64,000 nucleotides of DNA from Lentisphaeria bacterium (GTDB lineage: Bacteria > Verrucomicrobiota > Lentisphaeria > Oligosphaerales > CAITYL01). The notes beneath the pieces are model-generated. The model did no database searches. It saw only the letters and a list, made by a program, of their open reading frames with translations, and was not told the origin of the DNA. The stretch spans positions 6,530 through 70,529 of the forward strand of contig JBAZOO010000010.1 in NCBI GenBank assembly GCA_041648735.1, read 5' to 3'. Of this stretch, positions 1-64,000 are shown piece by piece (position 1 is the first letter of the stretch; each line of letters starts with the position of its first letter). The position numbers and the translations under genes are program-made.

Positions 1-2
1 TT

Positions 3-356
3 GGCCGCCCCTACCCGCTCACCCCCCTGCTGGTGCTGCCCGCCATTGCCGGACTCGCCACGCTCTGGCATCGGAGCGGCAGCCGCCATTCGCTGGCGAT
101 GCAGATGCTGCCCGGCGCCCTCTGCGGCCTGATCCAGGCCGGCGTGATCCTCGCCGCCGACAGCTTCGCGGTCGAACCTTGGTTCTGGCGGCTTTTCCTC
201 CACAACACCCTCCTGCTGCTTGCCCTCGCCGGCGAGGGAATGCTCCTGCTGCCCCTGCTCTGCCTCGCCTACGACCACTGGGCCCGCCGCCTCGCCTTGC
301 CCCAGTACCTCACCCTGCACCCGCCTTCGGGACGCCCCGCCATCCATGTCGCCTGA
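3..356 (+). CDS. mreD: MreD-like rod-shape membrane protein, C-terminal part (5' end outside the window)
   Basis: The reading frame is open from the window edge. The translation is strongly hydrophobic and helical (LATLW..., LLLLALAGEGMLLLPLLCLAY). Its stop overlaps the start of the downstream PBP2 gene, matching the canonical mreBCD-mrdA order. The family call rests on context and hydrophobicity only. Confidence 0.4.
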   Translation, partial: GRPYPLTPLLVLPAIAGLATLWHRSGSRHSLAMQMLPGALCGLIQAGVILAADSFAVEPWFWRLFLHNTLLLLALAGEGMLLLPLLCLAYDHWARRLALPQYLTLHPPSGRPAIHVA

Positions 357-2268
357 CCGCGCCCCCACCCACCCCTTCCTCATCCCCCGCCTCTGGCAGA
401 TCGCCGGCGCCTGCACCGCCGCGCTGCTCCTCCTCGTCGGGCGGATGTGGTCCTTGCAGATGCGCCGGCACGATCTGCTTGACCAGGACATCCGCCGCCA
501 GAGCATCCGCCGCATCCGCCTCGAACCGGTGCGCGGCCGGATCTTCAGCGCCGACGGCAAAGCGCTGGTCGACAACCGCCCCACCTACAACCTCGTCCTC
601 CATCTCGCGGAAATGCGCCAGCCCGGCCCACACCGGCGCACCAGCGATTTCATCCTCCAGCAGGTGGCCGCCGTCGCCGGGGCCATCCGCCGCCCATCAG
701 CCCTGACCCAGGACGAACTCCTCCGCCACGACCGCACCACCCCCGCCCTCCCCCTCACCATCTTCCAGGATCTCACCCCCGCCGAAATGGCCCGCGCCAC
801 CGACCTCCAGCCACCCATCCCCGGCCTGGAAATCCAGCCGCGCATCCTCCGCACCTACCGCCATTCCGGCCTCGCCGGACACCTCCTCGGCTTCACCGGC
901 CGCCGCCACCCCGAAGAATGGGACGCCAGCGCCGACACTTTGCGCCTCGCCTATTCCCTGCCCGAACTCACCGGCCGCGACGGCCTCGAACGCTTCTACG
1001 ACAACGACCTCGCCGGCCGCCCCGGCGAACGGCTCGTCCAAGTCGACATCCGCGGCTACATCCACGCCGATGCCGTCCCCCCCACCCCCCCCCAGGACGG
1101 CGCCGACCTCTGCCTCAGCCTCGATTCCCGCGCCCAACGCGCCGCCGAACTCGCCATCGCCGGCTACCGCGGCGCCCTGGTGCTGGTGGAGGTGCAGACC
1201 GGCGCGATCAAGGCCATGGTCTCCGCGCCCGGCATTGACCTCTCCACCCTCACCGCCGCCCGCTACCGCGAACTCGCCGCCGACACGGAAAACCAGCCGC
1301 TGCTGAACCGGGCGGTGGCCGGCCAATACATCCCCGGCTCCATCCTCAAACCGCTCACCGCCCTCGCCGCCCTCGAGGCGGACAAGATCACCGCCAGCTC
1401 CACCGTCACCTGCACCGGCGCCTATCCGTTGGGCAACCGCGCCATCCGCTGCTGGTACCACCCCGGCCATGGCCCCCTCAACCTCGCCGGCGCCCTCCAG
1501 CACTCCTGCAACAGCTTCTTCATCGATGCCGGCATCCGCCTGACCCCGGCCGAATTCCTCACCCTCCTCCGCGACGCCGGCCTCGGCGAGGCACCCGAAA
1601 TCGACCTGCCCGGCGCCGCCCGCGGCATCCTCCCCGATCCCGCCGCCGCCGCCCGCCTGCCCCGCACCGCCTGGATCTCCGAAGCCGCCCTGCTGGCCAT
1701 CGGCCAAGGCGCCATCGCCATCACTCCCTTGCAGGCCGCCCTCTACACCGCCGCCATCGCCAACGGCGGCACCGTCTTCCGCCCCTACCTCGTGGAACGG
1801 CTGCGCAACCCGGACGGCTCCAGCCGCCGGATCACCGCCCCCATCGCCCTGCGCCGCCTGCCCGTGCGCCAAAAGCACCTCGCCCTCGTCCGCCAAGGGA
1901 TGTGGCAGGCCGTCAACCTCCCCGACGGCACCGCCCGCCAGGCCCGCACCGCCGTCATCAGCATGGCCGGCAAGACCGGCACCGCCCAGTTCCAGACCCG
2001 CGCCGGCATGGCCAAGAACACCTGGTTCATCGGCTACGCCCCCGCCGACCAGCCCCGCTACGCCTTCGCCGTGGTCACCGAACACGGCCAGTCCGGCGGC
2101 CAGACCGCCCCGATCGTCCGCCGCACCTTCGAACTCTGGCTCACCCCTGGTGCCCTCGAGGCCGCCGAAGCCCAGGCCGCCGGCCGGCCGCCACCACCCC
2201 CGCCCGACCTGCCGCCGGAGGAAACCCTGCCCGCCGCCACCCCCGAAGATGAACCGGCCGCCGGCTGA
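346..2268 (+). CDS. mrdA: Penicillin-binding protein 2 (elongasome transpeptidase)
   Basis: This lies within ORF 220..2268. The ATG at 346 gives MSPDRAPTHPFLIPRLWQIAGACTAALLLLV, a short cytoplasmic tail plus a TM helix. The transpeptidase motifs are readable: GSILKP (SxxK), HSCNSF (SxN) and GKTGTA (KTG). The C-terminal tail is Pro/Ala-rich. Confidence 0.9.
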   Translation: MSPDRAPTHPFLIPRLWQIAGACTAALLLLVGRMWSLQMRRHDLLDQDIRRQSIRRIRLEPVRGRIFSADGKALVDNRPTYNLVLHLAEMRQPGPHRRTSDFILQQVAAVAGAIRRPSALTQDELLRHDRTTPALPLTIFQDLTPAEMARATDLQPPIPGLEIQPRILRTYRHSGLAGHLLGFTGRRHPEEWDASADTLRLAYSLPELTGRDGLERFYDNDLAGRPGERLVQVDIRGYIHADAVPPTPPQDGADLCLSLDSRAQRAAELAIAGYRGALVLVEVQTGAIKAMVSAPGIDLSTLTAARYRELAADTENQPLLNRAVAGQYIPGSILKPLTALAALEADKITASSTVTCTGAYPLGNRAIRCWYHPGHGPLNLAGALQHSCNSFFIDAGIRLTPAEFLTLLRDAGLGEAPEIDLPGAARGILPDPAAAARLPRTAWISEAALLAIGQGAIAITPLQAALYTAAIANGGTVFRPYLVERLRNPDGSSRRITAPIALRRLPVRQKHLALVRQGMWQAVNLPDGTARQARTAVISMAGKTGTAQFQTRAGMAKNTWFIGYAPADQPRYAFAVVTEHGQSGGQTAPIVRRTFELWLTPGALEAAEAQAAGRPPPPPPDLPPEETLPAATPEDEPAAG

Positions 2269-2276
2269 CCCGGCCC

Positions 2277-3875
2277 CTACCGGCCAGCCTGCGCCAGTTC
2301 GGCGGCGCGGCGGTAGCGGGCCCGGAAGAAGGCCGCCCAGGTGCGGGCGAGGCGGATGGCGTCACGGTTGCCCGCCAGCTCCCGGTTGGCCGCCGCCGCC
2401 CCCGCATAGCCGAAGGGCAGCCGCCGGAATTCGGCCATCGCCGCCGGCACCGCCGCCGGCCCGCCGGCGGCGGTGATGGCCGCCCAGGCGCGGACCAGCT
2501 CCTCGTGGGTGTCGATCACCATCGCCCGGACCAGCAGCCGCAACAGGTTGAAATGCGGCCCCGTCCACTCCCCGTGGTAGGTGAACTGCGCCGCCTGCGC
2601 GAAGGGATCCTCCGCCGAGTCGCTCATCTGCCGCCGCTCCGCCGCCGTGTAGAGGTCGCGCCGGATCGGGAGCCGGCGCAAGGCGTAGCGTTCCGGCCCG
2701 CCGGGCGCCCCGGCCCGCCGGTTCCACAGCCGCTGCCCCTCCGCGGTGAAGAGGAAGTCAATGAAGCGCCGGGCCAGCTCGCCATTGGGCGCCCCCCGCA
2801 GCAGCGCCACCGGATCGGCGGAATAGGAGCTGCCCCCGGCCGGCGTGAAATAGCGCAGCACCTCCTCGCCGGCGGCGCGGTTCTCCCATTCCGCCTGGAA
2901 CCGGCCATAGAAGTCAATGCACATCCCCGCCACCGCATCGCCGGCCGCCACGTCCAGCGGCACCTTGCCGGCGGAATGGGTGAAATAGCGGGCGTTGGCC
3001 CCGATCCGGCGCACCAGCAGCAGCGCCTCCTCCCACCCCGCCGCCAGCGCCGCCGGCGTCGCCGCCCCACCCTCGGCCGCCACCGCCCGGGCCATCTGCT
3101 CCTGGACGAGCATCTCGAAGGCCTTCGCCACCGACCCGCTTTTCGCCGGGTCGCCAATCCCCAGCCGCCCGGCCAGCGCCGGCGCGCCCAAGTCGGCCCA
3201 GCCCGTGGGCGGCGGCAGCCCCGGCGCCGCCTCGCGCCAGCGGCGCGGGTTGTAGCAGATGCCGAAGGCGGTCAGGCAGACGCCATAGTAGCGGTCCCCT
3301 TCGTCGTACCAGCTCTCGCCGCCGATCGCCCGCGGGATCAGCGGCGCCTCCCCCGCGAACAGCCCCGGCTGCCGTTCCCGGAGGCCGCAGGGCACCAGGA
3401 TCCCCATCTCCGCCAGCCGCTGGTGGTCGTACTGCCCGCCGCCAAAGAAAAGGTCAATCCCGCTGCTGACGCCGCTGCCCAGGAACGCCTGCCGCGCCGC
3501 CCACTGCGCCGGCGGCGCGCTCCCGGCCCGGAGCTTGCGGTCAAAGAGCGCCGCCGGCACCCCCTCGTCCCACGCCCCCCCCTGCCGCCGCCACTCCTGC
3601 CGGAACGCCCCGGTGTAGGCGGCGGTGAGGTAGCGGATGATGTCGGACGTGCCGCCGGGCGTGCGCCAATCCACCACCACCTCCTGCCCATAGGTGCGCC
3701 GGTGCCAGGCCGCAAAGGCGCGCCCGAACTCGTGGCGGATCGCCTCGTTGTGCGGCGTGATCACCACCACCCGCGCCACCCCGCCCGGCAGCCGCGCCAC
3801 CCGCTCGCGCACCAGGACCGGCGCCAGCAGCAGGACCCCCAACAACAGCAGAAGAAACGCAACTGAACGGCTCAT
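2277..3875 (-). CDS. Extracellular solute-binding protein (ABC-type, PBP2 fold, Fe3+/polyamine-like), orphan
   Basis: ORF 2277..3893. The ATG at 3875 (MSRSVAFLLLLLGVLLLAPV, signal/anchor) is preferred over the TTG at 3893. The sequence looks like a periplasmic binding protein (VVVITPHNEAIRHEF..., FFGGGQYDH...). No permease or ATPase gene is adjacent. Confidence 0.7.
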   Translation of the reverse strand: MSRSVAFLLLLLGVLLLAPVLVRERVARLPGGVARVVVITPHNEAIRHEFGRAFAAWHRRTYGQEVVVDWRTPGGTSDIIRYLTAAYTGAFRQEWRRQGGAWDEGVPAALFDRKLRAGSAPPAQWAARQAFLGSGVSSGIDLFFGGGQYDHQRLAEMGILVPCGLRERQPGLFAGEAPLIPRAIGGESWYDEGDRYYGVCLTAFGICYNPRRWREAAPGLPPPTGWADLGAPALAGRLGIGDPAKSGSVAKAFEMLVQEQMARAVAAEGGAATPAALAAGWEEALLLVRRIGANARYFTHSAGKVPLDVAAGDAVAGMCIDFYGRFQAEWENRAAGEEVLRYFTPAGGSSYSADPVALLRGAPNGELARRFIDFLFTAEGQRLWNRRAGAPGGPERYALRRLPIRRDLYTAAERRQMSDSAEDPFAQAAQFTYHGEWTGPHFNLLRLLVRAMVIDTHEELVRAWAAITAAGGPAAVPAAMAEFRRLPFGYAGAAAANRELAGNRDAIRLARTWAAFFRARYRRAAELAQAGR

Positions 3876-3959
3876 ACCCTGCGGACTCCGCAAAACCCTC
3901 CGCCCAATATAGCCCCGGTTCCCACCCCGCGGAACCGGCGGGCGGCGGGCGGCGGGCCG

Positions 3960-3990
3960 CCCTGCCGTCCCTGCCGTCCCTGCCGTCCCT
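3960..3990. repeat. Tandem 9-mer repeat (ccctgccgt, 3 full copies plus a partial one)
   Basis: Read directly: gccctgccgtccctgccgtccctgccgtccctggggg. Its reverse complement (ggacggcagg) recurs at 61840-61892. Confidence 0.9.
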
Positions 3991-4078
3991 GGGGGAGCAA
4001 CTGGCCCCGGCCCATGCAGCCTGGGTTCAGCTCTGCCGCCGTCTGGCGCAACCGCCGGTTCCGCATCCGGACCTGATC

Positions 4079-4969
4079 CCCGCGGAACTGCAGCGGGTTC
4101 TGCGCGGCTATCAGAAGGACGGAGTGGCCTGGCTGCAACTCTTGGACGACTGCGGATTTAACGGCATCCTGGCCGACGAAATGGGGCTTGGCAAGACGGT
4201 GCAGGCGCTGGTCTGGCTCGACTGGAGCCGGCGGACGGGCCGCGCCCGGGGCCCGGCTCTCGTCATCTGCCCGACCAGTCTCATGGAAAACTGGCGGAAC
4301 GAGGCCCGCCGCTTCGTCCCCGGCCTGAAAACCTTGATCGTCCACGGCCTGAAACGCACGGAATTGCACGCCGCCGTCCCCACCCAGGACTTGGTCATCA
4401 CCTCCTACGCCCTGCTGCGCCGGGACAGTCGGCGCTACCGCGAGCTTGAGTTTGATGCCGTCATTCTGGACGAGGCGCAGCATGTCAAAAATCCATCCCC
4501 TGAAAACTCGCGTGCCTGCAAGCTGCTGCCCGCTGCCCGCCGCCTCATCCTTACCGGGACGCCGATGGAAAATGCCCTGCATGAACTGTGGTCGCTGTTT
4601 GATTTCGTTCTCCCCGGCCATCTCGGGACGCGCCTGGAGTTCCAGCACCGCTACGAGGATGAGAATGCGGCCGGCGGTGCGACGGCTGCCCGCCAGGAAC
4701 TGATCCAGCGCATCCGTCCTTTCGTGCTTCGGCGCTTGAAGGCGGAGGTCTGCCAGGAACTGCCGCCGAAACAGGAGCAGATTCTGTATTGCGAAATGGA
4801 CCGGCCGCAGGCCCGGCTCTATGCCAGTCTACTGCTCGCGGGGCGCGGGATCGTGCAGTCCGCCAAGGCCGAGGGCTGGGCCCGGCACCGTTTCCAGGCA
4901 CTTGCCCTCCTGACCCGCCTGCGGCAGGTCTGCTGCCATCCGAATCTGCTGCCCGATGCCTTGCGGGCC
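4079..4969 (+). pseudogene. SNF2-family helicase fragment (ATPase lobe 1 only), truncated at both ends
   Basis: The translation starts PAELQRVLRGYQKDGVAWLQLL and carries motif I LADEMGLGKT, motif II DEAQHVKN and motif III LTGTPMEN. The usual long N-terminal region and the whole helicase-C lobe are missing. The frame runs straight into the IS66 terminal inverted repeat at 4970. The 399-aa ORF 4124..5323 is therefore a chimera. Confidence 0.8.
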
Positions 4970-6346
4970 GTAAGCGTCGCATCTGACCCATCTGGAGTGC
5001 GGGCGAAGGCTGGGGCATGGTGGGTTCCGTCGCGGGCCGGTGGTCGGCCTGGCGGCGGGAACTGGTCATTTCAGGGATCGGACAACGGCGAAGGCGGCGC
5101 CTTGGCGCGGGGTGCTGGAGCGGTGGCGGGCGGCGGGGTTGTCGCAGGCGGGGTTCTGCCGCGCGAACAGCCTTGCGCCGTGGCAGTTCCGGTACTGGCT
5201 GGGCCGGGAACGGCGGCGAACCGCGGACGGGGTGTCCGGCTTTTCGCCGGTGGTGGCGGCGGCGGAGCCGGGGTCGGGGCTGATGCCGCGGCTGCCGGGC
5301 GGGGCCATGCTTTGGAGCCTTGAGGGGACAGGCAAATCCGGTCTTCGCACGGAGCACACGGAAACCACGGAGAAGACACTTCCCCCGCGCCGGACTTCGC
5401 CATCCCCGGCGGCTGCTACGACGAGAGCTTCCTGGCGATGGTCGTCTTCGAGAAGGTCGCCATGCACCTGCCGCTCTACCGCATCGAGGAGCGGCTGCGG
5501 CTGACGGGCCGCCGCTGCGCATCTTCGAGTTCACCCGCGACCGATGTGAAAAACGGCCGAAGGAGTTCCTCAAAGACTTCCGCGGCTACATCCATGCCGA
5601 CGCCAACAAAGGCTACGACGACCTCTTCCGCCGCGAAGGCGTTTTCGAGTGCGCCTGCTGGAGGCACATCCGCCGCAAGTTCTTCGAGGCCGAAGACGCC
5701 CCGCCGGACCTGCGCCGGCTCTTCCTCGGGGCCATCTGCAAGCTCTACCAGTGGGAACGCCTCAGCGCCCGGTCCAAGCCCGAGACCATCCTCAAGGTCC
5801 GGCAAAAACATCTCGCCCCCCCTGGTCGAGGGCATGCTCGCCCGCGCCAGGGACGCCCTGGCCCGCAATGAAGTCCTGCCCAAATCCGCCTTCGCCGGCG
5901 CCCTCGGCTACCTGCTCAACCTCGGCGAGGCCGTGCGCACCTTCCGCCGCGACCTCCGGCTGCCACCCGACAACGGGCTGAGCGAAAGATCGTTGCGTCC
6001 AGTCGCCAGCGGCCGTAAGGACTGGCTCTTTGCCGGCTGCAAGGCCGGCGGCGATGCCACCGGCACCCGCCTGAGCCTTGTCCAAACCCGCCGTGCCCTC
6101 GGCGCCGACCCCTACGAGTACCTCGCCGATGTCCTCGCCCGCATCCAGGGCCATCCCGCCAGCCGCGTCGCCGAACTCCTCCCCCACCGTTGGCTCGCCG
6201 CCAGGACCGCTGACGCCCCTGCCGCCGCGCCGGCCTGAATCCCCCCGGAATGTCAAAGAGCCAGCTCCGGCACCGGCTGCCGTGGCTGGCTCCCACTATC
6301 CTGCCGCCCGCCCCCGCGGGCAACATGGGTCAGCAGCGACGCTTAC
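4970..6346 (+). mobile_element. IS66-family insertion sequence, internally deleted and frameshifted (non-autonomous remnant)
   Basis: Terminal inverted repeats are present: gtaagcgtcgcatctgacccat at 4970 and its complement atgggtcagcagcgacgcttac ending at 6346. GTAAGCG ends are typical of IS66. A TnpA-like piece reads WRGVLERWRAAGLSQAGFCRANSLAPWQFRYW. TnpC pieces lie in different frames: HLPLYRIEERL, FLKDFRGYIHADANKGYDDLF..CACWRHIRRKFFEA, and C-terminal RKDWLFAGCKAGGDA...DPYEYLADVLARI. TnpB is absent. The element is ~1.4 kb, whereas intact IS66 members are ~2.5 kb. I found no matching 8-bp direct repeats at the flanks. Confidence 0.85.
5317..5428 (+). repeat. 112-bp repeat element, copy A (inside the IS66 remnant)
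   Basis: It is identical except for 3 mismatches (manual alignment) to the reverse complement of 18221..18332. It starts with the 30-bp core gccttgaggggacaggcaaatccggtcttc. Confidence 0.9.
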
Positions 6347-6356
6347 GATCACCCAG

Positions 6357-6497
6357 TCATCCTTCACTCACTGGAACGGATAGAGCGCGGCGCTCCTTGC
6401 GGGCGATATTCTCCTCGCTACGGGCCGCCCGTGCCACTTCCTGCGCCAACTCGCGCAATACCTTCACGTCCTCTACACCTATCACTGGAACTGTCAT
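6357..6497 (-). pseudogene. 5' fragment of an unknown gene (46 codons), cut off at the IS66 right end
   Basis: The ATG at 6497 is preceded by aaggaag. The translation is MTVPVIGVEDVKVLRELAQEVARAARSEENIARKERRALSVPVSEG. The stop lies 10 bp from the IS66 inverted repeat. It is below the size cutoff of the ORF track. Confidence 0.3.
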
Positions 6498-6523
6498 TAG
6501 CGTCTTCCTTCAGGGTGTCCCGG

Positions 6524-7141
6524 TCAGGGTTGCGCAGGCTTCTTTTCGATGGTGACCACGTCGCAGAAGAGCACCTGCCCCTGTTTGTCCGTCAAGTTTA
6601 CGTTACCGACGTTCAAGCAAATCTCGCTGATCGGATAATACATCTCGCCATCATTCTTGCCCGCCCAATGCCCGGCGTCCGGTTTCCGCAGTGACACCCG
6701 CATCGTCGCCCACTGGCCAGGCGTGGTATAGGGCACACCATACTGATGCACCTGACCCGTCTGATCGGTCAGCCGCACGCCCAACGACATTGCCTCCCTG
6801 GCCTGCACCTTGAAACGCACTTCGCCGGCGGTATCGGAAATCCGCACTGCGGTCAGCGCCCCCACGTAATTGCCCCCACCGCTGAAGTCGTAGGAGAGGA
6901 TACCCACGGGCTTGTCCTTCTCCATGCCCAGTTTGAAACTGCCCTTGGCGCCGGGAAACTCCGCGCCGGGGATGAAGGCCCAACTCGTGCCTTCCTCAAA
7001 CAGTTCCAGGTCCATCTCTTTCCGCGCCGGCTGCGTCGTAGCGGCCGGCTTGTCCTGGGCCTGGAGGGACGAAGCGGCCATGACGACCATGGCAATGGCG
7101 AACATATGACTAAACAGCGAACGAGAGAATACGGTGCTCAT
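6524..7141 (-). CDS. Secreted hypothetical protein, possible carbohydrate-binding beta-sandwich
   Basis: It has a signal peptide (MSTVFSRSLFSHMFAIAMVVMAASSLQAQ). The gene starts 3 bp after the stop of the upstream GH, so they are probably co-transcribed. The region has lower-GC codon usage. I recognise no family motif with certainty. Confidence 0.65.
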   Translation of the reverse strand: MSTVFSRSLFSHMFAIAMVVMAASSLQAQDKPAATTQPARKEMDLELFEEGTSWAFIPGAEFPGAKGSFKLGMEKDKPVGILSYDFSGGGNYVGALTAVRISDTAGEVRFKVQAREAMSLGVRLTDQTGQVHQYGVPYTTPGQWATMRVSLRKPDAGHWAGKNDGEMYYPISEICLNVGNVNLTDKQGQVLFCDVVTIEKKPAQP

Positions 7142-7144
7142 GTC

Positions 7145-8605
7145 TTACTCCACAGTTAGGAAAATCGGGGAATCAGGGATGCTCTGCGTCTCCATCATGA
7201 CGCAGCCTTCTTCCTGTTTGAAGGCAACCTTGCGGCGTTTGCCGCTCATCACGTCGAAGCAGTGGATCTTGGTCACCGGGCGGTCGATGAGCAGTTCTAT
7301 GTCCGCCACGCGGGGCTGCAGGTCGCCATCAGCCCGCTCGGCCGACCAGATCGCCACCACCAGGCGACCCTCGGCATCGCGGAAGCCATAGGTCGGGATG
7401 GTGCCCGGCGCCGCCAGCTTGCCCTTGTCCCAGACAATCGGCCACACATCGGGCCGATCCGCCGCCGGGAACACATTCACCTTCACCGAAGCGTCCGGGC
7501 GAAGGTTGGCGGTGACTTGGGTCAGCCGGCTGATGGCTTCATACGCGGGCTTGGGTTTGAGTTCGCCATCCACCAGACCGAAATTATTCTCGGCATCGTG
7601 GGGGTTCGCGCCGCCATAGTCGTTCACGAAATCGTACTGGATGCTGACCTCGACACCTAAGCCAATTCCTTCCACGAACCGGCGCAACATATACTTCGCC
7701 TGGGCGCTGGGGGTGAAGCCGGCGTACATGACGGGGAGGGTCGGCTGGAAAGTGCTGTAGCCCCACTCGGTCAACCAAATCTCTTTGGGTCCGTTATACT
7801 TCCGGGACTGGGCACGGTAGTTGGCGATCAGCGAGGCGAAAGTGCCTTGCTCGTCGGCCACGGCGATCCCGTCCCGCTGCACCATGCCAGCGCTGAAGGG
7901 AACGATCTCCGGCACGGTCTTGAAGCTGTAGGGATGATCGACGATGCCATCGACCGCCGGGTTGATGCCCATCGCCAATTGCCGGAAGTTCACCGGCGCA
8001 ACCGAGCCCAGGCCGATCACCTTCATGTTGGGAGCGACCGCCTTGATGGCCGGGGCGACCTTGTTGAGGAGCGAAACGTAGCGTCCCACCCAAGGGGAGA
8101 CTGAGCCGTCTTTTTCCAGGCCGTTCCACGTCCCGCCATAGGCCTTGCTGAAGCCGAAGTTGGCCGGTTCGTTGAGAATTTCCATGCAGTCCACATCGTC
8201 TTTCAACTGCCGGGCCATCTCGACGGCGAATCGGGTGTAGGCTTCGGGGTCGTAGGGGTCGTCGTACGCGCGGTTGCCGTAGCTGTTGAGCAGAAAGAGC
8301 ACCTTCAGCTTGTTCTGGTGGATGGCTTTGATCCGTCGTAAATCCTTTTCCGGGATCGTGTAGTCGCCCTTGACCTTCTCGACCTCGATGCCCCAGGACA
8401 CGCCGTCGCGGACCCAGGTCAGGCCCGCCTGGGCGATCATCGGCAGGGTCTTCTCGTAGTCATCGGTCGGTCTATTCGTCCCCATACGCGGATCCTGCAC
8501 CCGCGCCGCCGGCGGAGCCGCAACCTGCGCCCCGGACCTCGGCGAAGCGACCGCAGCCAACACCGCGATGCCAAGGCTCAACCATCCAATGCGATAGCGA
8601 ATCAT
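7145..8605 (-). CDS. Secreted glycoside hydrolase, clan GH-A (GH5/GH39-like TIM barrel)
   Basis: It has a signal peptide (WLSLGIAVLAAVASPRSGAQ). The acid/base motif is EILNEPANF and the nucleophile motif is WLTEWGYS. Confidence 0.8.
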   Translation of the reverse strand: MIRYRIGWLSLGIAVLAAVASPRSGAQVAAPPAARVQDPRMGTNRPTDDYEKTLPMIAQAGLTWVRDGVSWGIEVEKVKGDYTIPEKDLRRIKAIHQNKLKVLFLLNSYGNRAYDDPYDPEAYTRFAVEMARQLKDDVDCMEILNEPANFGFSKAYGGTWNGLEKDGSVSPWVGRYVSLLNKVAPAIKAVAPNMKVIGLGSVAPVNFRQLAMGINPAVDGIVDHPYSFKTVPEIVPFSAGMVQRDGIAVADEQGTFASLIANYRAQSRKYNGPKEIWLTEWGYSTFQPTLPVMYAGFTPSAQAKYMLRRFVEGIGLGVEVSIQYDFVNDYGGANPHDAENNFGLVDGELKPKPAYEAISRLTQVTANLRPDASVKVNVFPAADRPDVWPIVWDKGKLAAPGTIPTYGFRDAEGRLVVAIWSAERADGDLQPRVADIELLIDRPVTKIHCFDVMSGKRRKVAFKQEEGCVMMETQSIPDSPIFLTVE

Positions 8606-8619
8606 CGTTCATGTCTCCG

Positions 8620-9426
8620 TTAGTTCTGAGAGTCGTCGAGCCTGTAGATGACCACATTCGCGCGCGGCGTGACCCAATTCCACTTGTCCCAAGTGTCATT
8701 GAACGCGATCCGCTCCGCATGACCGTCCAGGAACAGGATGTTGTTGCCCTGGTTATGGCGGGCAAACTGAGGCAGCAGTGGATAAATGCCCTTGTTCGAG
8801 TCCGGCCAGAAGTAGTTATAGTTGGAGCAGGCAATGCGCTGCGAACACAGGGCATTCCAGGAGGGGCTGTCGAAGGCCAGGTAGGTGCAGTCGGCGAAGT
8901 ACACCACGCTCGACAACTGTTTCCATTGCGTCAGTTTCGGGGACTTCCAGGGATCGCCTGGCCCCCCATTTGGGCTGCTGGCAGTATTGGAGTTCAGCCC
9001 ATAGCTGATCCGCGTCGTCGTCGCATTGGTGGTACCGGGGTACAGGTCGTCAATCCCCAGCCCTTGCGACCCATTCAACGGGTTGACTGCCATCAGATGC
9101 ATGCGCCTATCACCGGTGTCGCTCGGACAGGCAAGGGCTTTCAATAGCGGCGGGTCTGATGCCAACAGCTTCTTAACCGGTGAAAAGCTGTAATAGGCGG
9201 CGTTGGCCCACGGATCGGTATAGGCCGGCAGAAAACCCTCGTTGTCGGTGACGTACATCGCTGTAGCCAGCCCGATCTGCCGCAGGTTGCTCAGGCAGGC
9301 CACCGCCTGCGCCGAACTCCGCGCCTTGCTTAAGGCCGGCAGCAGGATGCTGATCAAAACAGCGATAATGCCGATGGCCACCAGCAGTTCCACCAACGTA
9401 AAACCGTGCGTTCGCGAGTGTCTCAT
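8620..9426 (-). CDS. Prepilin-type N-terminal cleavage/methylation domain protein (DUF1559 / H-X9-DG pseudopilin-like)
   Basis: The N-terminus is MRHSRTHG|[24 protein letters not shown]. The C-terminal motif [15 protein letters not shown] is typical of DUF1559. Confidence 0.85.
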
Positions 9427-9530
9427 AGACTAGCTTTTCGCATTGCGGGTGGCATGGCGCCAACATCGAGAACATCCGCCAAAGCGGCGCAAGTCGGGTT
9501 AGGCCCTGCGCCGCAAGGTGACTTGTCGTT

Positions 9531-10304
9531 TTATGCCTGACGACGCCGACGGGCTAGCAGACCCATCACTGCTGCCCCAAGCGCCAGACCGAGGGTCGCC
9601 GGTTCGGGAACCGGCGCGATCTCGAACCCGTTGATCTTTCCTTGGACGCCGCTTGCCCCCGCCGCAAACGTGAGCCGTCCGTTCGCGTCGCTGGTGACCG
9701 TGCTGGTCAGGGAGAAGATGGAATTCGGCGTCGTGGCGTCAAAGGTATAGGGAGCCGTCCAACTGATGGTGCCCAAGGTCGTGCCGGGAGTGACGCTGTC
9801 CAGCCCGGTCCGGTTGGTGAACGTGGAGGTTCCCGAGCCCCTGTCATCGTAGGCATAAAACGTCACGCTGTAGGCCGTGTTTGCGGACAAGCCAGGGCCG
9901 TAGATCTGCAATGCGAGCGAGTCAATACCACTGTTCCTGCCGATAATTACGTCTCTATACAGGTCGTTGTAGGTGAATGTTCCACCTTCGAACGTGGGAG
10001 CACTCCATAGGCGGGCGGTCACGCCATTAGAGGTGGAGCCGGTGGAATTGAGGATTCCATTACTATCCACGGAAGTATCGCCGGCGGTTTTGACCGTGAA
10101 GTTGCCGGAATTGTAGGTATACGTCACAACCCCGCCGGCTTCGCCGCTTGCCGCCAGAGCCCCTTGAAACCCCGTTTCGGTGAGTCCGCCACTTTGATCC
10201 GAATTGAAATCGACCGCCAAGAGCGGTGCCGCGTCAGCGCTGCCTGTCAAGGACGCCACACCCAGGGCGGCTACCGCCATCCGGATCACATTCTTCGCTC
10301 GCAT
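9531..10304 (-). CDS. PEP-CTERM sorting-domain surface protein
   Basis: The ATG at 10304 is preceded by gaggagg. The signal peptide is MRAKNVIRMAVAALGVASLTGSADA. The C-terminus is VPEPATLGLALGAAVMGLLARRRRQA. The 5' extension shown in the ORF track is rejected. Confidence 0.8.
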   Translation of the reverse strand: MRAKNVIRMAVAALGVASLTGSADAAPLLAVDFNSDQSGGLTETGFQGALAASGEAGGVVTYTYNSGNFTVKTAGDTSVDSNGILNSTGSTSNGVTARLWSAPTFEGGTFTYNDLYRDVIIGRNSGIDSLALQIYGPGLSANTAYSVTFYAYDDRGSGTSTFTNRTGLDSVTPGTTLGTISWTAPYTFDATTPNSIFSLTSTVTSDANGRLTFAAGASGVQGKINGFEIAPVPEPATLGLALGAAVMGLLARRRRQA

Positions 10305-10514
10305 AACAACCTCCTCTTTCATTCGGACTTGTCTCTTTTCACATTTCCGGCAAGCCCGCCGCCGGTAATGCATTGCTCTGCCGCACCGCGGCAGGGCTTG
10401 TATTCACACGCTTGCCGTCTCCTGCTCAACAATCGCCTCGTCTGGCCGAACCTGCCGCCAGGGCGCGGTCCTCTCCGCAAACCCTGCGGGGTGCAGCAAC
10501 GGCGACGGACCCAC

Positions 10515-11450
10515 TCAGTCGCGCCGCACGCGCCGCCCGAGCAGACACAAAGACGCCATCCCGATCAGACCAATCGCCACTGGCTCAGGGATCGGCGTCA
10601 CCTCTGCCAGACCTGCATTCCCACTCGCATTCGAGATGCGAAACGCGGAAAATCCGACGTTGAAAGCCGCAAATGCTGTAAACTGAAACTGACCGCCGGC
10701 GTTGAAGCTAACTGGAACGGTCGTGCTGTCGCTGCTGCGCTGGAGGACGTCGGTGCTGGCAGTTCCCGTGGCGGCGCCGTTGAGCGCGGCCTCGGTCAGG
10801 CCGTTCGTCTCGAAGTTGCCAAACTGGTCTGCGGTCAGAATCCATTGCGTGGCAGTTTGCGTCGTGCCTCCCGCCGCGCCGACATTGTCAATTTTGAAGA
10901 TCACAAGGTTGGTCTGTAAATCCGTCAAGGGCGTGCCGGCAGACACAGGCGCGGTACCGCCACTGAGCGAAATATTGCCCTGCGCACTGTTGCGTATCCT
11001 CGGAGCCGAAACGAACTGTGTCCCGTCGGAGATAGCCGTCACTGAGGCGGCCGTGTTGTTGGTGGGATTCGGGTGCCACCAGTACGCCCCGGAAGTGGTC
11101 ACCAGGTAGCTCCCCCACAACGTGCCGCCAGCGCTGATCGCGGCGGAATGTGTGACGCTTGCAACCTGTTCTCCCCAAGGGTCGCCGCTAGTGCTAACAC
11201 TGATGTTCAATGAACCACCCCCGACCTTGAGGTTGCCGAATGACAGGCCTGTTGGGCTGTAGGTGGCCTTGGCAGCAGTACCAGTCCAATTACCGGAAAG
11301 GCCGATGCCCGTCGCAGCGACGCCGCCGATGTCCCCGGTACTTGCGCCATAGTTGAACTCTTCATCGACGATCAGTGCAGCCCAAGCGCTGCCTGTCAAT
11401 GACGCCGCGCCCAGGGCGGCCACGGCCGCCGCATACCATTTCCGTTTCAT
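10515..11450 (-). CDS. PEP-CTERM sorting-domain surface protein
   Basis: The ATG at 11450 is preceded by aaggag. The signal peptide is MKRKWYAAAVAALGAASLTGSAWA. The C-terminus is IPEPVAIGLIGMASLCLLGRRVRRD. Confidence 0.8.
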   Translation of the reverse strand: MKRKWYAAAVAALGAASLTGSAWAALIVDEEFNYGASTGDIGGVAATGIGLSGNWTGTAAKATYSPTGLSFGNLKVGGGSLNISVSTSGDPWGEQVASVTHSAAISAGGTLWGSYLVTTSGAYWWHPNPTNNTAASVTAISDGTQFVSAPRIRNSAQGNISLSGGTAPVSAGTPLTDLQTNLVIFKIDNVGAAGGTTQTATQWILTADQFGNFETNGLTEAALNGAATGTASTDVLQRSSDSTTVPVSFNAGGQFQFTAFAAFNVGFSAFRISNASGNAGLAEVTPIPEPVAIGLIGMASLCLLGRRVRRD

Positions 11451-11851
11451 GCCTTTGCTCCTTTGTCTGGCCCCTTGAGTGCCGGGGCATCCGCCAGGCG
11501 GGCCTTCGGGGGGATGCCTGGTTGCCTTCGGGGGTGGAGCCGCGAAGAGACAACACCGAGGAATGTATCCGTCACGGGCCACCGCCGCCAGCGGCCAGGA
11601 GGGGCAATTATCAGGACGTCCGGATACCGCCATTCTGGCGCGGCCCGGCAAGCGACACCACCGGTTTGGACGTCCCCCTGCCGGGGTGCTGACATTCTCC
11701 GTCCCATGGCCGGTGGTGTCGCTGCGCTCAACCGCCGGCTACCGGCGGTGACACCGCCGGTGTCCATCCCGCTTCCCCATTTGGAGGTTGGATATTCTTT
11801 GCTGGATATTGGATGTTGAAGGACGCACGGCCCCGACTCCGGCAGAGGTTT

Positions 11852-11925
11852 CCACCCGGCGCGCCGCGGGTTCTTTTCGGCAGCGGCATTGGCAGCGAAA
11901 ACTTGGTTCCGGCTATGCCGGGTCA
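11852..11925. repeat. ~74-bp repeat, left copy (inverted partner at 13104..13178)
   Basis: The sequence ccacccggcgcgccgcgggttcttttcggcagcggcattggcagcgaaaacttggttccggctatgccgggtca aligns by eye to the reverse complement of 13104..13178 with only scattered mismatches. Confidence 0.85.
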
Positions 11926-11976
11926 GGGATGGGTGTGAAGTTATTTTGCAACGGCCCCTTACGCTCCGTCGCGGCA

Positions 11977-13026
11977 TTATTCCGGCTTCGGGATCAGCAG
12001 GGTGCGGCCGGGATGCCACGAGCCGCGGATGATCGTATCCCGGGCAATCCTGGGCACGCCGAACTGGCGGCTGCGCATGAAAGAAACCACCAGTTCCGCG
12101 GCGATGGCGCCCGTTTCCCGCCGGTTGGAACAGACGCCGGCCCAGTCGCTGACATCGTCGTCGGTGGCGAGGTGGACGACGCCGACGTCCATGGGAACAC
12201 GAAACCCGGCCGCCTCCACGCACGCCACAAGCCGATTGCTCTGGCACACGACCACGTCGGGCTTGCAGCGCGACAGCCACGCCACAATCTGTCGTTTCGC
12301 CGCGGGCCAGCGGGTTGGCACTTCATTATAAAACAGGGGCGGAACGGTGTTGCATTCCGGAATCGTCGCCTGGAAATGGTGTGCCGCGATCCGGCAGGCG
12401 TGATCCGTGCCGCGGTCGAAATCGTCGGTAAGACAGATGCCAATCCGTTGATAGCCGCCGCGCTTCACCATCTTGAGGGCGAGGAGAAAATTATAGTATA
12501 AATCGGCCGTGATCCGGTGGAGATGCGGCACGAGCAGATTTTTGCCGATGGAGACGCCGGCCAGGCGATCCCAGTCGAGCTGGAGATGGGTGGCGGTGGG
12601 GGTGACAATGACCCCCTCGATCCCCCGCCGGTGGAGCCGCCGGGAAAGGCGCGGCATGGTCATGCCGGGCTCATGGAGCCAGATTTCCTCCAGCCGGTAG
12701 CCAAGCTGCCGGGCGCGCTCGCGGGCGCCTTCCAGGTAAGGCGCGTGGAATTGGTATTTCTGCCAGGCGTCTTGTTCCAGGTTGGTGTTCAGCCAGGCAA
12801 TGGGCAGAAGTTCCTTGGTGGCGGCTTCCCGCACACTTGCCATCACCGAGGCAATGCGGGCATCCGGCACATAGCCGAGCTGTTTGGCAAGGCGTAGCAC
12901 CCGGGCCTGGGTCGCCGGGTTGACGCCGGGATGGTTCCGCAACGCATCGCTCACGGTGGTCTTGGAGATTCCCGCGGCCACGGCAATGGCCCGGATGCTG
13001 ACTCGTTGAAGGTTGTTTTTCTTCAT
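11977..13026 (-). CDS. LacI-family transcriptional regulator
   Basis: The ATG at 13026 gives MKKNNLQRVSIRAIAVAAGISKTTVSDALRNHPGVNPATQARVLRLAKQLGYVPD, a LacI helix-turn-helix. A periplasmic-binding-like sugar-sensor domain follows. Confidence 0.85.
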   Translation of the reverse strand: MKKNNLQRVSIRAIAVAAGISKTTVSDALRNHPGVNPATQARVLRLAKQLGYVPDARIASVMASVREAATKELLPIAWLNTNLEQDAWQKYQFHAPYLEGARERARQLGYRLEEIWLHEPGMTMPRLSRRLHRRGIEGVIVTPTATHLQLDWDRLAGVSIGKNLLVPHLHRITADLYYNFLLALKMVKRGGYQRIGICLTDDFDRGTDHACRIAAHHFQATIPECNTVPPLFYNEVPTRWPAAKRQIVAWLSRCKPDVVVCQSNRLVACVEAAGFRVPMDVGVVHLATDDDVSDWAGVCSNRRETGAIAAELVVSFMRSRQFGVPRIARDTIIRGSWHPGRTLLIPKPE

Positions 13027-13103
13027 CTTTGTCCGTGTAGGCCAGCGTATTCCAAAGCGTGACAAAGATATGCTAAACGGTATATTGGAAAATGCCAACT
13101 CCC

Positions 13104-13178
13104 TACCCCGGCATAGCCGGAACCGAGTTTTCGCTGCCGATACCGACCCCGAAAAGAACCCCGAGGCGCGCCGGTAAG
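13104..13178. repeat. ~74-bp repeat, right copy (inverted relative to 11852..11925)
   Basis: See the left copy. Both copies give the same artefactual peptide RKLGSGYAG in the ORF track (ORFs 11788..12501 + and 13023..13457 -). Confidence 0.85.
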
Positions 13179-13281
13179 GCATTTTCCCCCTCTCCCCAAG
13201 CTCCGCAAATTGCGGCGGCGGCGGCGCGGCCTATATTCCAAACGGTCGTTCGGATCCTGGAGAACTGGCAACGGTGGGCTG

Positions 13282-14415
13282 ATGGGGCGCCAAATGCAGG
13301 AAACGGCAGCGGCGGCAAGTTGGCAGGTGCGGGAGGGAGTGGCGTTCCTGGCCGGCCGGCTGGACGCCGCCGGGGCCGCCGCGCTCTGGCCGGTTTTGCG
13401 GCTGCCGCCGCCGCCCGCCGCCGGAGCCGCCCTCCAGGTTGACGCCAGCGGCGTCACCTACTGCGACGGCGCCGGGCTCGCACTGCTGCTCCAGCTCCAG
13501 CGCCTGGCCGCCGCCGCCGGCTGCGGACTCCGCATCACCGGCCTGGCGGAAGGGGCGGCCCGGCTGCTGGCCCCCTTCGACCCGGCCGGCTATGCCGAAG
13601 TCGGCGAACCGCCGCCGCGGCCGGTGAAGCTGCCCGCCCAGGTGGGCGAGGCCGCCCATGCCATTGGCCGCGACCTGGTGGCGCTGCTGGCCTATGTCGG
13701 CGAACTGACGGCCATGCTGGCCCGGGCACTGCGGAATCCGCGGCGAATCCGCTGGCGGGACGTGACACTGGTCGCGGAGACCGCCGGCACCGACGCGCTG
13801 CCGATCGTCCTGCTGGTCGGGTTCCTGCTCGGGCTGATCCTGGCCTTCCAGGCGGCGATCCCGATGCGGATGTTCGGCGCGGACCTGTTCGTCGCCAGCC
13901 TGGTCGGCATCTCCATTGTCCGCGAGCTGGGGCCGCTGATGACGGCGATCGTGCTCACCGGCCGCTCCGGCTCGGCCTTCGCCGCCGAGATCGGCACGAT
14001 GACCGTCAACGAGGAGGTGGACGCCCTGGCCACCATGGGGCTGGAGCCGGTGTGGTTCCTGGCGGTGCCGCGGGTGCTGGCCGGAACCGTGGTGACGCCG
14101 CTGCTGACGATCTTCGCGAACCTGGCGGGGCTGGCCGGCGGGCTGGTGGTGATGCTGGTGCTGGGCTTCCCCTTCGTCACCTACGTGAACCAGATCAAGG
14201 AGTTCGTGGGCTGGGGCGACCTGGCCGGGGGGCTCGCCAAGGCGGTGGCCTTCGGCTTCCTGGTCTCGGCCATCGGCTGCCTGCGCGGGCTCCAGACCGG
14301 GCGCGGCCCCAGCGCCGTGGGCGCCGCCACGACCCGCGCGGTGGTCAGCGGCATTGTCCTGATCACGGTGGCCGACGGCCTCTTCGCCGTCCTCTTCCAT
14401 TGTCTTGGCTGGTGA
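13282..14415 (+). CDS. mlaE: MlaE-type ABC permease with N-terminal STAS domain
   Basis: A STAS-like N-terminus (WQVREGVAFLAGRLD...VDASGVTYCDGAGLALLLQLQRL) is followed by a multi-TM MlaE-like permease. The start is ATG 13282 or 13294. Confidence 0.8.
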   Translation: MGRQMQETAAAASWQVREGVAFLAGRLDAAGAAALWPVLRLPPPPAAGAALQVDASGVTYCDGAGLALLLQLQRLAAAAGCGLRITGLAEGAARLLAPFDPAGYAEVGEPPPRPVKLPAQVGEAAHAIGRDLVALLAYVGELTAMLARALRNPRRIRWRDVTLVAETAGTDALPIVLLVGFLLGLILAFQAAIPMRMFGADLFVASLVGISIVRELGPLMTAIVLTGRSGSAFAAEIGTMTVNEEVDALATMGLEPVWFLAVPRVLAGTVVTPLLTIFANLAGLAGGLVVMLVLGFPFVTYVNQIKEFVGWGDLAGGLAKAVAFGFLVSAIGCLRGLQTGRGPSAVGAATTRAVVSGIVLITVADGLFAVLFHCLGW

Positions 14416-15254
14416 AGGTTGGAAAGGCGGTCCTGGTGCCGGACAACGGACGCCAACTTGAAGCGCTGATCGAAGTCGAGGACCTGGCCGCCGGCTATGG
14501 CGACCAAGTGATCCTGGAGCACGTCTCCTTCCGCGTGCGCCGCGGCGAGGTGCTGGCGATCCTGGGCGGCTCCGGCTGCGGCAAGAGCACCTTGCTCAAG
14601 CATCTCATCGGCCTGCTGCCGCCCCTGGCCGGGCGGATCCGGCTCGCGGGCGATGATTTCACGGCGGCAACGGGCGAAGCCAGGCTGCGGCTGCTGCGCC
14701 AGTTCGGGGTGCTCTTCCAGGCCGGGGCCCTCTTCGGCTCGATGTCGCTCCTGGAGAATGTCCGGCTGCCGCTGGAGGAGTTCACCGGACTGCCGCGGGA
14801 GGCGGCGGACCTGGTGGCGCTGATGAAGCTGGAGCTGGTCGGGCTCAAGCCGTTCGCCCACCACCTCCCCGCCGAGGTCAGCGGCGGCATGCAGAAGCGG
14901 GCGGCCCTCGCCCGGGCCATGGCGCTGGATCCGGCAATCCTCTTCCTCGACGAACCCTCGGCCGGCCTCGACCCCGTCACCTCCGCCGCCTTGGACGCCC
15001 TGGTCCGCCGCCTGGCGGAGGTGCTCGGCATCACCTTCGTCGTGGTCACCCACGAACTGCCCAGCATCTTCGCGGTGGCCGACCGGGTGCTCTTCCTCGA
15101 CCGTACGGCCAAAGGCGTGATCGCCGAGGGCGACCCGCGGACCCTGCGCGACGCCTGCCCCGACCCGCGGGTGCGCCGCTTCTTCCGGCGCGAGGCGGAC
15201 AACGGCGACCCCACAACCCCAACGGCAGCCGGAACTCCCCGGGAGCGGCCATGA
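14412..15254 (+). CDS. mlaF: MlaF-type ABC ATP-binding protein
   Basis: The GTG at 14412 overlaps the mlaE stop (GTGA). The Walker A is GGSGCGKST, the signature is VSGGMQKR and the Walker B is ILFLDEP. Confidence 0.85.
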   Translation: MKVGKAVLVPDNGRQLEALIEVEDLAAGYGDQVILEHVSFRVRRGEVLAILGGSGCGKSTLLKHLIGLLPPLAGRIRLAGDDFTAATGEARLRLLRQFGVLFQAGALFGSMSLLENVRLPLEEFTGLPREAADLVALMKLELVGLKPFAHHLPAEVSGGMQKRAALARAMALDPAILFLDEPSAGLDPVTSAALDALVRRLAEVLGITFVVVTHELPSIFAVADRVLFLDRTAKGVIAEGDPRTLRDACPDPRVRRFFRREADNGDPTTPTAAGTPRERP

Positions 15255-16393
15255 GCACCACCAGAGCCAATTACGTGAAAGTCGGGATGTTCGTGTTGAC
15301 GGCGGCGGCGCTGGCCATCGCCGGCGCGATCCTGTTCGGCGCCGGCACGTTGTTCAAGAAGATGATCCTGGCGGAGACCTACTTGGACGAGTCGGTCCAG
15401 GGGCTGGACGTCGGCTCGCCGGTCAAGCACCGGGGGGTCAAGGTCGGCACCGTCAAGGAGATCCATTTCGCCGGCAACCAATACCCGGTCCGGCACGACA
15501 CGCCGGCGGCCCATCGCGCCCGCCGCTACGTCCGGATCGTCCTGGCCCTGGAGAATGCGCGGCTCGGCACCTTCACCGACCCGGCCGAGCTGCAACAGGC
15601 GATCCGCGAGGGGCTCCGCATCCGCGCCGCCTCCCAAGGGGTCACCGGCATCCTCTACCTGAACATGGATTATGCCGACCCGAAACGCGCCCGGGAACGG
15701 GACCTGCCCCTCTTCTGGGAGCCGGAGCTGCCCTACATCCCCTCCTCCTCCAGCACCATCGCCCAGTTCACCGACGCCGTCCAAAAACTCTTCGTGCGCC
15801 TGGAGACGCTGGACCTGGAGGGGATCGCCAGCGAACTGCAAACCACCCTCCGCACGGGCCGCGCCACCCTGGAGGCCGTGCAACTGCCGGAACTGCGGGA
15901 CGAGGCCCTGGGGACCCTGCGGGACCTGCGCGCCACCAACCAGCGCCTCCAAAAGCTGCTGGACGCCCCGGAGACCCGGCAGCTCCACACCGCCGCCGCC
16001 GCCGCCGCCGCCAGCCTCCGCCGCACCGCGGAACAGGTCGAGGCCGCCGCCCCAACCCTGGCCACCGACGCCGCCGCCATCGCCGCCCACCTCAACCAGA
16101 CCCTGGCGGACGGCAACCTCGACCGCGCCGCCGCCAGCCTCGCCCAAACCTTGCAGACGGTCAACCGCGGCGTCCTCGCCAACCAGCCGACGCTGGCCGA
16201 AACCCTGGAGAACCTGCGCCAAGCCTCCGCGCAGCTCAACGAACTGCTCACCATCGCCCGCGACTATCCATCGCTCCTCCTCTTCGGCACCCCCCCGCCC
16301 GCCACCGCCATGCCGCCGCCGGCGGCGGAACGGCGCGACGGCAAACGGAACCCGCCGCCCCCGCAGCACCCCCAACCCGGAGCAAAGCCATGA
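15251..16393 (+). CDS. mlaD: MlaD/MCE-domain substrate-binding protein
   Basis: Its start overlaps the mlaF stop (ATGA). An N-terminal TM helix is followed by an MCE domain (SPVKHRGVKVGTVKEIHF). The C-terminal extension is long, helical and Pro-rich. Confidence 0.8.
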   Translation: MSTTRANYVKVGMFVLTAAALAIAGAILFGAGTLFKKMILAETYLDESVQGLDVGSPVKHRGVKVGTVKEIHFAGNQYPVRHDTPAAHRARRYVRIVLALENARLGTFTDPAELQQAIREGLRIRAASQGVTGILYLNMDYADPKRARERDLPLFWEPELPYIPSSSSTIAQFTDAVQKLFVRLETLDLEGIASELQTTLRTGRATLEAVQLPELRDEALGTLRDLRATNQRLQKLLDAPETRQLHTAAAAAAASLRRTAEQVEAAAPTLATDAAAIAAHLNQTLADGNLDRAAASLAQTLQTVNRGVLANQPTLAETLENLRQASAQLNELLTIARDYPSLLLFGTPPPATAMPPPAAERRDGKRNPPPPQHPQPGAKP

Positions 16394-17070
16394 CCTGGAC
16401 AAACCACGGCCGGCGCCTGGCCGGATTCCTGACGGGGAGCGCCGCCCTCCTCCTCGCCGCGGCCGGCTGCCTCGGCGGGCTGCGCCGCGAAATGCCGCTG
16501 AAGCAAAGCTATCTCCTCGAGGCCCGCCGCCCGGCCGACGCCCAACCCCCAGCCGCACCCGCGGTGCCGGAATGGCTCAGGATCCAGCCCTTCCGCGCCA
16601 CGGCCGGCCAGGAGGGGAAAGGGCTGCCCTACCGGCTCGACGACCTGCGCGGCCGCCGGGAGTCCCTCCACGAGTTCGCCAGCCCGCCAGCCGCCCTGCT
16701 GACCCAGCAGGCCCGGGACTGGCTGGGCGCCGCCCGGCTCTTTGCCGGCGTCGTCGCCCCCGGCGGCGCCACGGCGGCGGCCTACTCCCTCGAAGGCGTG
16801 CTCCACGAGATCGGCGCCGACCTCCGCGGCGACGAACCCACGGCCGTGCTCGAACTCCAGTTCACCCTGGTGGACGAACGCTCCCCCAGCTTCGCCGTCC
16901 GCCGCCAGGCCCGCTACCGCGAAACGCTGCCGCTGCCCGACGCCACCCCGGCGACCGTCGTCCGCGGCCTCGACCAGGCCCTGGCCCGCATCCTCGCCCG
17001 CCTCGAGGCCGACCTGCGCCAGGAGCTGGCCACCCCGCCCGCCCCAGCCGCTCCAGCCCCAGCACCCTGA
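16390..17070 (+). CDS. ABC-transport auxiliary lipoprotein (DUF330/PqiC-like)
   Basis: Its start overlaps the mlaD stop (ATGA). The lipobox is LLAAAGC. This is the typical last gene of MCE operons. Confidence 0.7.
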   Translation: MTWTNHGRRLAGFLTGSAALLLAAAGCLGGLRREMPLKQSYLLEARRPADAQPPAAPAVPEWLRIQPFRATAGQEGKGLPYRLDDLRGRRESLHEFASPPAALLTQQARDWLGAARLFAGVVAPGGATAAAYSLEGVLHEIGADLRGDEPTAVLELQFTLVDERSPSFAVRRQARYRETLPLPDATPATVVRGLDQALARILARLEADLRQELATPPAPAAPAPAP

Positions 17071-17282
17071 ACCGCAAAATGGCCACACCAGCTTGCCCGC
17101 CGCCTTGGCTTAGGCAGGTCCCCGTGCGGGCCGCCCCCCGTTAGCGAATTCACTCCACCCGCTTATTCCTTGCAATAAATCGCAGGCAGTGTATTTTTTC
17201 ATTGCAAAATCAAGCCCGCTGCGGGCGGAAAATCGGCGGCGGGTGGGCGACACGGCCCATGGAATGCATCTGAAAAAAGAAC

Positions 17283-18233
17283 ATGGAGCCCGGCGACATG
17301 CACCGGCTTGCCAAGGAAAAACTCCAGGCGTGGAAGGCGTCCGCCAATCGCAAGCCCCTGATCCTCAGGGGAGCGCGGCAGGTCGGAAAGACATGGCTGC
17401 TCAAGGAATTTGGACGGGCGAATTTTCCGTCCATCCATTATGTGAATTTCGAGGAGGACGAACGGCTCGGACGCCTGTTCGAGAAGGATCTGCGGCCGGC
17501 ACGGATTTTGGATGAGTTGCGGTTTCATTTCGGGTGCCCGCTGGATGCCGCGACCGATCTTCTGGTCTTCGACGAGATCCAGCGCTGTCCGCGGGCGCTC
17601 ACGGCGCTCAAGTATTTCGCCGAGGAAATGCCGGCGGCGGCAGTCTGCGCCGCAGGGTCGTTGCTGGGCGTTGGTTTGGCGCCGGAGGCTTTCCCTGTCG
17701 GCAAGGTGACCTTCCTTGATCTCTTTCCGATGACCTTTGAAGAATTCCTGCTGGGCATCGGCGAGACGATGCTGGCGCAAACACTGGCCGCCATGGAACC
17801 GGGCCTGCCACTGCCCGAAATGGCACACGGGCGGCTGTGGGAAATCTGGAAACACTACTTGGTTGTCGGTGGCATGCCGGAAGCGGTCAAAGCCTATGCG
17901 GCCCGGCGTGCGGACAGCGTGTACGACGCCTTCTCCGCCGTCCGGAAAACCCAGCGGGATCTGGCGGATGCCTATCTTGCGGACATCGCCAAGCACAGCG
18001 GCAAAGTCAACGCCCTGCACATCGAGCGGCTCTGGCGCAACGTTCCGGCACAACTGGCGCGCATGCAGGACATGCAGTTGCCGCGCTTCCGGTTCAAGGA
18101 TGCCGTTGCCGGCCTTGCCGGCTATGGGCGGCTCTCCGGCCCGCTTGACTGGCTGGAAAGCGCCGGCCTGCTCATCCGGGCGTCCATCGTGGAGAAACCG
18201 GCCATCCCCCTTTCCTCAAGGCTCTCGTCGTAG
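17283..18233 (+). pseudogene. AAA ATPase (DUF4143 family), N-terminal two thirds, interrupted by the 112-bp repeat
   Basis: The Walker A is RGARQVGKTW and the Walker B is LLVFDEIQRCP. The frame terminates inside repeat copy B. The expected middle part (FKLY..DVGLL region) is absent. Confidence 0.8.
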
Positions 18234-18332
18234 CAGCCGCCGGGGATCGCAAAGTCCGGCGCGGGAGAAGTGTCTTCTCCGTGGTTTCCGTGTGCTCCGT
18301 GCGAAGACCGGATTTGCCTGTCCCCTCAAGGC
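18221..18332 (-). repeat. 112-bp repeat element, copy B (inverted relative to copy A)
   Basis: It is the reverse complement of 5317..5428 with 3 mismatches. The 9-bp string cctcaaggc is present at both junctions (18215-18223 and 18324-18332). Confidence 0.9.
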
Positions 18333-18510
18333 TGGCCTTTCCACCAAGGCCAAGAGCCTCACCGTGTACCAGGAAAAGTTCGCGCCCTCCCGCGCGCTGT
18401 TGTTGGGCGGCAAGAATGCTTGGCGCTCCGGGGCGCGGCTGGGATTGCCGCTGTACGCCGCGGGAATGCTGGACCGGATTCTCGGATCGCGGGACATCCC
18501 TGGATTGTGA
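18322..18510 (+). pseudogene. C-terminal fragment of a DUF4143 AAA ATPase
   Basis: The translation KAGLSTKAKSLTVYQEKFAPSRALLLGGKNAWRSGARLGLPLYAAGML matches the usual C-terminal end of this family (..EVKSG....KSL..F..KF.. ..PLY). It is in a different frame from 17283..18233, and excising the repeat does not restore the frame. Confidence 0.6.
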
Positions 18511-18532
18511 TGGCGCGGACACTCCGGAAGGA

Positions 18533-18562
18533 GAAGACCGGATTTGCCTGTCCCCTCAAGGC
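18533..18562 (-). repeat. 30-bp core of the 112-bp element, third copy
   Basis: The string gaagaccggatttgcctgtcccctcaaggc is identical to 18303..18332 and directly abuts the solo IS66 end. Confidence 0.9.
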
Positions 18563-18565
18563 GCC

Positions 18566-18606
18566 GCCTTCGCCCGCACTCCAGATGGGTCAGCAGCGAC
18601 GCTTAC
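18566..18606 (-). mobile_element. Solo IS66 left end (about 40 bp including the inverted repeat)
   Basis: Its reverse complement gtaagcgtcgctgctgacccatctggagtgcgggcgaagg matches 4970..5009 except within the inverted repeat (tg versus at). Confidence 0.85.
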
Positions 18607-18848
18607 TTTGGGCGTGCCATAGGTACGTCGGGACAGCCCGGCGCCCCCTGCGTGCCTCCGGCACGCGAATTCCATCCAAACTCCTGATACAGGGGCGCCG
18701 CCCCTGCCTATTGTCCGCCTGTCCTTACGGGACAGGTCACGCCCGCCCGATCGCGATTTCGATCCCGATTCCGATTTCGATCACTATGGGAAGAAGGCCC
18801 ATGGGATGCCTGTGAGTTTCAAAGCCTAATCTGTATAAAGGGGGCGCC

Positions 18849-19232
18849 ATGATCGAACGCGAGATGTTGCCACACCTGCTGAAACTGGCGCGCCAGTTCA
18901 AGGCCGTCGTCGGCACAGGCCCCCGCCAAAGCGGTGGGCGGTTCATCATCACGGGCTCGCAGCATCTGGGGCTTCCCGAAAGTGTCAATCCGTCGCTGGC
19001 CGGTCGCGTCGCCCTCCTTGAACTGCTACCGTACTCCAAGCAGGAGATCGCACACGGCGGATACGCGCCGGACACGTTGGACTTGGCCCTCTTTACTGGC
19101 GCTTATCCACGGTATACGATCAGAAACCGGACACGGAGCAGTGGTACAACAGCTATATTGCCACCTACCTCGAGCGCGGTGTCCGCACCATCCTCAACGT
19201 CCGCAACCTCCTCCTTTTCCAACTCTTCCTGA
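18849..19232 (+). pseudogene. Second AAA ATPase (AAA_14/DUF4143) remnant with internal deletions and a frameshift
   Basis: The sequence MIEREMLPHLLKLARQFKAVVGTGPRQSG lacks the KT of the Walker A. It continues FIITGSQHLGL...LAGRVALLELLPYS. In another frame it reads YIATYLERGVRTILNVRNLLLFQLFLMLCAANAGQ. It overlaps the 3' end of the convergent gene 19194..20312. Confidence 0.7.
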
Positions 19233-20312
19233 TGTTGTGTGCGGCAAATGCCGGACAATGGAACCTGAACTTTCCTCCACGACAATCTCATCGGCTTTCA
19301 GCAACACCTTGGCCAGCACTTCCTTGCAATAGCCGCACGACTGGCATTCCCCGGTGCAACCGGTGGTCTTCTCAAACCAGTCGGCCGGAAACTTTGCATT
19401 GCTGATATAATGCTGCCCAAGGCTCTTGGAATGGTTGGGTTCCAGCAAATCCAATAGATTCCCCCTATATTTTCCGGCAATGTAGGCCTGGAGAATGGAA
19501 AGGGGCCGCGCACTCATTCGGGTCGCCAGCTTCATTGCCGGGAACAGCCCCTCGTAGTGATGGACATCCTCCGGGCGGATCCAGGTGTTTTGCAGCAAGG
19601 ACACCCAGTTTTCGGGCTTCCCGTAATAATTCCAGCAGACAAACGGGTTGAAATCGTCGAGGTTTTTCGTTTCCTGAATCTCCTTCTCGTGCGCCACCGC
19701 ATTGTCATGGAAAGTCTGGCCCGAGCAAAAGCGCAGGCAGCCGCTGTTCGCCAGGAGGTGGAGAGTCTTTCCCTGCCTATCGGTCCAGGACTTGATTTTT
19801 CGAATGGAGTCCAGATTGCGGTTGAAATCCCGCTGGAGATAATAGCCGTCAAAGCGGTCGCCCAGATATTGCATCCCCTTGACATCCCCGATGCGCATGT
19901 TGACTGACGCCCGGGTTTTGATGTCGGGGAACTGGGTCTTGACCACCTTGGCGATGAAGGGGGAGGCAGTGGTCACGCACTCCAGCCCGCCTGCCACCTC
20001 ACGGATGTGTTCAATGACGGAACGGACATAATTGCCCAAGTATTGGGAGACGGCCTTCCCCCCATGGCAATTGGCGTTGAACAGGAGATTCAGCTTGATG
20101 CCGGCTTGCCTCAGCATCCCCAAATCGTTTTCCAGGAACGCCTGGCCATCCCAATTGATTTTCCCCCCCTGATTGATAAGGGAGGCCCGGCAGGTCTCGG
20201 AATCCAGCCAAGGGAAATAGACTTCCTCGACATGCTCCGCCAGCCGGCAAAGAGAGTGGGAGAAAGGCTGGCCGGTCTCATCGAAAAATTGATAGCCGAC
20301 GCTGAATTTCAT
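19194..20312 (-). CDS. Cys-rich hypothetical protein, weakly peptidase-U32-like (TIM-barrel / Fe-S candidate)
   Basis: This is a clean 372-aa ORF in a lower-GC stretch, MKFSVGYQFF...EVYFPW...LNLLFNANC. It has a Cys pair GCLRFC and a C-terminal cluster CTGECQSCGYC. The last ~25 codons are antisense to the ATPase remnant, so the native 3' end may have been replaced. The U32 assignment is from memory of family features and I could not find the PROSITE signature. Confidence 0.6.
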   Translation of the reverse strand: MKFSVGYQFFDETGQPFSHSLCRLAEHVEEVYFPWLDSETCRASLINQGGKINWDGQAFLENDLGMLRQAGIKLNLLFNANCHGGKAVSQYLGNYVRSVIEHIREVAGGLECVTTASPFIAKVVKTQFPDIKTRASVNMRIGDVKGMQYLGDRFDGYYLQRDFNRNLDSIRKIKSWTDRQGKTLHLLANSGCLRFCSGQTFHDNAVAHEKEIQETKNLDDFNPFVCWNYYGKPENWVSLLQNTWIRPEDVHHYEGLFPAMKLATRMSARPLSILQAYIAGKYRGNLLDLLEPNHSKSLGQHYISNAKFPADWFEKTTGCTGECQSCGYCKEVLAKVLLKADEIVVEESSGSIVRHLPHTTSGRVGKGGGCGR

Positions 20313-20346
20313 GCGTTCCGCCTCCGGGCCGGTGGCCGCCGGCCGG

Positions 20347-21441
20347 TCATTCCTGTTCCCCAGTATAGTCGGTCAATTTTTCATCCCTTTGGGCGGTGGC
20401 CGCATCCTTTTTCTCGCCATAAAGGCCCGCCAAGAGCTTCGCGGGATCCAAACGCCAAGGCTTGCGGATCCGGAACTTCGTGTGGAACTTGTTTTCCAGC
20501 TTGCCCTGCTGCTCGAGATGGATCATGCACTCCCGCTGGCAGGTTGCCCCGCACATGCAGCTCGGATGACGGAAGTTCTTGGTGCCCACGACGCTGGGGC
20601 CGTGTTTTTCATACGCCACGTCGAACGAGGCCCAGCGGCTGTGGATTTTGCGTTGCTTCAGGTATCCCGCATCGTCGTTGTAGACGCTTTTCATCATCCA
20701 GCGGGTCAATTCCGAGTCGTCCCGACCGTCATAGAGGAAAGGATTGGTCTCCTCGCTGCCGCACTGGAAGCCGATCCAGCAGCGCTCCTCGTCCAGCTTG
20801 GCATATTCATAGGTTTTCCCCTCCAGCTCAAAACTGACCTTTTCATCAGGGGAAATCGCCTTGGCCGGGCATTTTTTTACGCAGATCTTGCAGTTGTCGC
20901 AAAGATAAGGCTTCATGATCGGATCGGGCTCCAACTCGGCATCGGTGAAGATGAACGCCAAGCGTTGCCGCGGCCCGAACTTGGGGGTGAGGAAAATGTT
21001 GCTCCAGCCGATTTCACCCATGCCGCAAATGACGCCCGCAATGCGGAAATGAAGGAAAATGCTGGGATTGGGGTAGCCCTCCCTCACCGGAACGCCTTCA
21101 TTGACGTTGTAGCGGATCGCGGTGTTGTTGTAAATGACCGCCTCGTAGCCATGATCCTCGATGTATGACCCAAGTTCCCGCATCACGACCGGCATATGGA
21201 CGTCGTTGATGTTGGCGTACCCGACCGATGAATACATCCCCCAGTGGGTTCCTTCCTCCATCGGCCGGTACAGCCCCCGATGCACCCTGAAGGCCAGGCC
21301 GATAACCGACTTGGCTTCCGGAAAGAGATAGCGGGGATCATGGTTCTTCGGGGCCCCTTCGAACCGATCCATCGAACCGATTCCACACAGGTCGGCACCG
21401 AGATTCAATGCCATTTCTTTTACCATTTGCGACGTTATCAT
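20347..21441 (-). CDS. Reductive-dehalogenase / epoxyqueuosine-reductase (QueG)-superfamily 4Fe-4S protein, cytoplasmic
   Basis: The ATG at 21441 is preceded by aaggtgg. The N-terminus is MITSQMVKEMALNLGADLCGIG, then AKSVIGLAF. The family-typical GMGEIGWSNIFLTPKFGPRQRLAFIFTDAELEPD is present. The ferredoxin motif is CDNCKICVKKCP and a second Cys cluster is CMCGATCQREC. There is no Tat or Sec signal. Confidence 0.75.
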   Translation of the reverse strand: MITSQMVKEMALNLGADLCGIGSMDRFEGAPKNHDPRYLFPEAKSVIGLAFRVHRGLYRPMEEGTHWGMYSSVGYANINDVHMPVVMRELGSYIEDHGYEAVIYNNTAIRYNVNEGVPVREGYPNPSIFLHFRIAGVICGMGEIGWSNIFLTPKFGPRQRLAFIFTDAELEPDPIMKPYLCDNCKICVKKCPAKAISPDEKVSFELEGKTYEYAKLDEERCWIGFQCGSEETNPFLYDGRDDSELTRWMMKSVYNDDAGYLKQRKIHSRWASFDVAYEKHGPSVVGTKNFRHPSCMCGATCQRECMIHLEQQGKLENKFHTKFRIRKPWRLDPAKLLAGLYGEKKDAATAQRDEKLTDYTGEQE

Positions 21442-21544
21442 TTTTCGCCACCTTTCGCTGCTGCTCACACCTGGTTGTCATTGCCGCGGCAACGGGCGCC
21501 CGTTGCCTGGCGGCGGCTTGTCCACGCCACGCGAACCGTCCGGA

Positions 21545-23536
21545 TCAGGGGCGGTTGAGGGTCTGCCCCGGCCAGTCGTCCGTCCGGAACGGGGATGCCG
21601 GCAACCCGTTCTTGTTGTAAAGGTTGCAGCCGGCCGGCCAGCGGTCCCAGGCATAGCGCACGGCGATTGGCTTTTCCACCTCATCGGCTGACACGACAAT
21701 GGTGTCGCCATCAATGACGGCCTTGCCCCAGACGAACTTCCGGTCCTCCCCGGCAATGGCAAACTGCTTCAGTTCCCCGCCCCGGGCCTCCAGTCCAGCC
21801 CCGACATGGTCAAAACGAAGGCGGATTTTCCCCTCTTCCAGCGTCATGGCTTTGTAGAGTGGCCCCGAACAGGGTTGCTCTTTGCCATAGGTTTTCGCCT
21901 CCGCCCAGAGGGCGAGACGCAGCCCGACAGCCTGCTTGTTTTTCGGATGGATGTTGTTGGCCTCGCCCAGGTCAATGGCCACCGCCATGCCAGTGTTGGG
22001 CAATCGCAGCGCCAGGAGCTGGGCTTCCCGCAGCTCGGCCCAGTCGTCTTCATTGATATGCGGCAGAAGTTCAGTTTCGGGCACGGGCTTCCCTGGCTGT
22101 TCGCGGTAGAAATTGGCGAGCTGGACATAGTAGAAGGGGAAGTCACCTTGCCCCCAAGCACCACGCCAGGACTGGATCAAGGCGGGGAGGAGCTTCCGAT
22201 ATTTGTAGGCGCGCCAGGCGTTGCTCTCCCCCTGATACCAGATCACGCCGCGGATCGCCAAGGGGATGAGCGGATGCACCATCCCATTGTAGAGGCCGGC
22301 GGGGAGGCTGGGATCGCCCGTGCTGTAGACCTCAAGGGACTTCATGGGCAGACTGGCCTTGTAGCGCCACTGGCCAGCCAAGGAAAGCTCCGCCTGGCCA
22401 TCCTTCCGGACAAGCTTGACCCCGCCATCGCCACCGAGGATCCCGCAGAATTTGCTCCGGTCGAAAACGCGCACGGCGACCACGTTCCGCCCCGCCTTCA
22501 CCAGATTCCCGGGGACCATGTAGGCCCGGGAGATCGCCGCAGGCGCCTTGACCCCTGCGCCGGTCCGCCCCACCTCCACCCCGTTGAACCAGGCAATGTC
22601 CTCATCATCAATCTTCCCCAACTGCAACGTCAGCTCTTGCCCCGCCCATTCCGCGGGCAGCTCCAGCGTCTTCCGGAACCAGATGGCGCCATCAATCCAG
22701 TTTCCGGTGGCGCCCTCGAACATGCCGGGAACCGGCACGGGCAGCCAATACCGGTCGTCAAAGGCTTCCTCGCTCCAAGCGGTTTCCTTCTCCTGGATCC
22801 CCGGATCGGCATAGGCCGCTTCCGCGCGCCCTTCCTCCTGGCACTTCCGGGTGAAATCAATCGCCTCCTGCCGGCATTTGACGGTCCGCGCGAAGTCGGG
22901 ATCCTTGGCCAATGCCGCGCCACTGGTCCAGGCTTCGGCGGGCGTGGCGCCCACGGCGGCGCTGACCAGTCCGACGGGCACGTCCAGCGTCGCATTCAGG
23001 CGACGTCCGAAATAATAGGCGACCGCGGAGAAATTCGCCGCCGATTGGGAAGTGCATTCCTCCCATCGCCCTTGCAGTCCGGTGGCCGGCTCAACGGCAA
23101 CCGTTGTCCGGATTTTGAACAAGCGGATGGCCGGATGGTTGGCCCGGGCGACCTCCTCGGTGGCATTGTCCGTCCGTTTCAACGCCAGTTCCATGTTGGA
23201 TTGTCCGGAGCAGACCCAGACTTCGCCGACCAGGACATTCTTCACCCGGACCGACTTCGCCGCCCCCCGGACCACCATTTCATACGGGCCGCCGGCCGGG
23301 AATGGCCCCACCTTGACCAGCCATTCGCCCTGTCCGTTGCATTGGCCATGGAAATTTCGTCCGCCGATTTCGACGCTAATTTCCTCGCCAGGCGAGGCCG
23401 TCCCCCATACCGGCACTTCCCGGTCGCGCTGCAGCACGCAATTGTCGCCGAACAACGGATGGGGAACCAGTTCATTGGCACGGATTGCCGATGTCCAAAA
23501 CAGCAACGGCAGAAGGATTGCGGCAACAAGCTTCAT
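21545..23536 (-). CDS. Sialate 9-O-acetylesterase-like carbohydrate esterase (SASA/DUF303 domain)
   Basis: The signal peptide is MKLVAAILLPLLFWTSAIRA (ATG 23536; an alternative ATG lies at 23551). The catalytic motif is VWVCSGQSNMELAL. The protein is about 660 aa and has a second esterase lobe. Confidence 0.8.
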   Translation of the reverse strand: MKLVAAILLPLLFWTSAIRANELVPHPLFGDNCVLQRDREVPVWGTASPGEEISVEIGGRNFHGQCNGQGEWLVKVGPFPAGGPYEMVVRGAAKSVRVKNVLVGEVWVCSGQSNMELALKRTDNATEEVARANHPAIRLFKIRTTVAVEPATGLQGRWEECTSQSAANFSAVAYYFGRRLNATLDVPVGLVSAAVGATPAEAWTSGAALAKDPDFARTVKCRQEAIDFTRKCQEEGRAEAAYADPGIQEKETAWSEEAFDDRYWLPVPVPGMFEGATGNWIDGAIWFRKTLELPAEWAGQELTLQLGKIDDEDIAWFNGVEVGRTGAGVKAPAAISRAYMVPGNLVKAGRNVVAVRVFDRSKFCGILGGDGGVKLVRKDGQAELSLAGQWRYKASLPMKSLEVYSTGDPSLPAGLYNGMVHPLIPLAIRGVIWYQGESNAWRAYKYRKLLPALIQSWRGAWGQGDFPFYYVQLANFYREQPGKPVPETELLPHINEDDWAELREAQLLALRLPNTGMAVAIDLGEANNIHPKNKQAVGLRLALWAEAKTYGKEQPCSGPLYKAMTLEEGKIRLRFDHVGAGLEARGGELKQFAIAGEDRKFVWGKAVIDGDTIVVSADEVEKPIAVRYAWDRWPAGCNLYNKNGLPASPFRTDDWPGQTLNRP

Positions 23537-23561
23537 CAGGGGCGTCTCCATACTTGGCTTC

Positions 23562-26300
23562 TTATCTTTGATTGGCTGAATCCAATACCATTTGGACATT
23601 GTCGATCTCGATGTGGCTGTTCTCCGAATCCAGCCCTATTTTCACAACGCCTTTCGTATTCTCCCCGGCGATTTTCAGCCGGAGCGTGATGGTTTTCCAT
23701 TCGCCAGTCCCCATCAGCCGCTCGGAAGCGATGGTTTTCCAGGTTCCGGCCTGGTTTTGCTCCACGACAATCTCGCCACTCCCGCCTTGGGAGATTTTCA
23801 CGTCTGCCGACAAGATCCAGCCACCCGGGACATCCAGAGAGACAACCTGCCCCGTGGCCACTGATTTCAGCGCGCCGGCGGTGGCAAGCTTGAGCGCGTA
23901 GTTGCCAGTCTTGCCGGGGACAAAACTCATGGCGCCAGGGGAAGTCCCCCAAGGGCGCAAATCCCAAGAAACCGGACGCGCGAGGGATTCATCGGCCATG
24001 TAGTCGCCTTCGCGTTTCTCAAAGCCGCCATTGGCGATGATGTTGCCGTGCTCCCGGACAGCCTTGGCAATTCGCAGCTTTTCCGAACTCACAACATAGA
24101 GCATTCCCGTGACCTCAAGAGGCGCCGCCGCCTTTGGGACTCCCCGGAACAGGCTCTTGCCGTATAGATCGGTGACTCCCAGCTCAAGAGGCGCCTGGGT
24201 GGGGGCAAGAGTCAGGAGGACGCGCCCGTTTTCCACGGCAAAGACATTGAGGGACGAGCCGTCCGTGCGCCGGAATTCCCAGGAATGAAACCGACCGTCA
24301 GTCCCTTCGACAGCCCCGAGGTATTGGTCGCAGACCCGCAGTTGCCGGGCCAGTTCCGCGGTCACCGCGTAGAAGGGGGTGATTTTCAGTTCGCCATAGT
24401 TCCGGTCCAACTCGCCGCCGTGCAGGAAAAACTTCGCGTAGCCCTGGGAGAGGAACCAGAGCGCCTTATAGACCACCTGGTAATCATCGGTCGGTTGTTC
24501 ATACATGTATTCGCTCATCCACAGCGGGACGCCGGGCTTGGCGGCGCGAACCGCCCGGGTATTGTCCGCCAAGGTCCCCAGGTCGGTATAACCATGCACG
24601 TTGAAAATGTCAAAGTGCCGCGCGGCGCCCAACGCGAGCAAATCCTTGGCCATTTCGGCGTCGGTGATGCCAGGGCTCAGGCTGAAGCCCGAAGTCAGCA
24701 CCTGGCAACTCGGATCAATCCCTTTGATGACGGCAGCGGCACTTTTAAGCAGTTCCAAGTACTCCCGCGTGGAACCGCTGAAGGTGGCATGCATGGCCGG
24801 CGGATGGAAATCCACTTCGTTGTAGATTTCCCAATACTTGACTTGGCCGTGGTAGCGTTCGACCACCGCCCGGACGTAGGCCTTCCATTCGTCCAGGCTC
24901 TTTGGCTGATAGCGGTCCGGGTTGCGGGAATACCTTCCCAGTTTGCCCAGCCCCTTCAGGCGTTCCATCTCCGCCTCCGAATACGTGCTTGCCCACGCCG
25001 GCGGATAACCTAGCACACCAAGGAGTTGCAATCCTTCCCTTCTTGCCGCGGCCACCGACCGGTCCGCGGCCTCCCAGTGGAATTTCCCCTTTCCCGGTTC
25101 GACGACGCACCACAGCCAGCACCGTTCCCTGGCCCAGGCCCGGTGCCACTGGATGCCAAGCTGGGAAAAAGCATTGGGCTTGACACCGAACAGATGATGG
25201 TGGCCAAGATAGTCCGCCAGTTTCCCGGGCTTGAGGTTGCCGGCATCCCGCGGCTGGTTGACAAAGGCAATGTCGTAAGACGCACCTTCTTCCCCGGCGG
25301 CGGCGATGGTCACAACCGCTTCATGATAGCCGCTCTCTTCCATGGCCGGCAAAGCGATCGCGAAAGGCCGGTAATGCGCGCCGGGGGCGACGGTGACCGC
25401 CCACTTCCCCTTCGCCACCGCCGTGCCGGCGCGGTCGCGGACCGCGCACGTAACTTCAAAACGTACCGGTCCCCCGCTGTAATTCACGCCGCGCAAAGGC
25501 AGCTTGATCGCCTGGCCGGCCGGGGTCACAAAAGAAGAGGCCCGGCGCACGGGGAAAAGCCCCGCCCGGTAGCCATCCTTTTGCCAGGCCGTCACGGGGG
25601 CCTGCGCCATGCCATCGCCGGCGAGGAGCGTCGTCTGCCCGTCCGCGGCCAGGGGCAGGCGCCCCGCCAGTTCAGCCCCGGTCCGGGCGGCAGCGGAAAT
25701 CCGCAGGGCACGGACATGGTAGCCCCCCTGCACTCCGGAGTCGAGGGCGTAGCCCACCCGCAGCCGCTCCGGCAACTGCGCCAACCCGCCCCGAAAAGGT
25801 TTGGCGGCCAGTTTCCGCCCATCGAACCAAAGGCCGGCCTCGCCGTTCCCCCACGATACGGCAAGGCGGCGCACCGTCTCCTTGCCCGGCGCTTCCAACA
25901 AGGGCGGACAGGGAACCGACATGTAGGCTGCCGATTGGGGACCGCGGACAACCACTGACAGGTCGCGGCCATCAACCGGCGGGCAAAGCACCAGCGACAG
26001 GATGGAGACACCCACCCCGGGGCCGCCGTTGCCCGAAACGCTGATCAAATTCTGGTAATCACCGGTCAAATCCTCGCGCGGCACCCGAAAAACCACATCC
26101 ATCTCAACCGTGCCCTCGGCTTGGTTGAGGATGCCGGGCGCCCAGTAGCTCAATTCGCAGCCGGCATCGGAAGCCAGGTCGCCAGCCAGCGTGGAGGCCA
26201 CCGCCGTTGGCTCCCCCACCCAGACACAGCCAAACCCGGCGCCCAATGCCATGGCAGCCAGCATCGCGAAACCGCGGAATCCGTGAAAGAAGGGCATCAT
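23562..26300 (-). CDS. Large secreted multidomain glycoside hydrolase (LamG-like N-terminal domain, clan GH-A catalytic domain, CBM4_9-like C-terminal domain)
   Basis: The ATG at 26300 gives MMPFFHGFRGFAMLAAMALGAG (signal). The GH-A motifs are YWEIYNEVDF and PLWMSEYMY. The C-terminal IIANGGFEKREGDY is typical of CenC-type CBMs. Confidence 0.8.
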   Translation of the reverse strand: MMPFFHGFRGFAMLAAMALGAGFGCVWVGEPTAVASTLAGDLASDAGCELSYWAPGILNQAEGTVEMDVVFRVPREDLTGDYQNLISVSGNGGPGVGVSILSLVLCPPVDGRDLSVVVRGPQSAAYMSVPCPPLLEAPGKETVRRLAVSWGNGEAGLWFDGRKLAAKPFRGGLAQLPERLRVGYALDSGVQGGYHVRALRISAAARTGAELAGRLPLAADGQTTLLAGDGMAQAPVTAWQKDGYRAGLFPVRRASSFVTPAGQAIKLPLRGVNYSGGPVRFEVTCAVRDRAGTAVAKGKWAVTVAPGAHYRPFAIALPAMEESGYHEAVVTIAAAGEEGASYDIAFVNQPRDAGNLKPGKLADYLGHHHLFGVKPNAFSQLGIQWHRAWARERCWLWCVVEPGKGKFHWEAADRSVAAARREGLQLLGVLGYPPAWASTYSEAEMERLKGLGKLGRYSRNPDRYQPKSLDEWKAYVRAVVERYHGQVKYWEIYNEVDFHPPAMHATFSGSTREYLELLKSAAAVIKGIDPSCQVLTSGFSLSPGITDAEMAKDLLALGAARHFDIFNVHGYTDLGTLADNTRAVRAAKPGVPLWMSEYMYEQPTDDYQVVYKALWFLSQGYAKFFLHGGELDRNYGELKITPFYAVTAELARQLRVCDQYLGAVEGTDGRFHSWEFRRTDGSSLNVFAVENGRVLLTLAPTQAPLELGVTDLYGKSLFRGVPKAAAPLEVTGMLYVVSSEKLRIAKAVREHGNIIANGGFEKREGDYMADESLARPVSWDLRPWGTSPGAMSFVPGKTGNYALKLATAGALKSVATGQVVSLDVPGGWILSADVKISQGGSGEIVVEQNQAGTWKTIASERLMGTGEWKTITLRLKIAGENTKGVVKIGLDSENSHIEIDNVQMVLDSANQR

Positions 26301-26392
26301 CTCAAAACCCCATTGGCAGCCTTTTCCGGGCAAGCCGTGTCACAAGAAATCGTACCCATGCCGCAGGCCCAACGCCCCCGCCGGCCGGGCCG

Positions 26393-27025
26393 TCACCACC
26401 ATTTCCAGCAGGGATTGGTGGGCGGGGGGGCAAGAACCCCTTTGATCGTTTCGACATGGCCGTCGGCCATCAAGTAGTTGGCGCCGCCCTGGTGCCGGTA
26501 TTCGAGCTGCCCCCAGGTGGAAGCCGTGGCCGGGCCGCACACTTCAATGTTCTGGTTGATCTCGCCCAGCAGCAGCGTCTTGTCGGGGCTGGGGGGCGCC
26601 GCCAGCCGATAGGCCCATGGATACCCCGCTTGGATCCAGCCGTTGTAGGCATAGGAGACGACCCGCGGTGCGGAAGGTTGGAACGACGGGCAGATCAGCA
26701 CGCCAGAAGCACGCAGCTTGGGCGACGTCCCCAGGATCCCGTCGGAAATCCCAATGTATGGCGCCAGCTTTTCATGCCAGGATGTGGTATCGCCTGGCAC
26801 CGAGAGATAGACCGAAGGGAACCGCTCCTCGTAATCGCCGGCATAGTTGATGAGCCCCAGGCTGATTTGCCGCTGGTTGTTCAGGCAGGCGACGCTCTTG
26901 GCCATCTCCTTCGCCCGCCCCAGGGCCGGCAGCAGCATGGCGGCGAGGATGGCAATGATGGCAATGACCACCAGCAGCTCGATCAGCGTGAACCGGGCCT
27001 CTTCTTGATGGGCAAGCTTGTGCAT
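26393..27025 (-). CDS. Prepilin-type N-terminal methylation domain protein (DUF1559-like pseudopilin)
   Basis: The N-terminus is [35 protein letters not shown]. The ATG at 27025 follows gaggtg (the ORF track starts at GTG 27031). The C-terminus is [13 protein letters not shown]. Position -1 of the cleavage site is R rather than the usual G. Confidence 0.8.
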
Positions 27026-27057
27026 CGGCACCTCATTGCATTCCCAATATTGGTTCC

Positions 27058-27145
27058 ATGCCCTTGACTATAGTTATGGTGGCTGGAGCCTTCAATTCCC
27101 ATTTCCGGCTATTATTTCCGGAAACCGGCCAAGCCGCACGGGGGC
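27058..27145 (-). promoter_or_regulatory. Conserved promoter module, copy 1 (-35 TTGAAG, 17-bp spacer, -10 TATAGT, plus an upstream conserved block with palindrome TTTCCGGAAA)
   Basis: The minus strand reads ttggccggtttccggaaataatagccggaaatgggaattgaaggctccagccaccataactatagtcaagggcatgg. The same architecture and flanking blocks recur at 34188..34272. Function is inferred from consensus-like hexamers and position upstream of 26393..27025. Confidence 0.5.
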
Positions 27146-28290
27146 TGGCAGGGGAAGAGGCGGCGCGCCGCCGTCGCGAAGTCGGACTCCGGGTTGCCGC
27201 TGGACCACTCGGCGGCCTGCTGCGCCAGGAAAATCCGGATTTGCCCATGCTCGACCTCCAGCTTCGTCTTGAAGGCGCCGGTGTGGCCAAAGACCGTCCC
27301 GTCGCTGCCATTGATCCCAAGGCCATACTGGTTGGGAAGCGCCGCCCCGGTCTGCTTGATCGTCATCTCGTGGACCGCCTCGGGCGAAAGGCAGCGCCTG
27401 CCATCGAGGGTTCCGCCGTTGGCCAGCATCTGGGCGAAGCGGCAGAGGTCGCGCGCCGTCGAGAAGAGTCCACCCCCAGGCGCCGGATGGCGGTTTTGGC
27501 CGTCAAGCGGATAGGTCAGGAAATGGATCGGCGCCTCGACGAGCCCCTTTTTGTCCTTTGCCGCCTTGTAGCTCTTGGCGAGGCGCTTGAGCTGTTCGGC
27601 AGAGGGGCGGAAGGTCGTGTCCACCATTCCCAGGGGGGTGAAGAGCCGCTCCTGCAAGAACTGTTCGTAGGGCATTCCGCTGACGATCTCGATGATCCGC
27701 CCGGCGGCATCGATCCCCTCGTTGGAATAAAGGAACTTCGTCCCCGGTTCGAAGAGCAGCGGCTCCAGCAGGGCATGCGCCACCGAGGTTTCCAGGGGGA
27801 CTGAATCAATGATCTGGCGATCCTTGCTGTTGAGGAAACGGAGGCCGCTGGTGTGCGAGAGGATTTCCCGGATCCGGATCGGCTGGCTGGGCGGCGCCAG
27901 GGTGCCATCGGCTTGGGCCACTTTCACTTCCGCGAAGGCGGGGATGTATTTCGCGACCGGGTCGTCGAGCCGCACCTTCCCTTCGTCAACCAGCATCATC
28001 AAGGCGGCGGCGGTGACCGGCTTGCTGATGGAGGCAATCCAGAAGAGGTTGTCGGCCCGCATCGGCGTCCGCGCCGTGAGGTCGGAATAGCCGAACGCTT
28101 CGAGGGCTAGGACCTTCTCCCGGTCGGCGACCAGGATCACCGCCCCCGCCATCACCTGCCCCTCCACATAATGCTGGAGCTTTGGGGCAATGGCGGGCCT
28201 GGGCGGGCCTTCGCCGCCCCGGACGGCCGGGGTCAGGCAGAGGTGAAGCCCCAAGGCGGCAAGGGCAAGGAAAAAGCAGCGTTTGGCCAT
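27112..28290 (-). CDS. Serine hydrolase, class-C beta-lactamase / DD-peptidase family
   Basis: It has a signal peptide. The motifs are ASISKP (SxxK), LYSNEG (YxN) and GHTGAF (HTG). Confidence 0.85.
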   Translation of the reverse strand: MAKRCFFLALAALGLHLCLTPAVRGGEGPPRPAIAPKLQHYVEGQVMAGAVILVADREKVLALEAFGYSDLTARTPMRADNLFWIASISKPVTAAALMMLVDEGKVRLDDPVAKYIPAFAEVKVAQADGTLAPPSQPIRIREILSHTSGLRFLNSKDRQIIDSVPLETSVAHALLEPLLFEPGTKFLYSNEGIDAAGRIIEIVSGMPYEQFLQERLFTPLGMVDTTFRPSAEQLKRLAKSYKAAKDKKGLVEAPIHFLTYPLDGQNRHPAPGGGLFSTARDLCRFAQMLANGGTLDGRRCLSPEAVHEMTIKQTGAALPNQYGLGINGSDGTVFGHTGAFKTKLEVEHGQIRIFLAQQAAEWSSGNPESDFATAARRLFPCQPPCGLAGFRK

Positions 28291-28375
28291 CGGCCGGTTC
28301 TCCAGTCCTTCGGTTGTTGGCGGGAAATGGGACGAAAGGGTACAGGCGGCCTCAAGATGGCCATCCTGTCGCGGT

Positions 28376-29752
28376 TCAACCTTCGCAATTGGCCGTTGTC
28401 GCCCGAACCACTAGGGAGCGGGTGAAAGGGGGGAGCAGGATTTCCGTGCCGTGGGCGACGAGGGAGTGCCATTGGCCGGTCCACGGGTCATAGGCTGTGA
28501 GCTTGGCCTGGGCCAGCCAGCCGGCGTCCCGGCCGGGTTGCCAGCGGGCGCCGTGGATCGGCTGGGCTGGGTGGCCCTGCTCCAGTTCGCGTGTCCAGTC
28601 GCTGGCGGCATCGCGAATCCAGGCGGTCAGCAGTTCCGGGCCGGCGAGCTGGTAGACCCGCAACCCGGGCAGGTCGCGGCGTTCCGGCTGGAGCGCCGCC
28701 GCCGCGGGATCCAGCCCCGCCACGGCCTCGGCAAAGCGCCCCAGATGCCACCAGAGCCCGTGGCGGTCAATGTAGTGGTGGTCCCAGTGCCAGCACTGGC
28801 CAGCGCCGCAGGCACCGGCAAAGAAGGGGGCGAAGAGCACGTCGTGCAGGATGGTGCCCGCGGTGTCGCGGGCGTAGAGATGGGAAGGGGCGGCGTGGCG
28901 GGCCTCGACCGCGCCGGACTCGGCCAGCAGCACCGGCCGCGGCTCGCCGGGCATCTCCCGGAGCCGGGCGACGGCGTCGGCACAGGCGAGGTCGAGCGGC
29001 CCGCGGACGACCGCCAGCTCCGCGCCAGGATCCAGGTAGCGATGAACCTGGGCGACGCGGTTTCCAGGCAGGCCAATGGCGGCGGCGTACTGCTGGAGGG
29101 CCGCCGCGCTGTCCAAGCTGCCGAAGCTCTGCATGACCAGTTGCGGCAGCCGCCGCGCCGCCGCCGGCAGCATCCGCCGGATCCAGGCCAGCCAATCACC
29201 CTCAACCGCATTGACTTCGTTCCACAGCTCCCAACCCCAGATTACGCCGTCGCCGCCGGCCAGTTGGGCGAACCACTCCAAGCGGCGCAGGTAGTGGGCG
29301 CCGCCAGCGGCGCCCGCGAGGTAGTCGGCCATGCACTCGGCCGGCCCGCCGGCGGCGATGGCCCACGCCGGCTTGTCGAACCAGATCGCCCCCGGGAAGA
29401 TCTCCGCCCGCTTGGCGGCCTGGATGGTGCGAACGTGCTCCAGGCAGAGCTTCAGGCGCACCCCCCGCCGCCGGGCCCGGTCCAGCAGCGCCCGGAAACG
29501 TTCGCCGCTGGCGGGGTCGAACTCGCCGACCCGGTGCGGTTCCGGATCAAACAGGGGATGCGACAGCCAGACGCGGGCGCAGTTGCCGCCGTTCTCCGCG
29601 ATCCGGTCGAGCCACCCCAACTGCCGGCGGAGCGCCGTCTCGGGATCGGACTCGTCGCGCACAAAGCTGACGTTCACGCCAATCGGCAGCCACGTGCGGT
29701 TCCCACAGGCCAGCCAACGGGGGAAGCGGGGATGGATGCCAACAAGTTCCAT
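28376..29752 (-). CDS. Glycoside hydrolase, clan GH-A (GH5-like), apparently cytoplasmic
   Basis: The ATG at 29752 gives MELVGIHPRFPRWL (an alternative ATG lies at 29773). The motifs are GNCARVWLSH, WELWNEVN (acid/base) and VLLAESG (nucleophile candidate). No signal peptide is seen. The upstream 90 codons in the ORF track are rejected. Confidence 0.7.
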   Translation of the reverse strand: MELVGIHPRFPRWLACGNRTWLPIGVNVSFVRDESDPETALRRQLGWLDRIAENGGNCARVWLSHPLFDPEPHRVGEFDPASGERFRALLDRARRRGVRLKLCLEHVRTIQAAKRAEIFPGAIWFDKPAWAIAAGGPAECMADYLAGAAGGAHYLRRLEWFAQLAGGDGVIWGWELWNEVNAVEGDWLAWIRRMLPAAARRLPQLVMQSFGSLDSAAALQQYAAAIGLPGNRVAQVHRYLDPGAELAVVRGPLDLACADAVARLREMPGEPRPVLLAESGAVEARHAAPSHLYARDTAGTILHDVLFAPFFAGACGAGQCWHWDHHYIDRHGLWWHLGRFAEAVAGLDPAAAALQPERRDLPGLRVYQLAGPELLTAWIRDAASDWTRELEQGHPAQPIHGARWQPGRDAGWLAQAKLTAYDPWTGQWHSLVAHGTEILLPPFTRSLVVRATTANCEG

Positions 29753-30105
29753 GGCAGGAAATCTTCTTCTCATTTGCTGCCATCCCCCAGCCCGCGAAAA
29801 AGGTGCAGGCGCCGGCCATGAAGCGTCGTTTTTCTTATTTGTCTTTCTCTGTGGTTTTCCCCGGCTAATCGCCGAAGGTTTTTTGCAACAGGCTTGTCCC
29901 AAGGCCGACATTGTCTTGGATTTGCGTGGCCGGGACGGGGAAAGAAGAAGGCGCAATCCATTTGCGGCCACAAGGCCACGGCGAAAAGCGCGCCCGTGGC
30001 TACCAACCCTGGCCGCGTTGCGGCCCAAACTTGAACGTCAACCCACACAAACCCCGGCAGCGCCGATAAAAATCGGCATCACCCAGTAAAATTGGCGAAG
30101 ACCCA

Positions 30106-32055
30106 TTATTTCCTGCTCCGTGTCACGGAAAGGATACAGGCATCGTTTCCGTTCAAAGTCACGGCGAGGCCCTCTCGCTCCATCTCCGCCTCGCCATGCA
30201 GCACCTGTTTGAGCTTCCAGCCGTGGCCGAGAATCAGGTCCTCTCGCACCGGATGGGGCGAGTGGTTGACGATCACCATGATCCGGTTTGAAGCATCCTG
30301 GCAGTGTTCCGTCAGGCCGATCAGCGGATTCGTTTTCCGCACGGCCCGGCGTTCCAGAAAAGCCTCGGCGATGTGCCGATATACCCGCCAGCACGGGGAG
30401 GCCGATTCGGAATGGAATGCGCCGGGCGTTGTTGCAAGAGTCATCTCCATGGGCACAGCCAGAAAGTAAACACGGCCCTTGCCATACGAGGCCACCGTGA
30501 AGGCGGGATTGCCGCCGGCCTCGCGCCCAAGCACGGTCGCCCGCGTGGCGCGGAAGTCAACCTTGAACGTCCCGCTGTTCGGTATGGAGGTCAATCCGGC
30601 GATTCCCTCAACCGTGATCTCCCCCGGATCACGCCCCCGCTGCCGGGTCTGAGGTTCGAGTCCGGTCAACGCTTCAAAGCCGTCGGGCAACCCGTCATCG
30701 AGCGACACATACAGCGTGGCTCCCGCCTCGACCCTGGCAAGCAGACCGAGAGTGCGGCGGCGGGAAATCATCAAGTGTCCCGCGAGGCAGGGAAGCAGGT
30801 AGAACGGCGCGTCTTTGAGCGGCTGCGAGGCATGCTGGAATTCCAAATCGAACCCGGCCTGCTTGGCGAGGATGAAAGCGCTGTATGCCACGCCCCAGTT
30901 GTCCTGTCCTTCCGTGAGAAGGCAGACGGCTTCCCGGGTCCTTGGCGGCAGGTGCGTGAAAGGCAGACCGTCGAGCATCCGCCGGAAGGCGCCGATCTCC
31001 TTCAAGACCGGCTTGGCCCGCCCGTCAATGCGAAGGAGGCCGAGTTCCCTCTCCACGGTGCACCAGTCATAGGGCGCGTGCTCCAGGTGGGTCTGATCCG
31101 AGGCGCACCACCAGAGCAGTCCGTGGCAATCATTGGCCCAGAGGGAAAACAGGGCGGCCCGGAGAAAGTCCGCCGCGATCTTCTCGCTCGAGATCATCGT
31201 GCCCAGCGTGCCAATCTCCTCGCAGAGGCAGGGCTTGCCGCCGAGGTCGGCATAGAAGCGGCATTCCGCGGTGCCGTGCAGAATGGTGCGCACCGTATTC
31301 AAGGGATCCTGGTCGCAGTGCGGGGTAAACACCGGATAAGGATGCACCGTGAGCAGATCGGTGAGTTCACCTTGGTCGAAGGGGGTCCAGTTGCCAGACG
31401 GAGACAGGCTGTGCAGGCCGGAGACCACGGGACGCGTGTCGTCGGCGGCGCGGATCGTCTGGGTGATCAGCGCGGTCCAGGCATAGGCCTGGTCCCGCGA
31501 GGCCTGCCCCATGCAGTTGCATTCGTTGCCCAAGTCCCAGGCCAGGACCGCGGGATGGTGCTTGAACGCGCTCACGAAATGACGCACGAAGCGAACCTGC
31601 CAGCGGAGCGCCGTGGGATCCGTCAGCACTTGGAGGCCGTCGAACGCCGGAGGAACAAAAAGGCGGCCGCTCATCCAGCCCGTGAGCAGCCCGACGATGC
31701 CGCGAAGCTCCTGTGCCGCCAGCAGGTCGAGACACTCGGCGAAACGTTCCATCATGGCACCGGACATGCCCGCCTGGCCGCAGGGATCGTCGGGCAGGGG
31801 CGCTTCACCGTGCCGGAACTCGACCGGTCCCTGTCCGGTCCGCAGCAACGTCAGCGGCTGGAAATCCGGCCACAGGGGAAACACGCGCAAAACCTGGACC
31901 CCGTCCCGCCGGAGCCGCTGGAGATCCTTCTTCACCACGTCCGGCCGCCAGTCCTGCCACATGCGCGTGCCGGCGTGTGAGGCCCAATAATTGCACCCCA
32001 CGACAAATCCTCCGGCCTGAAGCCAGTCCTGTCCATGAAGCGTCGTTTTTCTCAT
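30106..32055 (-). CDS. Glycoside hydrolase, clan GH-A (GH42/GH5-like beta-galactosidase/glycanase architecture)
   Basis: The ATG at 32055 gives MRKTTLHGQDWLQAGGFVVGCNYWAS. The motifs are VLRVFPLWPDFQP, WDLGNECN (acid/base) and LCEEIGT (nucleophile candidate). C-terminal beta domains follow. The N-terminal 51 codons of ORF 30106..32208 belong to an ISL3 remnant. Confidence 0.75.
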   Translation of the reverse strand: MRKTTLHGQDWLQAGGFVVGCNYWASHAGTRMWQDWRPDVVKKDLQRLRRDGVQVLRVFPLWPDFQPLTLLRTGQGPVEFRHGEAPLPDDPCGQAGMSGAMMERFAECLDLLAAQELRGIVGLLTGWMSGRLFVPPAFDGLQVLTDPTALRWQVRFVRHFVSAFKHHPAVLAWDLGNECNCMGQASRDQAYAWTALITQTIRAADDTRPVVSGLHSLSPSGNWTPFDQGELTDLLTVHPYPVFTPHCDQDPLNTVRTILHGTAECRFYADLGGKPCLCEEIGTLGTMISSEKIAADFLRAALFSLWANDCHGLLWWCASDQTHLEHAPYDWCTVERELGLLRIDGRAKPVLKEIGAFRRMLDGLPFTHLPPRTREAVCLLTEGQDNWGVAYSAFILAKQAGFDLEFQHASQPLKDAPFYLLPCLAGHLMISRRRTLGLLARVEAGATLYVSLDDGLPDGFEALTGLEPQTRQRGRDPGEITVEGIAGLTSIPNSGTFKVDFRATRATVLGREAGGNPAFTVASYGKGRVYFLAVPMEMTLATTPGAFHSESASPCWRVYRHIAEAFLERRAVRKTNPLIGLTEHCQDASNRIMVIVNHSPHPVREDLILGHGWKLKQVLHGEAEMEREGLAVTLNGNDACILSVTRSRK

Positions 32056-32059
32056 TTGT

Positions 32060-32402
32060 CTTTCTCTGACCCCACGGACGGGACAGTTGATGCGCGGGAC
32101 GTGCGCCGTCAGGCGAGTCTCGAACTGCATCGTGTCCAGATGCCGCCAACTGCGTTCTTCGGGATGGTCGTAAACTAAACCGGACAGTCCCGGCCGCACT
32201 CCGGACAAGGAAGTCCGACACCTTCGTCACGCACCAGCCGGATCTCCACCAGCCGGCCGGCAATGTCGAGACGCACTTCCGCAACCCGCCAGGGCTTGGA
32301 AAGCCCCAACAGTTGCCCATGATGTTCGGCCAAAGTCATCTTTTCCGTAGTCCGGAAATTGGTCGCCTGAAAACATTGCCCCCTAAAATTGGCGAAGAAC
32401 CC
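32060..32402 (-). mobile_element. ISL3-family IS remnant: inverted repeat (GGGTTCTTCGCCAATTTT) plus ~90 N-terminal transposase codons with one frameshift
   Basis: The transposase N-terminus is MTLAEHHGQLLGLSKPWRVAEVRLDIAGRLVEIRLVRDEGVGLPCPECGRDCPV. After a frameshift it reads YDHPEERSWRHLDTMQFETRLTAHVPRINCPVRGV. This matches the zf-ISL3 region (CP.CG ... R.WRHLD...F.T.L...VPR..C). The inverted-repeat-like end is at 32385..32402. The catalytic domain is absent. Confidence 0.75.
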
Positions 32403-32467
32403 ATCTTTGGAGGGGGGGCGCGAAAGCCTCCCCCTCCAGCCTTGGCCTTGGCCGGCGCTGCCGCCCG

Positions 32468-34015
32468 TCAGCCGTTCCGCCGCCGGCGGAGCAGGCCGAC
32501 GCCACCGAGGCAGAGCAGCGCCAGGGCCGCCGGCTCCGGCACGACCTGGATGGCCAGGTCGTTGCCGCCGGTGAAGCCGGTGCTGTAGTCCGCCAGGTAG
32601 GTGATCTGCCACTGCCGCGAGTTCCAAGAGAAGAGGCTGCCCTCGCTCAGGGTGGTGGCGGTGCCGTTGAGCTTGGTGAACTCGCCGACGATGGCATCCG
32701 CAAGATTATTGCTGATGAGGTAGAAGATGTCGCCCAGCTCGGCGTTGTCCAGCCCCGAGTAGAGCGTCAGCTTCAGGTCGGCGCCGTCGCTGAACGTGAC
32801 CGTGCCGGTGACGTTGGTGCGGTCGCTGGTCGGCGTGGTGCCGCTGCGGCCCAGCTCGACGTCCAGCGCGCCGGTCGCGCCGATGGCGAGGTTGCCGGTG
32901 CTGATCGTGCCGATGCTGTTGCCGGGGGCCAGGCTGCCGTTGACGGTGACTGTGCCGCTGATGGTGCCGGTGCCGCCAAGGGTCGCGCCGCTGTTGACCG
33001 TCACCGCGCCCGTGCCGGTGCCGCTGCCCGTGGTGTTGCTCACCAAGATCTTTCCAGCGGCGACCGTGGTGCCGCCCGTGTAGGTGTTGGCTCCCCCAAG
33101 CGTCAATGTGCCAGAACCGTCCTTGATAAGTGCCCCGTTGGTATATCCAGTGTGTTTAACCACGCCGCCTAACGTCAGGGTGTTATTCACGATCAGCGTA
33201 GTGGTCGCACTGTTGGCATTGAGCAATGTCACCGCGCCATTGAAGGTCAGATCCGACCCAGTGAAGGTGGTGCTCTGGCTCGTCTGACCCCTTGCAAAGG
33301 TCAAGGCATTGGTTAGCGTGAGCGCCCCGCCGCTGGAGTTGGTGATGGTTTGATTGTTGGAACCCGCGCCTGTGGAAATCTGGAAGATGCCGGTTCCAAG
33401 GGCGGTGGCGCTGCCAATGTTCACCGAATTAGCCGAGGACGCCACGACGACGCCTCCCGCAAAGCTGTTGTTGCCACTGAAAGTATAAACTCCGCCGTTC
33501 TGCATATAAATCTGCGCGGCCCCCGAAATATCCCCCGAAAGGATAAAGTTGGAGGTGGCGGAATTCCCGTAGAAATAGCTGATCCCGCCGCTGGTCGGAG
33601 CCAGGATGAGATCGGCGCTGACGGTTTCCGTCTGACCTGCGGAAAACCCATAGAACGCTGGCCTCGGGTTGGTGCTGTTTGCGTTGCTGGTGAGCGTGAT
33701 CGCAAACCCGCCGATCGATGAGACGATATGGGTGCCGGTGCTAAAAGCCAATCCGCCGATGGTGATGGCAGCCGTCACATCCGAGTTCAGCGTTCCCGAG
33801 GTATTGCTGAAGAATCCGATGTCGGACGAACCGGGCAGCGTGCCATTCTGCCAGTTGGTGTTGAGATTGAAGTCAGTCGTCGTGGTGGTTGAACCTGTGC
33901 CCTGCCAATTGAGATCTGCCGCCCGCGCCGAACCGGCGGCCAGAAGCAAGGCGGCGGTCAAAACCGGGGTTGTCCTGCTGATCGGCGCGACTTGGGTCAT
34001 CACTTTCTTCATCAT
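32468..34015 (-). CDS. PEP-CTERM surface protein with autotransporter-associated beta-strand repeats
   Basis: The ATG at 34015 follows aaggag. The signal is MMKKVMTQVAPISRTTPVLTAALLLAAGSARA. Repeats of the GGANTYTGGTTV / GSGTLTL type are present. The C-terminus is VPEPAALALLCLGGVGLLRRRRNG. Confidence 0.85.
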   Translation of the reverse strand: MMKKVMTQVAPISRTTPVLTAALLLAAGSARAADLNWQGTGSTTTTTDFNLNTNWQNGTLPGSSDIGFFSNTSGTLNSDVTAAITIGGLAFSTGTHIVSSIGGFAITLTSNANSTNPRPAFYGFSAGQTETVSADLILAPTSGGISYFYGNSATSNFILSGDISGAAQIYMQNGGVYTFSGNNSFAGGVVVASSANSVNIGSATALGTGIFQISTGAGSNNQTITNSSGGALTLTNALTFARGQTSQSTTFTGSDLTFNGAVTLLNANSATTTLIVNNTLTLGGVVKHTGYTNGALIKDGSGTLTLGGANTYTGGTTVAAGKILVSNTTGSGTGTGAVTVNSGATLGGTGTISGTVTVNGSLAPGNSIGTISTGNLAIGATGALDVELGRSGTTPTSDRTNVTGTVTFSDGADLKLTLYSGLDNAELGDIFYLISNNLADAIVGEFTKLNGTATTLSEGSLFSWNSRQWQITYLADYSTGFTGGNDLAIQVVPEPAALALLCLGGVGLLRRRRNG

Positions 34016-34187
34016 CTTCAGCTCCTTCTGTTTCTTGACACGTTCCGAGGGGACCAACAACACAGCTTCTCCGATTGCCTCCGGCTCAGCCGTCATTCCA
34101 TCTCCCTTCGTCTCCTTGTCGCTGGGAGTTTTTTTGCCTTCCCATGCCGGGCCGGACGGTAGGTGGGGGAGGCGTGGACAGTGGTTC

Positions 34188-34272
34188 CATTGCCCTTGAC
34201 TATAGGCTTGACGCCGGCTCTCCACAATTCCCATTTCCGGCTATTTGTTCTGGAAACCGGCCAACCCGCGCG
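34188..34272 (-). promoter_or_regulatory. Conserved promoter module, copy 2 (-35 TTGTGG, 17-bp spacer, -10 TATAGT, plus the upstream conserved block)
   Basis: The minus strand reads ttggccggtttccagaacaaatagccggaaatgggaattgtggagagccggcgtcaagcctatagtcaagggcaatgg. It lies ~175 nt upstream of the start of 32468..34015. Confidence 0.5.
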
Positions 34273-34392
34273 CGGGGGGGCTCACGGCGGCCACGGAACC
34301 CACGGAGAAAACCTTCTCCAGCCGCGATCTCCGCGGCCGCCGTGCGAAAACCAACCCCCGTGCTTGGGGGATGGGGCGGGCGCGTTGCCGCG

Positions 34393-35382
34393 TCACCCCT
34401 CTTTCCAGTCGAAGAGGATGCCCATGGTTTCGCCGCGCTTTTCGTTGGCGAGGCGGTAGGCCTCCACGCACTGTCCGGGGCGGAAGGCGTGGGTGTTCAG
34501 GCCGGCGAGGGAGAAGCGCCCGGCCTTGACCAGGGCGAAGAACAGGTTCGAGATGTGCCGGTAATTCCATTCGGCCGTTTCATGGGAGTCATGGGCGGCG
34601 ACAATGGTCAGCCCCTTGGACATCACGTCCGAACTCAGCCGCTGGCTGGCCGGGCTGCCAGTGTCGCCGAGGATGACGACCCGGCCGAACTTGCGGGCGG
34701 CGCGGAGGGCGTCGGTGAACACCTGGTGGTGGCCGGTGCTGTCAATGACCGTCGCCGGCCCTTCGCCGCCACAAATCCGGTTGATCTCCTCGATCGCCTC
34801 CCCCAGCGGCTTGACGATGCCGTGGCTCGCCCCGCCGCGGGTGGCCATCCCGATCCGCATCGGGACGGTGTCCACGGCAATCACCGGCTGCGCCCCGGCG
34901 GCCACGCACCAGCGGACGGCCATCTGCCCGATCGGGCCGGCGCCGGCCACGACCACGCCCTTCCCGAGGCCGAGGCCGGCGACCCGCGCCCCCATCGCGC
35001 TGATCTTCGCGAGTTTGAACCACGCCGCCTCCCCGTCGGCAACCTCCGCCGGGACCTGGATGCATTCCGCCTCGGCCACGACGTGGGCGGAGGCGTGCCC
35101 CATCCGGACGGCCACGCGGTCGCCAGCCTTCACCGCCGTGACGCCGCTCCCGACTTTTTCCACGACGCCGCAGGCGGTGTAGCCGGGATGGAACGGATAT
35201 TTCACCCAGTTGTCCCAGTGCGTGCCGGGATCGAAGTTGCGGTTGAAGACGATGTTCTCGGTGCCGGTGCTCATCAGGCTGGCCAGGGTCCGGACCGTCA
35301 CCTCCCCGGCCTGGGGCTCCGGCAGCTCGAAGGTTTCAAGGCTGACCTGGCATTTCCCCGTGAAGACAAGGCGCTTTTCCAT
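34393..35382 (-). CDS. Zinc-type medium-chain dehydrogenase/reductase (sugar-alcohol/threonine dehydrogenase-like)
   Basis: It has a GroES-like N-terminal domain (HPGYTACGVVEKVG) and a Rossmann motif VVAGAGPIGQMAV. It is divergent from an AraC regulator. Confidence 0.8.
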   Translation of the reverse strand: MEKRLVFTGKCQVSLETFELPEPQAGEVTVRTLASLMSTGTENIVFNRNFDPGTHWDNWVKYPFHPGYTACGVVEKVGSGVTAVKAGDRVAVRMGHASAHVVAEAECIQVPAEVADGEAAWFKLAKISAMGARVAGLGLGKGVVVAGAGPIGQMAVRWCVAAGAQPVIAVDTVPMRIGMATRGGASHGIVKPLGEAIEEINRICGGEGPATVIDSTGHHQVFTDALRAARKFGRVVILGDTGSPASQRLSSDVMSKGLTIVAAHDSHETAEWNYRHISNLFFALVKAGRFSLAGLNTHAFRPGQCVEAYRLANEKRGETMGILFDWKEG

Positions 35383-35500
35383 GGCGCGTCCCTTTCCTGT
35401 GCCGCCGCATGTTCAATCCCGGTTTTTTACAACCGTCAAGTTAGCGCTGTCCTGGCCGCGCGCAATTTCCAAAACCGGTTCTATATTCCAGGAACCGGCT

Positions 35501-36310
35501 ATGTCTGGCCGTTCCCGGCCGGAGCCGGAACCGGAAGCCGCGCCGATGCCGCCGCCCCCCGCCGAATTCGTGCTCATCTATCAGCAGCGGATGAAGTCCG
35601 GCTACTACTGCCCGCTGCACACCCACGCCCACTTCGAGCTGGTGTTCCATCCTTCCGGCAAAGGGACGACCCGGCTGGCCGGGGGAACCAGCCTCGCCTT
35701 CGGGCCGGGCGACATCGTCCTCTATGCGCCGGGCGAGGCGCATGACCAGAGCATGGAGACCGACGGGGTTGACCACTGCATCCAGTTCCGCGTCCCGGAT
35801 GCGGAACTCGCGGCGAAGGTCGGCGGCCACCACCTGGTCCGGAACATCCGCTCCCGCGCCGTGCTCAAGGAGCTGGAGGAGCTGACCCACTGGCAGGAGG
35901 AGGACTCGGCCGCCGCCAAGGACCTGCGGCTCTCCGCGCTGCTGCTCTCCCTGCTCTGGGAGGCGGACCACAAGGATCCGGCCGCCCCCGACCCCGGGTT
36001 CCATTTCGCCAGCGCGGCGCGGCAGATCCTGGCCACCGAACTCGACGCGCCGCCACCGGTCAAGGAGATGGCCCAGCGGCTGGGAGTCAGCGGCGACTAC
36101 CTGCGCCACCTGTTCAAGAGGCATTTCGGGATCGGCATCAAGGAGTTCTCCCTGGAGAAGCGGCTGGAAAAGGCGCGGGGGCTGCTCCTCCATTCCCCGC
36201 TGCGGCTCAAGGAGATCGCCGCCGCCTGCGGCTTCGCCAACGAGCGCGCCTTCTGCACCGCCTTCAAGGCCCATGCCGGGGTGACGCCGGGGGAGTTCAA
36301 GCGCCGCTGA
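35501..36310 (+). CDS. AraC-family transcriptional regulator (cupin sensor plus HTH)
   Basis: The start is ATG 35501 (MSGRSRPEPEPE...). The cupin part reads CPLHTHAHFELVFHP. The C-terminal HTH_18 reads YLRHLFKRHFGIGIKEFSLEKRLEKARGLL...IAAACGFANERAFCTAFKAHAGVTPGEF. Confidence 0.85.
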   Translation: MSGRSRPEPEPEAAPMPPPPAEFVLIYQQRMKSGYYCPLHTHAHFELVFHPSGKGTTRLAGGTSLAFGPGDIVLYAPGEAHDQSMETDGVDHCIQFRVPDAELAAKVGGHHLVRNIRSRAVLKELEELTHWQEEDSAAAKDLRLSALLLSLLWEADHKDPAAPDPGFHFASAARQILATELDAPPPVKEMAQRLGVSGDYLRHLFKRHFGIGIKEFSLEKRLEKARGLLLHSPLRLKEIAAACGFANERAFCTAFKAHAGVTPGEFKRR

Positions 36311-36411
36311 CTGGCCCGGCCCGGAGCCCGCGGCCGCTCCCATTCCGCCATCCACCGGTTATACTTCCCTCCGCGGCGCGCCACCCTTCCCCGGCCCGCG
36401 GCAAGGTTGCC

Positions 36412-37812
36412 ATGGACACCCTCCCTTCCACCACCCTCCCCCCACCCCCGGCCCGGCTCTTCCTCGCCGGCCTCGGCGGCATCGGCATGAGCGCCCTCGC
36501 CCAGCTCCTCCGCTGGCAGGGGCATGAAGTCGCCGGCAGCGACCGCGAACTCGCCGGCCCCGGCCGCGACGAACTCTACGCCCGCCTCCAGGCCCAGGGC
36601 ATCCGCCTCTTCCCGCAGGACGGCACGGGGCTCCGCGAGTTCCAGCCCGCCGCCCTCATCCATTCCACCGCCGTCGAGGAGGGCAACCCCGACTTCCAGG
36701 CCGCCGCCGCCCGCGCCATCCCCCGGCGGCACCGCGCCGCCGCCCTCGCCGCGGCGCTCGACCGGCAGCCCGGCCGCCAGATCGGCATCGCCGGCTCCTG
36801 CGGCAAGACCAGCGTCACCGCCTGGCTCGCCGAGACCATCCACGCCCTCGGCCATTCCGTCCTCATGGTCGGCGGCGGCCACAGCCATGCCTGGGCCGAC
36901 GCCCACTTCCCCGGCAATTTCCATGCGGACTCCGCAACGCCCGAGTTCCTGGTCTACGAGGTGGACGAAAGCGACGGGTCACTGGCCGCCTTCCGGCCGC
37001 ACGTCGGCGTCGTGCTCAACATTGGCACCGACCACTTCGACCGCGACCGGCTGCGCGACCTCTTCGCCGCCTACCTCGGCCGCTGCCGCGAGGCCGCCGT
37101 GCTTTCCCCCGAACTGGCGGCGGAACTGCCGCTCCCGGCCGGCCAACCGCTCTTCCGCTTTGGCGAGGGGCTGGCGGACTACCAGGCGGGGCTGGAGGGC
37201 ATCAGCTTCCGCCTGCCCGGCCTCGGCGCCTTCGCCGTCCCCCAGTACGGCCGCCATTCCGCCAGCAACGCCGCCGCCGTGCTCGCCATCCTGCAAGCGT
37301 GCGGACTCCGCAACGCCGCTGGCCGCTGGCCGGCGGCGCTGGCCGCCTTCCGCGGCGTCAGCCGCCGCTTCGACCGCCTCGGCACCACCCCGGCCGGCGC
37401 GGCCCTGTTCGACGACTATGCGCACAACGTCGAGAAGCTCTGCGCCGCCCTCGCCACCGCCCAGGAACTGACCCCCGGCCCCGTGCTCGCCCTCTTCCAG
37501 CCGCACGGCTTCGGCCCGCTCAAGTTCATGCGCGAACCGCTGGCGCCGGCCCTGCAACGCCAGCTCCGGCCGGGCGACCGCTTCGCCTTCCTCCCAGTCT
37601 ATTACGCCGGCGGCACGACCGACTTCACCCCCTCCAGCGCCGAGGTCGCCGCCGAGCTGCGCCAGCGCGGGCTAGAGGTGCTCAGCTTCCCCGACCGCGC
37701 CGCCGCCGCGAGCTTCGTCCGCACGGCCCGCGACTTCACGGCCGTGCTCGTCCTTGGCGCCCGCGACCCCGGCCTCCCCGCCTGGTGCGCCACCCTGCGC
37801 GCCGGCCGTTGA
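36412..37812 (+). CDS. Mur-ligase family protein (MurC/Mpl-like paralog, outside a dcw cluster)
   Basis: The Rossmann-like N-terminus is FLAGLGGIGMSALAQLLRWQGHEVAGSD. The ATP site is IGIAGSCGKTS. It also has VYEVDESDGS, NIGTDH, DDYAHNVEK and LFQPHGF, which are MurC-like but divergent. Confidence 0.7.
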   Translation: MDTLPSTTLPPPPARLFLAGLGGIGMSALAQLLRWQGHEVAGSDRELAGPGRDELYARLQAQGIRLFPQDGTGLREFQPAALIHSTAVEEGNPDFQAAAARAIPRRHRAAALAAALDRQPGRQIGIAGSCGKTSVTAWLAETIHALGHSVLMVGGGHSHAWADAHFPGNFHADSATPEFLVYEVDESDGSLAAFRPHVGVVLNIGTDHFDRDRLRDLFAAYLGRCREAAVLSPELAAELPLPAGQPLFRFGEGLADYQAGLEGISFRLPGLGAFAVPQYGRHSASNAAAVLAILQACGLRNAAGRWPAALAAFRGVSRRFDRLGTTPAGAALFDDYAHNVEKLCAALATAQELTPGPVLALFQPHGFGPLKFMREPLAPALQRQLRPGDRFAFLPVYYAGGTTDFTPSSAEVAAELRQRGLEVLSFPDRAAAASFVRTARDFTAVLVLGARDPGLPAWCATLRAGR

Positions 37813-37852
37813 GAGCCACCCACCGCTTCCCGGCAATTCAAGGAACCAACCC

Positions 37853-39202
37853 ATGACGACGACTCCGCAACTCTGGGAGCTGGACCGGCGCAGCCTCTGG
37901 CACCCCTTCACCAAGCATTCGGCGCTCCAGGGGCCGCCCTTCCCGATCATCGAGCGCGGTGCCGGCGTCTGGCTGACGGACACCGACGGCAACCGCCTCT
38001 TCGACGCCATCTCCTCCTGGTGGGCCTGCAACCTCGGCCACAACCACCCCCGCATCGTCGCCGCCATCCGCGACCAGGCCGGGCGCCTCGACCACAGCAT
38101 CCTCGGCAACCTGACGCATCCCAACGCCATCCGCCTCGCCGCCCGCCTGCTGGAACTCTTCCCGCACCCGCGCCGCCGGGTGTTCTTCGCCAGCGACGGC
38201 GCCTGCGGCGTCGAGGCCGCCCTGCGCATCGCCACCCAGTACTGGCACAACCTGGGGCGGCCGGAGAAGCACCGCTTCGCGGCGCTGCACGAAGGCTACC
38301 ACGGCGACACGATCGGCGCCATGTCCGTCGGCTATCTCCCAAGCTTCCACGAGCCCTACAAGCCGCTGCTCTTCCCCGTGCACCAGGCCGACCTCCCCGA
38401 CTGCCGCCACTGCCCGCACCGGCGGGCGGCGGCCGCCGCCGCCCCCTTCGACCCCCTCGCCTGCCACTGCGGCGTGGAATGCTTCACGCACCTGGAAACG
38501 CTGCTCACGGCGCACGCCGGCGAGCTGGCGGCCATGATCGTCGAGCCGCACTGCCAAGGCGCGGCGGGCATGCGCATGTACAGCCCCGCCTGGCTCCGGC
38601 GGCTGGCGGAGCTGTGCGCGAAACTCGACATCCTCCTCATCGCCGACGAGGTCGCCATGGGCTTCGGCCGCACCGGCCGCCTCTTCTCCTTCGAACATGC
38701 CGGGATCGACCCCGACATCGTCTGCCTCGGCAAAAGCCTCACCGGCGGCACCCTGCCCATGAGCGCCGCGGTCGTCCAGGAACGGATTTTCGCCGCCTTC
38801 GCCGACACCCCGGCGAAGGACGGCACCCTCTACCACGGCCACACCTTCGCCGGCAATCCGCTGGCGGCGGCGGCGGCCCTGGCGGCCCTGGACGTCTTTG
38901 CGGCGGAAGGGATTGTCGAACGCGCCGCGGCGCTGTCCCGGCACCTGGCGGAAGCGGGCAAGGCGCTGTGCGGCCTGCCGGGCGTCGAAAACGTGCGCGT
39001 GCTCGGCGCGATCCTCGCCTGCGAGGTGGCCGACGCCGCCCGGGCCCAGGCCGCCCGCCAGCGCCTGCTCGGCCGCGGCATCCTCCTCCGCCCCCTGGGG
39101 CGCACCCTCTACCTCCTCCCCCCCCTGGTCACCACCGACGCCGACCTGCGCTGGCTGGCCGAGGAGTTCCGCGTCGCCCTCGCCGCGGCGGCCGGGGAAT
39201 AG
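37853..39202 (+). CDS. bioA: Adenosylmethionine-8-amino-7-oxononanoate aminotransferase
   Basis: The start is MTTTPQLWELDRRSLWHPFT. The sequence SSWWACNLGHNHPRIVAAI closely parallels E. coli BioA (SSWWAAIHGYNHPQL). It has the class-III aminotransferase layout. Confidence 0.85.
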   Translation: MTTTPQLWELDRRSLWHPFTKHSALQGPPFPIIERGAGVWLTDTDGNRLFDAISSWWACNLGHNHPRIVAAIRDQAGRLDHSILGNLTHPNAIRLAARLLELFPHPRRRVFFASDGACGVEAALRIATQYWHNLGRPEKHRFAALHEGYHGDTIGAMSVGYLPSFHEPYKPLLFPVHQADLPDCRHCPHRRAAAAAAPFDPLACHCGVECFTHLETLLTAHAGELAAMIVEPHCQGAAGMRMYSPAWLRRLAELCAKLDILLIADEVAMGFGRTGRLFSFEHAGIDPDIVCLGKSLTGGTLPMSAAVVQERIFAAFADTPAKDGTLYHGHTFAGNPLAAAAALAALDVFAAEGIVERAAALSRHLAEAGKALCGLPGVENVRVLGAILACEVADAARAQAARQRLLGRGILLRPLGRTLYLLPPLVTTDADLRWLAEEFRVALAAAAGE

Positions 39203-39257
39203 GCCGGGGGACAGGCGAATTGTGGGCAATGGCCCCCACCCACCTGGCGTCACCCAG

Positions 39258-39821
39258 TCATTGCATCACTGCGTCACCCCCCCCGGCACCACCGCCACCG
39301 CCGTGGATGCGGCGGATGACGCGGGTCGTGGAATGCCCTTCGACGAAGGGGAGGAAGACGATCCGGGCACCGCCGGCCTCGGCGGCGCGGCGCTCGTCCT
39401 GGGGAATGCTCTCGACCGTGTAGTCGCCGCCCTTGACATAGATGTCGGGCTGGACCTGTTCCAGCAGCGGGGTGACGCGGAGGGTGTCAAAAACCACCAC
39501 GGCGTCCACCGCCTCCAGGGCGGCAAGCAGCCAGGAGCGGTCCGCCTCGTGGTTGACCGGGCGGGTGGGGCCCTTGAGCTGGCGCACCGTGGCGTCGCTG
39601 TTGACGGCGACGAGCAGGGCGTCGCCCAGCAGCCGGGCGCGGTGGAGGTAGCTCGCATGGCCACGGTGGAGGATGTCGAAGCAGCCATTGGTCATCACCA
39701 GGCGGCACCCTTGGCGGCGCAGCTCGGCGCGCCAGGCCGCCAGCGCCGCGGCGTCCATGATCTTCGCTTCGGGATCGCGCATCCTTGCCGCTCCGCCGCT
39801 GCCGCCGGGCCGGGCCGTCAC
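39258..39821 (-). CDS. hldC: Cytidylyltransferase-like adenylyltransferase (RfaE domain II / HldC-type, D-glycero-beta-D-manno-heptose-1-phosphate adenylyltransferase-like)
   Basis: The motif is TNGCFDILHRGH (HxGH), followed by LLVAVNSD and IYVKGGDY. The GTG at 39821 overlaps the Hpt stop (GTGA). Alternative ATG starts lie at 39782 and 39758. Confidence 0.75.
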   Translation of the reverse strand: MTARPGGSGGAARMRDPEAKIMDAAALAAWRAELRRQGCRLVMTNGCFDILHRGHASYLHRARLLGDALLVAVNSDATVRQLKGPTRPVNHEADRSWLLAALEAVDAVVVFDTLRVTPLLEQVQPDIYVKGGDYTVESIPQDERRAAEAGGARIVFLPFVEGHSTTRVIRRIHGGGGGAGGGDAVMQ

Positions 39822-40150
39822 TCCTGCTCCAATCCGCGCGCCAGCGCCTGGATCCGGGCCAGAAGCGGGGGCACGGTTTGCGCCGCGGCGGCGGAATCCT
39901 TGGCGGCAAGTTCGATCTCCTTGCCGAGGCCGCCCAGCTCCGTCAGCCCCACGTTGAGGGCGACGCCCTTCAGGGAATGCCCCTTGTGGTCAACCGTCGC
40001 CCAATCGCCCTGCGCCGTGGCGGCGTCCAGCGCCAAGACAATCTCCTTGACGTTCTGGATGGCGGCGCCAAGGAGATGGGCGACGGTTTCGGCGTCGAAG
40101 CCGTAGGCGCCCACGAGGTGGTCCCGGATTTGCTGCTGAAGGCGGTTCAT
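39818..40150 (-). CDS. Stand-alone Hpt (histidine phosphotransfer) domain protein
   Basis: This is a 110-aa all-helical sequence with the Hpt signature HKGHSLKGVALNVGL. Its start overlaps the stop of the upstream EEP gene (ATGA). Confidence 0.75.
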   Translation of the reverse strand: MNRLQQQIRDHLVGAYGFDAETVAHLLGAAIQNVKEIVLALDAATAQGDWATVDHKGHSLKGVALNVGLTELGGLGKEIELAAKDSAAAAQTVPPLLARIQALARGLEQE

Positions 40151-40917
40151 GGCTCGTTCCTCGTCGGTTTCCCCCCTTCCGGCGCCCCGCGCACCCGGAA
40201 GTCGCAGACCAGCGGATAATGGTCGGAGAGTTGGACGGTCGGGACGCGGAAGGCGGTGACCTCGATTCCCGGCCCGTGCAGAATATAGTCGATCTGGTGG
40301 CGGGGTGCCCAGCTTGGCCAGGAAGGCTGGCCCGTGCTGGCATTGCGCAAGCCGGCCTCATGCAGCGGCTGGAGTTCCGCGTCCCCGGCAAAGGTGTTGA
40401 AGTCGCCGGCGACTAGGCACGGCTTGATGGCCTCGCGGGTCCACTGGGCGAGCTGGGCGATCTGGGCCGTGCGGCACTCCCGTTTCAGGGCCAGATGCAC
40501 CAGCAGGACCTGGAAGGTGGAGTATTCGACTTCGAGCGCGAGCCGCTTCATCCCGCGGTCGAAGTAGCGGCGGAGCACGCGTTGCGGCCGCTCCTTCGCG
40601 AGGACGGCGTTGGCCTGCTTGCGCATGAGGGGCATGGCGGCGGCCCAGGAGCTGGGATGGTACTTGCTTTCCACGCAGGCCCAGTGGCCGAGTTCGGCGG
40701 CAATGGCCTGGGCCTGGTCACGCCGGCCGGAGCGCAGCAGGGAGCCGCTGTCGATCTCCACCAGCCCCACCAGGTCGGGGCGCATCTCCTTGAGGAAGCG
40801 GACGATGCGGTGGAGGTGGTCGCGGGTCGGCTTGAGGAAGCCGGCCATGGGGAACGGCAGGTGGTAGCGCAGGCCAGTGCCGGTGCCGTAGCGCAGGTTG
40901 TAGAGCAGGAAACGCAT
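40147..40917 (-). CDS. Endonuclease/exonuclease/phosphatase (EEP) family protein
   Basis: The start is MRFLLYNLRYGTG. It has DLVGLVEID, LVAGDFN and a C-terminal LSDHYPLVCDF (the catalytic His of EEP enzymes). Confidence 0.75.
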   Translation of the reverse strand: MRFLLYNLRYGTGTGLRYHLPFPMAGFLKPTRDHLHRIVRFLKEMRPDLVGLVEIDSGSLLRSGRRDQAQAIAAELGHWACVESKYHPSSWAAAMPLMRKQANAVLAKERPQRVLRRYFDRGMKRLALEVEYSTFQVLLVHLALKRECRTAQIAQLAQWTREAIKPCLVAGDFNTFAGDAELQPLHEAGLRNASTGQPSWPSWAPRHQIDYILHGPGIEVTAFRVPTVQLSDHYPLVCDFRVRGAPEGGKPTRNEP

Positions 40918-41063
40918 GGCTGGGCGGGGCGGGGGTTCCGGAAAAAATCTTCCGGGGTACTATAGTTCCCGACAGTTGGGCCGGACGCGGGCGGGCGGAA
41001 GGAATCCGCCGCGGCGGCAGCGGCCGGCGCAAGTCCTTATTCCCCGCGGGAGAACGCCCCCCG

Positions 41064-42005
41064 ATGCTGAAGCGACATGAACTGCTGGACGGCCGCCTGG
41101 TCGAGACCGGCGACGAGCAAAGCCCGATCCTCGTCTACCTCAATCCGGACGAGACCGAGCGGCGCTACCTGACCAGCGAACTCAAGCTCGACGAACATAC
41201 CTTGAACTCGGCCCTTGACCCGGACGAACTCTCCCGCCTCGAGTTCGAGCCGGACCACGTCGCCGCCATCTTCAAGCGCCCCAAGTATTATTGCGCCGAC
41301 GACAACTTCCTCTTCCGCGTCTCCTCCGCCGGCGCCTTCCTCTTCAAGAACCGGCTGGTGCTGGTGCTGAGCGAGGACGTGCCGCTGTTCGACGGCGGCA
41401 AGTCCTTCCTCCGCCTGCAAAGCCTCAACGAGGTCTTCCTCAAGATCATCTACCGTTCGATCTTCCATTTCCTCGAACACTTGAAGGTGATCAACCTGAT
41501 CGTCGACCAGCTCGAACAGAAACTGCCCTCCGCCATGGGCAACAAGCACCTGCTGAACCTCTTCACCCTCGAAAAGAGCCTGGTCTACTACCTCAACGCC
41601 ATCAACTCCAACGGAATGCTCATCGAGAAGCTCCGCACCGCCGCCGGCAAGATCGGGTTCAGCGCCGAGCAGGTCGAGTTCCTGGAAGACATGACGATCG
41701 AGAACACCCAGTGCTTCAAGCAGGCGGACATCTACTCCTCGATCCTGGCGAGCATGATGGACGCCCGCGCCTCGGTGATCAACAACAACCTGAACATCCT
41801 GATGAAGCGGCTGACCGTGCTCAGCCTGGTCTTCCTCCCGATCAACATCATCGCCAGCATCGGCGGCATGTCCGAATACAGCCAATGGACCCACGGCGTC
41901 CACTGGTCCATCTCCTACAGCCTCTTCGGCCTGGCCATGATGGTGATCGGCTGGCTGACCTACCTGATCTTCCGCTGGAGCGGCCTGGACCAGCCGGCGG
42001 ACTGA
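41064..42005 (+). CDS. CorA-family divalent cation channel-like protein (GMN motif replaced by GMS)
   Basis: It has a CorA-like soluble domain and two C-terminal TM helices. The loop reads ASIGGMSEY where canonical CorA has YGMNF. Confidence 0.7.
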   Translation: MLKRHELLDGRLVETGDEQSPILVYLNPDETERRYLTSELKLDEHTLNSALDPDELSRLEFEPDHVAAIFKRPKYYCADDNFLFRVSSAGAFLFKNRLVLVLSEDVPLFDGGKSFLRLQSLNEVFLKIIYRSIFHFLEHLKVINLIVDQLEQKLPSAMGNKHLLNLFTLEKSLVYYLNAINSNGMLIEKLRTAAGKIGFSAEQVEFLEDMTIENTQCFKQADIYSSILASMMDARASVINNNLNILMKRLTVLSLVFLPINIIASIGGMSEYSQWTHGVHWSISYSLFGLAMMVIGWLTYLIFRWSGLDQPAD

Positions 42006-42036
42006 CGGCCCGCGGCCGCGCCGGCCGGCACGGCGG

Positions 42037-43542
42037 TCAGAGGATCGGCGTGAACAGGTGGCAGGCGTTCTCCGCAACCTGCTGGAAGAGGGGGCGGCGG
42101 CGCCAGGCCGCCAAGGCGACCTCCTGGCTGTGGGCCTGCTCCTGGACGAGGGCGGCGGCCAGGCTGGCGATGAACGCCACGTCGTAGACGGCGAGGACGC
42201 TCTCGTAGTTCAGCCGCAGGCTGCGCATGTCGAGGTTGGCCGTGCCCACCAGCGCCACGGTGTCGTCGGCAATCAGGGCCTTGGCATGGAAGAAGGGGGG
42301 CAGCCGCTCGAAGATCCGCACCCCGGCGGCCAGCAGCTCCTCGTAGTGCGCACGGCCGGCGTAGCCGGCGTAGAGGTGGTTGTTGACGCGCGGCAGGATC
42401 AGGCGCACCTCCACGCCGCGGCGGGCGGCGGCGCGCAGGGCGTGCAACAGGTCGGGCGGCGGCGCGAAATAGGGGGTGGCCGCCCAGAGCCGCTGGCGCG
42501 CCGCCAGGATGGCCTGGAAGAACAGCTCGCCCAAGACATCATCCCCGGCCACGGGGGCGCCGTGGAGGGCGCGGATGCGCGCCCCGCCCGCCACCGGCTG
42601 GTGGGGGAAGCAGTCCTGGCGGAGGAAGCGCTCCGCCGGCTCGTCGGTGATGAAATGCCAATCCTGGAGGAAGGCGAACTGCAGCTCCTGGACCACCGGG
42701 CCGCGCACCTCGAAATGGTAGTCGCGGATCGCCAGCCGCGCCCCGTGGGAGAGGTGGCCGTCATGCAGGTTGAGACCGCCGGTGAAGGCCCGGAGGCCAT
42801 CAACCACGAGAAGCTTGCGGTGGTTGCGCAGGTTGATGGCGAACTGGCGCTTGAGGAGGTTGCTCTGGGTCCAGCCGGCGATCTCCAGGTTGGGGATCCC
42901 CCGGTAGCGGTGGAAGAAGCGGCGCAGCACGGCGCCAGTGGAGCCGAAGCGGTCGTAGAGCACGCGCACCGTGACCCCGGCGCGGGCGCGGGCGGCCAGG
43001 GCGTCCATGAACCGCCGGCCGGTGGCGTCGGCGCCGAGGATGAAGCTCTGGAGGTGGATGTGCTGCTCGGCGGCCTCGATGGCGGCAAGCATGGGGCCGT
43101 AGGCCTCGTCGCCATCAACCAGGAGGCGGATGGCGTTGCCGCCGAGCAGCGGGAAATCCTCGACAATGCCATCCAAGGCGCGGTTGAGCGTGGCGCCGGC
43201 GGCGGTCGGCGGTTCGCAGGCGCGGGTCTCCCGCACGGCGCGCCAATAGGCCATCTCCAAGTCGGCCTCCTCGCGGGCGCGGCGTTCGGCGACCAGCGCC
43301 CGGTCGCGCTCCTGCTTGCGCAACGCCTTGCGGGGCAAACGGTTGTGCCCAATCATCAGATAGAGCAGGGCGCCGGCGAACGGCAGGAACCAGGTGAAGA
43401 GCAGCCAGGCGGTGGCGGCGGTCGGCTCCCGGCGGCGGCGGAGGATGTCCAACGCCACGAGGAGGAAGAGCGTCAGATGCAGCGCCCCGCCCAGCAGCAG
43501 CTCCCAGGTGGTCGTCGCGACGCCCAGCAGTTGGTCGGCCAT
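42037..43542 (-). CDS. cls: Cardiolipin synthase (PLD superfamily)
   Basis: The ATG at 43542 gives two N-terminal TM helices. Two HKD motifs are present: NHRKLLVVDG and FHAKALIADD. Confidence 0.9.
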   Translation of the reverse strand: MADQLLGVATTTWELLLGGALHLTLFLLVALDILRRRREPTAATAWLLFTWFLPFAGALLYLMIGHNRLPRKALRKQERDRALVAERRAREEADLEMAYWRAVRETRACEPPTAAGATLNRALDGIVEDFPLLGGNAIRLLVDGDEAYGPMLAAIEAAEQHIHLQSFILGADATGRRFMDALAARARAGVTVRVLYDRFGSTGAVLRRFFHRYRGIPNLEIAGWTQSNLLKRQFAINLRNHRKLLVVDGLRAFTGGLNLHDGHLSHGARLAIRDYHFEVRGPVVQELQFAFLQDWHFITDEPAERFLRQDCFPHQPVAGGARIRALHGAPVAGDDVLGELFFQAILAARQRLWAATPYFAPPPDLLHALRAAARRGVEVRLILPRVNNHLYAGYAGRAHYEELLAAGVRIFERLPPFFHAKALIADDTVALVGTANLDMRSLRLNYESVLAVYDVAFIASLAAALVQEQAHSQEVALAAWRRRPLFQQVAENACHLFTPIL

Positions 43543-43790
43543 CTCGTGGGCTCCGGTCCCCCGCGGAAGCCGCGGGCGGGTTCCCCCCAATATACCTGAT
43601 TTTCGCTTTTCGAATGCCGATTGCCGATTTTCGCCAGTTTCAAGTTTCCCGCAAGCCCCGGCCAGCGGCCAGCCACCGGTTTGAAACTTGACGGAAAGAG
43701 GCTACGTTCCCCCTTCACGGCAAGCATTGCCTGGGCTTGTCATCTCCCCCTTCAGGTCGGTCGTTCGGTTGTGGCGAGGTCATCCATCCC

Positions 43791-44363
43791 ATGAAACATC
43801 TGCGTTCCCTGCTGGTCGCGGCCGTGCTCGCGACCGTCGTCGTCTCCGGCACTGGCTGCCGCTGGTTCAAGAAGAAGGACAAGCTGGTGGTGCCCGAAGG
43901 CGCCACGCCCGGCATGACCCTGCCCGGGGCCGCCGGCGAAGGCTGGAGCCCCACCGCCGAAGGGTTGCCCCCGCGCGCCGGCGGCAGTTTCACGCCGACC
44001 TCCGACCCGGCCCTCGGCGGTGCCAGCGGCTTCGTCATCTATTTCGCCTTCGACCGCTCCGAGATCGGCACCACCGAGCAAGCCAAGCTCGACCAGGTCG
44101 CCGGCCTGCTCAAGCAGAGCCCGGATCTCGCGGCAATGATCGAAGGGCACTGCGACGACCGCGGCAGCGACGAATACAACCGCGGCCTCGGCGAACGCCG
44201 CGCCCTCGCGGTCCGCGAGTACCTGGCCATGGCCGGCGTCGAGGACACCCGCCTGGAAACGGTCAGCTATGGCGAGGAGAAGCCGGTGGTGCCCAACGCC
44301 ACTAACGAGAGCGAACACGCCCAGAACCGCCGCGGCGTCGTCATCCTCGGCACCCGCAACTGA
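43791..44363 (+). CDS. pal: Peptidoglycan-associated lipoprotein (OmpA-like domain)
   Basis: The lipobox is VVSGTGC. The OmpA-like domain reads FAFDRSEI...GHCDDRGSDEYNRGLGERRA...NRRGVVIL. Confidence 0.85.
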   Translation: MKHLRSLLVAAVLATVVVSGTGCRWFKKKDKLVVPEGATPGMTLPGAAGEGWSPTAEGLPPRAGGSFTPTSDPALGGASGFVIYFAFDRSEIGTTEQAKLDQVAGLLKQSPDLAAMIEGHCDDRGSDEYNRGLGERRALAVREYLAMAGVEDTRLETVSYGEEKPVVPNATNESEHAQNRRGVVILGTRN

Positions 44364-44415
44364 ACTTGGAGAGACCCCCGCGGCCGGCCCTCGCCGCCCC
44401 GCGGGGTGGGGCTGG

Positions 44416-44886
44416 ATGAACCGACCGGAAGAAGTGGAAGCGCCGCTGGAAGTCTGCGCCGCCGTCGTCCGCCGACAGCGGCGCTTTTTGCTGGCCACCC
44501 GCCCGGCGGGCAAACACCTGGCGGAGCACTGGGAGTTCCCCGGCGGCAAAGTGCATGCCGGCGAGACGCTCGAAGCCTGCATCATCCGCGAACTCCGCGA
44601 GGAACTGGGCGTCACCGTCCAGGCGCCGCACTGGCTGGCGACCCTCGACCATGCCTACCCCGGGAAGCACATCCGCCTGCACTTCCTCGCCGGCGACCTG
44701 CCCGCGACGGCGGAGCCGCACCCGCACGAGGGGCAGCGGCTCGGCTGGTTCACCCCGGCGGAAATGGGCGCCCTGCTCCTCGCCCCCGCCGACCGCCGCT
44801 TCGCTGAACGGCTGGCGCGGACGCCGGAATGGAATGGCGAAACCGCCCCCGCACCAACCCCACCGACCGCCGCCCCCCGCCCCTGA
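44416..44886 (+). CDS. mutT: NUDIX hydrolase (MutT / 8-oxo-dGTP diphosphatase-like)
   Basis: The Nudix box is GGKVHAGETLEACIIRELREELGV. Its stop overlaps the miaB start (TGATG). Confidence 0.8.
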   Translation: MNRPEEVEAPLEVCAAVVRRQRRFLLATRPAGKHLAEHWEFPGGKVHAGETLEACIIRELREELGVTVQAPHWLATLDHAYPGKHIRLHFLAGDLPATAEPHPHEGQRLGWFTPAEMGALLLAPADRRFAERLARTPEWNGETAPAPTPPTAAPRP

Positions 44887-46226
44887 TGTTCCCCACCTTC
44901 CACATCCGCACCTACGGCTGCCAGATGAACGAGCGCGACTCGGAGGCGGCCGCCTGCCTGCTGGAAAGCCGCGGCTTCCGCCCAGTGGCGACGGAGGCCG
45001 AGGCGGACGTGCTGCTCTTCAACACCTGCAGCGTCCGCGACCAGGCCGAGCAGAAGGCCCTCGGCAAGCTCGGGCTGCTCCAGCGGCTCAAGCGGGAGAA
45101 GCCGCACCTGCTGCTCGTCGTCCTCGGCTGCATGGCCCAGCGCCTCGGCGAGGAGCTGCCCGCCAAAATCCCGCACGTGGACCTGGTGGTCGGCACCGAC
45201 CAGCTCCCGAGCCTGCCCGACCGGCTCATCGAGCTGCTGGAGCACCGCCGCCCCGGCGTCTACACCGGCCGCACCAGCGAAGGGATCGAGATGCTCGGCC
45301 TGCACGCACCGGGGAAAATTTCGGCCTTTGTCGCGGTCATGCGCGGCTGCAACATGGGCTGCAGCTACTGCATCGTCCCGGAAACCCGGGGGCGGGAGAA
45401 GAGCCGCGCCGTGGCGGACATCGTGGCGGAAGTGGCGCGGCTGGTGGCCGGCGGCGCCAAGGAGATCATGCTGCTCGGCCAGAACGTCACCGCCTACGGC
45501 GTCAGCGAACTCCGCCAGGCCGGCGGCTACACGCCGGACCAATCGCCCTTCGCCGAGCTGCTGCGGGCCGTCTGCGCCGTGCCGGGGCTGCGCCGGCTGC
45601 GCTTCACCTCGCCGCACCCGCACTTCATGAACGCGGCCTTCGTCCAGGCGCTGGCGGAGCTGCCCCAGGTCTGCGACTCCTTCCACGTGCCGCTCCAGTC
45701 TGGCGCCGACCGCATCCTGGCGGCGATGAAGCGCAACTACACCGTGGCGGAATACCGGCAACGCCTCGCCGCCATCCGCGCCGTGCGCCCCGCGGCCGCC
45801 TTCTCCACCGACATCATCGTCGGCTTCCCCGGCGAGACCGACGCCGACTTCGCCGCCACCCGGGAGCTGATGGCGGAGATCGGCTTCGACATGGCCTACG
45901 TCTTCCGCTATTCCCCGCGCCCCGGCACCCTGGCCGACCGCCGCCTGGCCGACACCGTCCCCCCCGAGGTCAAGGAGGCGCGGCTGAAGCTGCTCCTGGC
46001 CGACCTCGAGCGGCGGGTGCTGGCCCACAACCAGGCGCGGCTCGGCCAGACCGTGGAGATCATGCTCGAAGGGCCGAGCCCGCGCAACCCCAGCCGCTGG
46101 TGCGGCCGCACCAGCGACAACAAGCGGGTGGTCGTGCCGCCCGCGCCGGAGATGGAACCGGGGCAGTTCCGCAGCTTCCGCATCACCCGCGCCACCGCCC
46201 ACACCCTCTACGGCGAACCCGCCTGA
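44886..46226 (+). CDS. miaB: tRNA-2-methylthio-N6-dimethylallyladenosine synthase (radical SAM methylthiotransferase)
   Basis: The start is MFPTFHIRTYGCQMNERDSE (UPF0004 domain). The radical-SAM motif is CNMGCSYC. A C-terminal TRAM domain is present. Confidence 0.9.
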   Translation: MFPTFHIRTYGCQMNERDSEAAACLLESRGFRPVATEAEADVLLFNTCSVRDQAEQKALGKLGLLQRLKREKPHLLLVVLGCMAQRLGEELPAKIPHVDLVVGTDQLPSLPDRLIELLEHRRPGVYTGRTSEGIEMLGLHAPGKISAFVAVMRGCNMGCSYCIVPETRGREKSRAVADIVAEVARLVAGGAKEIMLLGQNVTAYGVSELRQAGGYTPDQSPFAELLRAVCAVPGLRRLRFTSPHPHFMNAAFVQALAELPQVCDSFHVPLQSGADRILAAMKRNYTVAEYRQRLAAIRAVRPAAAFSTDIIVGFPGETDADFAATRELMAEIGFDMAYVFRYSPRPGTLADRRLADTVPPEVKEARLKLLLADLERRVLAHNQARLGQTVEIMLEGPSPRNPSRWCGRTSDNKRVVVPPAPEMEPGQFRSFRITRATAHTLYGEPA

Positions 46227-46279
46227 AGCTGGGGCCTTCGCCGCCGGCCGCTGGCAATCCGCGCCCCCTGTACTATGGT

Positions 46280-46294
46280 TTGCGTAATACGCAA
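46280..46294. promoter_or_regulatory. Perfect 15-bp palindrome TTGCGTA-A-TACGCAA upstream of padR (candidate PadR operator)
   Basis: Read directly. It sits 66 bp upstream of the padR ATG and is immediately preceded by tactat, a possible -10. Its function is inferred. Confidence 0.4.
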
Positions 46295-46359
46295 TCAGAA
46301 GTAGCAGGGCCGCCCGGGCAAGCCGGGTGGCCGGAAACGGGAAGGCAAGCACGGAACCG

Positions 46360-46689
46360 ATGGACGGCTGGGTCACCCAACTGCGCAAGGGACTGCTGGA
46401 GTTCTGCATCCTCAACCTCCTCCGCCGCGGCGAAAGCTACGGCTACGAGATCGTGCGGAAACTCCAGCCGGCGGAGGTGCTCGCCGTCTCCGAAAGCACG
46501 GTCTACCCGATCCTCAGCCGGCTCAAGCAGGATGGTTGCCTGAAGGTTCGCGACCTCCCCTCCCCCGGCGGTCCGCCGCGCCGCTATTTCGCCCTCACCG
46601 CCAGCGGCCGCGCCCGCCTCGCCGAAATGAACGCCTACTGGGGGGAGTTGACCGCCGAACTCGACCGCCTCCGGAAGGGGGAGAAGTGA
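46360..46689 (+). CDS. padR: PadR-family transcriptional regulator
   Basis: The winged-helix sequence is LRKGLLEFCILNLLRRGESYGYEIVRKL....SESTVYPILSRLKQDGCLK...RRYFALTASG. Confidence 0.85.
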   Translation: MDGWVTQLRKGLLEFCILNLLRRGESYGYEIVRKLQPAEVLAVSESTVYPILSRLKQDGCLKVRDLPSPGGPPRRYFALTASGRARLAEMNAYWGELTAELDRLRKGEK

Positions 46690-46809
46690 AATTGTGGGAA
46701 AAAAACCAGGCCTTCCAAAGACGAATCGCCATTGAAAAAACCAACGGCTTGGGCTTTCGTCTGGTTTCGTGTGTTTAGTGGGGAAAATCGAGGAACCGGG
46801 GACGGGACC

Positions 46810-49800
46810 ATGACTCTCGACACATCCATGCAGGACAGGATCAGGACGTATCTGGACGCGGTGGCGGCACAGATCCGCAACCGCCCCGCGGCCGCGCGGC
46901 GCGAACTGCTGCGCGACCTGGAAACGCATCTGCATGACGCACTCCGCGCCAAGGGCGGGGCGAACCCGACCCCGGAACAGCTCGACGCCGTGCTCGCCGA
47001 AATGGATCCGCCGGAGGCCTTTGCCGCCGCGGAGTCCGCAACCACCGCCGCGGGCGGCCCCCAGCCGGAGCCGTGGCGACGCCGGCTCTGCCTGCTCGGG
47101 CTGTGCTTCCTGATGCTGAACGGCGCCTGGTTCGGGCTGTGGCTGCAACGGAACCTCGGCGGCGGCCTGCCGGACACGCAAAAAGCCGAGGCCCCCAGCG
47201 GCGCCGTGAGCGTGACCGGCGCCGAGCCGCTGTCCTGGACCTTTCCCACGCCGATGGTGGAAAAAGACGCCTGCGGCATCCCGCTCAAGACGCCGCCCGC
47301 CAAGATCGCGCCCACCGTGGCCGGCGTCTGGAAATGGGAAGACCCGCTCACCTTGGCGTTTTCCCCCGCGGCGCCGTGGCCGGACTGCTCCCGTTTCCAG
47401 GTGGCGTTCACCGCCCCGCTGCGCACCGCGGCGGGGCGGCGGGTGGAGCCGCCGGAACTCACGACCGTGGCAACGCCGGCGCTCGAGCTGGTGAACGTGC
47501 GACAGGTCGACGTCGAACCGGGCGATTACGGTTACGGTTTCAACATCCGGCTGGAGCTGGAATTCAACGCCCCGCCAGACTTGGAATCCCTGAAGGAATC
47601 CCTCTCCTTCGCCTATCGCGACCAGCAAGAAAGCAAGCCCGCGAATTTTGAGCTGCTCGGGAATGTCCTCGACCGCCGGATCCTGGTGACGGTGACGGAA
47701 AACGAACCCGATCTCCGAACCCTGCGCCTGCAGCTCAATGCCGGCCTGCGCCCGGCCAGCGGCGGCGAACGCGGCCTGGCCAGCGCCGCCACCCGCGAGG
47801 TGCCGTTGACCGATCTTTTCCGGATGGGCGAAGCGGTGGCCTCCAGCCCCGCCTTCGGCCCGTGCGAACTGCGCCTGCGTTTCACCAAGAAACCCGACTT
47901 CAACACGGTCAAGGACGCGGTGGAGATCAAGCCGAAGGTGGAGTTCACCGTCAATCCGGACGGCGGCTATTACAACACGCTGACGCTCACCGGCGTCTTT
48001 GAGCCGGAGAAAATCTATGAAGTGACGGTGCGGACGGCGCTGCGGGCGGAAGGCGGCGCGGCGCTGGTGACGGAAGTGAAGCGCAGCGTGCAGTTCCCGG
48101 CGCGCAAGCCGTCGCTGGCCCTGGCATCGGAAGGGCGCTACCTCTCGCCGCGCGGGAACCTGACCGTCCCGCTCGCGGCCGTGAACATCCCCGCCTGCAA
48201 GATCACCTTGCGCCAGGTGCTGCCGCAGAACCTGCCCTTCTTCGCCCTGCGCGACGGCGGTTGGCGCGGCGACGAGGACGCGGCCAACTCCCTGACCGGC
48301 CCGGCCGTGACCCGGACCGTCGCGCTCAAGGGAAAGGCCAACGCGGAGGTCAAACAGCGGCTGGATCTCCGCGACTTTGCCGGCACCGGCGACCTGCGCG
48401 GCGCGTGGCTGCTCTCGGTGGAACCGCCGGAGGAGATGGCGCGGCTGGACTGGGAACGCCGGCCGTGGCCGGTACACCGGCTGCTGGTGGTCAGCGATCT
48501 GGGCGTCACCGTCAAGACCGGCGCCAAACAGGGCGCCGTGGTCTGGGTCAATTCGCTGCGGGATGCGCAGCCGGTCGCCGGCGCCCAGGTCGTGCTCTAC
48601 GGGAAGAACAACGCCGAACTGGCGCGCGGCCTCACCGGCGCCGACGGCGTGGCGCGGCTGGAGGCGGACACCGCCAAGCCGGAAGCCCAACCGTTCCTGG
48701 TGACGGCGGCGGCGGGCGCCGACTTCACCTTCCTGCCCCTGCGGAAGTCGGAAGTCCAGCAGCTAGGGGACACTGGCGGCAAAGAGTGGCTGGCCACGGA
48801 CGCCGTGGAGGCGGCGCTCTTCACCGGCCGCGGCATCTACCGGCCCGGCGAGACGTTGCACGTCAAGGCGTTGGTCCGCAACCGAACCCTCGACGCGCCG
48901 CCGCCATTCCCCGCCGTGTTCCGCATCTTCAAGCCGGACGGCAAAGTCTTCCGCGACCTCCCGGTGACGTTGAACGACTTGGGCGCCGCGGAAGGCGAGG
49001 CGGAACTGCCAACCTTCCTGCCGACCGGCGGCTACCGCGTCGCCCTGGCCATGCCGGGAACCTTCACCGTCCTCGGGGAGACCGCAATCCGGGTCGAGGA
49101 GTTCGTGCCGCCGCAAATCACGGTGGAAATGGAGAAGCTGCCGGAGCGCGCCGAGACTGGCAAGCCGTTCACCTTCGAAGTCGCCTCGCGGCACCTGTTC
49201 GGGCGGGCGGCGGATGGGCTCCGGGCCGAGGCGCGCGTCGTGTTCGAAGCGGTGGAGTTCCGACCCAAGCAGTGGCCGGGCTGGCGGTTTGCGGATGACG
49301 CCCGGAGCTGGAGCACCACCCGGCGCGAATTGGGGAGCCAGACCCTGGATGCCGACGGCAAGGCGGTGTTCACGGTGGAGGCGCTGGGCGACGTGCGGCC
49401 GCCCGCCACCCTGGTCGCGCACCTGCACGCCACGGTGCTGGAGCCGGGCGGGCGGCCAGTGTTCGCCTACCGGCGGGTGCCGGTGGATCCCTATCCGTAT
49501 TACCTTGGCCTCAAGCTCGACACGGACGGCGGGCACCTGCGCCTCGGCGAGACCCACAAGGTGCAAGTGGCCGCGGTGGCGCCCGACGGCGCCAAGGCCC
49601 GGCCGCAGACCAACCGGCTGAAGGCCATCCTGACCCGCGTCTACTGGAACAACACCATGCAGCGCAACGACAGCGGCAGCTACGCCTGGCGTTCCGAGCG
49701 CGTCTACCAGACGGAAACGGAAGGGACCGTGGAACTGGCGGACGGCACCGGCGGGTTCGCCTTCGCCCCCCAACAGGCCGGCGAATACCGGCTGACGGTG

Positions 49801-52602
49801 AGCGATCCCTTCACCGGCGTCTCCTCCAGCGTCGCCTTCCTGGCGGCGGCGCCGGACCAGAGTTGGGTGAGCTGGGCGCATGACCAGCCGGACCGCGTCG
49901 AGCTGAGCTTGGACAAGCCACGCTACCGCCCCGGCGACAAGGCGAAGCTGGCCATCAAGGCGCCGTTCAGCGGCCCGGCGCTCCTGACGCTCGAAAGCGA
50001 CCGCGTGCTCGAGCACCGCCGCCTCGTGATCGAAAAGAACACCGCCGAAATCGAGCTGGATGTCCGTGCGGAGTTCGCCCCCAACGTCTACGCCACGCTC
50101 AGCCTGATCCGGCCGGCGGTCGCGGAAGCCGTCTGGTCGGCGCACCGGGCCGTGGGCGCCGTGGCGCTCAAGGTCGAACCGGCGGACCGGCGGCTGAAGG
50201 TGGAACTGACGGCACCCGCGGAAATCCGGCCGCAAACCGACTTGACGGTGCAGCTCCAGACCCGCGACGAACAGGGGCGCGGCGTGCCGGGCGAAGTCAC
50301 GCTCATGGCCGTTGATGAAGGCATCTGCCAATTGACGGACTACCAGACGCCCGAGCCGCTGGCGGAATTCCTGGCGCAACGGCGGCTGGCAGTGGCGCAC
50401 AGCGACCTCTACAGCCTGCTCATGCCGCCGCTGGCGGACGAGGCGGCGGACGGCGCGGCCGCCCACCCCGGCGGCGACGCAGCCGCCCGCCTGCTCATGC
50501 GCCGGCTCAACCCCCTGCGCGCCAACCGCTTCAAGCCCGTGGCCCTGTGGCTGGGGACAGTGCCCACCGCCGCGGACGGCCGCGGCGCGGCGGTGCTGAA
50601 AGTGCCGGAATTCACCGGGCAGCTCCGGCTGATGGCAGTCGCCTACGACCGCGCCCGCCTCGGCGCCGCCGAACAGCCGGTCAAGGTGAAGCGGCCGCTG
50701 GTCGTGCAGCCGGCGCTGCCGCGCTTCGCGGCGCCCGGGGACCGTTTCCAGGCCAGCCTCGTGATCTTCAACGAGACCGGCGCGCCGCGGACCGTCACCT
50801 GGCGCGTGACCTGCGGCGGCCCGCTCGCCGCGGCGAAGCCGGAAGGCGTCCTGCAACTTGCCGCCGGCGCGTCGCAACAGGTGCCGGTGGAACTGACGGC
50901 CGGCGCCGTGCCGGGCAAGGCGCTCTGCACCGTGCAGGTGACGGCCGGCACGGAACGCTACGAAGAGACGATCGAGCTGCCGGTGCGTCCCGCCGCCGCT
51001 CCCGTGACCCTGGCCTTTGCCGGCAGCCTCGCCCCGGGCGCCGGGTTCGTCCAGCCCGTCCCCGCGGAACTGATGCCGGAAACGGCGCACTGGGAAATGC
51101 AGGCCGGCGGCCAACCGGAAGTGAAGCTCTTGCGCAGCCTGGACAGCCTCCTGCGCTATCCCTACGGCTGCCTGGAACAGACCACCTCCTCGGCCTTCCC
51201 GCTGCTGGTGCTGGAAGACCTCGTCTCGACCATGCGGCCCCAGGCGCTGGCCAGGGGCGAGCCCGCGCCGTTCGTCAACGCCGCGATCCTCCGCATCCTG
51301 GCCATGCAGACTTCCGACGGCGGCTTCAGCATGTGGCCAGGCAGGCGCGACTCCGCCGGCTGGGCCGGCACCTATGCCACCCATTTCCTGGTGGAAGCAA
51401 AGAAGGCCGGGTACGAAGTGCCGGGCGACCGGCTCGCCCTCGCCATGGAGTGGCTGCGCCGGCGGCTTGACCAGCAGGTGCGCCGCAATGAAAACCCCAA
51501 TGACCCCATCTGGCAGGACGAGATGGAGGAGCGCGCCTATGCCTGCCTCGTGCTCGCCCGCGCCGGCCGGCCAAACCACAGTTGGCTGGCGCGCCTGCAC
51601 GAATTGCGCGGCAAGCTGCGCACCGGCGCCAAGGTCCAGACGGCTCTGGCCCTGCTCTACGCCGGCGAGCCGAAGGCCGCCGCCACGCTGCTGGACGCCG
51701 CCGCCGCTCCCGCGGAGTCCGCACCCGCCACCGCCGCCACCGCCCCGGCCGCTGGCGCGCCGCCGCCCGCAGCCGCCGCGATGAGCGTGCCGGCGAGCCG
51801 GACGCGCGACCTGGCGCTGCTGCTCGCCGCCCGGGTCGAACTCGACCCGCGCCATCCGCAGGTCGCCGAACTCGTGACGCGCCTGGACCAGGCGATGAAG
51901 AACGGACACTGGTACACGACGCAGGAGGACGCCATGGCCCTGCTGGCCCTCGGGAAATACGCCCGCGCCCTACCGGCGGACAAGACGCCGTTCCAAGCCA
52001 CCCTGACCGTGGACCGGAACGCCCCGCCCCAGCGCTTCGACCGCGACCACCCGCTGGCCTGGGCTTCGGCCAAGCCGGGCGAAGCCGCGCAAGTCGCGCT
52101 GAAGAACGACGGGCCGGGCACCTGCTTCTATTCCCTGCGGCTCGAAGGCGTCCCAGCGCACGGCAGGGTTGCCGAGGGCGACTGGGGCGGGCTGAAGGTA
52201 CGGCGCGAGTTCCTGGACGGCCAGGGGAAGCTCCTCGCCAAATCCGAATGCGCGCTGGGCGACCGCGTGACGGTGCGGCTCACGCTGGAAAGCGACAACT
52301 GGATTCCCAACGGCCTCGTGCTCTGCGACCTGCTCCCGGCCGGCCTGGAGATCGAGAATCCGTCAACGCCGCCGGAGGGGCAAAGCAACGCCCACGACTG
52401 GGTGCTGTACCGTGATGTGCGCGACGACCGGCTGCTGCTCTTCACCGGCTGGTTCCCCGCCGGGACGCGCAGCTACACCTATGCGGCGCGCGCCGTGACC
52501 GCCGGCCGCTTCCGCCTGCCGGCCGTCACCGCCGAAGCGATGTACGACCCCGCCATGCACAGCGCCCACGGCCAGGGCGAACTGGCCATCCGGGAGAAAT
52601 AA
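46810..52602 (+). CDS. Bacterial alpha-2-macroglobulin (thioester-containing) with N-terminal DUF1700/HAAS-like helical module and a single TM anchor
   Basis: About 1930 aa. The N-terminus is MTLDTSMQDRIRTYLDAVAAQIRNRPAAARRELLRDLETHLHDALRAKGG...LAEMDPPEAFA, followed by the TM helix LCLLGLCFLMLNGAWFGLWL. MG-domain repeats follow. The thioester motif is YPYGCLEQTTSS. It has an A2M receptor-binding-like C-terminus. pbpC follows, as in the classical yfhM-pbpC pair. Confidence 0.85.
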   Translation: MTLDTSMQDRIRTYLDAVAAQIRNRPAAARRELLRDLETHLHDALRAKGGANPTPEQLDAVLAEMDPPEAFAAAESATTAAGGPQPEPWRRRLCLLGLCFLMLNGAWFGLWLQRNLGGGLPDTQKAEAPSGAVSVTGAEPLSWTFPTPMVEKDACGIPLKTPPAKIAPTVAGVWKWEDPLTLAFSPAAPWPDCSRFQVAFTAPLRTAAGRRVEPPELTTVATPALELVNVRQVDVEPGDYGYGFNIRLELEFNAPPDLESLKESLSFAYRDQQESKPANFELLGNVLDRRILVTVTENEPDLRTLRLQLNAGLRPASGGERGLASAATREVPLTDLFRMGEAVASSPAFGPCELRLRFTKKPDFNTVKDAVEIKPKVEFTVNPDGGYYNTLTLTGVFEPEKIYEVTVRTALRAEGGAALVTEVKRSVQFPARKPSLALASEGRYLSPRGNLTVPLAAVNIPACKITLRQVLPQNLPFFALRDGGWRGDEDAANSLTGPAVTRTVALKGKANAEVKQRLDLRDFAGTGDLRGAWLLSVEPPEEMARLDWERRPWPVHRLLVVSDLGVTVKTGAKQGAVVWVNSLRDAQPVAGAQVVLYGKNNAELARGLTGADGVARLEADTAKPEAQPFLVTAAAGADFTFLPLRKSEVQQLGDTGGKEWLATDAVEAALFTGRGIYRPGETLHVKALVRNRTLDAPPPFPAVFRIFKPDGKVFRDLPVTLNDLGAAEGEAELPTFLPTGGYRVALAMPGTFTVLGETAIRVEEFVPPQITVEMEKLPERAETGKPFTFEVASRHLFGRAADGLRAEARVVFEAVEFRPKQWPGWRFADDARSWSTTRRELGSQTLDADGKAVFTVEALGDVRPPATLVAHLHATVLEPGGRPVFAYRRVPVDPYPYYLGLKLDTDGGHLRLGETHKVQVAAVAPDGAKARPQTNRLKAILTRVYWNNTMQRNDSGSYAWRSERVYQTETEGTVELADGTGGFAFAPQQAGEYRLTVSDPFTGVSSSVAFLAAAPDQSWVSWAHDQPDRVELSLDKPRYRPGDKAKLAIKAPFSGPALLTLESDRVLEHRRLVIEKNTAEIELDVRAEFAPNVYATLSLIRPAVAEAVWSAHRAVGAVALKVEPADRRLKVELTAPAEIRPQTDLTVQLQTRDEQGRGVPGEVTLMAVDEGICQLTDYQTPEPLAEFLAQRRLAVAHSDLYSLLMPPLADEAADGAAAHPGGDAAARLLMRRLNPLRANRFKPVALWLGTVPTAADGRGAAVLKVPEFTGQLRLMAVAYDRARLGAAEQPVKVKRPLVVQPALPRFAAPGDRFQASLVIFNETGAPRTVTWRVTCGGPLAAAKPEGVLQLAAGASQQVPVELTAGAVPGKALCTVQVTAGTERYEETIELPVRPAAAPVTLAFAGSLAPGAGFVQPVPAELMPETAHWEMQAGGQPEVKLLRSLDSLLRYPYGCLEQTTSSAFPLLVLEDLVSTMRPQALARGEPAPFVNAAILRILAMQTSDGGFSMWPGRRDSAGWAGTYATHFLVEAKKAGYEVPGDRLALAMEWLRRRLDQQVRRNENPNDPIWQDEMEERAYACLVLARAGRPNHSWLARLHELRGKLRTGAKVQTALALLYAGEPKAAATLLDAAAAPAESAPATAATAPAAGAPPPAAAAMSVPASRTRDLALLLAARVELDPRHPQVAELVTRLDQAMKNGHWYTTQEDAMALLALGKYARALPADKTPFQATLTVDRNAPPQRFDRDHPLAWASAKPGEAAQVALKNDGPGTCFYSLRLEGVPAHGRVAEGDWGGLKVRREFLDGQGKLLAKSECALGDRVTVRLTLESDNWIPNGLVLCDLLPAGLEIENPSTPPEGQSNAHDWVLYRDVRDDRLLLFTGWFPAGTRSYTYAARAVTAGRFRLPAVTAEAMYDPAMHSAHGQGELAIREK

Positions 52603-52615
52603 GCGGCAGGCGACC

Positions 52616-54967
52616 ATGAGCGGACGAACACGGACCAACACGGACAGGCACGGACGGGGACGGCGCTGGCGGCGCGCAGTCTGCCTCGGCCTGGCGGGCG
52701 GGATCGCGGCCGGGGCGCTGTTCGCCGGCGCATGGTTCGCGTTCCCCTTTCCGCGGGCGGAACTGGAACGCTACCCGCGGGCCACGGTGCTCACCGACCG
52801 GACCGGCGCGCCGCTGCGGGTCAAGCTCGGCCCCGGCTCCGCGGACTGCCGGCCGCTGCTCCGGCCGGATCCGGATTCCTGGATCGCCAAAGCCGTGGTC
52901 GCCACGGAGGACCGGCGGTTCTGGCGCCACCCCGGCGTGGATCCGCTGGCCATCCTGCGCGCCATCTGGCAGAACCTCACGCACCGGCGGCGCATCTCCG
53001 GCGCCTCCACCCTCACCACGCAGCTCATCCGCCAGCTTGACGACCGGCCGCGGACGCTCCCCACCAAGATCAGCGAAGCCTTCCGCGCGCTCCAGCTTGA
53101 GCGCCTCCTCACCAAGGAGGAAATCCTCGAGCAATACCTGAACCGGGTGCCGTTCGGCTCGAACCTGACCGGCATCGAGGCGGCCAGCCGGCGCTACTTC
53201 GGCAAGGATCCGCGGCAGCTCAGCCTGGCGGAGGCGGCGCTGCTGGCGGGGTTGCCGCAGTCGCCCACCCGGCTGCGGCCGGACCGCTTCCCGGACCGGG
53301 CCAAGGCGCGGCAGGCCGTGGTGCTGAAGCGGATGCGCGCCTGCCGCATGATCACCGCCGCGGAACAGGCGACGGCCCTGGCCCAGCCGCTGGCGGTGCG
53401 GACAAACCGCTATCCGTTCCGGGCACCGCACTTCTGCGACCTCGTGCTGGAAAATCTCCACGCCGGCGCCCCCGCCCCCGTGCGGGACCGCGGCGACGCC
53501 GCCTTCACCCGCCGCACCACGCTCGACCCGGAACTCCAGCGGCTTGTCGAGGCGGAAGTCGCGCGGCACCGGGACGAGTGGCGCCGGCAGGGCATCGCCG
53601 GCGCGGCCGTGGTCATGCTGGAAGTGGAAACCGGAGCGGTGCGCGCCCTCGTCGGCTCGCCGGACTACCACGACCGGGAACACCACGGACAGGTCAATGC
53701 CGCCCTGGCGCCGCGCTCGCCGGGTTCGGCCTTGAAACCATTCTTCTATGCGCTGGCCATGGACCAGGGGCGGCTGACCCCAGGGCGGGTGCTGGCCGAC
53801 GTGCCGCGGCAGTTCCGCAACTATTGCCCGGAAAACTTCGACAGCCGTTTCACCGGCCTCGTCACGGCCCGCGAGGCGCTGGTCCTTTCCCTGAACCTGC
53901 CGGCGCTGGCGGTGCTGGAAGAGGCCGGACAACCGGCCGCCCTCCAGATGCTGCGCCGCCTCGGCCTGGACACCCTGGATCGGCCGGCGGAGCATTACGG
54001 CCTCGGCCTGGCCGTCGGCGACGGCGAGGTGCGGCTTCTGGACCTGGCCAACGCCTACGCCGGCCTGGCCCGCGGCGGCATCTGGAAGCGGTGGCGCGTG
54101 CTCGCGGACGGCGGCGGCGCGCCACCGCCGCCAATCCGGGTTTTCTCGCCGGAGGCCTGCTGGCTGGTCGCGGACATGCTCGGCGGCGACGAGCGCGCCA
54201 TGAGCGCCACCGGGCACCGGGCCGACGTGATGAGCCTGCCCAAGTTTGCCTGGAAAACCGGCACCTCGGCCGGGTTCCGCGACGCCTGGACCATCGCTTG
54301 GAATCCCCAGTGGGTCATCGCCGTCTGGCTGGGCAATCCCGACGGCCGCCCCGCCCCGGCCCTCGTGGGGACAGAGGCGGCCGCGCCGCTGGCCTGGGAA
54401 CTGGTGCGCGAACTCTACCGCAACGGCGACTCGCCGTGGTACGTGCGGCCGGCCGGCGTCCAGTGCCGCGGCGTCTGCGCCGTCAGCGGCCTGCCGCCGG
54501 GGCCGCATTGCCCGCAAACCATTGCGGACGACTGCATCGCCGGCGTGACCCGCCACGAGGTCTGCGGCGTCCACCGCCTGCAAGTGCTCGCCCGCGACGA
54601 CGCCGGCCGGCCGGTGCGGACGGCGGTGCGCGAGATCTGGCCACCCGAAGTCGCGGCGTTCCTGGCCCAGGCAAAACCGGCGGCAAACAAGCCGACAGCC
54701 ACGGCGGGGCCGCGCATCCTTTCGCCGGCCCGCGGCACGGTCTTCCGGCTGGTGGACGGGGCGTTGGCGGAATCCCAGCGGCTGAACCTCCTCGCCGCTC
54801 CCGGCGACGGCGGGGACGGCCGCCTTTTCTGGCTGCTCGACGACCACCCCCTCGGAGAAAGCGCCGGCGCGGCGCCGCTCGCCTGGCCCCTCGCCCGCGG
54901 CCGGCACCGCCTCGTCTGCAGCGATGCCCGCGGCCGCTCCGACTCCGTCGAAATCACCGTGGAATGA
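52616..54967 (+). CDS. pbpC: Penicillin-binding protein 1C (bifunctional GT51 / transpeptidase-like)
   Basis: The GT51 motifs are ATEDRRFWRHPGVD and GASTLTTQL. The transpeptidase motifs are SPGSALKP (SxxK) and WKTGTS (KTG). A C-terminal PBP1C-specific domain is present. Confidence 0.9.
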   Translation: MSGRTRTNTDRHGRGRRWRRAVCLGLAGGIAAGALFAGAWFAFPFPRAELERYPRATVLTDRTGAPLRVKLGPGSADCRPLLRPDPDSWIAKAVVATEDRRFWRHPGVDPLAILRAIWQNLTHRRRISGASTLTTQLIRQLDDRPRTLPTKISEAFRALQLERLLTKEEILEQYLNRVPFGSNLTGIEAASRRYFGKDPRQLSLAEAALLAGLPQSPTRLRPDRFPDRAKARQAVVLKRMRACRMITAAEQATALAQPLAVRTNRYPFRAPHFCDLVLENLHAGAPAPVRDRGDAAFTRRTTLDPELQRLVEAEVARHRDEWRRQGIAGAAVVMLEVETGAVRALVGSPDYHDREHHGQVNAALAPRSPGSALKPFFYALAMDQGRLTPGRVLADVPRQFRNYCPENFDSRFTGLVTAREALVLSLNLPALAVLEEAGQPAALQMLRRLGLDTLDRPAEHYGLGLAVGDGEVRLLDLANAYAGLARGGIWKRWRVLADGGGAPPPPIRVFSPEACWLVADMLGGDERAMSATGHRADVMSLPKFAWKTGTSAGFRDAWTIAWNPQWVIAVWLGNPDGRPAPALVGTEAAAPLAWELVRELYRNGDSPWYVRPAGVQCRGVCAVSGLPPGPHCPQTIADDCIAGVTRHEVCGVHRLQVLARDDAGRPVRTAVREIWPPEVAAFLAQAKPAANKPTATAGPRILSPARGTVFRLVDGALAESQRLNLLAAPGDGGDGRLFWLLDDHPLGESAGAAPLAWPLARGRHRLVCSDARGRSDSVEITVE

Positions 54968-55138
54968 GGGGAATCAGGATTTCCGATTTCCGACTGCCGA
55001 TTTCCGAATCTCCGGTCCCCGTTTCCGGCGCCCCGGCGCCGGCGGCGGCCGATTGGAGGGCCGGCGGGTATAGTAGAGGGCATGAGGCCAAAACATGGAC
55101 GCCCCCGCGCCGGGGGGCGGCACAGGGGGAGATCCGCC

Positions 55139-56452
55139 ATGGGCTTGACCCGACCGACACGCCAACCTCTGCTCCGGGCGGCGCTGGGCCTTTTCTTCGG
55201 CGCCGCCGCGGCGGCCGCCAGCGACAACGGCCGGCTGCGGCTGGAACTGCCCGAGAACCTCAGCGGCTTCTGGGAAGTCCGCGCCGGCGCCCGCACCCAG
55301 CCCGATCCGCACGCCACCGACCTGAGCCTCGCCGAAACCCGCCTGCAACTGCGCTACGAGGCGGAATTCGAGGCCGCCACCGTCAAGCTCGTGCCCGATT
55401 TCCTCTACGACGGCGTTGACGGCCAGCGCCGCCTCGACCTCGAAACCGGCCAGGGCTGGCTCGACCTGCGCGAGGCCAACGCCCTCTTCCGCCCCGGCGA
55501 CGCCCTCGACCTCAAGATCGGCCGCCAAATCCTGACCTGGGGCACCGGCGACCTGCTGTTCATCAACGACCTCTTCCCCAAGGACTGGAACGCCTTCTTC
55601 AGCGGCCGCGACCAGGAATACCTCAAGGCCCCCTCCGACGCCGTCAAGCTCTCCCTCTTCCACGACCTCGCCAACCTCGACCTCGTCTTCACCCCCTGCT
55701 TCGACCCCGACCGCTTCATTGACGGCCGCCGCATCTCCTACTGGAATGCCGCCCGCGACGACCGCGCCGGCGACGACGCCATCGTCGCGGCCGACCGCCC
55801 CAACCGCTGGTTCCGCGACTTCGAGCTGGCCGCCCGCCTCTACCGCAACCTCCACGGCTACGAACTGGCGCTCTACGGCTACCGCGGCTTCTGGAAAAGC
55901 CCCGCCGGCAGCGACCCAGCCACCGGCAACGCCACCTTCCCCGACCTCAACGTCCTCGGCGCCAGCGCCCGCGGCACCGTCGGCCGCGGCATCGGCCACG
56001 CCGAGATCGGCTGGTACGACTCCGCCAACGACCGCGCTGGCGACGACCCGTTGGTGCGCAACAGCGAACTCCGCCTGCTCCTCGGCTACGAGCAGGAACT
56101 CTGGCCCGACTTCACCGCCGGCGTCCAATACTACCTCGAATGGATGCAGCAGTACGGCGCCTACCGCGACGCGCTGCCGCCCGGCGCCCACGCCGCCGAC
56201 GAGTTCCGCCACGTCACCACCCTGCGCCTCACCCAGAGCCTGCTCCAGCAGAACCTCACCTGCTCCCTCTTCCTCTTCCTCTCCCCCAGCGACCACGACG
56301 CCTACCTCCGACCCAGCGTCAACTACAAGCTCACCGACACTTGGCAGGCCGAGGCCGGCGCCAACCTCTTCTTCGGCGAAGACCCCTGGAGCTTCTTCGG
56401 CCAGTTCGAACGCAACAACAACCTCTACGCCAGCCTCCGCGCCTCCTTCTGA
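55139..56452 (+). CDS. Outer-membrane beta-barrel protein (alginate-export / DUF1302-like porin candidate)
   Basis: The signal is MGLTRPTRQPLLRAALGLFFGAAAAAA. The sequence has an alternating beta-strand pattern. It contains IGRQILTWGTGDLLFINDLF, resembling the GRQ..WG motif of alginate-export-type barrels. The C-terminal YASLRASF ends in Phe, which is an OMP signature. Confidence 0.6.
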   Translation: MGLTRPTRQPLLRAALGLFFGAAAAAASDNGRLRLELPENLSGFWEVRAGARTQPDPHATDLSLAETRLQLRYEAEFEAATVKLVPDFLYDGVDGQRRLDLETGQGWLDLREANALFRPGDALDLKIGRQILTWGTGDLLFINDLFPKDWNAFFSGRDQEYLKAPSDAVKLSLFHDLANLDLVFTPCFDPDRFIDGRRISYWNAARDDRAGDDAIVAADRPNRWFRDFELAARLYRNLHGYELALYGYRGFWKSPAGSDPATGNATFPDLNVLGASARGTVGRGIGHAEIGWYDSANDRAGDDPLVRNSELRLLLGYEQELWPDFTAGVQYYLEWMQQYGAYRDALPPGAHAADEFRHVTTLRLTQSLLQQNLTCSLFLFLSPSDHDAYLRPSVNYKLTDTWQAEAGANLFFGEDPWSFFGQFERNNNLYASLRASF

Positions 56453-56567
56453 CCAAGCCCCGCCCGCGCCACCCGGCGGGAACCTGGCCGCCCTTTGCCG
56501 ACTCCAAACAGCAACACGCCACGCCGTCCCGCCGAGGCCCAACCGCAATCCGGAAAGGAACCCCACC

Positions 56568-56945
56568 ATGGCCGAGTTCATCAACCCCTTCACCGGCGTC
56601 ATCCCCGGCCGCAAGCTCAGCCACCGGGAGCTGGTCCGCGCCATCCGCGCCACCCTGGCCGCCGAACATGAGGCGGTCCACATGTACGAGGCGATCGCCG
56701 ACGCCACCGACAACCCCGTCGCCAAGGCCATTCTCCAAGACATCGCCAACGAGGAGAAGGTCCACGCCGGCGAGTTCATGCGCGTCCTGCAAATCCTGGC
56801 GGCCGACGAGGCCGGGTTCTACGCCGAAGGCGCCGCCGAAGTCGATGCCGAACTGGCCAAGGAGGGCATCCGCCCCGCGGCGGCGGCCGCCGCCGACGCC
56901 AGCACCCCGGCCGAACCGCCGGCCATCGGCGCCCTCAAGCCCTGA
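56568..56945 (+). CDS. Encapsulated ferritin (EncFtn) cargo protein with C-terminal encapsulin targeting peptide
   Basis: The start is MAEFINPFTG..LSHRELVRAIRATLAAEHEAVHMYEAIA...ILQDIANEEKVHAGEFMRVL, with two ExxH di-iron motifs. An Ala-rich linker leads to the terminal PPAIGALKP, resembling the TVGSLK-type targeting peptide. Only the last 125 codons of ORF 55719..56945 are real. Confidence 0.8.
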   Translation: MAEFINPFTGVIPGRKLSHRELVRAIRATLAAEHEAVHMYEAIADATDNPVAKAILQDIANEEKVHAGEFMRVLQILAADEAGFYAEGAAEVDAELAKEGIRPAAAAAADASTPAEPPAIGALKP

Positions 56946-56986
56946 ACCTCTCCCGCCCCCGCAACCCATCCCAAACGAGGCCAACC

Positions 56987-57790
56987 ATGAGCAAATTCCT
57001 GCACCGTGACGACGCCCCCTTCGCCGCCGCCATCTGGAACAAGATCGACGAAACCGTCGTCCAGGCGGCCAAAAGCCAGCTCGGCGCCCGCCGGCTCCTG
57101 GCGGTGGAAGGCCCCTTCGGCCTCGGCCTGAAAGCCCTCCCCGGCCCGGACCGGCCGGTCAGCGAGGCCAACGGCGTCCGCCTCCAGGCCCCCGGCCTGA
57201 CCCCCGTCGCCCAGCTCCAGGCCAGCTTCCGCCTCACCGCCCGCGACCTCGCCGCCTTCGAGGCCGACGGCGTCACCCTCGACCTCGGCCCCGCCGCCCA
57301 TGCCGCCCTCGCCCTGGCCCGCCAGGAGGACGAACTGCTCTTCACCGGCTGCAAGCCCCTCGGGCTGGAAGGGCTCGCCACCGCCAAAGGCACCCTCAGC
57401 CACAAGCTCCGCTCCTGGGACACCGTCGGCACCGCCGCCGAGGACATCATCCGCGCCATCACCGGCCTCGACGCCGCCGGCTTCCACGGCCCCTTCACCC
57501 TCGGCCTCTGCCCGGCCCTCTTCAACCAGCTCTTCCGCCAGACCCCGGCCAACGGCGGCACTGAACTCCAGCACCTCGCCCAGGCCGTGGCCGCCGGCAT
57601 CGTCAAGATCCCCGCCCTCGCCACCGGCGGCGTGCTGCTCAACGCCGGCGCCTGGGTCGCCGCCATCGTCCTCGGCCAAGACATCCAGGCCGGCTTCGTC
57701 GGCCCGGACGCCGGCGAGTATCACTTCACCATCAGCGAGAGCCTGGCCCTGCGCCTCACCGTGCCCAAGGCAATCTGCATCCTCAAGTGA
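56987..57790 (+). CDS. Family-1 encapsulin shell protein (HK97 fold, linocin M18-like)
   Basis: 267 aa. The start is MSKFLHRDDAPFAAAIWNKIDETVVQAAKSQLGARRLLAVEGPFGLG. The end is GEYHFTISESLALRLTVPKAICIL. Both the N-terminal and C-terminal patterns are typical of family-1 encapsulins. It lies directly downstream of the EncFtn gene. Confidence 0.85.
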   Translation: MSKFLHRDDAPFAAAIWNKIDETVVQAAKSQLGARRLLAVEGPFGLGLKALPGPDRPVSEANGVRLQAPGLTPVAQLQASFRLTARDLAAFEADGVTLDLGPAAHAALALARQEDELLFTGCKPLGLEGLATAKGTLSHKLRSWDTVGTAAEDIIRAITGLDAAGFHGPFTLGLCPALFNQLFRQTPANGGTELQHLAQAVAAGIVKIPALATGGVLLNAGAWVAAIVLGQDIQAGFVGPDAGEYHFTISESLALRLTVPKAICILK

Positions 57791-57873
57791 CCCCCCCCCG
57801 GCGCCGCCGGCCCGCCGGAACGGGCGCCGCGCCGGCTTGCCTCCGCCCCGCCGCCTTTTAGATTACGCCGATT

Positions 57874-59268
57874 ATGCAAAGCTCCCATGATGTGATCGTC
57901 ATCGGCAGCGGCCTGGGCGGGCTCACCGCCGCGCGCCGCCTGGCCACCGCCGGCCGCAAGGTCCTGCTCGTCGAACAGCACTCCCAGGCCGGCGGCCTGG
58001 CCACCTGGTTCAAGCGCAAGGGGCACACCTTCGACGTCGCCCTCCACGGCTTCCCGGTCGGCATGAGGAAATGCCTGCGCAAGTACTGGGGCAAGCCCTT
58101 CGCCGACCGCATCACCCAAGTCCGGTCCATCCGCTTCCACAACCCCCAGTACCGGCTGGAGTCGAGCTTCACCACCGCCGACTTCACCGCCAAGCTGACC
58201 GGCCACTTCCAGATCCCGGCGGCAACCGTCGAGGCCTTCTTCGCCGCCCTCGCGGCCATGAACTACTACGATCGCCGCCAGGAGAGCATCGCCGAATTCT
58301 TCAACCGCTTCTTCCCCGGCCGCACCGATGTCTGGCGCTTCCTCCTGGAACCGATCACCTACGCCAACGGCTCCACCCTCCAGGAGCCGGCCATCAGCTA
58401 CGGGATCGTCTTCAGCAATTTCATGAGCGAAGGGGTCTACACCTTCCTCGGCGGCACCGACCTGATGATCGGCATGATGCTCGACGAACTCCGCAAGGCC
58501 GGGGTCGCCGTCGAGTTCAACGCCCGCGCCGAAAAGATCGTCGTCGAAGGCGGCAAGGTCCGCGCCGTGGTCGTCAACGGCCGGGAGATCGGCTGCCGCG
58601 CCGTGATCTCCAACGGCAGCCTCTTCCGCACCATCCACGAATGGACGGGCGACGCCGCCTTCCAGCCCGAGTTCCTCGCCGGCCTCAGCCAAGTCCGCCT
58701 CAGCAGCAGCTCCTGCCAAGTCTACATCGGCATCAAGCCGGGCGAAAAATTCCCCTGGATCGGCGACTTGCTGTTCAACTCGACCTGGCCCGAGTTCGAC
58801 GCCGCCGCCCTGCTCAGCCGCACCATCACCAGCCGCACCTATTCGGTCTACTACCCCGAAATCCGCCCCGGCACCGACCGCTACAGCATCGTCGCCTCCA
58901 TGAACGCCCGCTACCAGGACTGGGCCGGCCTCGGCCCCGAGGAATACCGCCAGGCCAAGCAGGCGATGGTCGAGGAGACCCTCGACGCCCTCGCCGCCAC
59001 CTACATCCCCAACATCCGCGCCCTCGCCGACTGGACCGAGGCCGCCACGCCGCGCACCTTCCAGCGCTACACCGGCCACCTCGACGGCGCCACCTTCGGC
59101 ACCAAGTTCGAGGGGCTCAAGTACAGCATGGAACTGGGCAAGCAGGTCGGCGGCCTCTTCCACACCGGCTCCGTCGGCATCATCATGTCCGGCTGGCTCG
59201 GCGCCGCCAACTACGGCGTCATCACCGCCGCCGAGGCCGACAAATACCTGGCCACCGCCGCCGGCTGA
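57874..59268 (+). CDS. FAD-dependent oxidoreductase, phytoene-desaturase (CrtI/retinol-saturase-like) family
   Basis: The dinucleotide-binding N-terminus is DVIVIGSGLGGLTAARRLATAGRKVLLVEQHSQAGG. The protein is ~460 aa with amine-oxidase-like length. Confidence 0.75.
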   Translation: MQSSHDVIVIGSGLGGLTAARRLATAGRKVLLVEQHSQAGGLATWFKRKGHTFDVALHGFPVGMRKCLRKYWGKPFADRITQVRSIRFHNPQYRLESSFTTADFTAKLTGHFQIPAATVEAFFAALAAMNYYDRRQESIAEFFNRFFPGRTDVWRFLLEPITYANGSTLQEPAISYGIVFSNFMSEGVYTFLGGTDLMIGMMLDELRKAGVAVEFNARAEKIVVEGGKVRAVVVNGREIGCRAVISNGSLFRTIHEWTGDAAFQPEFLAGLSQVRLSSSSCQVYIGIKPGEKFPWIGDLLFNSTWPEFDAAALLSRTITSRTYSVYYPEIRPGTDRYSIVASMNARYQDWAGLGPEEYRQAKQAMVEETLDALAATYIPNIRALADWTEAATPRTFQRYTGHLDGATFGTKFEGLKYSMELGKQVGGLFHTGSVGIIMSGWLGAANYGVITAAEADKYLATAAG

Positions 59269-59394
59269 ACCGCCCTTCGCCCCGCCCGGGCACGGCACAA
59301 AAAAACCGCGGACTTCACATCCGCACCCCCTCCATGCCTTCAGTCTGCTCGTCCCGCCATTTTGTCGGTGCGAAGTCCGCAAGCCGGATTTTCA

Positions 59395-59568
59395 AAGGTG
59401 GGTTGCCGGACACTCGGCCTTCTGCGCTCAGGAACCCGTCCGGCAACTCGATGAAGGTGGGTTGCCGGACACTCGGCCTTCTGCGCTCAGGAACCCGTCC
59501 GGCAACCTTGATGAAGGTTGGTTGCCGGACTCTCGACCTTCTGCGCTCAGGAACCCGTCCGGCAACCT
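59395..59568. repeat. Three tandem ~59-60-bp units, each an 11-bp-stem hairpin (GGTTGCCGGAC ... GTCCGGCAACC)
   Basis: The units start near 59395, 59454 and 59514. Each reads aaggtgggttgccggacactcggccttctgcgctcaggaacccgtccggcaac. The array lies in the convergent intergenic region between 57874..59268 and hisD. Confidence 0.9.
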
Positions 59569-59608
59569 TCTCTACTTACTTATAGCATGGCCCCGCGGTT
59601 CCTGCAAG

Positions 59609-60886
59609 TCAGTCGAAGCGGACCGCGGCGGAGCGGCCGTGCGCGTCCAGCCCCTCCATGGCGGCGAAGAGCCGGATCCAAGGTGCCTCGCGGCGCAGGG
59701 CCTCCCGGCTGTATTCGACCACGCTCATGCGGCGGTAGAACTGCTCGACCGTCAGCCCGCTGAAGAAACGGCCAGCCCCCGCCGTCGGCAGGACGTGGCT
59801 CGGGCCGGCGACGAAATCGCCCGCCGGCTCCGGCGTCCACGGCCCCAAAAACAGCGCCCCCGCCGCCGTGATCCGCGCCGCCACCGCCCGCGGCTCGCGG
59901 GTCATGATCTCCAGATGTTCCGGCGCCAGCTCGCTGGCCAGCGCCGCCGCCGTTGCCAAGTCGGGGACGACCACCATGAAGACCCCCTTTTCCAGCACCC
60001 GCCGCACGCACTCGGCGCGCCCCAGGAGCCGCGTCTGCCGCTCCAGCTCGGCCTGCACCGCCGGCACCAGCCCGGCCTCGGTGGTGACCAGCCAGGCCTG
60101 CTCGCGGCCGGAGCCATGCTCGGCCTGGGAGAGCATGTCCGCCGCCACGAAGCGCGCCTCCGCCGTCCCGTCCGCCAGGATCAGGATTTCCGACGGCCCC
60201 GCCACCAGGTCCAGCGCCACCTCGCCATAGACCAGCCGTTTGGCGGCGGTGACGTAGGCATTGCCCGGCCCGACGACCTTCTCGACCTTGCGCACGCTGG
60301 CCGTGCCGTAGGCCAGGGCGCCGATGGCATAGACGCCGCCGAGCCGCAGCACCTCGGTCGCCCCCGCCAGTTGCGCGGCGTGGAGGATCGCCGGATGCGG
60401 GTTGCCCGGCGTGGTGACCACGATCTCCTTCACTCCCGCGGCCTTGGCCAAGGTCACGGTGTGCAACACGGTCGAAACCAGCGGCGCGGTGCCGCCCGGC
60501 ACGTAGCAGCCCACCCGGTCCAACGGCACGAAGCGCTCCCCCAGCCGCACCCCCTCCCGCGGCGAAAACTCCCAGCCGCTCCGAAGCTGCTGGCGCGCGA
60601 ACTCCGCAAGCTGGGCATGGGCGCCGGCAATGGCCTCCTTCTGCTCCGCGCTGAGCTTGGCCGCCGCGGCGGCGATCACCGCCGGCGGCACGGCGAACCC
60701 GCCCGGCGCCAGCTCGACCTGGTCGAACTGACGGGCCAGCTCGACCAGCGCCGCATCGCCGCGCGTCCGCACCGCGGCCAGGATCGCGGCGGCCGCCGCC
60801 TCCACCTCCGGATCGAACCGGGGCCGGGCCAGCAGCTCGCGGAAACGGGCAGCAAAGGTGGCGTCGGAATAGTTCAGGATTTCCAT
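59609..60886 (-). CDS. hisD: Histidinol dehydrogenase
   Basis: The ATG at 60886 gives MEILNYSDATFAARFRELL. The length and sequence are HisD-like (..VPGGTAPLVSTVLH.., ..QAEHG..). Confidence 0.9.
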   Translation of the reverse strand: MEILNYSDATFAARFRELLARPRFDPEVEAAAAAILAAVRTRGDAALVELARQFDQVELAPGGFAVPPAVIAAAAAKLSAEQKEAIAGAHAQLAEFARQQLRSGWEFSPREGVRLGERFVPLDRVGCYVPGGTAPLVSTVLHTVTLAKAAGVKEIVVTTPGNPHPAILHAAQLAGATEVLRLGGVYAIGALAYGTASVRKVEKVVGPGNAYVTAAKRLVYGEVALDLVAGPSEILILADGTAEARFVAADMLSQAEHGSGREQAWLVTTEAGLVPAVQAELERQTRLLGRAECVRRVLEKGVFMVVVPDLATAAALASELAPEHLEIMTREPRAVAARITAAGALFLGPWTPEPAGDFVAGPSHVLPTAGAGRFFSGLTVEQFYRRMSVVEYSREALRREAPWIRLFAAMEGLDAHGRSAAVRFD

Positions 60887-60941
60887 GGCGTGGTCCGGGG
60901 TTGGCGACGGCCGCCGCCGGAGCGGCGGCGGCGATTGGAAT

Positions 60942-61574
60942 TCAGGCGGTGGCGACCGCAAACCCGCCTTGGGCATCAGCCACGGCGCAGACGGCGGTCA
61001 CCGGCTTCTCGAAATCGGCGAACACGCCGCGGCCGAGGATCCAGGCGCAGGCCTCCGGCGCGGTGGCGGCGGCGAAGGCCGGCTCGACCTGGGCCTCGCC
61101 CGGCACGTCCAGCCCATAGGTGCAGACGTAGAAGGCCTGCCCCGGCTGGAGCTTGAACTCGCGCACCAGCAGCGCGTCCTTGCGCACGATCCCGAGCCAG
61201 CCATGGCTGCCGTCGGCGGTGACGATCCCGGTGATGCGCGGCGTGTCCAGGCTGTCATGCTCATAGTCCATGGCCAGCATCACCGTCGCCAGCGCGTCGC
61301 GCGGCCGCATCCCAGCCTCCAGCTTCTCCGCCACCGGATCGGTGTGCGACCCGTTGCTGACCACCGCGAAGGGGCCGCCGCGGCGATAGCAGTTGTAGGC
61401 GATGTAGGGGCTCTTGTGGATGTCGCCCTCGAACCCCGGCTTGGGCAGGATCGCCACCGCCTTCTCCAGCACGCGCGCCTCCCGGTTCGGGAAGGAGCGC
61501 GAGGAAACCCGGTACAACGCCGCGCCCCGCCCTTCCGGGGTCCGCCCCACCGCCACGATCCGTCCAACGTACAT
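60942..61574 (-). CDS. purO: PurO-type (archaeal-type) IMP cyclohydrolase-like protein
   Basis: The ATG at 61574 gives MYVGRIVAVGRTPEGRGAALYRVSSRSFPNREARV...YIAYNCY...NGSHTD. This matches the remembered N-terminal pattern of PurO (MY.GRI.A.G......A.YRVSSRSFPNR). It is ~210 aa. Confidence 0.7.
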   Translation of the reverse strand: MYVGRIVAVGRTPEGRGAALYRVSSRSFPNREARVLEKAVAILPKPGFEGDIHKSPYIAYNCYRRGGPFAVVSNGSHTDPVAEKLEAGMRPRDALATVMLAMDYEHDSLDTPRITGIVTADGSHGWLGIVRKDALLVREFKLQPGQAFYVCTYGLDVPGEAQVEPAFAAATAPEACAWILGRGVFADFEKPVTAVCAVADAQGGFAVATA

Positions 61575-61740
61575 GGCCTGATCCCTTTCCAATGAATGAA
61601 AACGCCTCTGCCGCCGGCCGCGGGCGCCGCGGCGGTGGATGGATAATGTATGCCCTGCCCGCCGGTTTGCGGCGGCTTTCCAAGCTTCAGTCCAAGAGTT
61701 CTCCAGCGGAATCCAAAGCGGAATCGGGATCGGGGAAGGC

Positions 61741-61836
61741 CTCATTTTGCCTGTCCCCAAGGCTCATTTTGCCTGTCCCCAAGGCTCATTTTGCCTGTCC
61801 CCAAGGCCATTTTGCCTGTCCCCAAGGCTCCCAAGG
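61741..61836. repeat. Tandem 22-bp repeat (ctcattttgcctgtccccaagg), 4 copies plus a partial one
   Basis: Read directly. It is followed by two copies of gcctggacggcaggtccccc (61839-61858 and 61873-61892). The core ttgcctgtcccc..aagg resembles the 30-bp core of the 112-bp element. It lies in the divergent purO-argG intergenic region. Confidence 0.9.
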
Positions 61837-62015
61837 CTGCCTGGACGGCAGGTCCCCCGCCCCGCGAGGAACGCCTGGACGGCAGGTCCCCCCCGGTTGA
61901 TTGCCCGGCCGGATTCGCGTGGTATGTTAGCGCGGTCATTTTCCTGCCAAAAGGCGACAGCGGCGGCCCGCCCGGCCGCCCCCGGCCCGGCAACCGAGCG
62001 AGGAGTGATTCCCCC

Positions 62016-63227
<1,212 letters not shown>

Positions 63228-63310
63228 CCGCCCAGTGCCGGTTGCGGACTCCGCACCCCACCCCGCCCCTTGCCACCTTGCCCACGCCTGACCAGCAGGA
63301 GGAACCGACC

Positions 63311-63916
63311 ATGACCCAGCAGCCGCCCGCCCTGGAGTTCGCCAACCGCTTCCAGCACACCAAGTACATGGTCCGCCGCAAACTCTTCACCCTGCTCGGG
63401 CGGAAGTTCCACGTCTACGACGAGGCCGGCAACCTCGCCTTCTACTCCTACATGAAGGCGTTCAAGCTGAAGGAGGACATCCGCCTCTACACCGGCGAGG
63501 ACATGCAGACGGAGCTGCTCCGGATCAAGGCGCGGCAGATCATTGACTTCTCGGCGGCCTATGACGTCGAGGACGCGGTGACCGGCGAGAAGGTCGGCGC
63601 CCTCCGCCGCCGGGGGCTGAAATCAATCCTGCGCGACGAATGGCTCATCCTCGACCCCGCCGACCGCGAGATCGGGCGGATCCGGGAAGACAGCATGGTC
63701 CTGGCGCTGGTCCGCCGCTTCCTCACCAACCTGGTGCCGCAGCACTACACGGCAACCCTTGGCGACACGCCGGCCGGCGACTACCGCCAGCACTTCAACC
63801 CCTTCATCCTCAAGCTGGACGTCGACTTCACCAAGGACGCCCAAGGCAAGCTCGACCGCCGCCTCGCCCTGGCCGCCGCCATCCTCCTCTGCGCCATCGA
63901 AGGCCGGCAGCAGTAA
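63311..63916 (+). CDS. LURP-one-related / Tubby-C-like (scramblase-like fold) family protein
   Basis: The ATG at 63311 follows aggagg. The sequence contains YMVRRKLFTLLGRKFHVYDEAGNLAFYSYMKAFKLKEDIRLY. This family assignment is from pattern memory. Confidence 0.55.
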   Translation: MTQQPPALEFANRFQHTKYMVRRKLFTLLGRKFHVYDEAGNLAFYSYMKAFKLKEDIRLYTGEDMQTELLRIKARQIIDFSAAYDVEDAVTGEKVGALRRRGLKSILRDEWLILDPADREIGRIREDSMVLALVRRFLTNLVPQHYTATLGDTPAGDYRQHFNPFILKLDVDFTKDAQGKLDRRLALAAAILLCAIEGRQQ

Positions 63917-63930
63917 ACTTGGCATCCCCC

Positions 63931-64000
63931 ATGCACCTGCAACTCCTCAAAGGCAAAATCCACCGGGCCCGGCTGACCGGCTGCGACCTCCACTACGAAG
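63931..64000 (+). CDS. panD: Aspartate 1-decarboxylase, N-terminal 23 codons (3' end outside the window)
   Basis: The translation MHLQLLKGKIHRARLTGCDLHYE parallels E. coli PanD [25 protein letters not shown]. Confidence 0.75.
   Translation, partial: MHLQLLKGKIHRARLTGCDLHYE

Follow-up and report, generated by a model that had tools for sequence, protein, structure and literature searches.

A conserved pairing of an RdhA/QueG-type protein with a U32-like protein, located at the end of a glycanase gene string in a Lentisphaeria bacterium

The window analysed here is a 64,000-nt stretch of a Lentisphaeria genome, in which five genes follow one another on the minus strand with gaps of 92, 25, 103 and 34 nt, taking the start codons of the initial annotation. 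Pfam and NCBIfam assign the first three as a DUF1559/HX9DG pseudopilin-like protein (26393-27025), a GH/CBM_4_9 protein (23562-26300) and a SASA-type esterase (21545-23536), all putative members of one operon and located upstream of the two genes considered here. The first of these, R (20347..21441), encodes a 364-aa cytoplasmic protein of the RdhA/QueG superfamily, for which two [4Fe-4S] clusters are predicted and a corrinoid-binding core is presumed. The second, U (19194..20312), encodes a 372-aa TIM-barrel protein of the U32 fold with eight invariant Cys residues. Both reading frames were confirmed at the positions and on the strand originally assigned to them, and the motifs that had been quoted for them (CDNCKICVKKCP and GMGEIGWSNIFLTPKFGPRQR in R, GCLRFC and CTGECQSCGYC in U) were all found in the sequence. 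Elsewhere in the window, a GH reading frame (30106-32208) has an ISL3-type zinc-ribbon match at its N-terminus.

The R gene starts with an ATG at 21441, served by the ribosome-binding site AAAGGTGG, and its stop lies at 20347-20349; a GTG-extended version of the frame reaches 21468. Cys positions in R are numbered on a 373-aa ORF, and R160 on the 364-aa protein. The core block common to RdhA and QueG, GMGEIGWSNIFLTPKFGPRQR (20962..21024, minus strand), was seen in HMM alignments to 8q4h, 4uqu and 4ras. It holds R160, the Arg of FGPRQR, which is invariant in the alignment of R homologues and aligns with R305 of PceA and K488 of NpRdhA, the latter position being anchored by the K488Q entry 6zy0. 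The first ferredoxin motif, CDNCKICVKKCP (CX2CX2CX3CP; 20866..20901, minus strand), where the Fer4 Pfam matches are weak, contains C190, C193, C196 and C200. The second cluster motif, C-GAT-C-QRE-C (CX3CX3C; 20527..20553, minus strand), contributes C306, C310 and C314, joined by the distal C230. The homologue alignments comprised 35 sequences for R and 32 for U, at 50-86% identity, and since the eight cluster Cys of R and the eight Cys of U are invariant in them, the motifs cannot be put down to chance. As had been claimed, R carries no export signal: neither a twin-arginine nor any other signal sequence was found, and the N-terminus (MITSQMVKEM) lacks an RR motif.

The initial placement of R in the RdhA/QueG corrinoid and Fe-S superfamily is supported by both the sequence block and the fold. 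Foldseek matches of the AF2 model (pLDDT 84.8) are limited to QueG, RdhA and then the B12 chaperones CblC and CblD. The top match is QueG (5t8y, E 1.5e-10), followed closely by RdhA structures (8q4h, E 9.2e-10; 6zy1, NpRdhA, E 1.5e-9; PceA entries as well), with TM-scores of about 0.4 against RdhA. Sequence matches in the PDB were likewise to PceA, NpRdhA and QueG, the best being PceA-type RdhA at 62 bits with the family profile. The curated families are matched only in part and below their cut-offs: TIGR02486 gives 52.4 bits over residues 144-219 (cut-off 160.35; 48.6 bits for R in a six-frame search of the genome), and TIGR00276 gives 30.9 bits over residues 148-210 (cut-off 200). R has the corrinoid-core fold, the two-[4Fe-4S] domain and the active-site basic residue of RdhA. 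It has neither the TAT signal and RdhB anchor nor a fused NAD(P)H reductase; it is 364 aa long, with the esterase and U as its neighbours. A corrinoid in R would be in keeping with the cobamide supply of the genome, which has CbiC, CobS and four cobalamin riboswitches. The R-type fold is also akin to that of flavin-binding nitroreductases, which counts against assuming a corrinoid.

The U gene starts with an ATG at 20312 preceded by a GGAGG ribosome-binding site, and its stop lies at 19194-19196. The AF2 model has a pLDDT of 84.4, falling below 50 in residues 343-372; the last ~28 aa form a disordered tail specific to the window, where the gene overlaps a convergent ATPase remnant. The barrel motif GCLRFC (C192-X3-C196; 19725..19742, minus strand), together with C82 and C226, would form a probable [4Fe-4S] site at the U32 cluster position, and the hhalign alignment puts C192 and C226 no more than one residue away from Cys 1 and Cys 4, respectively, of the U32 motif. 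The C-terminal motif CTGECQSCGYC (CX3CX2CX2C; 19326..19358, minus strand), with C319, C323, C326 and C329, is a probable second metal or Fe-S site. In addition to the eight Cys, about 40 polar and aromatic residues are invariant among the 32 homologues. The C-terminal CX3CX2C raised the possibility of a radical-SAM enzyme. This was rejected, as there is a fourth Cys, the motif follows the barrel, and PF04055 was not matched by any of the 32 members even at E <= 10.

The resemblance of U to U32 proteins, first proposed as a loose one, was substantiated by fold and by profile-profile comparison. The model predicts a (beta/alpha)8 barrel as in 5D88, and the top Foldseek match is that same structure, the U32 peptidase Mk0906 (5d88; E 4.1e-9, TM 0.68 on the target). 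In hhalign, comparison with 31 bona fide U32 proteins gave a probability of 88% and an E-value of 3e-6 over 264 columns. At default thresholds the sequence of U had no match in the PDB, Pfam or NCBIfam. Its PF01136 score, 13.1 bits (E 0.057), is below the gathering cut-off of 22.4 bits, and weak matches to this family were seen in 26 of the 32 U-family members (best E 1.1e-5). The cluster motif of U32 oxidases is CX6CX15CX3C (PMC11574389), whereas U has C82 and C192-X3-C196-X29-C226. Because their scores lie under the curated cut-offs and their Cys signatures differ, R and U are each a new subfamily, R of the RdhA/QueG superfamily but not a member of its curated families, and U outside the curated U32 family.

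The two genes form a real conserved module, as the initial annotation had suggested they might. Gene calls at the compared loci were made with a codon-usage-trained caller, and R adjoins U in 47 of the 61 evaluable loci, which come from at least seven phyla (Armatimonadota, Bacillota, Planctomycetota, Lentisphaerota, Kiritimatiellota, Verrucomicrobiota and Chloroflexota). In 42 loci R directly precedes U on the same strand, in 5 it directly follows U, and in 6 it lies at another place within the locus; tblastn found two more, bringing the loci with R to about 55 and leaving 6 where U has no nearby R. The gap from R to U is often -4 nt, such that the stop and start codons overlap by 4 bp. There are one to seven copies of R per locus, often two to seven for a single U. 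Of the 151 genomes from the phylum of the window, 28 have U, 26 have R and 22 have both, while all 7 of the 81 Armatimonadota genomes with U also have R, and 19 of the 26 R-positive genomes in that phylum lack U. U is thus almost never found without R, but R is often found without U. The window genome itself has two further R loci without U, one with an IclR gene and two R genes in tandem, the other encoding a fused R-R protein. R therefore does not need U, given these two loci and the many genomes in which it occurs alone.

The module has roughly 1,200-3,800 homologues, mostly in uncultured anaerobes that degrade complex glycans. The best 150 of the 1,888 U-family representatives included no R-U fusion, and the long proteins in that set (727, 532 and 531 aa) contain no R domain. 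Two apparent peculiarities of the R homologues were examined and rejected. In-frame stops ("1-2 TGA" and "1 TAG" in the matches), which could have indicated selenocysteine or pyrrolysine, proved on translation to be the stop codons at the ends of the genes, which the profile had read through. A 400-aa third ORF behind an R-R tandem (contig C17) was a spurious Ala/Gly/Arg-rich antisense frame. In the literature, we found no paper in which "peptidase U32" occurs together with RdhA or QueG terms, and a search for epoxyqueuosine reductase with sulfatase and polysaccharide returned only a general review.

The R-U pair may be transcribed separately from the upstream genes. The 34-nt spacer between R and U (20313..20346, minus strand) has the GGAGG ribosome-binding site and no terminator-like site on the coding strand. 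The 103-nt spacer between the esterase gene and R contains a perfect 20-bp palindrome, GGCAACGGGCGCCCGTTGCC (21488..21507), 46 nt before the R start. A search of the 3.4-Mb genome that tolerated up to 3 mismatches found no second copy. The palindrome is a candidate for either an operator or a hairpin separating R-U from the upstream genes; as it is unique in the genome, no regulon can be defined. It differs from the LacI-type operator motif of close relatives, four of which have a ATAGAAACGTTTCTAT-like palindrome directly upstream of R. It is this operator-like motif in relatives, together with the unique palindrome before R, that suggests separate transcription. The sole sigma-70-like site is upstream of the DUF1559 gene, and a scan of the window with Rfam found no riboswitch or other RNA family.

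The five-gene glycan operon that had been proposed for the window did not recur elsewhere: the 129 flanking proteins examined span 137 Pfam families. The commonest are the regulators AraC (11), IclR (5), GntR (3) and MarR (3), and parts of sugar ABC transporters, GFO/IDH/MocA, sulfatase and GH2 are also frequent. For example, relatives of the same class have a LacI gene and U-R-R-R near GH28, GH78 and sugar-acid genes, and further loci carry GH31, GH9, GH71, GH4, a GDSL esterase, YdjC, PL8 and ulvan lyase. One close homologue pair is located among housekeeping genes, beside argS. The flanks are therefore variable but dominated by sugar-type regulators, transporters, glycoside hydrolases, esterases and sulfatases, so that the link to carbohydrates is recurrent without a conserved glycan operon. 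The hosts are rich in CAZymes, and a high background of nearby sugar genes is to be expected. Nothing points to the sialic-acid derivatives that had been suggested as substrates.

Among known systems, RdhA (PceA, NpRdhA; TIGR02486) has several features in common with R: a corrinoid core joined to a ferredoxin fold (Foldseek E about 1e-9), an N-terminal strand reading "GADLVGI", the active-site basic residue within a G-x-G...TP-x-FGPR-x-R block, and the CX2CX2CX3CP motif with a second Cys set for two [4Fe-4S] clusters. R differs from RdhA in being shorter, in having CX3CX3C as its second motif, and in its setting: the hosts are fermentative glycan degraders, and the gene has sugar regulators nearby and a U32-like partner gene. 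With QueG (TIGR00276) it shares a cytoplasmic location, a length of roughly 370 aa and the class-III B12 superfamily, and QueG shows that enzymes of this fold are able to reduce leaving groups other than halogens on sugar-like rings. However, QueG is a single housekeeping copy, whereas R is patchy (26/151 genomes in the window's phylum and 26/81 in Armatimonadota) and often present in 2-9 copies, with no PF08331 (DUF1730) or HEAT match in Pfam at E <= 0.01. Like the U32 oxidases (UbiU/UbiV, TrhP and RlhA) and Mk0906 (PF01136), U has a TIM barrel with a Cys cluster at the same barrel position. It differs in the cluster spacing (C82 plus CX3CX29C) and in the extra invariant C-terminal CX3CX2CX2C; at ~345 aa it has no further U32-associated Pfam domain, and its genomic association is with RdhA-like genes rather than with those for ubi or tRNA functions. 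Another parallel by description is a group of "simplified cytosolic" RdhA-like proteins of ~395 aa, which are short like R, lack TAT and RdhB, and are encoded beside IclR/MarR regulators and sugar-degradation genes (PMC12219181). The text of that survey has no occurrence of "U32" and describes no U32-like partner.

The explanation we favour, which taken as a whole we hold with even confidence, is that R and U constitute a conserved, self-contained two-gene redox module, cytoplasmic and oxygen-free, in the catabolism of glycan-derived compounds. R would be a substrate-specific class-III (RdhA/QueG-type) corrinoid reductase with two [4Fe-4S] clusters, using low-potential electrons for the reductive removal of a leaving group from a small molecule; the expansion of its paralogues implies different substrates. 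U, with its barrel Fe-S site and C-terminal Cys4 site, would serve the same pathway, coupled to R physically or metabolically, and most likely act on the substrate or product of R, oxidising or hydroxylating it without oxygen or carrying out a related step that depends on Fe-S. The module would be induced through the sugar-type regulators and serve the catabolism of a compound freed in glycan breakdown, perhaps a modified sugar or a glycan-borne substituent. Of this picture, the folds, the Cys patterns, the conserved pairing and the genomic contexts come from the data, and the corrinoid, the coupling of the two proteins and the class of substrate are inferred.

It is also conceivable that U is not a second catalyst but an accessory of R, either an electron-transfer partner or a maturation or cofactor-loading factor for one or more R paralogues. 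A single U for one to seven copies of R, the U-R-R-R operons, and a distribution of U nested within that of R would fit such a role, and the two Cys4 sites could relay electrons. Nevertheless, U keeps a complete TIM barrel with ~40 invariant residues, polar and aromatic, as is typical of a substrate pocket, and many R genes are in genomes without any U. In addition, the known RdhA chaperones and electron donors are of families unrelated to U, and we consider the accessory role unlikely. That R is a genuine catabolic reductive dehalogenase for natural organohalides or other xenobiotics, with an incidental carbohydrate context, is quite unlikely. The best sequence match is indeed to PceA-type RdhA, the active-site Arg/Lys position is conserved, and published cytosolic RdhA-like genes are likewise beside IclR/MarR regulators (PMC12219181). 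On the other hand, the TIGR02486 match covers only ~80 residues at 52 bits against a cut-off of 160, the TM-score is ~0.4, the hosts are fermentative glycan degraders, the flanks are mostly LacI, AraC, GntR, GH, PL and sulfatase, and no halogen-related genes were seen.

An RNA or quinone modification module that merely landed in the locus, comprising a QueG-like reductase and a TrhP/RlhA/UbiU-like hydroxylase, had been raised initially and has only a slim likelihood. RNA-modifying enzymes do occur in both of the closest characterised families, and the pair beside argS would suit a housekeeping role. Such a role is improbable because the pair is patchy (U in 28/151 and 7/81 genomes), R is multi-copy, dedicated sugar-type regulators and operators accompany the genes, and the window genome has its own U32 and QueG-like genes; U lacks CX6CX15CX3C and R lacks DUF1730/HEAT. 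The genome's own set consists of two true U32 genes, one of which (L095) has CX6CX15CX3C, and two full-length QueG-like matches elsewhere (151.8 and 149.7 bits). Finally, R and U could be functionally unrelated and adjacent in the window by chance, given that each is found without the other in some genomes. The synteny statistics make this very unlikely: same-strand adjacency in 47/61 loci from at least seven phyla, with stop/start overlap, persists where the other neighbours all change.

To our knowledge, the functions established for class-III B12 enzymes are limited to the reduction of organohalides and of epoxyqueuosine, and those of U32 Fe-S enzymes to RNA hydroxylation and the anaerobic synthesis of ubiquinone. 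The R-U module joins divergent members of both families; identifying its substrate could uncover an oxygen-free reaction new to the turnover of carbohydrate or plant-derived carbon, and would widen the catalytic repertoire of both. A bolder and more doubtful possibility, which we put forward tentatively, is that R-U is a third functional class of RdhA/QueG-type enzymes, in which a reductase diversified into paralogues and a U32-type oxygen-independent oxidase carry out a hitherto undescribed anaerobic reaction on glycan-derived molecules; an example would be stripping a substituent from a sugar, such as an ether, a sulfo group or some other leaving group, by reduction or hydroxylation. If so, the system would be widespread in uncultured anaerobic polysaccharide degraders. 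In any case, the labels "reductive dehalogenase", "epoxyqueuosine reductase" and "collagenase" are ill-advised for such genes.

The copy of the pair in the window looks horizontally acquired, and the suggestion to that effect in the initial annotation is plausible. The segment is low in GC, as claimed: R and U have 55.8%, compared to 68.0% for the genome, which ranks them in the bottom 2.5% of genome segments of equal size. The sequences among which U nests are from Bacillota. The ATPase debris reported beside the pair was identified as AAA_14 ATPase fragments directly downstream. The pair would then have been inserted at the end of a string of genes for secreted glycanases.

R, the RdhA/QueG-superfamily Fe-S protein of the window, and U, its U32-like Cys-rich neighbor, constitute a module. 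In clusters at 90% identity, 3,839 homologs of U and 1,335 of R were found; at 50% identity, U had 1,888 representatives at E ≤ 1e-3 and 1,201 at E ≤ 1e-10. We retrieved 79 genomic loci that carry U, nearly all from metagenome-assembled genomes (Armatimonadota, Bacillota, Planctomycetota, Lentisphaerota, Kiritimatiellota, Verrucomicrobiota, Chloroflexota and others), and 61 of these had sufficient upstream sequence to be evaluated for an R neighbor. R lies directly 5' of U on the same strand in 42 of the 61, directly 3' in five and at another place within the locus in six; it was scored absent in eight, in two of which tblastn shows an adjacent R. The R-to-U spacing is -4 nt in eight loci and does not exceed 36 nt in 30 of the 42 with R upstream, and R is present in two to seven copies in 14 loci. 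Of 151 genomes from the window's phylum, 28 contain U, 26 contain R and 22 contain both, and of 81 Armatimonadota genomes R is found in 26, including all seven that have U; the distribution of U is thus nested inside that of R. R can work without U, as is illustrated by the window's own genome, which has one U, its paired R, an R-R tandem beside an IclR gene (contig C17) and an apparent R-R fusion protein.

Both genes are on the minus strand of the window, with ORFs exactly where the initial annotation had placed them and with all of the motifs it quoted: R at 21441-20347 (364 aa, ATG start) and U at 20312-19194 (372 aa). AAAGGTGG is found 7 nt 5' of the R ATG and GGAGG 9 nt 5' of the U start. 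The longest R ORF has a GTG start at 21468, but the MIT/MLT position is the N-terminus in 34 homologs. Upstream on the same strand are a SASA-type esterase with a GH2-N sugar-binding domain (Pfam and NCBIfam matches), a 912-aa protein with a CBM_4_9 domain and weak GH10/GH42/GH39-like TIM-barrel matches, and a DUF1559/HX9DG pseudopilin-like protein. The gaps between the five genes, described as short, measure 92, 25, 103 and 34 nt, and the reported ATPase debris comprises two AAA_14 fragments downstream, convergent to U. The last ~28 residues of U (window 19194-19277) are genome-specific and disordered in the model, and this tail, together with the overlap of the last 39 nt of U with the AAA_14/DUF4143 remnant, suggests an insertion junction there.

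The 103-nt gap from esterase stop to R start, in which no sigma-70-like promoters or terminators were predicted, contains a perfect 20-bp palindrome, GGCAACGGGCGCCCGTTGCC (window 21488-21507). It has no second copy in the 3.4-Mb genome, even with 3 mismatches allowed, and could serve as an operator or form an RNA hairpin. In four close relatives (loci L127, L145, L146 and L125) an operator-like palindrome lies 31-119 nt 5' of R, in the versions ATAGAAACGTTTCTAT, ATAGAAACGTTTATAT, GCTTAAACGTTTAAGT and ATAGAATCGTTTCTAT, which resemble a putative LacI-type operator. A LacI gene adjoins in three of the four, and the R-U pairs behind this palindrome are of the window type.

R gave partial matches to the reductive dehalogenase model TIGR02486 (52.4 bits, cut-off 160) and to the QueG model TIGR00276 (30.9 bits, cut-off 200), with Fer4 families scoring slightly below their cut-offs. 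PDB sequence searches, with R alone and then with the family profile, matched only PceA-type RdhA (62 bits to the profile), NpRdhA and QueG, over the N-terminal "GADLVGI" strand and a central block with the first Fe-S motif. Within the central block, FGPRQR has an invariant Arg that aligns with PceA R305 and with NpRdhA K488, the latter a position anchored by the K488Q variant entry. An AlphaFold2 model of R (35 homologs as input; pLDDT 84.8, pTM 0.85) had 46 PDB matches at E ≤ 0.001, every one QueG or RdhA, and the B12 chaperones CblD and CblC ranked just past that value. The central-block alignment and these matches bear out the proposed superfamily; the TM-scores are only about 0.42. The eight invariant Cys (CX2CX2CX3CP, C230 and CX3CX3C) would be enough for two [4Fe-4S] clusters. 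As the initial annotation stated, there is no signal peptide; an adjoining membrane anchor gene and a fused reductase are also absent. R is accordingly placed in the class-III cobalamin superfamily as a divergent, cytoplasmic member with a predicted corrinoid. It is neither RdhA nor QueG under the curated definitions of either. With CbiC, CobS and four cobalamin riboswitches encoded in the genome, a cobamide is available.

At normal thresholds U matched nothing in Pfam, NCBIfam or PDB sequences, and some homologs carry the JGI label "collagenase-like PrtC family protease". Its suggested likeness to U32 was nevertheless recovered by structure and profile comparison. The model (32 homologs as input; pLDDT 84.4, pTM 0.84) is a TIM barrel with U32 peptidase Mk0906 as top PDB match (5d88; E 4.1e-9, TM 0.68 on target), the other matches being generic barrels, and the U profile aligned to a profile built on 31 genuine U32 domains of the same phylum (hhalign, 88% probability, E 3e-6, 264 columns). 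With thresholds relaxed, PF01136 was matched by 26 of the 32 family members (best E 1.1e-5), the window U itself scoring 13 bits against a cut-off of 22.4. While the fold is common to both, U differs from U32 in its Cys pattern. The genome's own U32 gene carries the U32-oxidase signature CX6CX15CX3C (PMC11574389), but U lacks it and has as invariant barrel Cys C82 and C192-X3-C196-X29-C226; hhalign aligns C192 to within one residue of the first U32 Cys and C226 to within one residue of the fourth. U also has an added invariant C-terminal site, C319-X3-C323-X2-C326-X2-C329.

No third neighbor of the pair is conserved, the 129 flanking proteins matching 137 Pfam families. Commonest are AraC (11), IclR (5), GntR (3) and MarR (3) regulators, followed by sugar ABC transporter parts, GFO/IDH/MocA oxidoreductases, sulfatases, GH2 and xylose-isomerase-like barrels. 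In 15 of the 17 individually annotated loci, the window included, genes related to sugars or regulators of sugar type lie within about three genes; these loci contain PL8, ulvan lyase, GH4, GH9, GH28, GH31, GH71/99 and GH78 enzymes, two sulfatases, GDSL esterase, YdjC, arabinose/fucose isomerase, SDR and enolase-superfamily sugar-acid enzymes, and LacI regulators. The carbohydrate link is therefore recurrent, but it is generic, because carbohydrate-active enzymes abound in the hosts and one close R-U pair is surrounded by housekeeping genes. A glycan operon that takes in the pair is putative, and the window's esterase, GH and pseudopilin string was not seen beside R-U at the other loci examined.

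The best-supported reading, with about an equal chance of being right or wrong, is that R and U are a coupled cytoplasmic, oxygen-independent redox pair in inducible catabolism. R would be a substrate-specific RdhA/QueG-type reductase, removing a leaving group reductively at its corrinoid, fed by two clusters, and U would be a U32-fold Fe-S enzyme acting in the same metabolite stream. The regulator types are compatible with glycan-borne substituents and plant phenolics alike as the substrate class. U could instead be only an electron-transfer or maturation partner, which we consider rather unlikely; about 40 more of its polar and aromatic residues are invariant (e.g. in QNTWIRPED and FHDNxVAH), consistent with a conserved pocket. 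That R is a true organohalide reductase is more doubtful, R having the fold and active-site basic position of RdhA but falling far below the TIGR02486 cut-off. An RNA or quinone modification module is improbable: the genome encodes two full-length QueG-like proteins besides R (about 150 bits each). Chance adjacency can be given very little credence, and the pair does travel together, R adjoining U in 47 of the 61 evaluable loci.

R and U are new subfamilies within known superfamilies, and their conserved pairing and paralog arrays appear undescribed so far. We found no paper naming U32 together with RdhA or QueG. A recent survey of RdhA-like proteins and their diversity (PMC12219181) includes short forms located in the cytosol, with IclR/MarR regulators and sugar genes as neighbors, a context common to R, but no U32 partner.

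The low GC noted initially was confirmed: R and U have 55.8% and the genome 68.0%, which puts the pair in the bottom 2.5% of genome segments of equal size, and the upstream glycan genes have about 63%. A maximum-likelihood tree built from 86 U proteins groups the window U with sequences of two Bacillota genomes and an unlabelled assembly, in a clade with support of 98/88. The U copies of the window's own class make up two distant clades, and neither U nor R occurs in any of four genomes of the same order. These observations fit the suggested horizontal acquisition, putatively from a Bacillota-like source, though the direction is one we infer because the tree is unrooted.

Other arrangements were also seen. 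The R tandem of the window's genome (G000:C17:71097-73043; L128:7047-9134) follows a divergent IclR gene and joins a short R of 320 aa to a long one of 368 aa, without U, an order that recurs in many U-less Armatimonadota genomes. The 806-aa protein at G000:C17:2722-5142 (L129) has two R-like halves with a ferredoxin motif in each and a faint QueG DUF1730 match, and appears to be the R-R fusion. A LacI plus U-R-R-R operon is conserved and common in the window organism's class; in L136-L142 one U is followed by three distinct R paralogs, with LacI in the operon and GH28, GH78, GH71/99, SDR and enolase-superfamily genes near. At L144:9228-9707 a DUF6016 cupin-like gene replaces U after an R 80% identical to that of the window, preceded by IclR in a PVC-like context with DUF1559, GH71 and Laminin_G_3 genes. 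A DUF1015 gene lies 0.3-2.5 kb from the pair in two unrelated Clostridia-type contexts (L002/L003 and L125/L126). At L127:15618-16706, a sugar ABC transporter operon beside the pair includes a gene of the URO-D family, which contains corrinoid-dependent methyltransferases. Finally, window 30106-32208 is a GH2-like TIM-barrel ORF that, read from its TTG start, has an N-terminal match to an ISL3-type transposase zinc ribbon (PF14690).

Follow-up and report, generated by a model that had tools for sequence, protein, structure and literature searches.

The window analyzed in this study, a 64,000-nucleotide stretch of DNA from a Lentisphaeria bacterium, contains three consecutive genes on the + strand, in the order padR (46360-46689), a gene encoding a thioester alpha-2-macroglobulin (A2M; 46810-52602), and pbpC (52616-54967), which agrees with the gene placement given in the original prediction. 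The padR gene encodes a short PadR-family winged-helix repressor of 109 aa. The A2M gene encodes a protein of 1930 aa in which a HAAS module and a single transmembrane (TM) helix are fused to a Type I thioester A2M, as concluded from Pfam domains, PDB homologues and a continuous open reading frame (ORF), and pbpC encodes penicillin-binding protein 1C (PBP1c).

The padR product matched PF03551 (74.8 bits, with a Pfam cut-off of 27) and is of the short, single-domain winged-helix form. Its nearest solved structure in the PDB search was 5h20 (E 1.3e-22), and the top matches were PadR proteins of 100-117 aa. Translation from the ATG at 46360 yields the N-terminus MDGW(V/I)TQLRKG, which is common to all orthologues; translation might alternatively begin at a GTG that lies in frame at 46327. 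The C-terminal helix of PadR carries an MNAYW motif, whose Trp, a possible equivalent of the ligand-clamp Trp of LmrR, is substituted in several orthologues, such as those of L001 and L002, in which the motif reads MRAHL.

The spacer between padR and the A2M gene (46690-46809, + strand, 120 nt) is atypical, as these genes overlap or stand within 30 nt of each other in most relatives. This spacer had zero matches to Rfam, folded no better than shuffled sequences (z = +1.09), and was weakly conserved in comparison with that of L089, an 81%-identical relative in which the spacer is 224 nt. A separate promoter for the A2M gene could sit within the spacer.

Domain organization of the A2M fusion protein

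The Pfam domains identified in the A2M were bMG3, MG2, bMG5, bMG6, A2M_BRD, A2M, TED (TED_complement) and bMG10. Residues 397-1920 matched Salmonella SaA2M (4u48) and E. coli YfhM (5a42) at approximately E 1e-100, and residues 113-396 had no counterpart in the PDB alignment. The bait-region domain (residues 1030-1175; 49897-50334, + strand) matched PF07703 (A2M_BRD) with 87.2 bits. The thioester motif CLEQ (residues 1454-1457; 51169-51180, + strand) was located by a regular-expression search of the translation, and its CxEQ residues (C1454, E1456 and Q1457) were invariant among 16 homologues. Judged by these residues and domains, the thioester and the bait domain fit a trap-competent A2M. The pbpC product, whose gene starts 13 nt past the A2M stop codon, scored 635.9 bits against TIGR02073 (PBP_1c; cut-off 494.2) and contained the Pfam domains Transgly, Transpeptidase and BiPBP_C. 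The A2M-pbpC pair, with its CLEQ motif, is intact, as had been claimed.

The N-terminus of the A2M, which the original prediction had described as resembling HAAS/DUF1700 modules, matched PF22564 (HAAS) above the Pfam threshold at residues 13-74 (46846-47031, + strand). The match covered profile positions 1-55 of 55 and scored 36.2 bits when residues 1-147 were searched and 31.4 bits with the full protein (cut-off 27). In the AF2 model, helices were placed at residues 5-21, 27-49, 55-64, 69-79 and 89-116, with a pLDDT of 80-85 across residues 10-60 and disorder at residues 79-89. The third HAAS helix (55-64) is interrupted at D66-P67-P68 and goes on as 69-79, and the motif reads DxP rather than the GxP of the family, with D66 and P68 invariant in the alignment. 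The HAAS region had no significant match by Foldseek or by PDB profile search.

Hydropathy analysis identified one hydrophobic segment, at residues 92-112 (47083-47145, + strand; KD19 = 1.81), which follows a helical N-terminus of 90 residues, has RRR on its N-side and corresponds to the AF2 helix at 89-116. No other segment of the full protein exceeded a KD19 of 1.4, and no lipobox was present within the first 140 residues. Both the single TM helix and the lack of a lipoprotein signal, as previously proposed, were thus upheld; the periplasmic trap, which had been estimated at ~1850 aa, was corrected to ~1815 aa. The HAAS module is predicted to be cytoplasmic and the A2M to be oriented N-in. 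There is no in-frame ATG, GTG or TTG between HAAS and the TM helix, the sole nearby start being M102 within the helix, so that the trap could not be exported without HAAS.

The TM helix carries a conserved central Asn, and the TM motif is equally conserved among HAAS-bearing and HAAS-less relatives, so signalling does not explain its conservation. The linker between HAAS and the TM helix is 7-38 residues long across loci (median 19), of low complexity and predicted to be disordered, and no rigid path for a conformational signal between HAAS and the TM helix was visible in the AF2 model or from the linker lengths. Because it is disordered and variable in length, the linker favors tethering, avidity or proteolytic release over a rigid or piston-like conformational relay.

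Predicted operator and promoter region upstream of padR

A perfect 7-1-7 palindrome, TTGCGTAATACGCAA, was located at 46280-46294, with the core GTAATAC at 46284-46290, confirming the report of a palindrome in the padR promoter region; this was its sole match within the window. Since the window contains 17 perfect 7-1-7 palindromes, among which TTGCGTAATACGCAA is the one AT-rich example, the palindrome by itself is unremarkable, and its weight derives from conservation in relatives. Upstream-region alignment placed it at the position homologous to a GTA-N-TAC element of the relatives, which 42 of 51 loci have within 60 nt upstream of padR, the background rate being 0.0017 per 60 nt. Just one of 22 HAAS-less A2M genes had GTANTAC upstream. 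The core GTAATAC is also the core of the experimentally determined operator GTAWTAC-N3-ATAC bound by Listeria LftR (10.1101/2023.07.27.550809), and the two are shared only over this heptamer, the window reading GTAATAC-GCA-ATCA. The GTA-N-TAC palindrome is therefore predicted, from its conservation and this heptamer, to be a candidate autoregulatory operator of PadR.

Directly 5' of the predicted operator is a -10-like hexamer, TACTAT (46271-46276, + strand), which is homologous to a conserved TA(c/t)TAT box of the relatives; in the group of L001, L011 and L015 this box lies 16 nt after TTGAC by manual count. A strict sigma-70 scan found no matching promoter in the window, so TACTAT is a putative -10 box. 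An SD-like sequence, GAAGTAGC (46298-46305, + strand), was identified in the upstream-region alignment as the counterpart of cGGAGTAGc, which immediately precedes the padR ATG in relatives. The padR leader of the window has ~55 extra nt between GAAGTAGC and the ATG at 46360 in comparison with relatives.

Conservation of the locus among relatives

Related loci were surveyed in Lentisphaerota, Kiritimatiellia and Verrucomicrobiota, and 81 of them were assessable. HAAS and PadR were both present at 53 loci and both missing at 28, and no locus had HAAS without PadR or PadR without HAAS. The padR gene was directly upstream at all 53 HAAS-bearing A2M loci and at none of the 28 HAAS-less relatives, which are likewise anchored by an uncleaved-looking TM. 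The co-occurrence of padR with such A2M genes, to which the original prediction had looked for support in PVC genomes, was thus observed, and none of the sequence findings that it had named as fatal to the idea, such as a lipobox, an N-terminus unlike PadR-associated modules, or a padR adjacency that relatives do not share, was encountered.

The end of padR overlaps the beginning of the A2M gene, by either 4 or 17 nt, at 28 of 51 loci, and the two are 0-30 nt apart at 14 more, so that 42 of the 51 have an overlap or a spacing of at most 30 nt. Among the loci assessable for it, pbpC was found downstream of the A2M gene at 45 of 47 with HAAS and at 27 of 32 without it, and a gene for PliI, a lysozyme inhibitor, joins the operon at some related loci. 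The remaining flanking genes vary from locus to locus. In a neighbor-joining tree of the C-terminal 1250 residues of the A2M, computed without support values, HAAS-less lineages were nested within the HAAS-bearing group at at least five places; because of this nesting, the tree implies a probable loss, or gain, of padR and HAAS that was joint and repeated.

Comparison with known systems

Genome context alone led to the proposal of the HAAS-PadR dyad, which was put forward as an alternative to two-component systems; for most of the 'sensor' domains fused to it, no stimulus is known (PMC11237479, Ravi et al., mSystems 2024). The fusion partners of HAAS include PspC, LiaI-LiaF-TM, Toastrack, FtsX/MacB, FtsW/RodA, VanZ, other multi-TM domains, and pentapeptide repeats (PMC11237479). 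The locus in the window resembles the dyad of HAAS and PadR-like wHTH in that a short stand-alone padR is located just upstream of a gene for a membrane protein with an N-terminal HAAS, and in the three-helix HAAS with a kinked third helix, here predicted by AF2, but it differs in that one TM pass connects HAAS to a periplasmic thioester A2M of 1800 aa and in having D-x-P for the GxP motif of the family. No description of a HAAS-A2M fusion was found in the HAAS-defining paper (PMC11237479) or elsewhere in the literature searched, which is consistent with the earlier statement that no description of such an architecture was known. Proteins with this fusion can already be found in public databases, where both of their Pfam domains have been precomputed.

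In Listeria, LftS, a DUF1048 protein of unknown function encoded in a bicistronic operon with lftR (PMC4517056), is required for induction (10.1101/2023.07.27.550809), and DUF1048 has been assigned to the HAAS superfamily (PMC11237479). Listeria LltR represses its own operon, which includes a gene for a DUF1700 membrane protein (PMC6624303). The LftR/LftS and LltR-Lmo0600 systems of Listeria monocytogenes are similar to the locus in the window in combining a PadR, autorepressing in Listeria and predicted to be so in the window, with a partner that is of the HAAS superfamily (LftS) or a DUF1700 membrane protein (LltR operon). They differ in that they are Firmicute systems, with an ABC exporter and other membrane proteins as outputs and an antibiotic as the inducer.

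Among the characterized A2Ms to which the original prediction had compared this protein, E. coli YfhM (ECAM) and Salmonella SaA2M proved apt: the CXEQ thioester, the bait domain and the MG/TED/MG10 set are common to all of them, as is a pbpC gene directly downstream. They were deposited as inner-membrane lipoproteins, according to their PDB molecule names, whereas the A2M of the window has a TM, predicted to be N-in, and HAAS, and its unit includes a repressor gene, padR. To our knowledge, no dedicated regulator is encoded beside the YfhM and SaA2M genes. The Type I A2M/PBP1c pair has been viewed as a periplasmic defence-and-repair pair, which is still a hypothesis, and a regulator or inducing signal for this pair is undiscussed in the A2M literature examined (PMC5764988). 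The comparison with Pseudomonas MagD did not hold, since MagD is a Type II A2M without a thioester or an adjoining pbpC, is encoded within mag, an operon of six genes, and is retained at the membrane via MagB (PMC5764988); MagD resembles the A2M of the window as an inner-membrane-associated bacterial A2M in which the protease is trapped through the bait region.

The single-pass anti-sigma factors of the RsiV-SigV and RseA-SigE systems provide a functional analogy only, with no sequence or fold relationship. In these systems, a cytoplasmic N-terminal domain holds the transcription factor and is connected by one TM to a periplasmic sensor domain, and signalling proceeds by regulated proteolysis, not by a conformational relay. 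The partner at the locus in the window is a repressor rather than a sigma factor, and proteolytic release here would be hypothetical.

Proposed mechanism and alternative explanations

On balance, we are slightly inclined to conclude that a single autoregulated defence operon comprises padR, the HAAS-A2M gene and pbpC and is controlled by a PadR-HAAS dyad, which would signal across the membrane in one step. Conservation and the characterized homologue suggest that a PadR dimer would bind the GTAATAC-centered palindrome at 46280-46294, and since this predicted operator sits just downstream of the -10-like box, binding would repress padR, the A2M gene and pbpC. The predicted topology would have a single N-in TM helix anchor the A2M in the inner membrane, with the thioester trap of ~1815 aa in the periplasm and the 75-residue HAAS module in the cytoplasm on a flexible tether. 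By analogy with LftR/LftS, HAAS would bind PadR and govern whether PadR can repress. The input might be the state of the A2M in the periplasm. An A2M molecule can be used as a trap once, and cleavage of the bait with compaction, a clustering of molecules that have fired, or the clipping or turnover of spent ones could alter the availability or grouping of HAAS. Type I A2Ms change conformation greatly upon cleavage (PMC5764988). Capture of PadR would then de-repress the operon and replenish A2M and PBP1c, and newly made PadR together with un-fired A2M would reset the system.

Protease attack is a plausible trigger of such an operon. The further proposal that the thioester A2M is itself a protease receptor, in which bait cleavage would lead to PadR capture, and hence to more trap and more cell-wall repair enzyme, through clustering or turnover that alters HAAS availability, is made only tentatively. 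Near-identical HAAS modules were found fused to Laminin_G_3+HEAT, beta-helix/NosD, LRR_5+Big_5 and HEAT_2+Big_5 proteins. Because close relatives of HAAS bear these unrelated ectodomains, HAAS serves these organisms, on such comparative grounds, as a general regulatory anchor at the N-terminus and is not specific to protease sensing, and the signal may be generic, such as the state of the membrane, the biogenesis of the anchored protein or its abundance, and not protease attack.

It is possible, if rather doubtful, that the dyad is real but not protease-sensing, with HAAS reporting the amount, insertion or folding of its own protein, or envelope or membrane stress, and with A2M and PBP1c as outputs only. 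Such generic sensing would accord with the definition of HAAS in envelope-stress PSP/Lia contexts (PMC11237479) and with the flexible linker, which suits titration better than a ligand-induced conformational change, and the PliI gene in some operons fits a general envelope-defence regulon. However, a repressor titrated by the product of its own operon would create positive feedback with no obvious off-switch, no psp or lia genes adjoin the locus in the window, and the retention of the fusion on a single-use trap across Lentisphaerota, Kiritimatiellia and Verrucomicrobiota would be left unexplained.

We consider it improbable that PadR is a conventional small-molecule-responsive repressor like LmrR/PadR and that HAAS merely localizes or stabilizes PadR or has a non-regulatory role, even though direct ligand binding is established for short PadR proteins such as LmrR and the nearest PDB relatives of this PadR are stand-alone PadR regulators. 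A role of this kind would also be compatible with LftR, for which sensing of the inducer alone or jointly with LftS is still undecided (10.1101/2023.07.27.550809). The strict co-occurrence (53:0 / 0:28) and the recurrent losses that took padR and HAAS together, on the other hand, indicate that PadR keeps no role at these loci without HAAS, and the substitution of the MNAYW Trp in several orthologues would also argue against ligand sensing of the LmrR type.

Finally, a coincidence or an annotation artefact, in which a separate small HAAS gene was mis-joined to the A2M ORF and padR is a chance neighbor, was effectively refuted by the HAAS-A2M ORF, which runs unbroken through 52 related loci of independent assembly as well as the window and, in the window, offers no start between HAAS and the TM helix, by the perfect co-occurrence of HAAS with padR, and by the overlap or close spacing of padR and the A2M gene, while locus L090, in which HAAS is a separate call of 168 aa, is a degraded or error-ridden locus, its A2M being fragmented and its padR split too.

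Implications

In an entire clade, the A2M is accompanied by a dedicated repressor and by a module for signalling in the cytoplasm, which makes the timing and purpose of the trap directly testable. Because the A2M ectodomain offers a trigger that is known and controllable, namely cleavage of the bait, for which mutants of the thioester and the bait can serve as controls, the HAAS-A2M fusion is a good model for how HAAS communicates with PadR, and the sister genes without HAAS and padR are natural controls. If the input is generic feedback or envelope stress, the locus would still be a useful, though less striking, extension of the dyad repertoire. If the A2M does act as a protease receptor, bacteria would have in it an equivalent of a protease-activated receptor, built on a complement-like protein, and a HAAS-PadR dyad would for the first time have an input defined in biochemical terms.

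The padR–A2M–pbpC unit

Three genes on one strand, jointly spanning 46360–54967 of the window, encode a PadR regulator, an alpha-2-macroglobulin (A2M) and penicillin-binding protein 1C (PBP1c). The padR gene (46360–46689) encodes a protein of 109 aa that matched the Pfam PadR model with 74.8 bits (cut-off 27). The list of its solved relatives is headed by 5h20 (E 1.3e-22), and the closest ones are short stand-alone PadR regulators. The A2M gene (46810–52602) encodes a protein of 1930 aa in which Pfam identified the full bacterial A2M set, namely bMG3, MG2, bMG5, bMG6, the bait-region domain, A2M, TED and bMG10, with the thioester motif CLEQ at residues 1454–1457. Both SaA2M of Salmonella and YfhM of E. 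coli, which are characterised Type I A2Ms, matched residues 397–1920 at about E 1e-100. The product of pbpC (52616–54967) scored 635.9 bits against TIGR02073 (cut-off 494.2), which is an equivalog-level assignment to PBP1c.

By the published classification (PMC5764988), this domain content places the window genes as a Type I A2M/PBP1c pair. The comparison with Pseudomonas MagD made in the original prediction was off target, since MagD is a Type II A2M that lacks the thioester and is encoded in the mag operon (PMC5764988). A lipoprotein signal is a defining feature of the characterised Type I A2Ms, whereas the window protein lacks one, and throughout the clade of HAAS-bearing A2Ms a transmembrane (TM) anchor stands in its place.

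Downstream of this unit, the gene at 56987–57790 encodes an encapsulin shell (Linocin_M18, 216 bits). In the same region (55719–57790), the C-terminal part of the open reading frame 5' of the shell gene matched Rubrerythrin and EncFtn-like models. These matches suggest that pbpC is closely followed by genes for an encapsulated-ferritin cargo and its shell.

The A2M N-terminus carries a HAAS module and a single membrane helix

The N-terminus of the A2M, which had been predicted to resemble a HAAS module, was recognised as such by Pfam. The three-helix HAAS model (PF22564) aligned over its whole length to residues 13–74 and scored above its cut-off of 27 bits with both the isolated N-terminus (36.2 bits) and the full protein (31.4 bits). 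Only one segment of the protein, residues 92–112 (KD19 = 1.81), was hydrophobic enough for a membrane helix. It is directly preceded by Arg-Arg-Arg, and no lipobox was found in residues 1–140. By the positive-inside rule, the HAAS module would be cytoplasmic and the trap of ~1815 aa would be periplasmic, as trap function requires. In our own reading of the window sequence, no in-frame start codon follows the HAAS module before the TM helix begins; thus, the trap can be made and exported only as a fusion.

An AF2 model of the N-terminus, built from an alignment of 11 homologues, placed helices at residues 5–21, 27–49 and 55–64, a break at D66-P67-P68, a further helix at 69–79 and, after a disordered stretch (79–89, with pLDDT values under 50), a long helix at 89–116. 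D66 and P68 were invariant in the homologue alignment. Published HAAS modules consist of three helices, the third of which is kinked at a conserved GxP motif (PMC11237479); the window module as modelled would follow this plan, with DxP in place of GxP. Comparison of the AF2 model with the PDB by Foldseek gave no meaningful match (best E 0.36). When the HAAS alignment was used as a profile against the PDB, none of the matches was credible and 2O3L was not among them. A weak match to our custom HAAS profile at 3761–5320, considered as a second HAAS gene, was a false positive and belongs to an SNF2-family helicase.

The linker that joins HAAS to the TM helix varied among homologues from 7 to 38 residues (median 19), was of low complexity and was predicted to be disordered. 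The TM helix (47083–47145) and the homologous segments of the related A2M loci L001–L088 share the approximate motif W-F-x-L-A-L-A-F-L-x-V-N-A-(W/Y)-G-V-W, which has Asn at its centre. Since this motif was kept in HAAS-bearing and HAAS-less A2Ms alike, its conservation must serve something besides PadR signalling. The conserved polar residue suggests a helix-helix contact, either self-association or pairing with the PBP1c anchor, that would be independent of PadR signalling.

PadR and HAAS occur together or not at all

A word-index search with the first 330 residues of the A2M alone returned no match, and homologues were therefore collected with the full-length A2M. The same index queried with the N-terminal alignment returned only five short matches, mostly fragments on tiny contigs. 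In the full-length search, homologues with 81% to ~43% identity carried the same N-terminal module; those with 37–39% identity lacked HAAS and began with a short tail that leads into the same TM helix. Five HAAS-bearing proteins encoded on long contigs were each flanked by a gene for a PadR of 112–114 aa directly upstream and by pbpC downstream, whereas their wider gene neighbourhoods had nothing in common; two HAAS-less relatives had pbpC but no padR.

One genome per species was then scanned, which gave 80 further loci, nearly all from metagenome-assembled genomes (MAGs) of Lentisphaerota/Victivallales, Kiritimatiellia and Verrucomicrobiota. Every locus was scored with profiles built from seed sequences, and eight loci with too little upstream sequence were set aside. 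PadR was present at all 53 assessable HAAS-bearing loci and at none of the 28 HAAS-less loci, so that neither HAAS without PadR nor PadR without HAAS was observed, and the predicted adjacency of padR to HAAS-bearing A2M genes held throughout. The padR and A2M genes overlapped by 4 or 17 nt at 28 of 51 loci and were separated by 0–30 nt at 14 more, an arrangement with the classic structure of an operon.

In a neighbour-joining tree of the C-terminal 1250 residues of the A2Ms, HAAS-less lineages (L032; L021 with L017; L010; a nine-member clade; and L067) fell inside the HAAS-bearing group at at least five separate places. This indicates that padR and HAAS disappeared, or appeared, together several times, although the exact number of joint events is provisional because the tree carries no support values. 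Repeated joint loss or gain is much stronger evidence than a single inherited association.

Several individual loci departed from the common form. At L090 the A2M was spread over at least four gene calls and padR was split too, and at L051 the A2M was interrupted by a stop or frameshift at ~5926–5930; these disrupted genes are pseudogenes or assembly errors. P0079, a library match considered as a stand-alone HAAS protein, was rejected, its locus being a fragmented padR/A2M locus. A subclade (L029, L030, L039, L047 and L055), among whose loci are some labelled Luteolibacter, encodes longer HAAS-A2Ms of ~2325–2330 aa. The A2M of L031 (CAMBQN010000003.1), from a MAG labelled 'Akkermansia muciniphila', grouped tightly with those of L035, from a Kiritimatiellia MAG, and L063, from an 'uncultured Akkermansia sp.' MAG, and the label of L031 looks doubtful.

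A conserved operator-like element lies upstream of padR

The palindrome TTGCGTAATACGCAA (46280–46294), originally proposed as a regulatory site, occurs nowhere else in the window. Alone it is weak evidence and was rejected as such, because the window contains 17 perfect 7-1-7 palindromes. It is, however, the only AT-rich one, and it is part of a conserved element. Alignment of the sequences upstream of padR from ~50 loci revealed a common layout of TTGAC, a TA(t/c)TAT box, GTAttgcGTA-N-TAC, ~10 nt, cGGAGTAGc and the padR ATG. The window matched it base for base (TACTAT-ggt-ttgcGTAaTAC-gcaatcagaa-GTAGC), with ~55 extra nt between the GTAGC box and the padR ATG (46306–46359). At 42 of 51 loci GTANTAC was found within 60 nt of padR, whereas its background frequency in these loci was 0.0017 per 60 nt; of 22 HAAS-less A2M genes, only one had it upstream. 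Elsewhere in the 64 kb it occurred once, at 49497–49503 in the A2M coding region (GTATTAC on the plus strand, GTAATAC on the minus strand); that site is probably meaningless, as about five occurrences are expected by chance. The five loci with longer A2Ms have another element upstream of padR, CACTACTCTGTAACGCGGAGTAGC, which is TAC-N3-GTA rather than GTA-N-TAC.

The Listeria PadR repressor LftR binds as a dimer to an experimentally defined operator, GTAWTAC-N3-ATAC (10.1101/2023.07.27.550809), with which the window sequence GTAATAC-GCA-ATCA has the heptamer alone in common. The candidate operator is located at or just 3' of the -10-like box, a position that fits repression. TTGAC and TAtTAT were conserved in relatives; counted on the alignment, the distance between them was 10 nt in some loci and 16 nt in a second group. 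A strict sigma-70 scan of 46100–46900 gave no match, and the promoter in the window is therefore only putative.

The window padR and A2M genes are separated by 120 nt (46690–46809), where most relatives overlap, and a locus with an 81% identical A2M (L089) has a poorly conserved spacer of 224 nt. In the window, the A2M gene may have an internal promoter of its own. No Rfam element matched the leader or the spacer, and a 129-nt stretch across the spacer (46687–46815) folded no better than shuffled sequences (z = +1.09).

A proposed circuit and its possible input

HAAS-PadR pairs are a suggested alternative to two-component systems, with HAAS relaying to PadR the signals of the domains to which it is fused (PMC11237479). 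Among experimentally studied systems, LftR/LftS of Listeria is the best precedent: LftS is a DUF1048 protein (PMC4517056), DUF1048 has been assigned to the HAAS superfamily (PMC11237479), and LftS is needed to lift LftR repression (10.1101/2023.07.27.550809). Another Listeria regulator, LltR, is autorepressing, and its operon includes the gene for a DUF1700 membrane protein (PMC6624303). In the proposed circuit, PadR would act at the GTAATAC palindrome to keep padR, the A2M gene and pbpC repressed, and on a signal the membrane-tethered HAAS would capture or reconfigure PadR, thereby de-repressing the operon. Functional coupling of PadR and HAAS is considered highly probable, and autoregulation through the operator probable.

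A natural candidate for the signal would be the trap's own state. Each A2M molecule inhibits only once and undergoes a drastic change of shape when its bait is cut (PMC5764988), and a circuit that replaced spent traps and added a peptidoglycan synthase would be biologically sensible. The variable, disordered linker makes a rigid piston or rotation across the membrane unlikely. Two hypothetical routes would fit the linker: fired traps might cluster and present a bivalent HAAS to the PadR dimer, or spent A2M might be clipped and turned over, by analogy with anti-sigma factors.

Alternatively, the input may be generic: envelope stress, for example, or how much of the anchored protein is present or inserted. 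In an exhaustive profile search, 1260 HAAS relatives reached E ≤ 1e-3, and about 16 clusters among the best 150 were A2M-sized. Matches in a representative library (P0155, P0158, P0182 and P0137) had very similar HAAS N-termini fused to other large proteins, and the fusion partners comprised Laminin_G_3 with HEAT (859 aa), beta-helix/NosD (1193 aa), BspA-type LRR with Big_5 (901 aa) and HEAT_2 with Big_5 (443 aa). In these organisms HAAS-TM would thus be a general regulatory anchor for large proteins, mostly of a non-cytoplasmic type. The diversity of partners resembles that of a sensor family and is equally compatible with a generic input. Protease attack as the trigger is a tentative proposal, and a somewhat doubtful one.

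Judged by profile matches, every part of the unit belongs to a known family, and public databases already contain the fused proteins, with precomputed matches to both Pfam domains. What is new is the combination of a HAAS-PadR pair with a thioester A2M and PBP1c in one unit. The HAAS-A2M fusion was not listed in the text or available supplement of the paper that defined HAAS (PMC11237479), and no description of the combination was found in the literature searched on PadR with A2M or DUF1700, or on TM-anchored bacterial A2Ms in Verrucomicrobia. The unit is widespread in Lentisphaerota, Kiritimatiellia and Verrucomicrobiota. At L001, three extra genes, one of them for a periplasmic lysozyme inhibitor of the PliI family and another for a DUF3298 protein, lie between the A2M gene and pbpC (11559–13823), and L011 and L015 have a comparable gap of 1.8–1.9 kb 5' of pbpC. 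The unit under PadR control would thus, in L001 if not elsewhere, join a protease inhibitor, a lysozyme inhibitor and a peptidoglycan synthase.
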